Below are positions 1 to 64,000 of a stretch of 64,000 nt of DNA, one piece after another. The stretch covers positions 73,842,001-73,906,000 of the forward strand of contig NC_042998.1 in assembly GCF_006345805.1 (NCBI RefSeq). Direction: 5' to 3'. Positions within the stretch are counted from its first letter, which is position 1. The number at the start of each line of letters is the position of its first letter. The translations under genes and the position numbers were made by a program. The DNA comes from Octopus sinensis (taxonomy: Eukaryota). The notes under the pieces are model-generated. The model was not told the origin of the DNA and did not search any database. It saw only the letters and a list, made by a program, of their open reading frames with translations.

Positions 1-33
<33 letters not shown>

Positions 34-34
34 G

Positions 35-88
<54 letters not shown>

Positions 89-269
89 ATGGTGATGGTG
101 ATGGTGATGGTGGTGATAGTGATGGTGATGATGATGTTGATGATGGTGGTGGTGATGGTGATGGTGGTGATAGTGATGGTGATGATGATGATGTTGATGA
201 GGATGATGGTGGTGGTGATGATGATGATGATGATGATGACGATGATGGTGATGATGATGGTGGTGGTGG

Positions 270-302
<33 letters not shown>
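1..302. repeat. (TAT)n followed by mixed (ATG/GTG)n trinucleotide microsatellite
   Basis: Directly visible; explains the poly-M/V ORF 32..385. Confidence 0.97.
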
Positions 303-304
<2 letters not shown>

Positions 305-786
305 AGTTTTTCTTCCAATTCTGTTTGCAGCTGTATTTCCGTTACAATAGCTTACCATTCGTCTGATGATCTTAATTCACAGTAAAGTTATTAAAACGAT
401 GTGTCATTCCTATATATTGTAATTAGATTTAATGGTCACACTTTTAACTAATTAGACAGAACACGGGACTGACTTTTTTTATAGTTTAGCAATATTTCAG
501 ATCTTAAATTGCTTCTAATTAGGCTACTTTGTAATCAATTCATCTGTTGTCTGTAGTCTGTTGTTGTTGTTATTGTTGTTGTTGTTGTTGTTGCTGCCGC
601 TGTTTTTGTTGTTGTTACTATTGCTACTAATTCATTCTCAAATATATGTGAAAGGAAATTATGTTTCGAGGCCGGAAAAGAAACAGCTACTCGTTGAACT
701 CGAACCGCTCATTTATCATTTGCTACGTCAATCTGATTGCTTCCTTTTTCCCGTCTCGTATTAGCGTTGATAATGTTGGATCGTAC

Positions 787-1190
787 AAAGGCCCGTGGCC
801 TAGTGTTTAGAGTCAAGAGAACACTGCTACCCGTGAGACTTTCTGAATGGGACACCAACTGAAAAATTATCTTGAATATTTTTTTTTAAACGTGTCGCCG
901 CCCGTAATCCGTCATGGTTCATGCAGACCGCTTCTCAAAATAAGCTGCCCATCGCTGGTTTCAGGGCATTCGGCTCATGATTATACGGTTGTGTGTTCAG
1001 TTCTGGTACCAGGCAACATATGTGTTCTTAAGCAAGGTATTTCATTTCACGTTGCCGCTGACTATTCAGTTGTGATGAGTACCAGACAGATGCTGGCACA
1101 AGTGTTTCTCCTTCTGTTTCCTGCTGGATGTCCCGTTGGATAAAACTGAGAGGGTCAAGAGAGTATAATCGTCTGTTCGCGACAACATGG
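787..1190 (+). mobile_element. Degenerate tRNA-derived SINE (family C), apparently interrupted
   Basis: A-box-like start 'ggcccgtggcctagtgtttagagt'. Later 'gttcttaagcaaggtatttcatttcacgttgc' matches the copies at 25330-25633 and 46265-46510. Confidence 0.5.
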
Positions 1191-1302
1191 ACACCAAAAA
1201 TAAATAGAGAAAATATGCTAAACGTTACCAGCTATATTTGAGTGATGCGTACCTGTACTTTCAAATGCTGATATGTATATATATATATATTATATATATA
1301 TA

Positions 1303-1349
<47 letters not shown>

Positions 1350-1448
1350 TGAGTAACAATGAAGGGTGAAATTAATTAATTTGGAATAATTATCAATTAC
1401 ACCAAGTAGTCTTCGGCATGTAAAAGCCTCATTCGAGGAAAATTTAAG

Positions 1449-1528
1449 TAATACTAAGCAATTAAGGGTTTAGCAACGAATTGTGTGGTAAGGCAATTCG
1501 TTACTAAACCCTTAATTGCTTAGTATTA
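1449..1528. repeat. Hairpin: ~35-bp inverted repeat with a 10-bp loop
   Basis: taatactaagcaattaagggtttagcaacgaattg ... caattcgttactaaacccttaattgcttagtatta (1 mismatch). Confidence 0.9.
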
Positions 1529-1639
1529 TATATATATATATATATACAGATAAAGGGTGAAATATAATTAATTTAATAAAATCAATAAATTTCACCTAGT
1601 AGTATTTCGGTATGGAAAAGACCATATTCGGTAAACATT

Positions 1640-2161
1640 TATATAATTATAATAATAAGGGTTTCATGCAACAAGTTGCTTAAACCACATACCGAAAATA
1701 TTAGAAATAGCAGTCAAAGGACTACTGTTTCTTTTACTACAAAAATAAGTCTCCACAAACAACAATATTTGTAACTTACATGTGGCAAAAGAAGAAGGAA
1801 AACAACGAAACCACACAGTCTTCGGATTAATTATGGACGCACGTTTCTGGATTAGAATCGTAAAGTTCATTTCCTTATCAACATAATATTTCTCCTAGCA
1901 TTTCTAGATTATGGGAAATATTATGTTGATAAGGAAATGAACTTTACGATTCTAATCCAGAAACGTGCGTCCATAATTAATCCGTCGACTGTGTGGTTTC
2001 GTTGTTTTCCTTCTTCTTTTGCCACATGTGAGTTACAAATATTGTTGTTTGTGGAGACTTATTTTTGTAGTAAAAGAAATAGTAGTCCTTTGACTGCTAT
2101 TTCTAATATTTTCGGTATGTGGTTTAAGCAACTTGTTGCATAAAACCCTTATTATTATAAT

Positions 2162-2167
<6 letters not shown>
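1640..2167. repeat. Long near-perfect inverted repeat (~255-bp arms, ~18-bp spacer) next to a TA tract
   Basis: Arms are reverse complements and give the twin ORFs 1664..1870(-) and 1937..2143(+). Confidence 0.95.
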
Positions 2168-2230
<63 letters not shown>

Positions 2231-5118
2231 TTATAAATTTTGTTTCAAAGTTATTCAATGACGGGTTCGTTTGCATTACGTGACACTTCAAGTGTTTCTA
2301 CCATAGCTTCAGGTCAACGCAATCTTTGTAAATTTGGTGAGCAGAATCTATTTGGAAACACACTAGAGAGATGGTTCTTGTTTGTGATAAACTTAAACTT
2401 TCACCCGGTTAAATACCACCGTTTTGACACTGGGTGCCTATTTGCTGAGTGATGATAACTTTGACCAATCTATCTGTCACTTTCAGAGGTCTGAAGAAAT
2501 GTTACAAACGCTGACTTTTCTTCGATTATGACAGCACTCAAAATCAAAAATTAGAATCTTACCTGTTATATGATATGTGGGAGCATTTCCACAAAAAAAT
2601 CTTCACGAAATTTATTTGGGAAGAAAGGAAACCAAATCTTGTATCTTTCCTATCTTCTCTACAGAATTTTAAATCAGATATTTCCGAAGTAAAAATCAAC
2701 TTACTAATGCTCGAAACAGTTTGATGTCATTTTCTAGTTTAAATACTATTTTTAAAGTTCATCATTTCTATGCTACAGGCAAAAGAAATATTTAATTCCC
2801 ATTAGACATTTTTGTTTGTATTGTTTAAGACAAACTTGACAAATATAAAATATGGCTGGCAAGAGAACAGCTGCCAATGACAAACAGTTTCTAACTTTCT
2901 AGTATAGTTTCATTATTTATTCTCACTCTTTTCCTAAAGAATTGAAAAAAATAAGAAATAATGCAAAATATTATTTCTGAAATTATTTTACTAGAAACCT
3001 GTTGGGACAGTCTTGCAGCGAAAACTGTGTAAGAATTCATAAATAGGAAAAAGAAGGTCAAATAAATGTAGTTATGAAGTGGAAAGCATTTTGTTTACAG
3101 TTTAAGGAACCAATGTTTAAGGAACCACGTTTATTGTTTGGTTAGCATGTGTTTGCTAAATCGATATTATTAAATACATTAAGATCAAATAAGAACAATG
3201 CACATTAAACATACATTTCGAGAATTATCCACCACTTGCGTTATAGTATCTTCTAAAATTACTAATAACTTTACACTAACGCACTCTGGTGTAGATGGAA
3301 AGTGGAAAGAGCTATCAGGTATTCCCAAAAAAAAAATATAGATATTCCACACGCCTCGGAGCTGAGCCTTGATCGCAGAAAACTTGCGAACAATAACGTT
3401 TCAGTGAAACCACCTTGTTTTTTGATCATATCGTATCTATGTCGATGTTATCCAATGACGGTACGGTGTAACTTGTGGCATGGTTCATAACCTGTTTCTA
3501 ATGGCTCGTATAAATTAGTTGTAAACCCACACATGTTAACTTGAAACCAATAATATATATTTCATACTAACCATATCGCCAGAGTTTCATAAAATACTTT
3601 TCTTTAATTGATTTTTGCTTTCCAACTTGGTTAGAGAATACAGGGCAGTGACCTTGATGTTTTTTTATTTATTTTTTTTTTTTTTGAGAGCCACCGAGAA
3701 TGATGGGAGGAAGTAGAGAAGATTATTAACATACCGAAAACATGGTCTAAATGCTTGTCTTTGAATGTACGCCGCTTCAGACAACCATGAGCCATGCGAT
3801 GATGGTGAAGTGGGTCTAAGCTTATCACACTCACACTCACACCACCCCGTTTCTTTGTATTTTCTTGCTATATCCAAGAAAACTCGTTAACTATATTTCC
3901 TTGAGCACTGAACTCTGTAGAAGTGCCGTTACGACATATAACTTTTCTGGACTATCTTAGACAGAGTGGAACTTATCCTTCTACAGGTCTGAAAACAGCC
4001 AATTTCTCCCTGAAAGACAGACAAGTTGACAGGATGAAAGGCAAAAGTCTACTCCAGTACAAAAATGATACTTAATTTATCAACCAGAAAGGAGGAAAGG
4101 CAAAGCTGACATATGAACTCAGAGCGCGGATAGTCACAATGATTACTGCAAAACGATTTATCCCGATACAGTAACGACTCTTCCAACAGGTAGAATAAGA
4201 GATTTTAGAAGTTGAAACAGGAAGTCCGTTGAGCTGAACTACGTAATTTAAGATATTCCGATCATTATTTTAAAATTCTTTGAGTTGTTCGAAAAGTATT
4301 ATTGATTGCTTCTTTTAGTTTGATCACAAAGAGATGATATCTAGAACGATTCAAATAAACTATAAACAAAATGCACAGTAAACCAGCAGAAAATTATATA
4401 ACGAGAATTTGAGGTGAATTATACCCGGATATAACCAAATATCTCATTTCACTAACACACAACCAGAGTTTCTTTTGAAGCTTTTGGTTTTGTTATTTAT
4501 TTCTCCTTCACAATATCTTATTCAAGATAATTCATTAACAGATCAAGGAAAATACCATACCGCTACGTATGACATAGTATGTACCTTTCTATGTGTATTT
4601 TACACTTCTTATCTTCAGCAAATACATCATATTAATATATTTATAGAAATTCCCTGTTTGCAAACTCTAGCTGTATAAATAATAAATATACAGAGCGTCT
4701 CTATTTACAAACTGTAGCAATAATTTATTGACTTATTTAATATTTTATATCGTAATTTACGAAAAGTAGCGCCGAGCGAATCTCTAGTTCATTGTAATTG
4801 TGACAGTGGAAGTAAAAGAGGAGTGTCTATAAATCGTAGGGGCAGAATAAGTGTCACCAGGGGATATCGTTCAAAGGACACTAGATTTTCAGTTTTCTCT
4901 CATAATGTTCACATCCTTCGCTGCTTCAAAACTGTTTGAATAAGTCTCGAGAGATGACACTTGAATTTACAGTCGACCCCTATATATAAGAAGTTCGACT
5001 CTACTTCTGTTGTAAAGACCTTTCATCAATAAACTTTTATGTTGATACTTTTCAGTTGATAAAACTAATATATATATATATGTCTATATGTATGTATACG
5101 TGTGTGTATATGTATTCG

Positions 5119-5176
<58 letters not shown>

Positions 5177-5177
<1 letters not shown>

Positions 5178-6476
5178 TAGCAGCATAGCCCGGCGTTGCC
5201 CGGGTATGTAAGAAACTTTGTCGATAAGCAGTGCCCTTTACCTTTTTACCCTTTTTTGTACTCATTGAATCGTTATTTTGTAAAATGAAGCCTAAAAGGC
5301 ATTAAGGCATTCAAGGTGCTTGCATGCATGAAGAAAATCTATGACAGTCAAAGTGCATTTTCTGGTTTTGTTTAGCACACCCAACCCAGTTCTGCGGGTC
5401 AGTGTCACGACGGGAACGCATCGGTTGGGAGATCCACAGGCAGAGGTGATAAGGTTTCACATGCCGGCCCTTTCGATACCGCTGCCCCAAACCCAAGTTG
5501 GGTTCGGACCACAGCTAAGCCCTACCTAATCCTAACTTAAGTCTAGCGAAAGGGGGTTCGTGAGCCTCTAGTAGGCAACGACTAATCCCGATCTAGTCCT
5601 TTCCCTCTAGGGAACGAAGACGCATGTGTAGGTTGCAACGTCTTCTCTTCACTCCAATACTTCTGTGTATACGACGTTCCTAGCTGAAGCGGCAAAAATT
5701 GACTAAATCGCCTGAAATCCGCGAACATTTAACAAAAGTCAGTTTTGTAGGGTTCGCATGATCGGTCTCAAAGTGATATGGTTTTGTCGATTTCTCCCAA
5801 TACTTGTTAACTGCATTGACAAAAGGTCGTTAGTTTGACATTTAATGCAAACTTGATGTCCAACATCGGTGTAGGGAAAAATGTGAACTTTCAAAAATTA
5901 TCGCAGAAAAATCGGTTTGCTATGTGTGCCACATATGATGTAATTAACATATTTTTTCCAGTAATAACGTATCCTAATGGAATCAAAAGGGCCATATAGC
6001 TCCTTGGAGCAGACATGATGCGCGCTGTGAATTTTAAAAAAATTCCTGCCAATTTGTTAAAGATATTGTCGAAAATATGTCATCTTGAATTTGAATGCGA
6101 TTTCCCAAAATGGCATGATTTTATCGATTTTTTTGTGATGGTAAGGTATTGCATGGAAAACTAACGTCAGAATTAAGTTTCTTATGGTAACATTAAGCTT
6201 CACCATGAGTTTGGTGAAAATCGATTGCAAGTTGCGATAATTACAACGGAAAATGTGTTGCATATGATAAGCTCAGATTCTCGACCCCATGTCGAATTGA
6301 TCAATTTTTTTCAAAACTAGGGGAACTTTTCAAAATTTTTACTGCGTTAGTTTTGAATTATGACATTGGGCTATGTGTGTGTCAAGTTTCATCAGAATCA
6401 GTTGAAAGCCGTGGTCAGGGTGAGGGTACAACCTGACAGACGCACAGACAGACAAACTGTCTTTTATATATATAGA
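5177..6476 (-). mobile_element. Non-autonomous Helitron (~1.3 kb)
   Basis: Minus strand starts 5'-TCTATATATATAAAAG..(CTGT)n, ends with hairpin CCCGGgcaacgCCGGG then CTAG-3', and is inserted between A and T without a TSD. Confidence 0.85.
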
Positions 6477-6484
6477 TATATATA

Positions 6485-6733
6485 TCGTTTACTCTTTTAC
6501 TTGTTTCAGTAATTTGACTGTAGCCATGCTGGATCACCGCCTTTAGTCGAACAAATCGATCCCAGGACTTTGTAAGTCTAGTACTTATTCTATCGGTGTA
6601 TTTTGCCTAACCGCTAAGTTACGGGGGATATAAACACACCAGCGTCGGTTGTCAAGCGATGTTGGGGAGACAAACGCAGACACACAAACATACACACACA
6701 CATACAGACAGACAGACAGACAGACACACATAC

Positions 6734-6796
<63 letters not shown>

Positions 6797-6968
6797 CATA
6801 TATACAACGGTTTTCTTTCAGTTTCCGCCTACCAAATCCACTCACAAGGCTTTGGTTGTCCCGAGGCTATAGTAGAAGACACTTGCCCAAGGTGTCACGC
6901 AGTGGGACTAAATCCAGAGCCATGTGGTTTGTAAGCAAGCTACATACCACATAGCCACTCCTACGCCT
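6485..6968 (-). mobile_element. tRNA-derived SINE family B with internal microsatellite
   Basis: Head ggcgtaggagtggctatgtggta, CORE-like accttgggcaagtgtcttc, tail gaaacaagtaaaagag; many homologues in the window. Confidence 0.88.
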
Positions 6969-7104
6969 ATGTTTATATATGTGTGTGTATATGTATGTAT
7001 ATGTATGTGTGTGTCATTATTCAGTTTCAATTTTAGATGTATGTGTACATATACATGTATACATATGCATACATATAGATAAGTAGACAGACAGACAGAC
7101 AGAC

Positions 7105-7138
<34 letters not shown>

Positions 7139-7144
7139 GCAGAC

Positions 7145-7200
<56 letters not shown>

Positions 7201-7201
<1 letters not shown>

Positions 7202-7273
7202 TGTTTCTTTATTAGCCACACAGGGCTGCACACAGATAGAACAAATTACAAGGTAGAGCTTTTCTTTTGAAGG

Positions 7274-7314
<41 letters not shown>

Positions 7315-7376
7315 GGAAGGGGGAGGTTCGATCAAAAGGGATCGTAAAAGGAGAGAAAGAGGACAAAAAAAAAGGG

Positions 7377-7411
<35 letters not shown>

Positions 7412-7418
7412 GGAGAGG

Positions 7419-7458
<40 letters not shown>

Positions 7459-9250
7459 ATCAATAGGGATCGTTATCACAGAAATGTCAATATGAAGTGT
7501 AAAGGGGAGGACAGGTGAGGTTTACCCGTGGAAAGAAAAGCCTACGGAAAAGACCACGGTAACCTCGGTCAATGAAGTCACATTTTAATTTCTTTTTTTT
7601 TTTTTTTTTTTTTTTTTTTTGCAAATAAGTAACTCTCTGTTTTCGATTTCTGGGTTCATAGGACTATGCTCAAGGTGGCTTCGTCATTCATACGTGCCAT
7701 TCTTGCAACATTCACCCATCTTTTTTAAAACATTCGCTAGACAAAACTTGCCTCTCTACTCTCACTTTCCTTTTCAAGTGGTACTTGAAGAAGTTGATGA
7801 GAGATTGACCAGAGAGGAAAGTGTTTGTCTCCAATCCTTTCAGACGCGTCCACCAGATACATTCTTTCGCCATAGCCACAAGATGATGAAAATAGCTCTT
7901 CCTTCCCGTTGAAGGAAGGAGGCGTGACAATATTGACGATAGACTCAGCTGATAAACCGACTCGTCCCACACGTGACAGCAGTTGTTCGACATAAGCCCA
8001 CAGGTCGGAAATTGTTGGACACTGAACGAGTGCGTGCAGAACGGTTTCGTCGCTCTGACCGCATCTCGGGCAGGTCGGCCCCGTGTTTCTCGAGCCGTGT
8101 CTGTAGAGCTTATCCCGAACGGGTAGCGCTTCTCGGTAGCACTGCCAGGCCAGGGATCTCTGGAAGTTGTCCATGGGCCCTGGCCCGAAAGTCGTCCCGA
8201 ACAGGCGGGTCAGGTACTCCTCGTCGACGTCCAGGTTCGCCCCGAGCTCGTCGTCGTACCTCCCCTCCACTAAACCCCTATAGAATGCTTTGGTTGTGTT
8301 GAGTCACTTAAGGTCGACCCAGGACGGCAGACTTGCTTGAGAGCAACGCGACACTCGCGGTGCCATTCGCCCTTCCTCGGCCTCTTTTTGATCCACGACT
8401 GCAGTTCGGTCATGGAGACGAGCTGCGGGAAAGCGTGCCTCACAAACGGCGACCACACCTGTTCACCGTCGTCTACATAGAGCCAGAGATGTCGCAGTCT
8501 CAGCGCGTGTCTGCGCATCATCAACCACGGCATGCCCAGCCCTCCTTTTAACGGGTGTTGACAGCAAATGGATCGCCTGACCATCGGGACGCATCCTTTC
8601 CACAAGAAGCGAAAGAGGATGCGTTGTAGTTTGGTGATGGTAGGGTCGGGACAGGTACGACGGTCAGGCGGTAGTAGATGACGGACGCGATGTACGTGTT
8701 CGCCACCTCCGCTCGACCTTTTAGGGACAGTTTCCTCTCGGCCCATTGCCGGGCGAGAGTCACCACCCTACTCGTTATCTCGTTCCAGTTCTTCTCCACT
8801 TGGAGGTCCGGACCAAACCAGACCCCGAGCAACTCAACCGGGCCGTCGGTCCAGCGTCCCACGACGGAGGCGCTGGTGGACGGCATGGGCTTGCTTCTCC
8901 AGGTGCCTAGTCGCAAGCCCACTGACTTTTCCCGGTTGATTTTCGCTCCTGTCACCGCTTCGTAGTTTTTCAGTGTCTCGCCGACCAGCTCGATGTGCTC
9001 GTGGCTAGACACTATGACCGTGACGTCGTCCGCGTATGCAGACACGCTCGTCCCGCATCCCAATTCTCGCGGGATGCCCCTTAGAGTCGCCAGCTTCCGC
9101 AGTAGTAGTGCTCAAGAGTCAATACGTATAGAAGCGCCGAGAGGGGGCATCCCTGACGGACCGAACGTGCAATGTCGAAAGGTCTCGATAGATGTCCATT
9201 TACGCGAATTACCGAACGGATGCCTCTGTACAAGGCAGCTATCCAGCCGC
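7201..9250 (-). mobile_element. 5'-truncated Tx1-clade LINE in a (GATA)n array, copy 1
   Basis: RT motifs RQGCPLS and YADD, C-terminal CPRC..ETVLHALVQC zinc finger, 3' UTR ending AATAAAGAAACAT(ATCT)n; GATA repeats on both sides. Confidence 0.93.
7656..9250 (-). pseudogene. Frameshifted ORF2 fragment (reverse transcriptase and C-terminal zinc finger)
   Basis: ORFs 9081..9374, 8548..9063, 8270..8746, 7737..8270 and 7712..7993 join into a Tx1/L1-type ORF2 C-terminal half. Confidence 0.9.
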
Positions 9251-9297
<47 letters not shown>

Positions 9298-9341
9298 GTA
9301 GATAGATAGACAGAGAGAGAGAGACAGATAGATAGATAGAT

Positions 9342-10422
9342 ATGTTTCTTTATTAGCCACACAGGGCTGCACACAGATAGAACAAATTACAAGGTAGAGC
9401 TTTTCTTTTGAAGGGTTAAAAAAAAAAAAGGGAAGGGGGAGTTTCGATCAAAAGGGATCGTAAAAGGAGAGAAAGAGGACAAAAAGGGGGGTTTAAAAAA
9501 AAGGGGGAGAGGAAAAAAAAGTTGATCAATAGGGATCGTTATCACAGAAATGTCAATATGAAGTGTAAAGGGGAGGACAGGTGAGGTTTACCCGTGGAAA
9601 GAAAAGCCTACGGAAAAGACCACGGTAACCTCGGTCAATGAAGTCACATTTTATATTTCTTTTTTTTTTTTTTTTTGCAAATAAGCAACTCTCTGTTTTC
9701 GATTTCTGGGTTCATAGGACTATGCTCAAGGTGGCTTCGTCATTCATACGTGCCATTCTTGCTACATTCACCCATCTTTTTTAAAACATTCGCTAGACAA
9801 AACTTGCCTCTCTACTCTCACTTTCCTTTTCAAGTGGTACTTGAAGAAGTTGATGAGAGATTGACCAGAGAGGAAGTGTTTGTCTCCAATCCTTTCAGAC
9901 GCGTCCACCAGATACATTCTTTCGCCATAGCCACAAGGATGATGAAAATAGCTCTTCCTTCCCGTTAGAAGGAAGGAGGCGTGACAATATTGACGATAGA
10001 CTCAGCTGATAAACCGACTCGTCCCACACGTGACAGCAGTTGTTCGACATAAGCCCACAGGTCGGAAATTGTTGGACACTGAACGAGTGCGTGCAGAACG
10101 GTTTCGTCGCTCTGACCGCATCTCGGGCAGGTCGGCCCCGTGTTTCTCGAGCCGTGTCTGTAGAGCTTATCCCGAACGGGTAGCGCTTCTCGGTTAGCAC
10201 TGCCAGGCCAGGGATCTCTGGAGTTGTCCATGGGCCCTGGCCCGAAAGTCGTCCTGAACAGGCGGGTCAGGTACTCCTCGTCGACGTCCAGGTTCGCCCC
10301 GAGCTCGTCGTCGTACCTCCCCTCCACTAAACCCCTATAGAATGCTTTGGTTGTGTTGAAGTCACTTAAGGTCGACCCAGGACGCCAGAGTTGCTTGAGA
10401 GCAACGCGACACTCGCGGTGCC
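9342..10422 (-). mobile_element. 5'-truncated Tx1-clade LINE in a (GATA)n array, copy 2
   Basis: Nearly identical to 7201-~8365; same 3' end, different truncation point; (GATA)n on both sides. Confidence 0.93.
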
Positions 10423-10748
<326 letters not shown>

Positions 10749-11269
10749 ACATAGAAATGGACAGGCGGTTGTTAATATCATCAAAACGTTTTTAAAATAG
10801 TTATGAAGAAGTGAGTATAAATATAATGAAGCAGAAACTCAGAAAAACCAGGAAGGCGAGACAGTACAGTTACCCTTCAAAGATAGATAGTTATACTAAA
10901 AGTTGACTCATATCACGAAAAATGAGAGGGTGATTCGAGTTGTCTTTCGTAGTAATTTTATCATAGATTATTAGGTATGATATCTGGAGTGCACTAAACC
11001 CCTGACACAGCTGTAAAGGAGCACGCAAATTCCACACTATTTCATTTACATGTTTCGGATATGAACCCTCAGGATACCTACTTACTTTATCAACAGAGCA
11101 CTACTATGAACTCTCACTTTCCTGATAGTCCTATTTTCTGCGTAATCATCGTTATACTCTCTTCCGTATGACTTTATTATTAATGGTTTGATAGCATTAA
11201 TAATCGCCTGCCCGTCTTTTATTGCACTTTCATTAATTTCACCGGCACTTTACTTGTTTGCCTGGATTC

Positions 11270-11420
11270 TATCTCACTTGATTTTGCAGTAGAGATTTTG
11301 CAGTAGAGAAGTTAATTGTGACACCCTTTACCAGAAAGTTCATTGTCACTACTCCGTGGTGGTCCCAAATGACTGTGAGCATCACTTTGCCTGGTGAGGA
11401 TTGGATACGAGCCTTCTTTG
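11270..11420 (-). mobile_element. mariner transposase relic
   Basis: KKARIQSSPGKVMLTVIWDHHGVVTMNFLVKGVTIN is homologous to the transposase at 43642..44283. Confidence 0.8.
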
Positions 11421-11434
11421 TATATATGTATATA

Positions 11435-11507
<73 letters not shown>

Positions 11508-11512
<5 letters not shown>

Positions 11513-12275
11513 AACTTATAAATAAGGGCAAACGAAAAAGTTTCTGATGCCAAATATGCCGAAATTGGACATATTGTCCATAACCACATAATTTTTCACA
11601 ATACACAGGCTACTCGAAAAAGGTCGACAGAAATTTCTAAAAAATTACATTATTACCATATCGGACCGATTTCAGGGTTAGTTCATAAGAACCCTCCCTT
11701 CGTCAGTGATAAATGTGGCAAAGAAATAAATGAGATACTTACTCATACCCATGGAAGAAGCAAACACTAAGTCATGAGCACAATTAAGTACCCCAAATAC
11801 ATCCAAAATAGAAATACTCCAGCCCATTCGAGCCACGTGCGATTATAACTGAGGCTCTCACAGAGTGAGAGAGTCCGGAAGTGAATAGTATTAAATTTAT
11901 ATCTAATGTAGGATAAAATTTTTTCGAAAAAACTTTTATCAATGGCCAGCATATTAAAAAATACCTTTAAAGGTTAAATTTATAAACAACTTATAAATAA
12001 GGGCAAACGAAAAAATATCTAATGCCAAATATGCCGAAATTGGACATATTGTCCATAACCATATAATTTTTCACAATACGCACGCAACTCGAAAAAGGTC
12101 GACAGAAATTTCTAAAAAATTCCATTATTACCATATCGGACTGATTTCAGGGTTAGTTCATAAGAACCCTCCCTTCGTCAGTGATAAATGTGGCCAAGAA
12201 ATAATATTTTTTAATATGCTGGCCATAGATAAAAAATTTTTTTGAAAAAATTTTATCCTACATTAGATATAAATA
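11508..12275 (-). mobile_element. Hammerhead-bearing partial tandem repeat (period 475 bp) with terminal inversion; Penelope-like or retrozyme-like
   Basis: 11508-11730 is repeated at 11983-12204; 12205-12275 is an inverted copy of ~11892-11962; (TA)n on both flanks. Confidence 0.75.
11659..11711 (-). ncRNA. Putative minimal type-I hammerhead ribozyme (second copy 12134-12186)
   Basis: Minus strand: TATCA-CTGACGA-AGGG..AGGGTT/AACCCT-GAAA-TCG-GTC-CGATA; stem I imperfect. Confidence 0.6.
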
Positions 12276-12295
12276 TATATATATATGTATATATA

Positions 12296-12470
12296 TAGTT
12301 AATAAAAAAAAAACGGAGAAAAAAGGCAACAAGAAATAAACAACATGAGGACGCTGTACATGCAAAGTATTAATGAGACGCTTGGGGAAGGAAAGGCGTT
12401 TTACGTTTCGAGCAAAGCTTTTCCTCAGAAACAGGGGAAAGTTCAAAAGAAAAAGAAGACGTGTGTGTAC
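12296..12470 (-). mobile_element. Short hammerhead-containing element in a TA tract (ribozyme motif 12398-12432)
   Basis: Minus strand: GTTT-CTGAGGA-AAAGCTTTGCTC-GAAACGTA-AAAC; homologous to 32827-33045. Confidence 0.65.
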
Positions 12471-12479
12471 GTATAATAT

Positions 12480-12486
12480 CTATGTC

Positions 12487-12575
<89 letters not shown>

Positions 12576-12576
12576 G

Positions 12577-12607
<31 letters not shown>

Positions 12608-12735
12608 TGTATGTATGTATATGTATATGTATAGATTTATGCATATATATGTACATATGTATATACATATATATGTATATGTATATATTTATGTGTGTGT
12701 ATATATATATATGTATATATAAATGTATATGTATG

Positions 12736-12768
<33 letters not shown>

Positions 12769-12950
12769 ATACATATGTATGTGTATATGTATATATTTAA
12801 GTATATATATACATAAATATATATGTATGTTTATACATATATATATATGTATATGTATATATTTATGTATATATATAAGTATATGTTTATGCATATATAT
12901 ATATATATATATAATATATATATATATAATATATAATATATATATATATG
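12480..12950. repeat. Compound (TA)n/(TG)n/(TATG)n microsatellite
   Basis: Directly visible. Confidence 0.95.
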
Positions 12951-14237
12951 GAAACGTGAACATCTTACAGTGGGTTTAACTGTCAGAGAAATGAGAATAA
13001 ATCACTTTTGTTTGTCTCCATTCAACGTCGGCAAGTTTCATATGAGAAACATCGAGAATATCTCAAGTATGTTATCGTTGTCGGATGTCTGTGCTTGTGA
13101 GTGTGTAAGTGTTGTTGGTGCTTTCGTTGTTGCTGTTGTTGTGTTTAGGTGTATTTGAGTATGAAATATATGTAATTACGTGCGTATTTATGTAGTTGTA
13201 TGTATAGACTTACAGGCCCAGGTGTATTAGCTATCTCATCCACATGCACAATTGCACAGACACGTACATTCAAAAGCGTACAGACACACACCATACACGT
13301 GCTCATATATGCATACTCATAAAAGCACACAAAACACATTCACAGACGCACCACCCACACACATCTAAACACGTATATACATTTACGTATAAACATGTAG
13401 ACATATGACATACATATACACACATACACAAATACACAGACACACATGTAGGCATCACATATTACATATATATACGGACACACATACATAATACACATAT
13501 ATATATATATACATACAATCAGCAAATATCGACGCAACACAGTACAATTTAGTACAAAATAATATATAGCAGCTCAGTATCACAATATTGCAATATAACA
13601 GATTAACCTATTATACATACACGCGTACATGTATGCATTCATGCCTACCAGCGATTATGTGAGTATATGCGAGTGGGTGGGTGTATATTTATGGACGTAT
13701 GAAGGTAAGTATATATAAATATTTGTGATAAGACATGCCAAGATATTTGGTGTTAGTACGTATAAGCATAAAACAAAGTATTCAATATGCTCTTTCAGAA
13801 AGTCTATAGTGCATCGTGTGTAGCTATTTTTGTACTCTAGTCTCAAGCAGATAGTCAGATATTTGGCTGCAGAAGTTTCCAAAGGGCATTATCGTTGTCC
13901 AAGCATTATTAGTGTGAGCTGGTTTATGAGTTTCTGCAATTTCAATCTGTATCAAGTGCAATGTGGAGATATTTCTATGATAAAAGAATTCATGCATGGA
14001 TAACATCGACTCTTAAGTGATTTATCTATTATGCCGATGTAGTACATATTAATATCAAAGTTTTCAGCTGCAGAAACTTGATGAACAAGGCAGTTTAATT
14101 AAATACTAGTGTTCCAAGTGATGCACCTCAATATTTTGACAATTTTTTATGGACTCTGCTTTTATACAATGGTTGTATATATATACGCATATGTGTATAA
14201 GTGAATGTGTATCTATATGTTTGTATATACATTATAC

Positions 14238-14275
<38 letters not shown>

Positions 14276-14461
14276 TTAAGTTTCTGTGGGTGTGTGTATG
14301 TGTACACACACACACTCAAACACACATACGGAATACAAGATTTTGCTCGAGTATAAACGTGGATGCTCCACGCTGGAAGATTAAAATTTTGATCCAATCA
14401 AATAAAATGAAAAAGAATCCTAAGCAAAGGCACAGGAACGCCTTAAACGAAGGAATGGCTT

Positions 14462-14852
14462 AGACGCAGGAGTAGCTGTGTGCTAAGTAGCTTGCTTACC
14501 AACCACATGGTTCCAGGTTCAGTTCCACTGCGTGGCACCTTGAGTAAGTGTCTTCTACTATAGACTCGGGCCGACCAAATCCTTGTAAGTGGATTTGGCA
14601 GACGGAAACTGAAAGAAGCCCGTTGTATGTCTGTGTGCGTATGTGTGTATGTGTGTGTGTGTGCTTGTGTGTCTGTGTTTGCCTTCCCCCATCATCGCTT
14701 GACAACCAATCCTGGTGTTTTTACGTCTCCGTAACTTAACGGTTCGGCAAAAATTATCGAAAGAATAAATACCAAGTCCTGGGGTCAATTTGTTCGACTA
14801 AAGGTGGTGCTCTAGCATGGCCGCAGTCAAATGTCTAAAACAAATTAAAGAG
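14462..14852 (+). mobile_element. SINE family B
   Basis: Full head, core, microsatellite and tail; homologous to 35576-35992. Confidence 0.88.
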
Positions 14853-15179
14853 TATATGCTGAGATATGTTAAGTCTGAGGAACCACTCCTAATATATTGT
14901 AATATATATATATATATTATTCCTAATACTTTCGCAGTTCAAGAACAAACGGATTATGCGCGTGAATGTGGAGTGAATTAATGCAGCGGTGAAGCCACAT
15001 GAGTCAATGTTAGGAATTACATAATAGGAATAATATCTCATGTGATTCATGTAAAATTTCTGTATGATCCATTACATATGATCAGGCACACACGCACACA
15101 TACACAAATATCTGTGTATTTATATATGTACATACATATGTGTGTGTGCATGTGTGTGTGCATGTGTGTATGCATGTGT

Positions 15180-15244
<65 letters not shown>

Positions 15245-15263
15245 GATAGATAGATAGATAGAT

Positions 15264-15549
<286 letters not shown>

Positions 15550-15587
15550 TGTGCATATATATATTATGCATACACACATTAAACCTA

Positions 15588-15990
15588 CAAGGGCCGGATG
15601 AATTATTCATAGTCTAACTATGAAGGAGTGGTGCTAGAGCTTTGAAATCTTGCAAGCATTAATTATACCCCTCCTTATTAATAAGTGCATTGTTTCCCTC
15701 CAGTAAACCGATATCTGACTGTTCAAAGAAAGCTTCAAAAGGAATTAGTTACCACTTCTCTTGAAAATGGACAAAATTTGGCATCATGGTGTTATCAAGT
15801 ACCTTCAGAAAAAGGATTTAGCCCTCAAGAACATTCATTGCTGCATCTGGAGATGACCCTCCAGCTTTATGAACAGTGTAAAAGCGGGGAGCTGAATTTA
15901 GGAGGGGAAGGGAGAGTCTTGAAAATGACCCAAGGTCTAGACGTCCTGCAACTGGCACCACCAAGGAAAACATTGATCGTGTTCAATGAA
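15588..15990 (+). mobile_element. mariner 5' relic (left end and N-terminal HTH coding region)
   Basis: Translates across frameshifts to mariner N-terminal motifs MDKIWHHGVIKYLQKKG, GDDPP and ESLENDPRSRRP. Confidence 0.65.
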
Positions 15991-16619
15991 CCCACATCGC
16001 GGCAGGAGACGCAACGAAGAGCAGCTCTGTCCAACTCGCTATTTCACCAAAAACAGTACCGGAAACAACACTGAGTAATTACAGATGGTGCACCAGCATG
16101 ACCTCAGCCCTGGGCTGAAACCAGTAAAAGATAAAAGATAAAAGATGTATAATACTGTAGTCACTAGATGTCAACTTACATGACTAATTGTGATTTTGAA
16201 TTTTGTCGATTCGTCTCATACATGGCTGTCTTATCATTTTATGGTTTTGACTTAACGTATCTCGTATCAGCACAAGCATAGTACTTGATTAACCTGCTCA
16301 TTATAAAGTACTTTATTTTTTTATTCTTACCTACGTAATATTAATTGTAGGTAGCTTTATTACCAATAAGTGAACTCGGAATCTCACGACACCAGCCACA
16401 GGCATATTATACGAAATGTATTCTAATCAAAATAAGCGAAACAGAGATCAAATCACATCTGCACGGAATGATGTACTGCAAGCAGTTGTACAGAATCTAA
16501 CCCATGATGGAGCGATGCACGATGGACCGAAACGATCGTAGTGATGAATAAAAATCTTGTGAATTACATTTTCTCTTTCTAACATGTTATGTACAATAAC
16601 ATATTGTATATATATATAC

Positions 16620-16668
<49 letters not shown>

Positions 16669-17439
16669 ATATTATAATATAATATACCCACTCATATACA
16701 CACAGATTCATAAAGACCATAAAATTCTAAATACACATAGAAACACGCACGCATAGGTTTAAAAATACCAGAGTCCATTTCTCCTGACATCTCTTATCAA
16801 TGGAAATATTTACTATGCTAAATTGATGGAAATTATTTAAATACTTCAGAAAGATGAAAGCACTCTACTCATTTATAAATGTTTATACAAACACACACAC
16901 AAGTATATATATATGTGTGTGTGCACGCACACATACTTATATAGATAAGTAGAAAATAGGTACGTATACCTATAAGTGTATATTAGCTAATATCTGTGAG
17001 TGTATACATACATATATCCCTTGCATGCACGTACACACACATACACACAAATATATACATATGTGTGTGTATCTGTCTGTCTGTCTGAATGTCTGTTGGT
17101 CTGTCTGTGCGTGTCTGGAGTGAGAGTTTGTAGTGTATGTGTGGGGTAGCTTAAAAGACTATGCATTATATCCTTCTCTAATTGCTCTGTACATTCTTTT
17201 GCCGTCATCAGCCATCGTTATTGCCCGAGTTCTTGCCCTGCTGGGGCACCAATTTCAAAGTCGATCACATCTTTCCAAGTATTTACATTTCAAACACCCA
17301 GTACAGTTCGTTCCCAATTTGTCGAATAGCTATATATTCGCATATATGTATGTATAAATATATGCACTCATAGGAATAAACAAACTCACATACACAGATA
17401 CATATATATATATAGAAATATAGAAAAAAAATGGAACAA

Positions 17440-18045
17440 GAACGTAACGAGTAACAACAAAACATCTGGACAGTGAGACGATACAAAAAAGAACAAGAAA
17501 AAAAAGGACGGGTCATTCGGAGCTTTCTTTCGTCAGTCGAGTTCCAGATTGTTGTTGAAGTTTCGGCCGGTTGCACTCAAGACTGCTCCAATCTGGCCGG
17601 ATCCAAGAAAATACAAGCTAAGAGCAGTAGATTCTTTGGAAGAAAGCAAACGAACGTATACGAACACAAGGACGTAAAAAAACGGAGAAATGGTACACAA
17701 TTACAAATACAAACAACAGGACATTAGCAACAGGTGTCTTTCGACTAAGGACGAATTGTACCATTTCTTTGTTTTTCTTTTTCGTCCTTGCTTTCGTATA
17801 TATTTGCCTTCTTCCAGAGAATCTATAAAGCTGCATAAAGCGATAGAAGGATTGTCTTACCATTGGTGGTGGTGGTTTAGATTTTCTTGGGGCCAGCCAG
17901 ATTGGAGCAGTCTTGAGTGTAACCGGCCGAAACTGCAACGCCGATCTGGAACTCGACTGACGAAAGAAAGCTCCAAATGACCCGTCCTTGATTTTTCCTG
18001 TCTTTTTTGTATCGTCTAACTGTCCGGATGTTTTGTTGTCGCCTG
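17440..18045. repeat. Imperfect ~600-bp fold-back (diverged inverted arms)
   Basis: 17440-17610 is the reverse complement of 17883-18045; inner 17640-17705 matches 17752-17813. Confidence 0.85.
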
Positions 18046-18149
18046 TTACAAGATGTTGAATGTCACTTATTGATTACCTTAAAACTGGCGACATGGTTAC
18101 GATAACGAGTCTTAAATGCACTGGCATTCCTGTTCATGTACAGGAAGGT

Positions 18150-18235
18150 AGAGCAAAGAGCGAACGTTTAATTTTGCGATAAACTTAGGAAGTCTGCTAC
18201 AGAAATACGGAGCCTGCTTCGGCAAGCTTATGGCT
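18150..18235 (+). mobile_element. Short mariner N-terminal relic
   Basis: Translates EQRANV*FCDKLRKSATEIRSLLRQAYG. Confidence 0.6.
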
Positions 18236-18845
18236 TGTACTTTGAAATGACTAAATATGAACTACTACTGGAACTTACATACCATGTACAGGAAATTATT
18301 TTACCACTTCTATACACTACTTTCCTCGAATATATAATTATATGCCTTGACTGCAGTATTAGGGCGTTTAGCTCTTATTTCTAGCAATGTAGGTGTTTCT
18401 AACACTGCAGCTATAATATCTGCAACTACAGTATCTTTATATATTTTATATTTTATCTCTACTTTCATTCTCTTATTTCCCTCTGTATTCCTTATCTCCT
18501 CCTTTTCCATAATAATTTCTTATTTCCAACTCAAATATTTACCTCTATTTAACTATCTCACATCATCTCTGGTGGAGGGATATCCATAATATCCCAGAAA
18601 CAGCTGTAAGACTATATCTATATCTTTCTCCTTATAAATGTCTTGAAAACTACTCACAGCCTTGGCTCTGTAATCTCATTTTGCCTAATATATATGTGTA
18701 TGCTAATACAAGACCCACATTAGACTCCTCACTCGTATTACCATCGAACTAAGAGCTTAACTACAGTCTGTCTATAACACTTACTTAGCGTTACCTGCCA
18801 CTCTTTGGCAAATGAAAGACGGAAGATGGAATATCCGAGAATTTA

Positions 18846-18957
18846 TTAATCACGACAATTGTTTCGTCGCATCTAGCATTGATCCCTCACGGGTGGGACA
18901 CTCAACAACTGGTTCAGGAGTATCCGGTGATGCAGATGTATCTCATTGGGTGATAAA
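18846..18957 (-). ncRNA. Degenerate hammerhead ribozyme with long stem II, downstream of the GIY-YIG remnant
   Basis: Minus strand: ATCAC-CCAATGA-(long stem II, CATCTGCAT/ATGCTAGATG)-GAAAC-AATT-GTC-GTGAT; CUGANGA box mutated. Confidence 0.55.
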
Positions 18958-19339
18958 TAGACACAACTCATTAAAATAACAGTTCCGCAATGTAACTCCT
19001 CGTTTTGTAGGTAGAAAAGCAGTCAGACGTAGGAAATATCTTCATTTACATAGATCAAAAATAAAATCACGGATCGGAAAAAGAGAGACGAACACTCGAT
19101 ACAGCGAGAAAAATTATTAAAAATAGTGGATGTATAAACCCCTCGGGTAAGTTACATAACGCGAGTGCACTCGCTCGTACAAGCATCCGCGAAAATGTGA
19201 ACATACGCACACGTGAAGTTTGGTGCGCTCATGATTACAAAGTAAGTTAACTATCCACTTGGTGTTTGTAAGAATGGGAGGTTAACAGTAAACTTAAGTA
19301 ATCCATACCTTAAAGTAAATTATGTTAACAGTTACTCAA

Positions 19340-19790
19340 TATTCATTCCCACTGCATTGTGCGAAAGTACATTTATAGTACATTTATATGCGTATAGGCA
19401 TCTCGAGAGTCTTTCAGAAATTTTATTAACAATCTTCTCATTAGTCCACAGAATAGACAGGGATTCCTCGAAGCAGAGACGGCATCTCCTGGAAATTATA
19501 TTGTATGGTTTTGTGTGCCTTACTATGGACCAAGTTATGCTGTACTTCACTTAACTCTCCTTCAGTCGCCGTACAAAATCGGCCAAAGATGTTGAATGTC
19601 ACTTATTGATTACCTTAAAACTGGCGACATGGTTACGATAACGATTCTTAAATGGTTCAGCTGTCTGCTCAATGTAAACATACGGCCCTCCCCTTGTGTG
19701 CAAGGTACATTTATATACAAGATTTGTACCCGTACAATGAACATTTTGATGTTTCTCTGCATGAGCATTTATCGTATTTATTTGTAAATA
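19340..19790 (-). pseudogene. Penelope-like element GIY-YIG endonuclease remnant
   Basis: CSCRETSKCSLYG /fs/ NLVYKCTLHT..YVYIEQTAEPFKNRYRNHVASF..STSLADFV..ITWSIV..RCRLCFEESLSI..VNKISERLSRC, the typical PLE Cys-knuckle plus GIY-YIG C-terminus; contains stops and a frameshift. Confidence 0.85.
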
Positions 19791-19842
19791 AATAATGAAG
19801 GCAGTTGTAAGCAATGTGTACCAAAAAGGAAAACAATAAACA

Positions 19843-20390
19843 CCATTAAATATGACTGAGGATGTTATAAACACCTACATTGCTAGAAATAAGAGCTAAA
19901 CTCTCTAATTCTGCAGTCAAGGCTTATAATTATATACATACGTGCTGACAGAGACCGTAATCGCCCAAAAAGCAGCGGTCGAGAGGCTTTTTCCCGTAGC
20001 CTCTTCCGAAGTATGGGCCCGACTCAGCTGTTCTCGGATGAAGATCAGTGCTAGCACATATGTCTACACCATAGAAATCTATGGATGATTTAGCGGATCG
20101 CTAATGTGTATGCAAATAATTAATGTAGGCGGCTGCACGCAATGTGCACCAAAAAGGAAAACTATAACCGTTTCACTGAAGAACCGATCCCATTGAAGAG
20201 GCTATGGCAAAAAAAAAGCCGAAATTGACAGATCTGTGTGGGAACATCTAGACCGCTGCTTTTCGGACGACTACGGTCTCTGTCAGCATGTATGTACACA
20301 ATTATGTGCTTTGACTGCAACATTAAAACGTTCAGCTCTTATTTCTAGCAATTTAGGTGTTTCTAACAACCTTAGTCATATTTAATGACG
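19843..20390. mobile_element. MITE-like fold-back with ~140-bp diverged terminal inverted repeats
   Basis: 19843-19981 is the reverse complement of 20250-20390; a third arm fragment lies at 18330-18405. Confidence 0.7.
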
Positions 20391-20749
20391 ATTATATATG
20401 TGTGTGTATGTGTTTGCCAACATAAAGTGGCAGTCCCGATTAGGACTGCTATTTAACTCTATGAAAACATCGTCTCCAGTCGCCTATCGACGCACTGCGA
20501 CCTTATATTTTCGAACAAGGGAGCTAGTGTCCCCACCCAGCTCAAAGCAATATCTGCGTACCAATGGTTTCTGGGTAATTTTCCTTCATCAACACAGAAA
20601 AATTGCTTGGCTAGAAATGGCGATACTAGTTCTTGTTCAAAGTATATATTTTACAAAGTGACACAGTCACTGATCTCATAAATAGAAAAACTATTAGTTC
20701 TAAATCTCTGAAATTTAGAACTAGTAGTTTTAAATATATAAAACTATTA

Positions 20750-20801
20750 GTTTCAGGAGTGTTTAAATATATATATATATATATTTAAACACTCCTGAAA
20801 C
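20750..20801. repeat. Perfect 52-bp palindrome centred on a TA tract
   Basis: gtttcaggagtgtttaaa(ta)n tttaaacactcctgaaac. Confidence 0.92.
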
Positions 20802-21940
20802 ACTCCAGTCACAACTTAGGGCCTTGAGGACTGCTTTAATGCTAGAAAGTATACTAGTCACTTAATATTTGATATTCAATATTTCATCTATTCAATAAGA
20901 CTTCATTTCATTTTACTATATATATTATTTATACTATATATTCTATATTCTACATTAATTATTATAAAGAATATAAATATAACATAAAAATCAGAGTTGG
21001 AATTTCTTTGAATAATATATATCCCTCTTTACACAATCATACAAACCCCTTCTTATTTATATATATATAAATCAAAATCATCATCATCAGTTAACGTTCT
21101 CCTGCCATGCTGGTAGATTGACAGGAACTGGCATGTCAAAAGATTGCGCCAATCACAACTGTCCGGTTCGGTATGGTTTCAACGGCTTGTTGCCCTTCCT
21201 AACACCAACCAATTTATAGAGTGTAGTGGGTGCTTTTCAGGTGATACCAGCGGCAGTATGTTCACTAAATAACTTGCAAAACAAAACCTTTCAACAGAGA
21301 GGACAGTAAAATTGACGGGGGGTGGCATTGTGCCAGGTTATGAGGGATTCGAGTATGAAAAGGGGATCAAAAACGGTTTTCTTGTAGTAAATGAGATACA
21401 TGTCTGAATTGCATCGGAGTGTATATGCACACTCACATAAATTTGTGTAAGTTTGTGTATGTGTGTGTGTGTGTGTGTGTGTTCACGCGCACGCGCGAGT
21501 GCATATGTGCGTGTGTGTGTTATAAATGTGTGTTATGTATATATATATATATATACTCACATACATACACACACACACACATATGTGTGTGTGTGTGTTC
21601 ACTGGCATACATGTATTCATAATCAATCAGAATTATTAATAAGCATATCTATGGAAATGTGTCTGTATATATGTCAGTGTGTCTGTCTATCGGTATGTAT
21701 GTCTGTTTGGATACACACACATACAAATACACACATACACACATACACTTATACTCAGACACATGCATAAAATAAGCATGACAGATGTGCTTATTGTACC
21801 TCAAAATAAATGAAATAGAATTATTGATAAAGTTTGAAACCTAGGAGTTAGTAGTATGTTGACACATACACTAATGGATTGTAACACGCACTCAGACACA
21901 TACACACGCACGTACACACACACACATATGCATACATAGA

Positions 21941-21972
<32 letters not shown>

Positions 21973-22360
21973 GAGATAGGTACCTCACCACATGCATAGA
22001 GGTGTAGAAGAAGACACCATTACACAAACTGAATTGTATTCATAGACATATATATATATACATATATATATAGGTAGAGGGGGGGAGATTCATAAATACA
22101 TGTACTTATGCATAAATGGATATATATACAGTGACATGTGACAACACACCTACATAAAGAAGGAAATGTAGATATACTGAACAAGAGACAGTTACATACA
22201 ATGGCGCAAATATATTCGTATATATACGTAAATGTAGACGTCTGTGTGTGAATGTGTGTGTGCGTGTGCATACACCTATAGAGACACAGATATATTAGTC
22301 ACAGAGAGAAATATAAATATGCGCGCACACACACACACACATATGCATACACACGCGCGC

Positions 22361-22408
<48 letters not shown>

Positions 22409-22671
22409 CACATCGAAAAAACATTTAAACACAGATTCGTAAAGAAATCGAGATACGCAATCAACCACTCATATACACACACAGAGACATGCAAAGACAT
22501 ATTCATATATGCATACGAACACTCACACATACGCTAGCAATCACGCACACGCACCTATGTACACACTCACAGACAAATGTATTCAAATATATACACATAC
22601 ACAGACAAAAATGCATACATACACACACATATGCGCATATGCACACGCTCACAACCACATAGTTACTCTCG

Positions 22672-23082
22672 GTGACCTGGCAGAATCGTTAGCATGCCGG
22701 GCGAAATGCGTAGCCGTATTTCGTCTGCCGCTACGTTCTGAGTTCAAATTCCGCCAAGGTCGACTTTGCCTTTCATCCTTTCGGGGTTGATAAATTAAGT
22801 ACCAGTTACGCACTGGGGTCGATCTAATCGACTTAATCCCTTTGTCTGTCCTTGTTTGTCCCCTCTTTGCTTATCCCCTTGTGGGTAGTAAAGAAATAGG
22901 TATTTCTTTTGCCGTTACGTTCTGAGTTCAAATTCCGCCGAAGTCGACTTTGCCTTTCATCCTTTCGAGGTCGATAAATTAAGTACCAGTTATGCACTGG
23001 GGTCGATATAATCGACTGAATCCCTTTGTCTGTCCTTGTTTGTCCCCTCTTTGCTTATCCCCTTGTGGGTAGTAAAGAAAGA
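22672..23082 (+). mobile_element. SINE family A dimer (head-body-tail-body-tail) with Tx1-like tail
   Basis: Junction aagaaatag|gtatttc at ~22900; flanking TSD gttactctcg (22662 and 23083). Confidence 0.9.
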
Positions 23083-23534
23083 GGTTACTCTCGCATGTAT
23101 ATATCCATACACGTAAGCACACACAATCACAAATACACGCACTAACACTCATTTATACGCACAACCACACAAATACACACACACACGTGCCTACTCATCC
23201 TCCCACATGTGGTTTTTAAAAATATGTATACTTATTTATGTATGCATATTTTTGTTTGGAAGTAGGTTTTTTGTGTATGCATTAGTGTGTACATATTTAT
23301 ACGTTAAATAAGCATTAATATTCTCGTATGCTCATATACTTACTTACACATACTCGGGAGCACACACGCGAACACACTGACATACATACATACATATATA
23401 CCTATACAGATAATTGAGTGTGTATGTGCATACGCGTATAATTATTTTGGTGTACATACGTATTCGTGCTTGCATGAAAATATGTAACTATTTATGTAGG
23501 GAAAAGCGAATGTATGTGTGTATGCATGGATGTA

Positions 23535-23578
<44 letters not shown>

Positions 23579-24354
23579 TGTGTGTGAGTGTGTGGTGTGT
23601 GTGTGTGTGTGTGTGTGAGGTGAGTTATGAGTGTATGTTAGATCTATCTGCTCATCAGTAAATCTGTTTAAAATAAAAACTTGCGAAATACTAAATGATG
23701 TATGCATAGATTTTCACTGTATCTTAGAATTTCCCTTTTAGTCGGAGAAAGAAAAGACTACCAAGTGACAATTGTTAGAAAATCCAAAAGAAAACTCATG
23801 ACAGCAAGAAATTAATTCATCTGTCACAATTCAGAGGAAAATTTGATCTTTGCAGGCAAGAGACAGTTTACATGAGTCCCTGTTCCTCATTTCATATAAC
23901 ATATTCCAGTTTGCTTGATCAGCAAAGATATTTATAAATGGAAAATAAAAAGACACGGCTTTTCTTTACTTATTTATCTATATTCGTGCTAGTCAATTTT
24001 CGTTATTTTCATTAGTACAAGCATTTTGAAACCGAGGTAAGCGTGTCCAAAGTGGGTACGCTAGAGAAAACGTAGTATGGTACACGTGGTTTGTAAAAAC
24101 GAACATTTGAAAGTATTCACAAACAATTCAACGCAATTCATGAGTCTAGAAGATGCGCGGAGAGCCTTTTGCTGTTCCCATAGAATTACGTTCTAAACAT
24201 TGATTTACTGCAGTGTTTGTAACGAAAAATAAATTTCGTGACAATTGAGAATGATATACAGGCACGCTTCTCTGAAATTGCTGTGAACCGAATTGCTTGT
24301 TACTTTTATTCATGTACTTGTCTATGAATTTACTAAGCAGTTCAGCGTTCTAAC

Positions 24355-24740
24355 AATGTGGCTGTGTGGTAAGAAGCCTGCTTCCTAACCACATGGTTCT
24401 GGGTTCAGTCCTACTGCGTGGTGCCTTGAACAAGTGCCCTCTACTATAGCCTCTGGTCGGCCAAAGCTTTGTGAGTAGATTTGGTAGACGGAAACTGAAA
24501 GAAGCCCGTGTGTGTGTCTTTGTGTCTGTGTTTGCCTCCCACCACCACTACCAAGACTTGATAGCACGTGTTGGTGTGTTCATGTCACTGTAACGTAATG
24601 GTTCGGAAAAAGTGACCAATAGAATAATTCCTAGGCTTAGATAGATAGGTTTTAGAGTTGGTTTGCTCGACTAAAACCCTTCAAGGCAGTGCCCCAGCAC
24701 GGCCGCAGTCAACCGACTGAAACAAATAAAAAGATAAAAG
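24355..24740 (+). mobile_element. SINE family B (older copy)
   Basis: Homology to the other family B copies. Confidence 0.85.
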
Positions 24741-25329
24741 ATGCAAAATGTGTAGCTATCTAACTTATGTATCTCTGTTGTCCTGTCCTTTCTATTTACC
24801 TGTCTGTTGATCCCTCTGCCTATGTAGCTGTCTAATTTAGATATATACACCCAACTGACTACTCTGTCGATGTCCCAACCAATCAATCTGTTCGTATGTA
24901 TACCTGTTTAACTTAGCATTTTTGGTAGACTATCAATCTCTGCATATATTCTGTCTAACTTACTACATTGCATTTTAAATCTATAAATATGTGTTAATTG
25001 CTTTGAAAGTCAACAAACTGAACAAACCTATGTCGATCATTATGTAATTAGAATGACATTCTGGATATGTTGTTCTCGGTCTATATCTATTCATATGGTA
25101 GTTGGTTTTGTTTACTGTGTAATCAATCCTTACTTGATATTGCTTAAATTAAAACATCTTGAAAACCGATGTAGATATTTAAAAATAAGCGCAAATATTT
25201 TCTTCATCGTCTACCGTCACCCAAAGATTAAACTTCCCAACGAGAAAGCCAGGATATTTACGCTTTTGGTGATGAGACAAATTTCTCTAGCTAACCGAAT
25301 TTTCTTGCAATTTATTGTCTTGTAGATTG

Positions 25330-25633
25330 GCAGTCCGTCGATTACGATGAGGAAGGTCCTAGTTGATCCGATCAACGGAACAGCTTACTCGCAATAAAGG
25401 AACGTGCAGGTGACTGAGCATTCCACAGGTCCTTGGGGAGATTCAGCAGGACACAGAATGTGACAAGGCTAGCCCTTTGAAATACAGGTACTACTTATTT
25501 TTGCCAGCTGAGTGGACACGAGCAACGTGAAATAAAGTGCCTTGTACAAGAACAAAACGCGCCACCGGGAATTGAACTCACGACCTTATGATCGTAAACC
25601 GAATACCCTAACCACTAAACCACGCGCCCTCAC
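25330..25633 (-). mobile_element. tRNA-derived SINE family C
   Basis: Minus strand: A box gcgtggtttagtggttaggg and B box gagttcaattcc, followed by a non-tRNA body. A related 3' part lies at ~29800-29960. Confidence 0.8.
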
Positions 25634-26818
25634 TATTGTCTTGTATTAAGCGTATAAAGTATAGTGTTATCTGCTGAGACGTTAGCTTAATGATCACGAA
25701 GTTATAGGTTTAACCCAACTGGGAATCACTTAGTAAATATATTCTACGGTAGCCTTAGGCTATGGTAGATAATTTTTACAGGCTATAGTAGAAGATATTT
25801 ACCTTATCAGTGAAACTGAATGAACAGAAATTGTGAAGATCATCGATTAGTTTGCATCTGTTCTTACCTGATACGTTTAATCCGTTGTCCAATTTAACAT
25901 CACCACCACCCTTATCTGCCTTTAGCAGAGTCCATTCTGTTACAACTAATTAGTCTGAATCACTTGTCTGTGTATAATTCACGAACGATAATTTCTTCTG
26001 CTCTTTCTCCTCTTACGCCAATCTCAGAAGTTCAAGCAAAATGTCATGTTTATTTTTACACAATTTCATTCCGCTTACCGTCATCTTCACCTTCGTAAAC
26101 AAGGTACTCCCTTGAACTTACTCCGTAAATGAATGATATTGAGCGTTGAGTGATATTTAACGCCAGATCAGTCCTGATTGAGCAGTAATATAACAAAGGA
26201 TATTCCAGTTTTCCTTTTCCCAATGTGACCTTGCATGAGATTTGGCTGCTGTTTCTGACTTCTCCGTTTGCTCAGTAACAAGCAATATTTCTTCATTTCG
26301 TAACAAAAAAAATACATTTTTATATTTTAAATAAAATAATTTTTTTCCTCCATTTTTATACAATTTCTCAATTTATTTATGAACTCGAAATATTGACATT
26401 TACACATCACATTTATTTCATAAAAACATGTTAAAACTTTATTGTATCACTGTTAATGTCTCTCATCACCCCCTGACTTAATAATGTTATTGTTACCGTC
26501 CATCACCCCATCAACCTCTCTTTATATTATTATTCTTAATATCAATCCCCACTTTATAGTATTGCTTTAAATGCCCATCCCCTCTCCACATTTTGAGTTA
26601 GTATAAACGTCCATTAACCTTTCTCGTATTATTATTAAATATGTCTACCCCCACCTCTTCACTGTATATCACTATTACAAACGTCCGTCACTGACTATTT
26701 ATAGTATTATTGTTGTTTGTCATCACTCTCTCTTTCCCTCCCACTCCCTCTTTCTCCCCTCTCTCTCTCTCACTCTCTCTCTTTCTCTCTCTCACTCTCT
26801 CTCTCTTTCTCTCTCTCA

Positions 26819-26876
<58 letters not shown>

Positions 26877-27186
26877 TTACAGTGATATTCTAAATTATCA
26901 TTGACCCCCACTCTTTATGGAGCGACTGTAAATTACGCCATTTTAATATTACTGCAAATGTCCATCATCCACTAAATATATTATTATTGTCACTGTTAAT
27001 TCTCTCTTTATAGAATGTTGCTGTAAACGTCTAAAACCTACCACTTCCTCTTTCAATCATAATGTGAATTGTTTTCAGAAATTTCTGCTTCATGCTTGGC
27101 TGTCATCAACAATTTTATGTCTTCTGTAGAATACAATCTGTATTTCTTTTTTGTGATATTGCGAAGAAAAGCTATAGCCTAGATTA

Positions 27187-27400
27187 GAACACCTACAGTG
27201 TTGTTAAAATACCTGCAGTTGTGTCAGAACACCTCCAACAGTGTTGGAATATTTACAGTTGTGTTAGAACATCAGCTGTGTTGGAACAACTAAACAACTA
27301 CAGCTGTTAGAATACCTACAGTTGTGCTAAAGCACTTATAGCCATGTTAGAATATATGTGGCTGTGTTAAGATAACTACAAATGCGTTGAACCTGTAAAT
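27187..27400. repeat. Degenerate ~20-22-bp minisatellite
   Basis: Recurrent 'cctacagttgtgttagaaca'-like unit. Confidence 0.7.
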
Positions 27401-27869
27401 GTGGCAGGGCATAAACAGCTAAATAAGAGCATCGACGGTTGTTAGAAAATTTATGACATTTTTTTATTCAACGTTAATGCACAATCGTTATGTATTAAAC
27501 AATGGTGATGTATGGAAGTCATGCAAGAAGATGAATTTTGTCTGTTCACGGGTTTATTTTGTAAATGTGTGAATAGCCAAGGATACTCTTTTACACTTTT
27601 ACTTGTTTCAGTCATTTGACTGTGGACATGCTGGAGCATTGCCTTTAGTCGAGCAAATCGACCCTAGGACTTATTCTTTGTAAGCCTAGTACTTATTCTA
27701 TCGGTTTCTTTTGCCGAACCGCTAAGTTACGGGGACGTAAACACACCAGCATCGGTTGTCAAGCGATGTTGGGGCGACAAACACAGACACACAAACATAC
27801 ATACATACATACATACATACATACATACATACATACACATATATATATATAAACTGAAAGAAGCCTGTC

Positions 27870-27915
<46 letters not shown>

Positions 27916-27989
27916 AATATTAGGGAATAAATCCAAATTTACAGGGAAAAAATCAGATTTAGGGTTAAATCGATTTTATAGTAAAATAT

Positions 27990-28444
<455 letters not shown>

Positions 28445-28944
28445 ATATATATATATATATATACGACAGGCTTCTTTCAGTTTCTGTCTACCAAATCCAC
28501 TCACAAGGTTTTGGTCGCCCGGAGGTTATAATAGAAGACACTTGCCCAAGGTGCCACGCAGTGGGACTGAATCCAGAACCATGTGGTTGGTAAGCAAGTT
28601 ACTTACCACACAGCCACTGAAACAATTTTTAGAGAAGTATGGTCTGGTATTATTTTTGAGGTTTACTGCCAATTCCGGACAGAGAGACGTCCGACCAGCA
28701 GACTCAGTAGGAGAATTACTGAGAATTGCTAAGAAATAAAATAATTTCTATATGTTTTTCTCTGATAGTCGTGCCATGTTATATTTGCAGATGCTGGTCC
28801 AGGAACAAGAGACAACTTGTATGCAATTCGCCCGCCTATCTGGAACGTACACACGAAGTATGTAGACACAGGAAAGACAAAACATGCTCATCGCAGTAGT
28901 GGCTGTGATGATTACGCTTGTGTGGATGGCTGTATTGGAGTATA

Positions 28945-29179
28945 AGGCGACGAGCTGGTAGAAACGTTAGCACACCGGGCGAAATGCTTAGTGGTATTTC
29001 GTCTGCCGTTACGTTCTGAGTCCAAATTCCGCCGAGGTCGACTTTGCCTTTCATCCTTTCGGGGTGGATTAAATAAGTACCAGTTACGCACTGGGGTTGA
29101 TATAATCGACTTAATCCGTTTGTCTGTCCTTGTTTTTTCCCCTCTGTGTTTAGCCCCATGTGGTTAGTAAAGAAATAGG
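28945..29179 (+). mobile_element. SINE family A monomer with Tx1-like tail
   Basis: Head ggcgacgagctgg, B-box-like gagtccaaattcc, tail gtaaagaaatag; TSD tgtattggagtat on both sides. Confidence 0.9.
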
Positions 29180-29498
29180 TTGTATTGGAGTATGATAGTT
29201 AAGATGTTAATGAGGATGGTGATGATGTTGCTGATGGTGGTGGTGGTGGTGGTGGTGGTGGTAGTGAAAGTAGCTACGAACGTTTAAATCATATTACTGG
29301 CGCTGCTGTTGGTGATGGTATTATGTGGCGTTGCTGAAAATACATAGTACTGGTAGCGGGTATGTTGGTGATGATGCTTGTGGTGAGTGTTAGTAATGGA
29401 GTGGATGATGGCATTGGCTGTAGTTATACTAGAGGTATAATTGGCAGTAGTGGTGTTGACCAATATTTTCATGGTGAGTGTTACTAACGTTGTTGTTG

Positions 29499-29530
<32 letters not shown>

Positions 29531-30246
29531 GGAAACATTGAGAGTGAACCTGGACGAGCTGAAACTAAGGAAAAGATCAAGCAATGTGTTCGTGGTTAGT
29601 TCATGCGCAAGATGAGGCGCTGATGAACCACAATAATCTTTAAAATATGAATCTACACACATCACATTTTTTTCCCCTGTCTCCGATTGCATTGTTTATA
29701 TAGACATATTTGATTACGAAACATTGTTACTTGCAGTGCTGTCTCTGGATTCTATAGAAAATCTACAGCGATAACCTTCAAGATCTAAATAAAAAGTTCA
29801 ACCTTGTCACATATTGTATTTCTCAGATTCTGTCCGGGATTTACATTAGCGTTACACATGCTCGTGGAGTACTCAATCACATACACTATTTTTCAGTAAG
29901 TAACTTGTTGAGTAGATATAATCACAACTGTAAGAGTCATCGTTGAAACCAGCGAAGATCCATTTGCATTATAACGACAAAACGTTCTATTCTTATATAC
30001 TTACATTTATATACATAAATAATAGATGTATATATATAAAACAAAGCCTGTGTATGCTGAATTATGCATATGTAAATGTCACTATCGGGGACACACGTGT
30101 GAATGCGCCAAAACATTTATCTGTATATGTGTATATGTGTGTGTCTATATGTCTGTATGTAAACATGGAATAAGCAGGTGATGCCTTATATTAAAATATC
30201 GACTCTGCTACTACTACGTGTGTGCGTGTGCGTACAGTGTATATAT

Positions 30247-30283
<37 letters not shown>

Positions 30284-30293
30284 GTGTATGTGT

Positions 30294-30339
<46 letters not shown>

Positions 30340-30598
30340 TGTGTGTGTGTGCATACATACAATACACCCAGGTGAGAGGATGAGTGTATGTGTATAAGTG
30401 TATGCGCTTACTCGCGCGGAAGAACGCTTGAGTATCAGAGAAGCGGAGGGTTTTAGAGAGAGGGGCGGAGATTGTGTTGCAAAACGTTAAAGCGTTAACA
30501 CAGCTGGTTGTGAGGGTTTGATCGATGGTAAGAGTATTGGCTGCGGCTGAGAGGGTGGCTAAGTATTGCGGTGGCGGTGGTGGGGTGGGCTACAGCGA

Positions 30599-30599
<1 letters not shown>

Positions 30600-30633
<34 letters not shown>

Positions 30634-30843
30634 AAAGGAGAAGAAGATGGAGGAGGAGGAAGAGGAGGAGGAGATGAAGAAGGAGAAGATGATGATGAAG
30701 ACGAAGATGAAAACGAAGAAGAAGAAGAAGAAGAAGAAGAAGGAAGAGGAAAGAAGAAGAAGAAGGAAGAAGAAGAAGAAGAAGAAGAGAAGAAGAAGAA
30801 GAAGAAAAAGAAGAAGGAAAAGAAGAAGAAGAAGAAAAAGAAG
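30600..30843. repeat. Compound (GTA)n/(GGA)n/(GAA)n purine-rich microsatellite
   Basis: Directly visible. Confidence 0.95.
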
Positions 30844-31184
30844 TCGACAAGGGGGGGCGTGCAGTGACATGTTGGACGGGTAAAGAATAAGATTCTAATG
30901 AACGTGTGGGTTGTGGCGGCGGCGGCGGTGGCGATGGGGGTGGGGTAGAGTAGTGACAGAGTGTGATATGTAGAGAATTGGTAAATAAGTTAGGTTGGGT
31001 TGCTAAAATTTCATCATTAGCAGAAAACTGTGCTGGAGACAAAATCAGACATATGGTAGTCGTTTGCGAAGCTAGAGTTTCCGTTTGTACGTAACGTTGA
31101 TGTCGCGAAATAAGCCCACGCAATTACACTAAATCACACGTAGAGAGATGCATGAACACACGCACACACACATACACACACACA

Positions 31185-31223
<39 letters not shown>

Positions 31224-31296
31224 CACACACATACACACACAAACACACACATATAAACCCATACATGCATACATGCCGATAAGCACACGCATAGTA

Positions 31297-31332
<36 letters not shown>

Positions 31333-31485
31333 GTAATAATAATAATAATAATGATAATGATAGTGATAATGATAATAATAATAACAACAACAGAATTAGA
31401 CTTCGATATTAGGTGAATAGAAGATTACAGGTAAACAGAAATAAGTATGCATAAAAGTAAAGTAAATGTGTGTGTATATTATATA

Positions 31486-31567
<82 letters not shown>

Positions 31568-31631
31568 TATACATATAAACATGCATATCTATCTATATAT
31601 ATATATATATATCTACACACATATGTATGTT

Positions 31632-31664
<33 letters not shown>

Positions 31665-32269
31665 GTACATATTTATATATACATATATATATATAGGTAT
31701 AAATATATATATGAATATGTTTATGTTATAAATATGTGTGTGCGCGTGTATATGTGTATAAATATATATATAACATATATATATATATAAGATACTCAAT
31801 GAAACAAATAATTGTAACAATTCCAGATAATCCGTCTGTTTTTATAATTTGTGTGTGCATCTATATATGGTGCATCTATATATGTGTGTGTGAGTCTGTC
31901 TGTGCATACATGTATGATGTGTTTATTTATATATACGTACATTATGGTATCGAGTACTTTTCCTACTCATTAAAATCAAGATGCATATGTGTGTGTATGT
32001 GTGCGTATTTATGTCTGTGCATAGAAACAGACGCAAAGTTCGTAGGTGGGAGCACAATGTTGTATAATTAGAAATATCTCAAAATAATTGGGATATACAC
32101 ACATTTTTTTTAGTGTTTACAAAAATAGTCCATGCAATTATTATACATCTACACTTTTTAATCGACTTGAAACCGTTTCAGTTTTTTTTTCCTGGCTTAA
32201 ATGCGTGTGTGTGTGTGTGTGTGTGCGTGCGTGCTTGTGTATGCATGCGCGCGCGTGTGTGTGTGTATG

Positions 32270-32413
32270 TGCGATTGTCTGGTAAGAAAGAGGAAAAAAA
32301 CTTGCTTCTCAAGCACATGGTTCCGGGTTCAGTCTCACTGCGTAGCACTTTAGGCAAGTGACCAAAAGCCCTCTGAGTGGATCTGCTGGACGGAAACTAA
32401 AAGAAGTCAGTTG

Positions 32414-32457
<44 letters not shown>

Positions 32458-32682
32458 TTTGTGTGTGTGTACGTTTGTGTGTGTGGCACCCCACCGCCAC
32501 TGGACAACTGATGCTGGTGTGTTTACGTCCCCCTAACTTAGTGGTTCGACGAGAGACTGTTAGAATAAATACCAGGTCTAACAAAAGTAACAGTACTGGG
32601 GTTGATCCATTCGACTAAAAGTACTTCAAGGCAGTGCCTCAGCATGGCCGCAGTCCAATGATTGAAACAAGTAAAAGATAAA
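32270..32682 (+). mobile_element. SINE family B (older, internally deleted)
   Basis: Homology to the other family B copies. Confidence 0.8.
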
Positions 32683-32687
32683 AAATA

Positions 32688-32719
<32 letters not shown>

Positions 32720-32728
32720 ATATATCTG

Positions 32729-33045
<317 letters not shown>

Positions 33046-33655
33046 ATATATATATGTGTGTGTGTGTATGTGTGTGTGTGTGTATACAATACACAAAGAG
33101 TTTGATGAAACTTTAAGAATAAGAAAACTCTAATATCGCAACAGAATGTTTCATAACTTAAAAACATGTAAATAAATTATATTGTTATATTTAATAATGA
33201 ATAAGTTTCGTACATGCCTGATTTAATGCATTATTTTGAAGGATGCTTTGCATGTGTTTTAAAGCTACGAAACAATTTGTCATGATATTAGGATTTTCTT
33301 TTTAAATGAAATTTCATCAAACTATTTCTCTATCATTTGTGACTTTATACACACCTTATCGTTTTCTCTTGTATTGTACTCTATATACACTCTATATGTT
33401 GTTAAAATAATTTTTAAGGAGCTTTTTTATGAGTACCACCAGATTACTTGAGTCCATATATTGTCACTTAAATATATATGTGTGTGGGTGTGTATGTTTG
33501 TGTATGTATGCATATATATATATGTATGTATATATCAAAATAGTGTTAGAGATAGAAACACCCACAGCTTCAAACTCCAAATGATATTAACTCAACCAAG
33601 CCATAAAATATTAAATAATATACTTACTATTTATATTCATAGTTTTCTATATTAC

Positions 33656-33753
33656 GGACTACACATGTTTCATGAGGGTACGTATGGTATTGTTAAGACA
33701 CAAAGTCTCATTCAAACACTCATTATGTTTACGCACTCCCAATCATCAGGTCC
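33656..33753 (-). ncRNA. Type-I hammerhead ribozyme with extended stem II
   Basis: Minus strand: GGAC-CTGATGA-TTGGGAGTGCGTA...TACGTACCCTCAT-GAAAC-atgt-GTA-GTCC. Confidence 0.82.
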
Positions 33754-34364
33754 TCTTTCCCCACATTTATAAATATAACTACTCCTTATATATTACTATG
33801 TTTGTCAAAATTAATTGCAAGTAATAAGTATAAGTAAGTAAATAGATAACTTCACGAGCCTTATAAATTTACACATAAGAATTTAAGGAATAAAACACAA
33901 ATGATAAAAATGAAAAAAATGGAAAACAATCGAATGAAAAAAATACAAATGAAAAAAATGTGAATAAATCCGGATAAAAATTACGACTAAAAATACTAAC
34001 AAATACTAAATACTAAAAATGTGTTCATAAACTTTGCTTTTTACTCTTTACATTATATCTTTATTTTCATATTACTTTATTAATTTCTTCGTACTTTTAT
34101 TAGTATATTTTTAGTCGTAATATATATCCAGATTTATTCACATTTTTTTTATTCGTATTTTTTCATTCGAATTTTTCCCATTTTTTTCATTCGTATTTTT
34201 TGGTCGTATTTCATATTCGTTTTTATTCCGTAAATTTTTATGTCTTAAATTTATAAGGTTCATGAAGTTATTTATTTACTTATTTATACTTATATACTTG
34301 TAATTAATTTTGACAAACATACTGATATATAAGAAGTAATTATATTTATAAATGTGGGGAAAGT

Positions 34365-34459
34365 AGACCTGACGATTGGGAGTGCGTAAACATGAGTTTT
34401 GGAGTGAGACTTTGTGCCTTAACAATTCCATACGTACCCTCATGAAACGCGTGAAGTCC
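34365..34459 (+). ncRNA. Type-I hammerhead paralog, probably inactivated (GUA to GAA)
   Basis: AGAC-CTGACGA-TTGGGAGTGCGTA...TACGTACCCTCAT-GAAAC-gcgt-GAA-GTCC. Confidence 0.7.
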
Positions 34460-34724
34460 GTAATATGGAAAATCATGAATATAAATAGTAAGTATATTAT
34501 TTAATATTTTATGGCATGGATGAGTTAATATCGTCTGGAGTTGATGAAGTTGTGGGTGTTTCTATCTCTAGCACTATTTTGATATATATGAATTAATTAT
34601 CGAGAGTAATTCAATTTCATATTTTAATTTGAATGTTTAATTCCTGTGGCACTAGAATTTATATTCCCTAATTATTATGATAATATATATAAGTATATAT
34701 ATGTATGTATGTATGTATGTATAT

Positions 34725-34779
<55 letters not shown>

Positions 34780-35575
34780 TATATATATTATATATATGTA
34801 ATATATATACATATATATATATGTATGCATGTATATGCTGTGCTGTTGAATCAAACACGGTTAGACTCAACATGTTGAAGTTACATGAAACATTATTTTG
34901 CCTCGTTATAATGAAGAAGTAAACCCCAGATTACATTGTGCGTGCATATACATGTATAAATAAGAACACACACGCAATATATAAATTATACATTTATATG
35001 CGTGTGTGTGTGACAATGATGTGTGCATGTGTGTATGTGCGTGTATGTGTGAGAGAGAGACAATGATGTATGTGAAAGTGTCTTCAGGATCCGTATGCCA
35101 TTCTAGAATGCAATTACTCGACAATGGCTCATCCTGGATGAAATAGTCACGTCTAAACTTGATGTGAACACATGTCGTTAAGGAATGTGACAATATCTCT
35201 TTCATTGTGATTTGTTTATATTTTTTATCGTTTTATACAATTACATAGAGCAATTTTTCCCTAATCTCTATTCATGGAATAAGGTTTACATTTGAATATA
35301 TTGGTCCAGCAAAGAAAATTATCTCAAGAGTACACATAATGCAACTAAGCTGATCGCTTGTAATAGGAATCTGATTGTCTCTTTCTTATAGAAAACATCT
35401 ACAAGTGCCTGAAAATATATTCTGCTATAAATTTCCTTATATTATCTGTAAAATTATTTGTAATATGGCCGGGCCGGTGTCCTTGCAGGCTATTTATACG
35501 AAAATGTACATTTTAAATATTTACTTCTAAAATGTTTTGTTGGATTAATACATTTTCCATCTTTCCAGGTAGATA

Positions 35576-35746
35576 GGCGCAGGAGTGGCTGTGTGGTAAG
35601 TAGCTTGCTAACCAACCACATGGTTCTGGGTTCAGTCCCACTGCGTGGCATCTTGGGCAAGTGTCTTCTGCTATAGCCCCGGGCCGACCAATGCCTTGTG
35701 AGTGGATTTGGTAGACGGAAACTGAAAGAAGCCTGTCGTATATATG

Positions 35747-35785
<39 letters not shown>

Positions 35786-35992
35786 ATGTGTGTGTGTGTA
35801 TGTTTGTGTGTCTGTGTTTGTCCCCCAAGCATTGCTTCACAACCGATGCTGGTGTGTTTACGTCCCCGTCACTTAGCGGTTCGGCAAAAGAGACCGATAG
35901 AATAAGTACTGGGCTTACAAAAAATAAGTCCCGGGGTCGATTTGCTCGACTAAAAAAAAAAAGGCAGTCAAATGAGTGAAACAAGTAAAAGA
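35576..35992 (+). mobile_element. SINE family B (young, near consensus)
   Basis: ggcgcaggagtggctgtgtggtaag..gggttcagtcccac (A/B boxes), core, (TA)(TG) tract, tail. Confidence 0.9.
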
Positions 35993-36084
35993 GAAAGAGA
36001 AAAGAGAAGAGAGATATTCGGATCCATGATCCATATTTTTATACAACTTAACCAAGACTGGCAACATATTAAACATAATAACGA

Positions 36085-36290
36085 TTTCAAATTTTGACTC
36101 AAGGCCAGCAAGTTTGGAACAGGGTTAATTCGATTATATCGACCCCAATGTTCAATTAGTACTTATTTTATGGACCGCGAAAGGATGAACGGCAAAGTCG
36201 ATCCCGGTGGCATTTGAACTTAGAACAGGACGAAATATCTCTAAGCATTTTGCCCGGCGTGCTAAAGATCCTGCTAGGTCACCAGCTTAC
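36085..36290 (-). mobile_element. SINE family A, old copy with the alternative tail
   Basis: aaggatgaacggcaaagtcgatcccgg body homology. Confidence 0.8.
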
Positions 36291-36496
36291 AATATACTAA
36301 ACATAATCATTTGCCGAATTCTTTAAAATCATTTTCCCAAAATATTAGTTTCGACATTGGTAGAATGAACAGCTGAAAATGAAAACGCATCGTAATTTTA
36401 GATTGCCAGGAACTTGCCTCCGTTTGATATATCTCATGGCTTTCAAGTTAGTGCATGGGCTAGGAAAATCTGTTGATAATAATTATTGCTTCTTAA

Positions 36497-37065
36497 GCGA
36501 CGAGCTGGCAGAATCGTTAGCATAGCGGACAAATTGCTTAGCGGGATTTCGTCTGCCGCTACGTTCTGAGTTCAAATTCCGCCGAGGTCGACTTTGCCTT
36601 TCATCCTTTCGGGGTCGATAAATTAAGTACCAGTTACGCACTGGGGTCGAAATTATCGACTTAATCCGTTTGTCTGTCCTTGATTATCCTCTCTGTGTTT
36701 AGCCCCTTGTGGGTAGTAAAGAAATAGGTATTTCGTCTGCCGCTACGTTTTGAGTTCAAATTCCACCGAGGTCGACTTTGCCTTTCATCCTTTCCGGGTC
36801 GATAAATTAAGTACCAGTTACGCACTGGGGTCAATCGAATCGACTTAATCCGTTTGTCTGTCCTTGTTTGTCCTCTCTGTGTTTAGCCCCTTATGAGTAG
36901 TAAAGAAATAGGTATTTCGTCTGTCTTTATGTTCTGAGTTCAAATTCCGCCGTGGTTAACTTTAGCTTTCCTCCCTTTAGGTGTCTATAAAATAAGTACT
37001 GAAGTTGATGTAGTCGACTCCCCCGCAACCACAAACTTGTTAACTTTGCACCAAAATGTGAAACA
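36497..37065 (+). mobile_element. SINE family A trimer: two Tx1-tailed units followed by an old alternative-tail body
   Basis: Junctions aagaaatag|gtatttcgtctg at ~36728 and ~36912. Confidence 0.9.
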
Positions 37066-37282
37066 TAATTACTGGTTCTAAAAGGCATACGAGCACGCAT
37101 TTTTTGAGAGAAAAGCTGTTATCGGTTATACTGAACCCTGCATTGCACTGGTTCTAAACGATTCTGGAAAAACTACAAGCAATGTTGACTTTGGTGTGAA
37201 TGGAACTTAGAAAGTAATGAGATGTAACAAAATGCTACTCTACTGATTCTGCCAATCAATGCTACTATAATAATAATAATAA

Positions 37283-37494
37283 TCCTTTCTACTAAAGACA
37301 CAAGGCGTGAAATTTGTCGGGAGGAGACTAGCCGATTTCAACGACCCGGGGTTTCACTGGTACTTAATTTATCGACCCCGAACGGATGAAAGGCAAAGTC
37401 GATCTCGGCGGAATTTGAACCCAGACCATAGTGACGGGCAAAATACCGCTAAGCATTACGTCCAGCGTGCTAACGATTCTGCCTGTTCGCCGCC

Positions 37495-37496
<2 letters not shown>
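37283..37496 (-). mobile_element. SINE family A with the alternative tail, next to (AAT)n at 37496-37643
   Basis: Body homology; minus-strand tail gccttgtgtctttagtagaaagg. Confidence 0.85.
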
Positions 37497-37536
<40 letters not shown>

Positions 37537-37571
37537 TAATAATAACAATAATAACAATAATAATAATAATA

Positions 37572-37644
<73 letters not shown>

Positions 37645-38020
37645 TTGCCTACATTGTAATGAAGGTTGTATGCTAGAAGGAGTAAGATAAGAGGGAGAAA
37701 GAGGGCAGGAAGGAAGAAGAGAAAGAAGGACAACAAGGATGATATGCGAATTAGTTGGTTTTGTCAAAACTTCTCATTAATTTTCTCCATCAACCTCTAC
37801 AATCTCTTTAACAAAAGGTAACATTTTAATTTTGGGCTGGCAAAGTGACAAAAAAAATTCTGAAAAAGTGGCAAAATATAAAATAAAAGAGAAAAAAATT
37901 GCTATCTTCGATTATTTTCTCTTCGAGGAACCAAACAGCAGCTGTAAATTTTCAGAATCATCCGCAACACTTCATTAAATTTTCCTCTTTATACAATGTT
38001 TCTCCATCTCACCACCCTGC

Positions 38021-38095
<75 letters not shown>

Positions 38096-39379
38096 ATCAA
38101 TCTATCTGTTTTTTTCTCTTTCTCTCTCACTCTGTCACCATCTATCTATCTCTGTCTCCATCTCTCGATACAAATCTATTACTTGTTAATCTCTAAACAT
38201 TGTACTGATCCAACGAGCATTGAGTCGTTCATCAGAGCTGTCGTAATATTGCAGGCCATCTGAGAGGTTTACGTGTAATTAGAGAAACTGTTCAGGGAAA
38301 ATAATTCCAACAATTAATGGTTGGGTCTGTTTGGAAGTGAAGGGAGATATTGAGCGTGAAGAAAACAAGAAAACAAGGTTAGTGCAGAGGACAGCAGTGC
38401 ATGCGTGCGTACGTGTGTGTGTGTATGTGTGATGACAAATTGTGTTTAGCTATTTCTCTTAAATAATTCAGTGAGTATGTCCATTCACTCTTTGTTCAGA
38501 CATCCATCGCAATGTGAGTTTATTATTGCTTTTCACTGTAAATTTTTCTTTAAATTCTTCCAATAAACGAAGACCAGGTTTCAAGAGAAAACAGCAAGGT
38601 TCCACATTAGAATTTTAACATTAGCTCAGTAAAACCACATGATCAACTTCAAATAGAACTAGCACATGCTGTACCTTTTCGCATATCTAGAAATACACTG
38701 AGCTACGCATATATGTATGCCATGAGGTGTGTCCTTATATGCATTTATATATTTGTAGCCTTGAACGTATGTTGCTTAAAAATTATTATTATTGCTATAT
38801 TTTTCAATCAGAAACTAAATTTCTGGAATGGTTGTTATACTTTAGCAGTTCTAATAACTGTCTTATATTTGTATTTTACAAATTAATACTCGATTAATTG
38901 AAGCCAGGCTCTTCTTAATTATCTTTGAGCTTATGTTACATGGCATACAGCCAACTAAATAGACTAATGACCATACGCACAACTTGGAAATTTTTATCTG
39001 AGAGTAATCTTTGTAAATGATTTTATTAGTTGTCCACACAAGTTCTATTATATGCTTATGAAATAATATTCCTATTAGTTGGACAATGCTTTTTTCTTCT
39101 CTGCCTCATAACAGTACATTCAATATTTTATTTACGTCAGAGAAAAATCTAGTCTTGCAGTCACTTTTCAAACTACGAGAAAGGCATATTATGTCGAATT
39201 ATTAAATATTAATAAAATCTAATAATGAAAGTGAGTAAAATAAATTCGAAAACAAATTTGTACTGTTTGGTTCTCGCGATTCATTTAATTTTTATAAACT
39301 GCAATTCTGAATTATATTACATTTTAAAGTACATGCACTCGTTCCGACAAACTGGAAGCCAAAGCAGAACAGCTGAAGA

Positions 39380-40367
<988 letters not shown>

Positions 40368-40425
40368 ATAGATAGATAGAGGGAGAGAGAAAGAGACAGG
40401 CAGACAGATTAACAGACAAGTAGGC

Positions 40426-40522
<97 letters not shown>

Positions 40523-42229
40523 TACTTACACACATACTCTCACACTGTAAGGTAGATTGATTTACATATGAAGTTGGCCATTTTTTAAAGTAGAAATCTA
40601 ATATAGTTATCAATCATTTTTATTACTACTGTTCTTTTCTAGGTCACTCAAGATACGGCTACTTTATCTATAGCAACATTTCATCAGTAGCTACTATATC
40701 TGTAAAATGGCGTCTGAAGCTAACAACCAAAATATCATTGAACAAAATGAGGCTAAACTGTAAAAATTAATGAGTAGTAGATAAGAGTAAGGAGAATATA
40801 TGAGTAAAAATGATTGGGAAAAAAAGAGATGGCCAAGCAGAGACCGAAGGAATTAAATGATAATGAGCGTTTTCTAAGTTCTAAGCTTTAGAAATTCAAA
40901 GATATAAGCTATATAAATACTGGTTGTGATGTTGTGATACTAATTTAGTGCAAGCAAGCTCAAAGCAATGAAATTAATACCTACGTATATCAGTGAGATT
41001 CCTATTTTTGCAGGTATAAATATTCTTTACTTATCAAGTTACAACGGCCATTTTCATAGTTGTTATAATTAAAGTTTAAGGACCTTTTGAATTGGCAGCG
41101 ATCTTATTTACACTTTAATTTCAATAGCTATCCTAAGGGAGAAATATCAAGATGTATATAGAATATTTATGTTTGCTCAATAGTAATTTCACTAAGGTAT
41201 TAATTTCCTTCTACAAACTTATTTTCGCTAAATTTGCATTGCATATCGCATCAAGTGTATAGACACCCATACATACATACATGCATGCATACATACATAC
41301 ATACATATATACATACATACATACATACATACATGCATACATACACACACATACACATACATACATACATACATTCATGCATATATGCATACATACATAC
41401 ATACATACATACATACATACATACATAAATACATACATATATACGTACATATATACAAAGATTCATACATAGGCATACTTGCATACATACATACACACTC
41501 ACACGCACACATCCACACACTAACACACACAAACATACACACTTGCACGCACAAACACACATACAAACACACACACACACACAAAAACACACACTCATAC
41601 GTGGATATATCTGTAGGGCTATGTCTATGTTTGCATACATGCGATTGTAAACATATGTGCGTTATAAATACATTTCAACAGCAGGATAGCTGACAGAAGA
41701 TGATATTTGTCAGGTGGATAATTTGATATTTCATTGTAAATAAATTTATCAATCAATCTTTTTGTCAGCCTGTCCAGCAATCTAATTGTGAATGTATCTT
41801 CCCAGATATCTTTTAATCAATCTATTTTTCTATTAATCAATCTATCATTTAATCTACGCATGCGGTTGCCGATTTTCCAACACATACAATGTATGTATAC
41901 AAAGTATGTATGTATGTAAATATGTGTGTATGTTTGTATGTACGTGAGTACGTACATATGTGTGTATATGTGTGTGCGTGTTTGTACAGTAAAAAAAAGG
42001 TTGAGCACACAAACAACCAGTGTTAGTTCAGAGTACAGGATTTATATATTTAAACCTAATTGCTGGGTTGTTACAATAAAAATGGTATTTACCATTATCC
42101 ATATGACAATAAAAATGGTATTTACCATTATCCATATGGTCTTCGTCACACCTAGCCAGCGAACTTCCTCTTTCCTATTCAGTTTTAGCTTTCCACATTC
42201 CTTTATATATATATATATATATATATATA

Positions 42230-42628
42230 TGAGTGGCTGTGTGGTAAGTGGGTTGCTTACGAACCACATGGTTCCGGGTTCAGTCTCACTGCGTGGCACC
42301 TTAGGCAAGTGTCTTCTACTATAGCCTCGGGCCGACCAAATCTTTGTGAGTGGATTTGGTAGGCGGAAACTGAAAGGAACCCGTCGTATATCTTTATATA
42401 TATATATGTATGTGTGTATATGTCTGTGTGTCTGTGTTTGTCCCCCCCCCCACATCGCTTGACAACCGATGCTGGTGTGTTTACGCCCCCGTAACTTAGC
42501 GGTTCGGCAAAAGAGAACGATAGAATAAGTACTAAGCATACAGAGAATAAGTCCTGGGGTCAGTTTGCTCGACTAAAGGTGGTGCTCCAGCATGGCCACA
42601 GTCACGGGACTGAAACAAGTAAAAGAGT
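42230..42628 (+). mobile_element. SINE family B
   Basis: Full-length homology to family B. Confidence 0.9.
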
Positions 42629-42782
42629 ATATATGTACACACATAATATACATATATATATATATATGTATTATGTATGTATGTATGTATGTGTATGTAT
42701 GTATGTATGTATGTATGTATGTATGTATGTATACATATACATATATTACCTTACCTTGTCTGGTAAAAGCATATTACATACA

Positions 42783-43072
42783 CATGTACTAATATTACAG
42801 AAAATAGCAAAAGATCAGATTGTTACTTAGGTACTAGTTCCTTACGGCCGTTTCTGCCAGGAGGTAACGAAATCCTCCATGCCGTCTCCATCTCTTCAGT
42901 ATTCTGTAGTGATGGGCAGATAAAGTTTGGATGACGAATGTGCCTCTAGGCTTCCAGAGGTTCTAAGTGGTTGAGGGGGCTAATACATATAAGAAACAGT
43001 AAGAAATAGTAAGGAACTAGTACCTAGTGACAATCTGATCTTTTGCTATTCTCTGTAATATTAGTACATATG
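42783..43072. repeat. Fold-back with ~63-bp inverted arms
   Basis: atgtactaatattacagaaaatagcaaaagatcagattg..tactagttccttac mirrored at 43009-43072. Confidence 0.85.
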
Positions 43073-43398
43073 TATGTAAAACATGGTTATTACATGTGTA
43101 TGTATTCTTCTAATACATTCTAATACTGTGGAATAAATAAATATACTAGAATGTCTACCCGCTGATGTATGTTGTTTTTGTATCCTCTCCATTCTCTTAT
43201 TTGTCGTATAAATTAAGGGTAAACTACTTTTTGCCCCCATCCATATATAACACTCAGTTGTGAGATTGCCACGCAATACCTTGTACTTAGGTATGAGTAA
43301 TTGGGTACACTAGCAGCAGTATATTGGATAAGTACTATCCCTTAGTTGGTTGGTTTCCCAACCTCTAACTCACACAGAAATATATATATATATATATA

Positions 43399-44653
43399 CG
43401 AGGGGCGTTCAATAAGTAATGCCCCTGACCCACTTTCCATAGTAGTAGAGCAACGAAACTTGGCACAGTTATTAGTCTTTTTCTACATATGAACCACCCA
43501 GAGTTACGCATTTCTGCCATTGCTTGATGCAGCTCTGGAGACCGTTTTTGTAGAAGACCCCAGCTTGGTCCTCCAACCTGAACGTGACTTCAGAAATCAA
43601 GGCTGCATCATCTGGGAAACGCTTTCCTTTCAAAAACAACTTCATGACTGGGAAGAGGTGAAAATCAGAGGGTGCAAGGTCAGGAAAGTAGGGGGATGGG
43701 GGAGGAGTTCATAGCCATACGCCTGTGCTTCTGATCTGGCGACAAGCGAGTTGTGGACCGGAGCGTTGTCCTGCAGGAGGAGGATACCTTTGCTGATCTT
43801 GCCCCGCCTCTTGATTTTGATAACTTCTCTTAATTTCCTCAAAAGTGAAGCATAATAGGCTCCTGCAATTGTGGTACCCTTTGCCAGGAAATCTGTCATC
43901 ACTACTCCGTCCTGGTCCCAGAAGACTGTGAGCATGACCTTGCCAGCGGAGGGCTGCACCCTTGCCTTCTTTGGAGGGGGTGAGTCACGGTGCTTCCACT
44001 GCATTGACTGGGCTTTGGTCTCTGGATCATCGTGATGGACCCAGGTTTCATCCTGTGTAATCAGTCTTTTGAAAAATTTTGACTCATCTTCTTGGCACAT
44101 CTCCAAATTCACCCTCGAGCACTCGACGTGTTCTTGCTTCTGGAAAGGCGTGAGCAGCCTGGGAATCCATCTGGCAGACACCTTTTGCATATGCAAATGG
44201 TCATGAATGATAGTTTCCACAGATCCGGTACTAATCTTGGCCTCATGGGCTATTTGGCGAATAATTATGCGTCGATCTTCCAAAATGGCAGCCTCAACTT
44301 GACGGACAGATGCCTCATCAATGGCAGAAGGGGCGACCAGATCTGGGAGCTGTTTCCACAGAGTTCAGACCATGTTTGAATTCACGATGCCAGCGTTTTA
44401 CAAGGTCATATGATGGGGCATCATCACCATAAGTTACTTTCATTTCATCAAAAGTCTCCCGTGGTGTGCGTCCTTTCAAATACAAAAACCGGATCACTGC
44501 TCGACACTCAACAGGCTCCATTTCACACTTGACTCGATTCAAACACCAATTTGCCACTTACTCTATAGAGAAATCAATAATTGCACATGCAAAATTTCAG
44601 CTAGATCAAACAACTACAAGTGGGTCAGTGGCATTACTTATTGAACGTCCCTC

Positions 44654-44654
<1 letters not shown>
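43399..44654 (-). mobile_element. Full-length mariner (DD34D) transposon, 1256 bp, 37-bp TIRs, TA target
   Basis: TIR cgaggggcgttcaataagtaatgcccctgacccactt with 2 mismatches to the right TIR; TA on both flanks. Confidence 0.96.
43490..44521 (-). pseudogene. mariner transposase with two frameshifts
   Basis: MEPVECRAVIRFLYLKG HTH, WIPRLL, TQDETW, LQDNAPVH, and (fs) SPDLAPSDFHLFP. Confidence 0.92.
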
Positions 44655-44732
<78 letters not shown>

Positions 44733-44759
44733 ATTAAACCTCGCCAAGTTAAATATTTA

Positions 44760-44827
44760 AACGCCTGATGAATGACTGTAACTCGAAAATTTAAAGAAAT
44801 TAACAGCCATGAAACGATCGTAGTGTT
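44760..44827 (+). ncRNA. Type-I hammerhead ribozyme in a ~220-bp unit between TA tracts
   Basis: AACGC-CTGATGA-ATGACTGT...ACAGCCAT-GAAAC-gatc-GTA-GTGTT. Confidence 0.85.
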
Positions 44828-44953
44828 ATATTAATTATATTTTTTAATAATTTTGTTATATATTTAAATAATATAAATTAAATAATCTTATGTATTGGCT
44901 TAAGTTTTTCATTGTATGATTTGCCTAATAGTGGTTTTATCTCTAATTTATAT

Positions 44954-45015
<62 letters not shown>

Positions 45016-46264
45016 ATATAATATATATGTATGTATGTATATATATATATGGGGGGGAGAGAGAGAGAGAGAAAAGTGAAGTTAGCAAGGAGTACGATTG
45101 GACATTTATTTTTTTATCACTATAATTGTTTCCACGCGCCGTAGTTCTCCAGTTCTTCATTATGCAACCGTTTCCCTGCATATGTAAATATTGTCCCCAT
45201 AAGTTCAAATTCTCGGCTTGAAGAACATCCTCTCTGAACTCTTAAATTGAAATATGTTTATCACTTGCTATGTGAGTTAGTCTCTAATCTACTCTCATAC
45301 ATTCATGACCCTATATTTTCTTTCCACACTCCTTTATACTTCACAAAATCCTTCCACTAATGATCTACATTACTCTCTATTCGACGATGGAGCTAAAATC
45401 CTTTACTAAAGATTTACCACATTTTTTTTCTTTCTGTAGATGGAATAGTTCGCTACTACATAGATGGCTTATCGTTGTTTGCTGAGAACCAGTATTCGCA
45501 TCTCTTCAGGAAACAGTTGTAAGAGATTTCTGCACACCTACTTACTCCCTTATTCCTTACAATATACTTTATTCTAACAACTTTATTGTAACAACTCAAC
45601 AATTATGTTTAAATATATAAACTCCATTTTTAAACTGATACCGGTTGTTTGGCAGTTCATTCTTCTTTTCAACAGTGCATGTGCCTACTCAATGATAAAC
45701 CACTTATATCCACTCATTGTGAGACAGCTACAACACCGATTATTGCTGCTGTTGTTTTATTTTGCTTTCTTCCAAGTTCAAAACGGAGTTCAAGATAATA
45801 AATCAGCCTGGGCACGTATTGTATATACCTAATACCATTAGACGCAATTTTACCTGAACTCTATGTATACTGTACTGTCAGTTTCATCGTTTGAATTTTC
45901 AGGGTGAAGTATTTTGCAAGCTTTTTTTTTTACATTTGTAAAGAACAGTAATATGCCTGAAGAAAAATGTAATTAATGATTGCGTTAGAAGGGTTTACTA
46001 ATTGGCTGGAATTAAGGGTTTGCAATATCACAGAGTTGTTGAGTTGTTAATAAGACCGCTGTGGCAGGTATGTGTATATGTCTGAATAGGTTGGCGGTTG
46101 CTTTGGTTTGTAGTAGAGTTATATTACTATCAGTCAAGAACATTTGGCAAATAATTATTTGAATTAACAAGAGTAGACGATCGGGGTTTGAAATCTGCGC
46201 AATGGAATATACTTGAATGTTGTAATAGAGCAGAAGTTTGTAAGTAGGGATGTTCTTACATATA

Positions 46265-46510
46265 GTGGGGCGCGTGACTTAGTGATTAGGGATGTTGGAC
46301 TTATGATTGTAAGATTGTGGTTTCGATTCTTGGACCGGACAATGTGTGGTGTTCTTGAGCAAAACACTTCATTTCACGTTGCTCCAGTCCACTCAGCTGG
46401 TAAAAAGGGGTAATCCTGCGACGGTCCAGCGTCTCGTCCACGTAGCGAATATATACGCCATGAAATCGGGAAACCGGTTCTTAGTTGGTATGACGCGAGA
46501 AGATAACTTT
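46265..46510 (+). mobile_element. SINE family C-related
   Basis: ggggcgcgtgacttagtgattagg head; ttcacgttgctccagtccactcagctgg body shared with 25330-25633. Confidence 0.7.
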
Positions 46511-47289
46511 ACTATTTTTTTACTTACTCTAACATCATAGTCAAGGTAGGGATAAATATATGACTGAATATGTGAATAAAATTAGAGATGAACAGAAAAT
46601 AACAGAACAAAATAAGACAGTAAAATGTCATATTCATGAATATTTTAATAGGTGATGATCAAAGCGTGTGTGTGTGCATCTATGATTATGAGGTTCTGTT
46701 CAGTGAGTATGGAAGTGTTGCAGAGTGATGATTTGAGGCGAGGTATTTATTTTTCTTTTGCATATCTCTAGACACGCACACACGCATACACACACACAAA
46801 CATACAGACACACACACACACATATATATATTGTTTACAAATAAACATATGCATGTGAATCCATGCATGTATGTTTACACACATATGTGTGTGTGTTAAC
46901 TTACAAATTTGTACGTACGTGTGCAAGTCCAATATATGCGTGTGTGTGTGTGTGTGTGTGTGAGGGGGGGGGTGTACTTCCTTACACATATACACACATG
47001 CACGCACGCACGGCACGCTCACACACAAACATTATTTTGTCGAAATTCCCCGCAGTGTCGAAGTAATAAGTTCCTGAAAATCTTGCACTAACGCAAAACT
47101 TCGTAACGCGAAATTAATTTTACCATTGTTTTTCATACTATAAAGTGAGAAGGCGTGCACAGAAGGACGTCTTTCGAAAACAACAAACAAACTACTCGAT
47201 CGCTTTAGTCATGGAAACTACAATTTCTAAACATATATAGTTGACCGTGCGTGTGCGTGTGTGAGTATATGCGTGTGTGAGTATATGTA

Positions 47290-47457
47290 TTTCACTACTG
47301 CCCACAAGGGGCTAAACACAGAGGGGACAAACGGATTATGTCGATTACATCGACCTCAGGGCGTAACTGGTACTTAATTTATCGACCCCGAAAGGATGAA
47401 AGGCAAAGTCGACCTCGGCGGAATTTGAACTCAGAACGTAACGGCAGACGAAATACG
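47290..47457 (-). mobile_element. Body and tail of the host SINE A, interrupted by the Tx1 LINE (head at 52802-52860)
   Basis: The two halves join into a complete SINE once the LINE and one TSD copy are removed. Confidence 0.92.
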
Positions 47458-47702
47458 AATTTCTTTATTGCCCACCGGGGGCCAAACATAGATATGGACA
47501 GTACAACTGATGGGATCAGTGAATCGATATGATTTTACATAAATGTGACATCAAAAATAAAATACAATACATAAAAATCGAATGGAATACACAGTACAAA
47601 AACAATACAAATGAAGCGATGATCAAGTTACGCTCCGATCCCACAAGCCCCGATCTACCGCTGATACCTTTTTATTTTTCCTTTTTTTTTTTTTTTCCTC
47701 GT

Positions 47703-50700
47703 CTATTCACACGGTTCCTTGCACGCACACACTCGTGCAACATACTTCCATCTCTTTTGGAACGTACACTCTGACAGACACCTCTTCTCCAGCCACAGTT
47801 TCCTTTTCAAATGAAAAGAAAAAAAGGATCGTAAATTGTCACCAGAGATAAAGTTGCCTGTCTTAATTCCTTTTATCCTAGAATTCCATACAGCCTCTTT
47901 TGCTATTGCTACAACCGTGAGAAAACAATTCTTACCTTCGTTCGTTAGAACTCCCGGTGGGTCAATTTTATAATTGACTCAGTCGACAGCCGTACTCTTC
48001 CTTCGCCGGACAACAGATGTTCAGCATAAGCCCACATTTCAGTTATCTCCGGACACTGAACAATAGCGTGAGGGACGGTTTCCCTGTCCCCACCGCATCT
48101 TGGACAGGTCGGCGACTGACGTTTACCATGTCTTGCGAGCTTATCCCAAACGGGCAAGGCACCTCTGTAGCATTGCCAGGTTAAGGACTTTTGGAAGTTG
48201 TCCAACGTTCTCAACCCGAATGTACGATGAAACAAGCTGTCCAGTTGAAAAATCCGAGACCTAGAGTCGACCCCAGGCCATCGTCGCATTCAGACTCTAC
48301 CAACCCACTATATAAAATCCGTGTGGAACCCCCACCGCTGGCGTTGCCCGAGCGCCGGAACAGCAAGAGGGCCTTACGGCACTCTTTATGCCACTCACTC
48401 GACCTCGGTCTACGAGAACACCAGGCTTCCTGTTCGCAAAAACTCTTGAACTCAGGGAACATTTGTCTGGCCAGCGGAGACCACACCCGTTCACTATCCA
48501 GGAGAATCCAGAGGTGCCTCAACCTCAACGCATGTCTGCGCATCATTAACCAAGGCATCCCTAAACCTCCATTTAAAGGCTTTTGACAGCAGACAGAGCG
48601 TTTCACAAGTGGCGACCTGCCCTCCACAAAAAGCGAAAGAGCTGTCTCTCCAACCTGATCACCACGAATCCGGACAGGGCACGACAGTCAGGCGGTAGGT
48701 AATGACCGATGCGATAAACACATTGGCCACTTCCGCCCTCCCTTTCAGGGATAGCCACCGCCAAGACCAAGTCTTGACTACTGCAGCCACCCTGCTCAAT
48801 ACCTCCGTCCAGTTCTTCTCTATCTGGAGGCCTGGTCCAAACCAGACTCCCAGCAACTTAACCGGTCCCTCCGTCCAGCGCCTAACAACACTGTCTGAAG
48901 GCATCGACTTGCCAACTCAGGTGCCGAGCTGCAAGCCGACCGACTTTTCCCGGTTAATCTTTGCTCCTGCTACCTCCTCGTAAGCCTCAATAGTCTTACC
49001 TACTTCACGTAGGCGTACCACTGTGGTTACACTGATAGTGATATCATCCGCGAAAGCCGTAACAAACTCCTCTAGTCCTGGTTCTCTCGGGATGCCACTC
49101 AACCTTTGCAGTAATGGCTCGAGAGCCATCACATACAAAAGTGGTGAAAGCGGACATCCTTGACGAACCGAGCGTCTGATGCAGAACGGCTTCGAAAGGA
49201 AACCGTTCACCCGAACTATCGAGTCAATGTTGTGGTACAAAGCGATAAACCACCTGAGGAAGCCAAGGCCCAGGCCAAACCGCAAGTACAGTCGCTAGGT
49301 ATCGATGGTCAACCCTATCAAAAGCTTTAGACTGGTCCAAATGCACCAATGCCCCACCTTTGCCAGATTTATTACCAAACCTCTCTATGGTATAGCGAAT
49401 AAGATGGAGGGTATCCTGAATGGTTCTGCCTGGGATGGCACATGTCTGTGCCTCCCCGACTATACCATTCGCGACACGCGCCAACCTTTTTGCTAGAACC
49501 TTGGCCAAAATCTTCACTTCTGCGTTTAACAGAGTGATGGCCTGAATTCTCTAGAACGTCCCCCTTGTCCGGGTCCTTTCTGACCAACGTCACTACTCCC
49601 CGGCGCACAGATCTGGGGATAAACCCATTCTGTTTCCAGTTCGCGTACACGTCAGTCAGTAGTTGCCCGAACAAGTCTGGCATACATTTATACAGCTCGT
49701 ACGGAAGACCATCAAGTCCCGGTGACTTACCCGCTTTACAATCGGCCAAAGCCTCCATCACCTCCTCAAGTGTGATTGGCCCTTCGCAAGACTCCGCATC
49801 CGACCCCGAGAGGCACGGCAGCCCGTAAGAAAGTCCTCGAGGGCTCTCCCACCACCAGGACCCCGCCGTCACCCCCGAACAGCTGGGCGAAGTACTCCCG
49901 AAAGACCTCACACATTTTCTCGGGTTCGTTTATCAAGACACCATTTTGATTCGTCAAAGACCGAATAGAGGAACTATTTCCTTGCCGAGCTTCCACCACT
50001 CGGGCCCATCCAGCGGCTTTGATTCCTTCACTTCCCATTGCACGTAACTTAGCTCTGGTAATACTTCCCATGTGGTGGCTTCAAGATGCTGGTTTAACTC
50101 CAGTCTTTTCACCCTCGCTTGGTCTGTATTACCAGTCCTCCAGGCTTCTTCTAGTTCCTTAACTAGACCATCTCCTATTTTACGTCCCTTCTTAGCTAAA
50201 CTTATGCTAAACCTAATAGACTCATATTTGATGGCTCTTTTTAGGGCGTACCACCATTTGTTATATGATGGTACCTGTTAATGCCCTCTGTATTAACATC
50301 TTGATCCGCTTTCTGTACTCCTCAATCGCCAAAAGGACGTATTGAGTTTCCAGTAGCCAGATCCTGTCTATGCAACTTATCTACCGTCAGTTTACAGGTA
50401 ACCATCTTGTGGTCACTGTAGCTGACTAGAAAAAACTGTGGACACTCAACTATGGACTTATCTTTTTCTCTAATTAAAATCCTATCTAGATATGTTCTGG
50501 TAGACCCGTCACTATTTGACCACGTCCACTGTGGAGTGTTCGGGTGCTCCAACCTATATGGATCTGCTAGCTGAAATTGACTTAGCAGATCCCGAAAGCC
50601 TGTGTTACATTTTCTGTTCATGTTCGAGTTTGAGCCACACAATCTGTGTGTGCTGCACATATTGTATTAGAGTCTCCTAACACTACTAGTGAATGCGACG

Positions 50701-51098
50701 TGGCTAGGAACTTTCCTAGGCCACGAAAATATTCAGTTTGCGGGCCAATAATGTTTGGTGCATAAATAGCGACCAGCCTGATTGTCTTGCCACAACTGAA
50801 TGTCAAGTCGAGAACGACCAGCCTGCCTTCTGGGTCAGAAAAAACCAACTTTTTCTCGGCTACCCGGTTTCTTTTTAGTAGGACCAACACCCCACACCCC
50901 ACCTCCCGCCCGACTCGGAGAAACGTATTTCTCGTAGCCGTTCAGGAGGGGGAGCAGATCTCTTGGCCCCTTCACCCGGGTTTCCGTTGCAACAATTACA
51001 TCCAAATTTCTCGACCTGATGTCATTCAGAAAGCGTCCTTGCTTCCAGCTTGACAACAGGCCATGAACATTTAAACAACCAATGTGAATAGCCATCAC
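47703..51098 (-). pseudogene. ORF2: APE endonuclease, reverse transcriptase and zinc finger (several frameshifts)
   Basis: GCLNVHGL, ATET, AIYAPN, LGDSN, YLDRIL, SDH; KSPGLDGLP, DQSKAFDRVDH, RQGCPLSP, FADD; CPRC..ETVPHAIVQC. Confidence 0.94.
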
Positions 51099-51106
51099 TT
51101 ACCTGT

Positions 51107-52284
51107 TTAATTAGGATTGTCCGGTGGAGGGGGACCCTCCACCTTTTTTTTATCCAGGGTCGGAGGTGGACGGTCTTGGGAAATAGATTTGTCAAAATCC
51201 CGTCTCACCACCGACACAGAATTATCAGGTGGAGGGGGAATCTCCACCTTTTCCTTTTCTCGCGGGATCGGAGCTGGTAATCCATGAAATATCGACTTGT
51301 TAAAATCTAATCTCAATGAAGATACAGTCTTTCTGTACTTATTTTGTAGAATTCTATAAGTCTTATTTGAGACTTCATATATATGTCGTAATTGATAAAT
51401 TCCTCTGAAAGGTTATCAATTTTTTTTACAGTCTTTATGAGTTGAATGTCTCTCATGAGCTCAGTATCTTTAGTGTATACGGCTATTATGCCTTTTTCTT
51501 CTTTTTCTCTTCTGGCAGTCTTTTTTGGTCGTTGTTCTGTAGTAGTCGCCGCTCTCGGCTGGGTTGCTGGTTGTATTTTTCTTTTGTTTGTTGTTTTTTT
51601 CTCATCTGTTTCTTCTTTATCTTCTTCCTCTTTGTCTTTTTTCTCCTCTTCCTCCTCTTCTTCATTTTCCTTGCAGTTCCTTCGAATGTGGCCTAATTGA
51701 CCACATAAAAAACATCGAGGTTTTCGGCCCTCAACAAACACCACGAGGTTCTCCTCCCCTACCTCAATTGTCTCAGGAATTGTTTGAATTATTTTAGGGT
51801 CCGCTTGAATGAGAAGATTAATTGTTTTACCATCCCAGCGTGGGTTTTCCGTAGCGGTAGCCTGGAGGAGAGTAATTTTTTCTACCTCTTTGATTAGGAC
51901 TGCCGCCAACAACCACATACGTTCGACCTCTGGCGGGACCCTTGTAATTTTTATTCGCGACGTCCTCATCCCCATATAATAGGGTATTAACTCCACGTCG
52001 TTCGTTTTCAACGTTTCCACTGAGTTCTTGTGTGCTATTTCTTTATGGTGAACCTTACTTCCACCGTTCCGAATTTTTTTCCTCTTCTCAGAAATACTAC
52101 GTCGCCCAATATTGGCTTTAAGCACTTTTCTATTTCTCTCTGACATTCTTTCAATTTTTCTATTTTGTAGACAATCATATGTTTTGAAAATTATTGTTTT
52201 TTGCTTTTCTTCCTGTAATAACTTTTGCGGAGGTTCAATTTTCACACTGTTGTCATTTATTTCCATCATTTTGCTGTATTTCAT
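51107..52284 (-). pseudogene. ORF1: gag-like nucleic-acid-binding protein with a CCHC knuckle
   Basis: VEGRKPRCFLCGQLGHIRRNC followed by an acidic tract; continues by frameshift into 51107..51316; ends 8 nt before ORF2. Confidence 0.88.
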
Positions 52285-52952
52285 AATTTCGCTTTTATTC
52301 GTCGACAGTATCTGGTTCCACCCCCAGCAGCCAACGCAAAACTTTTTTTTCCATTTTTTGGTTCTATCTGGATGCTAGGCACATCAATTATTCTCTTCGA
52401 CACAATGCCTTTGTCTCTGGCAAAGTCGGAAACTCTTCTGGTGAAAGTTCTGACGAGCTCTCAGACACATCTCCAAAAATATCAAATATATTATCCTCTC
52501 TGCTATTCCTTCTTGTAGCGGGGGAAACCCCTATTTCCTTGTCTGTAGTTGGCTCCTCGCCGCCATGTATTTCCTCCTCTCAACAGGAGAAACAAGTATT
52601 TCTGCTCCAACGGTAGGCTCCATGCTAGACGACATTCTTCCCCCCAAAGGGGGAATGAACAACGCGTGCTACCACAAGCACTAAGTGTTTTCAATTGAAA
52701 ACTCCAACAGTTAAGTTATTCAACAGTTTAACAAGAAACAACAGTTGTTAACAGTATTAACACCACGAAACAGCAATTCTTACTTCACGAACACATGTGC
52801 AGCAGACGAAATACGGCTACGCATTTCGCCCGGCGTGCTAACGAGTCTGCCAGCTCGCCGCGTGTGTGAGTATATGCGTGTGTGAGTATATGCGTGTGTG
52901 AGTATATGCGTGTGTGAGTATATGCGTGTGTGAGTGTGTATGTGTGCGTATA

Positions 52953-53160
52953 CTCTTACTTTTTTACTCTTTTACTTGTTTCAGTCATTTGACTGCGGCC
53001 ATGCTGCAGCACCGCCTTTAGTCGAAGAAATCGATCCCCCAGGACTTATTCTTTGTTAGCCTAGTACTTATTATATCGGTCTCTTTTGCCGAACCGCTAA
53101 GTTACGGGGACGTAAACACACCAGCATCGGTGAGTGTATGTATGAGAGAGAGAGAGAGAG

Positions 53161-53201
<41 letters not shown>

Positions 53202-53412
53202 GTGTGTGCGTGTGTGTGTGTGTGTCTGTATGTGTGTGTATACTCTTACTCTTTTACTTGTTTCAGTCATTTGACTGCGGCCATGCTGCAGCACCGCCTT
53301 TAGTCGAAGAAATCGACCCCCCAGGACTTATTCTTTGTTAGCCTAGTACTTATTATATCGATCTCTTTTGCCGAACCGCTAAGTTACGGGGACGTAAACA
53401 CACCAGCATCGG
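52953..53412 (-). repeat. Tandem duplication of a SINE B 3' half plus microsatellite
   Basis: 52965-53131 is nearly identical to 53246-53412. Confidence 0.88.
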
Positions 53413-53910
53413 TGTGTGTATGTGTGTGAGAGAGAGAGAGAGAGTGTGTGTGGGGGTGTGTATTTCTGTTTATGTCCACGTAACTTAGCTATTCGGCAAA
53501 AATGACTGATAGGATAGGCATCAGGTTTTAAAAGAAAAGCCAATACATTCGACTAAAACCCTTCAAGGTGGTCCCTAGCATGGCTAGGTGGTCCCTAGCA
53601 TGGCTATGTGGTCCCTAGCAATGACTGAAAGAAATAAAGAATAAAAGATAAATATATCTTCCCATCGATCAATTTATCTATTCATATATCTATATAAAAC
53701 GCATTAGCTAAGTCTATACAAACCAAATGTGCAGAAAAAGGAATCAATGTATAGAGAGATATTGCAGCAGGAGGACTGAACTAAGTTTTACTCTACATAC
53801 AATGGTGTTTCTCCGAGACACACGAACATATAATAAGAACGCGCTGCTCACTTCATTTCCAGAGCATTAAAGAAGTATTACTAAACTGGAGCTTGTCGCG
53901 TGGATATTTG

Positions 53911-53960
<50 letters not shown>

Positions 53961-54050
53961 CGTACACAACCTGATTCTATTTTTGGATCAAAAGTCAAAA
54001 ACTGGTTCAATACACTATAAGAAACACACACACACACACTTACATACAGT

Positions 54051-54108
<58 letters not shown>

Positions 54109-54247
54109 ACACCACACACACACATATATATCATACACAACACACCATGAATCAGAAATGAAATATAATTGATTAAAATATGCATCTTGACTCCCTTAGT
54201 TCACCACAACAACGCTTTGTTAGTTATATAAGAGCGCCTGCACTTTG

Positions 54248-54373
54248 CGGAGGTTGACTTTGCCTTTCATCCTTTCGGGGTCAATAAATTAAGTACCAGT
54301 TGCGTACTGGAGTCGCTCTAATCGACTGGTTCTCTCCCCCAAAATTTCGGGCCTTGACCCTAAAGTAGAAAAG
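54248..54373 (+). mobile_element. 5'-truncated SINE A (alternative tail)
   Basis: Body and tail homologous to 59213-59428; tatataagag repeated on both sides. Confidence 0.82.
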
Positions 54374-54379
54374 TATATA

Positions 54380-54714
54380 AGAGTACGCAACTGGTACATA
54401 ATTTTTCGACTTCGAAAGGATGAAAGTCAAAGTCGACCTCGGCGGAATTTGAACTCAGAACGTAACAGCAGACGAAATACCTATTTCTTTACTACCCACA
54501 AGGGGCTAAACACAGAGGGGACAAACAAGGACAGACAAACGGATTAGGTCGATTAGATCGATCCCAGTGCGTAACTGGTACTTAATTTATCGACCCCGAA
54601 AGGATGAAAGGCAAAGTCGACTTCGGCGGAATTTGAACTCATAATGTAGCGGCAGACGAAATATCGCTAAGCATTTCACCCGGCGCGCTGACGCTTCTGC
54701 CAGCTCGCCACCTT
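54380..54714 (-). mobile_element. SINE family A dimer (Tx1-tailed unit joined to an alternative-subtype body)
   Basis: Junction gcagacgaaatac|ctatttctttac at 54468-54492. Confidence 0.9.
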
Positions 54715-55049
54715 ATGAATATATGTATAACGTTAAGCGAATAGACTAAAAATAAATTAACATATTAACATTAATATAAAATGCATTATGTCTTTCCTGA
54801 AATAAACATGTAGTAAAGAAAATAGCGTTCGTATTTTCACATCAACAAGATACAAAAATATATTTTATAGAAGTATAACTTATATACACTCGTGACTGAC
54901 TTTAAAAAAAATACATAGTGGATATTATAAATTCAAAATATCAATATCAATTCAAGAAAAAGTTTTTCGGGGATCGATTTCATGCTTATGTTTTGCTTCA
55001 CATTAGCGATATCGCTTTGGTGTCCTTGTAGTGGTGTGTGTGTGTGTGT

Positions 55050-55105
<56 letters not shown>

Positions 55106-55317
55106 TGTGTGTCACATGTGTTTGTCTAGGATCAACATTTATGTATTTTATTTTGAAATGCATGCTCTGATACATTGCATGTTTGTATATAAAATACATA
55201 AACACACACCCATATATATGAGTGTTTGTGTGTGTGTACATATGTATGTGTTTGTTTTTATGAGTGTTTGCATGTGTGTGCGCGCGCGTGGGTGTGTGTG
55301 TGAGTACATGAGTATAT

Positions 55318-56060
55318 GAGATGAGTCCTAAAACAAGCCGAACTGTTACACCTACTCACCAGCCAGCTGGTGCAGTATGCTTACAACTATAATGGTGACC
55401 TTGACCTTCATCTGATATAGCAATATCATGCTACCTTAGTCATTGAGTGAACATGTGTCTAGTGCACTTGTCACAAATTGAACAATGAAGGACTTGGAAG
55501 AGCAATCTGTTTGTGTAAATTCATGTTTATTTTTGCAGGTACTTTAATAAAGCGACAGGCCTATAGGAAATATTTTACTCGGCCGTAAGCAAAGTGGTGC
55601 TAGCGTTTCAGATCGGAAAGCACATCCATCGAAGACGACCCCAAATGCGGATAACCTTTTATGGTAAAAGACGACAATCATATTACGAATGTGTGTGTGG
55701 TGATCTATGAAAATCGTCGCTTACCTGTCTATAAAGTTTCTGAAGTAGTGAGCGCATGTAGGTGCTTGTGTCAGATTATTTTAAAAGAAAAACAGACGAC
55801 CACAAAATGTGTGCCAAGTCTGACGATGTATGTACTAAAAGAGAATCAAATCGCTGTCAGTCAGAAATTGTTTGAGTGTTGGAATTTTGATAAAAACAAG
55901 AGTTTCTGAAAATTGTGATAACAGGTGAGGAAACGTGGCGTTACATCTCTGATGTCGAAACGAAGACTGAGTTATCGTAGTGAATTCAAGCACGTAATCG
56001 CGATTAATAAAAAGCACGTCTGAAGGCTCGAATGTTAAGACCATGTTGATTGTAATGTTA
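55318..56060 (+). mobile_element. Highly decayed mariner
   Basis: Fragments MKDLEEQSVCVN, SIEDDP, IYENRRL, KCVP, VITGEETW, SNVKTML. Confidence 0.65.
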
Positions 56061-56329
56061 TGTCAATTACTAACAGCAGAAATCAATGAGTTGTCCTACT
56101 ACAGACTAATTTGCTTGTATATATGCATTGGACTGTTGTAAGACAGCTCAATATTTATGATAAATGGTTTACACAATAACATCGATACTCAACAATTTCT
56201 GAAATGTAATATAGACCAATTGTTGAACACTGACTTCTTGAAATTAACGGATTTTCAATTTTCGCACTTCAGAAATTATTATACAAAGGCATCACTAAGA
56301 ATCACACCTTTTCTGTTAAAGAATAATTC

Positions 56330-59300
56330 TATCGAGTTTGAATGGTATCTTAAATCTGGGAAGCTAGATGTGAACGAAAAAATGGATCTGTTTCTATTAA
56401 ATCTTGGGTCACAATGATGCAATAGAGTGGTTTAGAATTACAAAAGAGGAGGATGAAGATAGCATAACATACAATTCAAGAGCAAAAAATCCATTACCTC
56501 CAAATTCACTAGCAGTAAAATACACTTATGGAAGGAATAACACATTATTCATCGAGGCTTTGACAACTTTCTAGTATCTTAATCAGTTCTTTCAATTTTA
56601 TAGAACAGGCAATTAAAGATACAATTACCAAGAACTCAACAAGGAAGCCTTTCGAAAGACAATTTCTTCGCCTGCCTCATAAACCTATAGAAAAAAAACT
56701 CTTTAAGTTGCAGAATGCTGTTTTTATAGCTCATGTGAGTCTACTATAATTGTCATGGATAGTACTCCCACGAGTGGCCATTACTGCTGTTGGAGAAACA
56801 GCTTCAGTTCAAGATAAAATTTCAGTGAGAAGTGATTAAAAACCATCCGAGAATTTAAATAAAAACCAGTTGCTGATAAATTACATCAAAATTGTAAGAT
56901 GATTGAATACTTTACTAAACGTCCCAGAAAATTTTTTGAAAAGACAAGCCGAAAACAATAGTATCAGCAGCACCAAACTCATGAATAATATTGAGGAAAC
57001 TTTTTGTTACTGTATTTTGGAATAATCAACGAATGCTTATTGATAATGGCAGAATTGTCTTTGATTCGTAAACACATTTCAAAAAGCTTGGTACTAAATT
57101 GTATCCACATCATCTGAAAACGTACTATCTGTTGACAGAATCAAGCTTTAATATTATTAGAAGAATAATTCCGAAAAGCTGCTGATGAGGAAGAGTATTT
57201 TTTTGTTTTCTACAGAATATCTGGAAACCCCCATCTTTATCGCATTTCCAATTACTTCAGATTAAATTTAAAAGTTAACTTCCGTCTTGATTGTGTCTGT
57301 TGCACGCGTTGATCTAAAATAATTGCATAATTGACAAACCGTCAAAATTTCGAATAATCAGAGTCGCGCAATTTCTGCGTAACAATACCCATATATTGCT
57401 CTTCTCAGCATCGCCCTTTTGGAGATAGCGAATTTATTAAAGTTTAAACTAATAAACTTCTGACTCAGGGAATAATTATATCTTCAAAGTCATCATGGCA
57501 CTCACAAGTTGTTGTAACTACAAAAGGTAATGGCCAAAGACGTTTAGTAGTGGACTACGCATCTATTAGTAATAGATACATACTGCTAGTTGCATTTCAT
57601 ACCTCATTCATTAGCGATTTTTTAAAGCCAAATTCCTGGAAATAATAATTATCAAGTGTCTTGCGTTCCCGAGAGCAACATTTTACAACCTTTGAAGCAA
57701 ATAATGAATTACTGCAATGTTTGCGCGATTGCCTCTTGGTGTTACTAATGGAATACCAATTTTTTGTAGAATAATGAAAGTATTAATGACGTAGTTCATA
57801 CTTTGATCATGCGGTAGAGGGAAAAGAAACGAGAAGTTTAATGCCATGAATTTGCTAACTTTTCTCAAACATTCCCTAGAGTCAGATCTTTGACTCGACT
57901 CTAAAATAATGAAAATTTAGTGTAACAGTTATTGTTTCAGAAACATATTTTTAGAGAAGACAAGATGGGGCTGGACCATGACTGACAATGGCCTCTATTT
58001 GGGTTTCCTCTGCTTGGAAATTCCGAGATCCTTGAGAATTTTTTACTGGGTTAAATGTGTATTATTCAAAGGAGATAAAAAGTTGTTTTACTGAAATTGC
58101 AGTACACTTCTTTGAAGCTGCATGATTTTGAATTTTCCTTTACTGATGCAAAATAAGAAAGACAACGCTGCTGTGCCTTCGTTATCTATTCCAACACCTG
58201 GTTCACTACTTACTTTTGAAACAGACACAAGAGTTGCTGATGAAGCAAAATAACAACCAGTATACTTATATCCACTTAAACTGAATTATATTTTAAAGAA
58301 ATGGCCAAATGGAGATTTAGAAATCTACAGTATTCAGATGAGTTGAAAAAACGTGACATTGCCAATTAACACAAAAATTCTTACTTGTTACAGATCAACA
58401 AGCAATAACTTTCCTATTTGATAGCCGACCTAAATGTGTTCGCAGCTCTTAGAGTTCTCGTATGAAATACAATACTGTCTGGGAAAAGAGAATTTTGCAG
58501 CAAATACCGTAAGTTTGATGCTAAGTGATAAGCAAAGAGATATAATAAAAGAATAGGACACCCTGCCTTAGATAGACAAATTTTTAATATGAAAAGATTC
58601 AATTATAATATCCTATTAAAAGAAACACAGAGATAAAATTAAATAAAGCGATGTGTGAAAGATTGAATAAAATTTCATTTAGTGAAAATGACATCTGGCC
58701 AAAATATTCTATTAACAAAGCCTCGGCAGCGAATGTCACTTGATATTGTGGAACGAACAGCAATTACTAAAATGAGCGACTCTCGCATTTTGACAGTACT
58801 TGATGAGTTTATGCATTGTTCTTTCTATCTGCATGAAACAAAGCAAGTTCTCAAACTATTATTCAAATCTTCTCCTTTATTAGCCACTTTGTTCAGTACT
58901 CCAAGCTTTGTTCACGGTGGCCGTGGCATTCAATCTCAAAGCACTGGATTTCTGTATTATTTAACTAATTAGAATATTCATAAGATTGGAACAGATCCTT
59001 ACCCTCCTTCGTCAAATGCGGGTGGAGAATGAATGATACAAAGGACACGGTGGAAAACTACTCAGTTACATCTCATACAAACAAGCTGATAAAAAGAATT
59101 TAACAAAGAACTCACGCAAATATTAATTAATTCATTGCTTGTAAAACCTTTAAACATACAATTACCTCGCGGCATGATGTTTAACTCTGCACGTAATACT
59201 ATACTGGGAAAAGGTGGTGAGCTAGCAAAAATGTTATCACGCCGGGCGAAATGCTTAGCGGTATTTAGTCTGTGTTTACGTTCTGAGTTCAAATTCCGCC

Positions 59301-59650
59301 GAGGTCGACTTTGCCTTTCATCCTTTCGGGTGTCGATAAATTAAGTACAAGTTGCATACTGGGGTCGTTCTAATCGACTGGCCCCCTCCCCATAAATTTC
59401 GGGCCTTGTGCCTAGAGCAGAAACGAATACTATACTGGAAAATCCAGATGATTTTTATCTTTAATTCTCCGACATTTTGAAAATCAGTTATGGGTTTTTT
59501 TTCCAGAGAAAATCAGTATACCTTTACAAAAAAATGTCTGACTACCAGAATATAAGTGCTTACTGATAGAGGTGCCCTTTTTCTACTATATCCTAATTCA
59601 GTCTACAGCAGGGAAGTATGTGATAAAGTTTCATGAAACCGAAAATCTCT
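56330..59650 (+). mobile_element. Highly decayed Ty3/Gypsy LTR-retrotransposon internal region (gag-RT-RNaseH-integrase)
   Basis: RT-like SSWHSQVVVTTKGNGQRRLVVDY (~57490) and PLGVTNG..F.RIM (~57730); RNaseH-like FTLTFETD (~58200); integrase-like KPRQRMSLD..LTVLDEF..FSTPSFVHGGRG (58682..58972). Domain order is Gypsy-type; LTRs not recognised. Confidence 0.75.
59213..59428 (+). mobile_element. SINE family A monomer (alternative tail) inserted in the Gypsy relic
   Basis: TSD aatactatactgg(g/a)aaa on both sides. Confidence 0.9.
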
Positions 59651-59689
59651 GGTCATGTAGTGCGGCTTCTCTTAAGCAAATACAACACG

Positions 59690-59955
59690 TGATAACATTA
59701 GTAATGATGATAGCGTTAGCAATGAGGATAATGTTCGCAATTGTAACAATACAAGCAACGATAACTAGCAACGATGGATGATAACATTAGCAACTATGAT
59801 GACATTAGCAACGACGATGGCACTATCAATAGTGAGCGAACAGTGACGATTATAACATTAGCAATGTTGATAACATAACGATGATGAAAGCATTAACAAT
59901 GAAGATGAAATCTATTATGATGGAAACATTAGCAATGATAACATCAGTAATGAAG
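59690..59955. repeat. Degenerate ~18-bp minisatellite
   Basis: Recurrent gataacattagcaatgat-like unit. Confidence 0.75.
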
Positions 59956-60205
59956 AAGATTAAGTCAAATGCTCAACAAACAACTCCGTTTACTGATCAG
60001 ACCTTTCTTTTTCTTCCTTGATGTAAAAGAGTAAAGGGTGTATATAACGCGATGCTTCAAATGGTGTAGCCCTCGAGAATCAGACATGGCAAGGTGCCGA
60101 ACTGTGAGGTTGAACTAGGAATTCCTGATTTTGAAGTGAACATCTTAACCACTTGACCATACGCGCTACCACACATACTCGAGTACACACACACACACAT
60201 ACACA

Positions 60206-60248
<43 letters not shown>

Positions 60249-60350
60249 TATACACAGGCATGCAAGGCCACACGCGCGCGCACACATAGGTGTTCACACA
60301 AACATCCAAATATACTCATACACACAAATAGTCCTTACACATACACATAT

Positions 60351-60485
60351 AGGCGCAAGCGTTGGAAGAAGCTTGCTTCCCAACCACATTCGTTCCGGGT
60401 TCAGTCCCACTACGTGGCACCTTGGGCAAGTGTTCTTTATAATAGCCTCGGCCTCACCAAAATCTTGTGAGTGGATTTGGTAGAC
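60351..60485 (+). mobile_element. SINE family B 5' half
   Basis: Head and core homology, then runs into a microsatellite. Confidence 0.8.
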
Positions 60486-60539
60486 ATACACATACATACG
60501 TGTATACATACACAAACACACACACATACATATATAATA

Positions 60540-61087
60540 TACATACATGCATTCGTACACACATACACATACATACACACATACATACATAGACACATGC
60601 ATACATGCATACATACACACATACATACACACATGCATACATGCATACATACACACATGCATACACACATACACACACATACATATATATACATACATAC
60701 CATACTTGCACGCATACATACATACATACATACACACATATGCACGCATACATATATACATACACACATACATACAAAATACATACATACATACATAAAA
60801 TAAAATAAAGTAAAAAAAAAATAAAATACATACATAGTAAACAGGCATACTTCTGCGCATGCGCGAACACACTCACACGCGCGCGCGCACACACACATAT
60901 ACGCATTCAGACACCTACACACTCACTGCAACGCCGAGTGAACTGCAGAAATACATTATAGGTCGAACTAATCCGGGAGTAATTCGATTTTTGAAGTTAA
61001 AAGGAAAATAAGCAGCAGTAATATTGTAAAACATGTTGTTCGTGTTGTTTGGGATGAGACTCCTACTGTCGCTGCTATTCAGTTTGC

Positions 61088-61124
<37 letters not shown>

Positions 61125-61349
61125 CAGACTCTTCTTGATAATGACGATGATGATGATGATGATGGGGGAGGATAATGATGGTGACGATGTTGATAGTGGT
61201 GGTGGTGGTGAGGATGTTCCTTGTGTTTTTTTATTTTGGTGATGTCAAAATATTAGGCTTTGAGAATGATGGAACCCTGTCTTTTGTGTGATTCGCTATC
61301 TCCCTCTCTACCCCACCACCTCTGTGCGTATGAGGATATATAATATATA

Positions 61350-61380
<31 letters not shown>

Positions 61381-61398
61381 ATATATTATATATATATA

Positions 61399-61440
<42 letters not shown>

Positions 61441-61992
61441 TATATACATACATGCATTCGTACACACATACACATACATACACACATACATACATAGACA
61501 CATGCATACATGCATACATACACACATACATACACACATGCATACATGCATACATACACACATGCATACACACATACACACACATACATATATATACATA
61601 CATACCATACTTGCACGCATACATACATACATACATACACACATATGCACGCATACATATATACATACACACATACATACAAAATACATACATACATACA
61701 TAAAATAAAATAAAGTAAAAAAAAAATAAAATACATACATAGTAAACAGGCATACTTCTGCACATGCGCGAACACACTCACACGGGCGCGCGCACACACA
61801 CATATACGCATTCAGACACCTACACACTCACTGCAACGCCGAGTGAACTGCAGAAATACATTATAGGTCGAACTAATCCGGGAGTAATTCGATTTTTGAA
61901 GTTAAAAGGAAAATAAGCAGCAGTAATATTGTAAAACATGTTGTTCGTGTTGTTTGGGATGAGACTCCTACTGTCGCTGCTATTCAGTTTGC

Positions 61993-62029
<37 letters not shown>

Positions 62030-62245
62030 CAGACTCTTCTTGATAATGACGATGATGATGATGATGATGGGGGAGGATAATGATGGTGACGATGTTGATA
62101 GTGGTGGTGGTGGTGAGGATGTTCCTTGTGTTTTTTTATTTTGGTGATGTCAAAATATTAGGCTTTGAGAATGATGGAACCCTGTCTTTTGTGTGATTCG
62201 CTATCTCCCTCTCTACCCCACCACCTCTGTGCGTATGAGGATATA
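60540..62245. repeat. Near-identical tandem duplication, period 905 bp
   Basis: 60540-61340 is repeated at 61445-62245; identical ORFs 61033..61242 and 61938..62147. Confidence 0.95.
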
Positions 62246-62301
62246 TATATATATATATAATATATATATATATTATATATATATATATATAATATATTAT
62301 A

Positions 62302-62333
<32 letters not shown>

Positions 62334-62363
62334 CATGCATATATACTTATATACATACGCACG

Positions 62364-62441
<78 letters not shown>

Positions 62442-62598
62442 ATATATATATACATATACGCATATATTCATTTATATATGTGTATGTGTATAAACATACA
62501 TTTATAAATGTATATGTATACGTATCGTCTTCTATCTCTGTAACCCTCTCTATCCCTCTATGTACATATATACATACATATATATGTACATATAGATA

Positions 62599-62647
<49 letters not shown>

Positions 62648-62659
62648 TATACATATATA

Positions 62660-62704
<45 letters not shown>

Positions 62705-62708
62705 ATAG

Positions 62709-62753
<45 letters not shown>

Positions 62754-63862
62754 CATTATATACGTATATATATACAGAAGCATATATACATACATGCGTG
62801 TATGCCCATTGACGATGCCGATTTACTACTTTCCACGTCATCTAATCTCCTTTTCTTCTCTAATTCATATTAACATATCTCTCGAAGATTAGCAATGTTT
62901 GTGCATATAAGAACGTACGTCTATATACATACATACCATATATTTTTTTTGTGTGTGTATGTGTGTGTGTAGATATGTATGTATGCAAGTTCCTATATGA
63001 GAGCCTGTATATATGTGACATGAATGTTTAGTTGATAAATATGTTGATAAAATACAAACTGCAACTCTGCCAAATGACATCTGAAAAGTAAAAGTAACGA
63101 TTGAAAGAACAATGAGAGGAGATATAGGAGATCTATCAGTTTGGCAAACGTCTCTGTTTTCTTTTTGCATGATTTTGAGATGGTGTGTGAGGGATGGCAA
63201 TGGAAGAGGTCGACATCCTTTACTATGATCTGATTAGGAGATTCTGAGTTTTGGGGTCAAATCCTGAAAGAAAACACTTGGAATTTTATCTTATCAGAAA
63301 CAAGTATAATAATGAATATTGTGTGTCTGTGTGTGTGTTATACCAATTTTTGTTTAAAACTTGGCCATCCTTGGTCAAAAAGTTTTCCTGTGTAACCAAC
63401 ACTTTATAGTTTGTTTTTGACACCCTGTATCTATGACCACGTTATCCAATATGTCCTTCTTTTTTAAAACGGCAGAGTACCATATTCGGTTGCTATTTCT
63501 AGCAGGTCAAGCAATTTCATAGGCACTCTCTCGTTAGCGTCTGTAATATTTTGCAGCAGATTAATTAAAATTTCTCGCTACATCCTCAAAAATAATCTAA
63601 TTAAACATGACATAGAACCGTGATGAGTTCCAAATATAATTTAATTAAATATAACCTTATAAAGTAGCGCTGCGTTTCAATTATTGAGGTTCGATTCACA
63701 GTTACAATTGCTTCATTAAATATATTTCATGGTACTCGGAAAAGCATTAATCTCACAACTTCTCATAAGTCCTTAAATTCCTTAAATCTAGGAATATACA
63801 CTGATATGAGAAAGTATTATAACTCGGTATAGGACAAACCACTGGCAATAGTTCTCTCTCTG

Positions 63863-63938
<76 letters not shown>

Positions 63939-64000
63939 ATTTATTGTTTTTATTTACAGAGGAGAATAGTTTTAAAATCAGTTGATACATTTCTTGCCCA

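What the first reader, a model, noticed from the sequence alone, without database searches (positions are those of the whole stretch)
28945..29179. SINE A subfamily carries a Tx1-like 3' tail with a conserved stem-loop
Seen: the SINE tail TGTCCCCTCTGTGTTTAGCCCCTTGTGGGTAGTAAAGAAAT (consensus of the window copies) aligns with the 3' end of the full-length LINE (TGTCCATATCTATGTTTGGCCCCCGGTGGGCAATAAAGAAAT). It also aligns with the GATA LINE end (TGTCCCATCTGTGTGCAGCCCTGTGTGGCCAATAAAGAAAC). All keep a GCC(C)-loop-(G)GGY hairpin just before A(A/G)TAAAGAAA. Other SINE A copies (59213, 54248, 37283) have the same body but an unrelated tail. Established: SINEs borrow the 3' tail of their partner LINE. 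Inference: a tail swap moved this SINE onto Tx1 machinery, a rarely documented partnership. This monomer has an ordinary TSD, so targeting is not absolute.
Basis: partly seen in the sequence, partly recalled or inferred. Interest (0 to 1): 0.75.

Follow-up and report, generated by a model that had tools for sequence, protein, structure and literature searches.

The report
SINE wearing an L1/Tx1-group LINE tail
The youngest form of a very abundant short jumping repeat (SINE) in this animal genome, likely an octopus's, ends in the same short tail as a whole group of L1/Tx1-type LINE retrotransposons and likely borrows their copying enzymes, while one young LINE of that group inserts at one fixed spot inside the SINE itself.

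Summary
Confirmed, with corrections. The SINE at 28944-29177 has a ~57-nt tail that matches the 3' ends of all eight L1/Tx1-like families compared (0 of 2000 shuffles each). The two older tails of the same SINE are unrelated. The best match is an ORF1-only, half-LINE family (score 78), not the window's full-length LINE (46), which is also too young (99.3% identity between copies) to have spread most copies. The tailed form is the youngest (6% divergence against 16%), so the swap was towards this tail. The hairpin is only 4 bp and folds no better than shuffles, but three of its pairs show two-sided changes between families. The TSD is 16 bp and starts with GG, as is usual for this sub-lineage. 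The window's LINE sits at one base of the SINE head in 29 of 30 copies. SINE chains join at that base 35,298 times, but their junction base does not come from the target, so plain self-insertion is not enough. Tx1-clade membership and trans-mobilisation are untested. This scan's AI notes already reported the system on other DNA of this genome (8 notes).

The parts
28944..29177 (+). SINE monomer with the LINE-like ('T') tail; sub-lineage T1 by its junction
28928..28943 (+). left copy of the 16-bp target-site duplication
29178..29193 (+). right copy of the TSD (one mismatch; starts GG)
28993..29007 (+). site 47-61 of the SINE head: the landing site of the young LINE and the joint of SINE chains (empty in this copy)
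29121..29177 (+). tail homologous to L1/Tx1-group 3' ends; closest to the ORF1-only family f013
29150..29167 (+). predicted hairpin of the tail (slipped 6-bp register in this copy; 4-bp stem with 5-nt loop in most copies)
47458..52800 (-). full-length LINE ('S47'): zinc-knuckle ORF1 and APE-RT-zf ORF2, broken by frameshifts in this copy; inserted at SINE position 47
   Evidence: intact relative L134
52801..52861 (-). 5' part (head) of the SINE copy that the LINE interrupts
47288..47457 (-). 3' part of the interrupted SINE copy (T tail), starting at position 47
22671..23085 (+). SINE dimer: head plus two 184-bp T-tailed units that share private variants
36497..36999 (+). SINE chain: two T-tailed units and a degraded third
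54382..54716 (-). T-tailed unit joined at position 47 to a partial second unit
7204..9341 (-). 5'-truncated GATA-repeat-targeting LINE copy with the related 3' end (further ends at 9345 and 15267)
59211..59430 (+). same SINE body with the older, unrelated 'A' tail (also 54247-54377 + and 37276-37497 -)
36085..36296 (-). same SINE body with the older 'B' tail

Best explanation
The youngest subfamily of this tRNA-like SINE carries a 3' tail homologous to the ends of the genome's L1/Tx1-group retrotransposons, and likely uses it, with its weak predicted hairpin, to be copied by the enzymes of several of those LINE families. Shown: the homology, the youth of the tailed form, 10-24-bp TSDs, the link between SINE sub-lineage and landing motif, and the site-specific insertion of the young S47 LINE into the SINE head. 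Inferred: (1) the tail was gained by a template switch from an element close to the ORF1-only family f013 or its autonomous parent, which was not found. (2) ORF2p of the group recognises the tail. (3) Source copies that once landed inside another SINE head (at position 47 or about 16) are transcribed a few bases, or whole units, past the tail. Their RNA then ends in a short tag that steers priming to GGTAT-like or AGAA-like sites, or is copied as a whole chain; some chains were later lengthened by local duplication. (4) The SINE thereby multiplies the landing sites of the S47 lineage.
For: Tail against eight family ends: 0 of 2000 shuffles each; A and B tails 718 and 1474 of 2000. In a 1-Mb evenly spaced sample, the 4 T-tail hits at E<0.01 not behind a SINE are all L1/Tx1-group ends. 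Body divergence 0.061 (T, n=76) against 0.164 (A, n=30) and 0.157 (B, n=36). TSDs in 22 of 40 T-ended elements against 14 of 786 mismatched flank pairs; the S47 duplication is about 15 bp. Stem pairs change on both sides between families; 30 of 32 cells pair, 2 of 20000 shuffles (register fitted by hand). S47 is followed by SINE position 47 in 29 of 30 copies. 25 of 76 T tails but 0 of 67 A/B tails are followed by position 47. Stem variant T goes with GGTAT in 32 of 42, variant C in 2 of 30, P=2e-9. The base after the tail is never C in 57 SINE junctions, although 22 of 86 heads and 12 of 28 LINE junctions have C. Single TSDs enclose whole 2-4-unit chains in 5 of 24 T-ended elements with a TSD.
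Against: No functional test. The hairpin folds no better than shuffles, and covariation on the automatic alignment is not significant (102 of 500). No autonomous family with the best-matching tail was found. S47 is too young to be the main partner. Only 2-3 of 24 TSD-bearing elements show tag letters missing from the left flank, so direct evidence for an RNA tag is thin. The sub-lineage link could also reflect different partner LINEs. 7 of 19 adjacent unit pairs are closer than 98% of random pairs, so DNA-level duplication made some chains. The partner of the A and B tails was not found, so a swap between LINE clades is not shown. Only part of the genome's LINE families was sampled.
Confidence: 0.68

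Rival explanations
1. One partner: the window's SINE-targeting LINE (S47 lineage) gave the tail and mobilises the SINE; its endonuclease alone places SINE units at position 47 by true nested insertion.
For: Same landing base for LINE and SINE; the SINE stem arms match S47's; similar TSD length; a few T units precede an A- or B-tailed unit (3 of 25).
Against: Five other family ends match the tail better than S47 does. S47 copies are 99.3% alike, SINE units 6.9% from their majority. SINE junctions never show the C allele that the LINE junctions show. Most T ends lie outside SINEs.
Confidence: 0.15
2. The tail is a passive relic of one chimeric event; the SINE is copied by relaxed recognition, and the chains are mostly DNA-level tandem duplications seeded by one nested copy.
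For: Weak folding; near-identical neighbours in some chains; a uniform junction base.
Against: The tailed form alone expanded recently. It ends at the same point as the LINEs, with no poly(A). Monomers outside any SINE still start their TSD with the lineage's motif. 12 of 19 neighbours are not among the closest 2% of pairs.
Confidence: 0.12
3. The tail is shared because the LINE group or the ORF1-only elements took it from the SINE, or because T-rich hairpin/AATAAA ends converge.
For: The motif is short and contains a poly(A)-signal-like hexamer; dinucleotide shuffles do not control for that.
Against: A 21-nt exact match with f013 upstream of the hairpin. The LINE families that share the end are far more diverged from each other (ORF2 about 50-70% identical) than the SINE copies are.
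Confidence: 0.05

Closest known systems
Stringent SINE/LINE pairs with a shared 3' tail; L1-clade cases ZmSINE2/3 with LINE1-1_ZM and SINEX-3_CR with L1-1_CR (Ohshima, PMC3747384: passages and Table 1; PMC3472496: passages)
   Same: tRNA-type SINE ending in a LINE-derived 3' end with a stem-loop that shows compensatory changes
   Different: Those papers list 58 pairs, only three with L1-clade tails, all in plants or algae; no Tx1 partner stands in Table 1. Here the host is an animal, there is no poly(A), and the tail is shared with many families of different target preference.
SINEU with Tx1-Mar in crocodilians (Kojima 2015, PMC4494074: parts 1-4 of 5 read)
   Same: SINE and Tx1-type LINE share an insertion target; tandem SINE insertions; LINEs with SINE-like 5' ends; transcription from the flanking target proposed
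   Different: SINEU has snRNA heads and poly(A) tails, and no LINE with a matching 3' end was found; the target is a Mariner transposon. Here the tail is shared and the target is the SINE itself.
HAL1 (half-L1), ORF1-only derivatives of L1 (PMC5753468: passages)
   Same: f013, f079 and f260 keep a zinc-knuckle ORF1 followed by the 3' end, with no ORF2 in between
   Different: HAL1 is mammalian; here such elements carry a structured tail and are the closest relatives of a SINE tail
Tail exchange in SINE superfamilies (MetaSINEs, PMC4824008: passages; bivalve HCD-SINEs, PMC11481361: passages)
   Same: one head and body with several alternative tails, ascribed to template switching
   Different: partners named there include CR1, L2 and Nimb; the word Tx1 occurs 0 times in either main text
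Alu-in-Alu insertion hotspot (Levy et al., PMC2836564: abstract only)
   Same: a SINE accumulates at one base inside other copies of itself
   Different: Alu uses relaxed poly(A) recognition by L1, and L1 itself is not specific for that site (own knowledge)

Membership tests
L1/Tx1 group of non-LTR retrotransposons (the LINEs) | two ORFs; ORF2 with APE endonuclease, RT and C-terminal zinc domain | tested here: met
   intact copy L134: ORF1 509 aa, ORF2 1133 aa; Pfam Exo_endo_phos (E 2e-10), RVT_1 (E 4e-29), zf-RVT (E 2e-7)
L1/Tx1 group of non-LTR retrotransposons (the LINEs) | ORF2 closer to L1 than to other clades | tested here: met
   human L1 ORF2p E 2e-64 over residues 5-867 against R2 E 2e-20; only L1 and R2 full proteins were among the hits, so other clades were not compared
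Tx1 clade in the narrow sense | RT groups with named Tx1 elements (Tx1L, Keno, Kibi, Koshi) | not testable with these tools
   no named Tx1 sequence was available; homologues carried no useful names; the tree has unnamed outgroups and is largely unresolved
Tx1 clade in the narrow sense | target-sequence preference | tested here: met
   S47 at SINE position 47 in 29 of 30; GATA families nearly always followed by that repeat; family f154 shows no SINE target in 20 loci
Tx1 clade in the narrow sense | ORF1 with CCHC zinc knuckle, no Transposase_22 | tested here: met
   zf-CCHC above cut-off, no Transposase_22 hit; PMC5203782 passage calls such ORF1s in non-mammalian animals consistent with Tx1
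Stringent SINE/LINE pair | SINE 3' end homologous to LINE 3' end | tested here: met
Stringent SINE/LINE pair | conserved stem-loop with compensatory changes | tested here: inconclusive
   RNAalifold predicts the 4-bp stem; automatic alignment not significant; significant after manual register shift; no energy signal
Stringent SINE/LINE pair | tail needed for mobilisation by the LINE protein | not testable with these tools
   needs a retrotransposition assay
tRNA-derived SINE (SINE2) | tRNA-derived head with A and B boxes, Pol III transcription | tested here: inconclusive
   a B-box-like motif and complementary 5'/3' ends of the head are visible in the sequence; ARAGORN and Rfam give no tRNA hit; transcription not tested
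Published octopus SINEs OK/OR1/OR2 (CORE-SINE) | sequence identity with the published consensus and CORE domain | not tested
HAL1-like ORF1-only element (f013) | ORF1 followed by the 3' end without ORF2 | tested here: met
   zinc-knuckle ORF upstream of the end; no ORF2 hit in 20 loci; 11 of 25 ORF1 loci show a related end about 0.7-1.3 kb on, none with ORF2 between; 5' ends not fetched

The most novel reading that the evidence does not exclude
A closed host-parasite loop: an animal tRNA-SINE took a structured tail that a whole radiation of Tx1-type LINEs recognises, some of these LINEs evolved to land in the SINE's own promoter region, and nested SINE copies hand down short RNA tags that program where their descendants insert, so that target choice is inherited in cis by the passenger RNA.
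Probability: 0.35. Interest if true: 0.8.

Novelty: new variant of a known kind. Interest (0 to 1): 0.6.

Why it matters
In the surveys read, L1-clade LINEs almost never share a 3' tail with a SINE, and the three known cases are in plants and algae (PMC3747384, PMC3472496). An animal case with near-identical LINE copies that still hold intact ORFs (L126, L134) makes it testable whether L1/Tx1 enzymes recognise their RNA by a specific 3' structure, which bears on whether mammalian poly(A) recognition is a derived state. It also offers a natural system in which a LINE lands inside the passenger it likely multiplies, and in which a few RNA bases may steer insertion. The subfamily is large: 76 units in 1 Mb, about 200,000 genome-wide by extrapolation.

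Tried and rejected
Window LINE as the tail donor: rejected, other families score higher. T tail derived from the A tail by mutation (they look alike by eye): rejected, 718 of 2000 shuffles. 'Extra GGT' between tail and TSD in this copy: rejected, a 16-bp TSD with one mismatch explains it. Search for an element with the f013 upstream stretch and the SINE stem: 0 matches (one exact gapped pattern, no proof of absence). Search for the LINE partner of the B tail: 18 of 19 further loci were behind a SINE body and the 19th behind a partial SINE head. Sampling other autonomous families with a distant homologue returned only GATA-targeting families in the 30 loci fetched. Naming the clade through databases gave nothing. 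Folding energy as evidence for the hairpin: none. Expression: no RNA holder listed. Rfam and ARAGORN: no hit. No structure prediction or complex job was run, as none bears on the question.

Full report
Observation. The window lies in a 2.72-Gb animal genome, likely an octopus's; that reading rests on repeat content and earlier notes of the scan, not on a test. A SINE occupies 28944-29177 (+), between two copies of a 16-bp duplication with one mismatch. Its tail aligns with the window's full-length LINE end (score 40) and two GATA-LINE ends (51, 51); 0 of 2000 dinucleotide shuffles reach these scores. The tails of the copies at 59213, 54248, 37283 and 36265 do not align significantly.

Three tails on one body. 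I fetched 100 evenly spaced 10-kb stretches. Of 193 body hits, 179 had a usable 3' flank: 76 had this tail (T), 31 tail A, 36 tail B and 36 none of these. A and B are related to each other but not to T. Body divergence from the class majority is 0.061 for T, 0.164 for A and 0.157 for B, while the class majorities differ at only 4-6 of 90 sites. T is therefore the recent form, which fits a swap towards this tail.

Where the tail comes from. Searches turned up eight families with a related end: the window's LINE (S47), two GATA-repeat-targeting types, an autonomous family f154, a single copy f162, and three ORF1-only families f013, f079 and f260. The typical T tail scores 78 with f013 (21 identical bases in a row), 65 with f079, 64 with f154, 54 with f260, 52 with GATA, 46 with S47, 45 with GATA2 and 40 with f162. 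Each is reached by 0 of 2000 shuffles and by at most 0.02% of 19,726 random windows. A tail profile run over the 1-Mb sample gave 88 hits, 10 of them not behind a SINE; the 4 with E<0.01 are all ends of this group. None lay behind the distant RT hits in nine loci, but I did not check that those copies' 3' ends were inside the stretches, so the non-Tx1 control is partial. No autonomous element with the f013 tail was found.

The LINEs. An intact S47 copy encodes a 509-aa zinc-knuckle ORF1 and an 1133-aa APE-RT-zinc ORF2, closest to human L1 ORF2p among solved structures. That places it in the L1/Tx1 group. Site preference and the ORF1 type fit Tx1, but no named Tx1 sequence was at hand for a tree.

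The hairpin. RNAalifold predicts a 4-bp stem. Single ends fold no better than shuffles, and the automatic alignment gives no significant covariation (102 of 500), partly because some families have a 6-nt loop. With the register set per family, three of four pairs change on both sides, and 30 of 32 cells in 8 distinct arm pairs are paired, 2 of 20000 shuffles. That count is fitted to the structure and ignores relatedness, so it is suggestive only.

The LINE lands in the SINE. The window's LINE interrupts a SINE copy. Of the 30 best genomic copies of its 3' end, 29 are followed by SINE position 47; the 30th by a similar pentamer. All 20 copies fetched further are full length and begin behind a SINE head. 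The 15 bases before the LINE stay close to the consensus site even where the 3' copy differs, so they likely come from the LINE RNA; the first base agrees on both sides in 18 of 19 on-target copies after allowing for one shifted copy, and 17 of 18 are not in doubt (one search shows agreement in all 18 unshifted on-target copies). Contigs of two of four independent public runs bridge the LINE-SINE junction with at least 31 letters a side. Copies are 99.3% alike (they were selected by likeness to the window copy), against 6.9% divergence of SINE units, so this family is too young for most SINE copies. None was in the 1-Mb sample.

Where the SINE lands. 25 of 76 T tails but 0 of 67 A/B tails are followed by SINE position 47, and 5 by position about 16. 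The genome holds 35,298 exact SINE-type junctions and 564 LINE-type ones, some of the latter being SINE variants. TSDs were found for 22 of 40 T-ended elements with a head (control 14 of 786). One stem base predicts the landing motif: variant T goes with GGTAT in 32 of 42, variant C with AGAA in 19 and TAT in 6 of 30; 4 of 76 units could not be typed. Both GGTAT and AGAA occur in the SINE's own head. The finding's TSD starts with GG.

How chains form. Plain nested insertion predicts that the base after the tail comes from the target. Heads have C there in 22 of 86 and LINE junctions in 12 of 28, but SINE junctions in 0 of 57 (loci L001-L030 left out because their query was biased). Single TSDs enclose whole chains in 5 of 24 elements. 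7 of 19 neighbouring units are closer than 98% of random pairs, the rest are not. The best reading is that source copies nested in a SINE head are read through, giving tagged or multi-unit RNAs, with later local duplication. This step is inferred; direct traces of tag letters are few (2-3 of 24), and the C allele may partly be younger than the chains.

Literature. Nine searches of the open library showed no paper on an animal SINE with a Tx1-type tail, or on this octopus system. Ohshima lists three L1-clade tail pairs, in plants and algae. SINEU and Tx1-Mar share a target but no tail. A 2026 repeat annotation of Octopus vulgaris counts 13 recently active L1-Tx1 families and a SINE expansion at distance 0.065, and its passages mention no pairing (PMC13282606); its supplements were not read. 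Repbase, Dfam and subscription papers, including the 1994 octopus SINE paper, could not be searched.

Earlier notes. Eight AI notes of this scan describe the same system on other DNA of this genome. They are unchecked and are not counted as support; the read-through and RNA-tag reading is taken over from two of them and was tested here in part.

Verdict. New variant of a known kind; interest 0.6.

Noticed in passing
L139 (G000:C8:57065100-57072100): The one S47 LINE copy whose 3' flank is not SINE still has a whole SINE head at its 5' end and no TSD; the LINE RNA may sometimes start in the SINE head, or the locus was rearranged.
   Followed up: partly
L121-L140: All 20 fetched S47 copies are full length, unusual for a LINE; homology to the target at the 5' end may favour complete insertions.
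   Followed up: partly
L201-L220, L260, L263, L264: Further ORF1-only (HAL1-like) families with the same kind of 3' end; f260 has a different stem with two compensated pairs.
   Followed up: partly
L190, L197: Two of 19 f013 copies are followed by SINE head sequence (position 47 and near 16), a loose version of the same preference.
   Followed up: no
window 7204-10429 and 15267; L266-L325: GATA-microsatellite-targeting LINEs are very abundant (25,493 first-look candidates); T-tailed SINE copies that land at TAT motifs may use their enzyme.
   Followed up: partly
window 43642-44364 (-): Mariner-type transposase fragment (Pfam Transposase_1, E 7e-24).
   Followed up: no
window 6489-6970, 14461-14854, 35573-35996, 42204-42629 and others: A second abundant short repeat with an internal microsatellite, more than eight copies in the window.
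   Followed up: no
window 1632-2175 and 27977-28340: Long near-perfect inverted repeats (266 nt at 96%, 181 nt at 97%) with almost no spacer.
   Followed up: no
window 60503-62464: A roughly 900-bp tandem duplication at 94% identity.
   Followed up: no
L057, L058, L082, L162: A- and B-tailed SINE copies often stand head to tail as full-length units in TTA-rich stretches, a different pattern from the T chains; their partner LINE was not found.
   Followed up: partly
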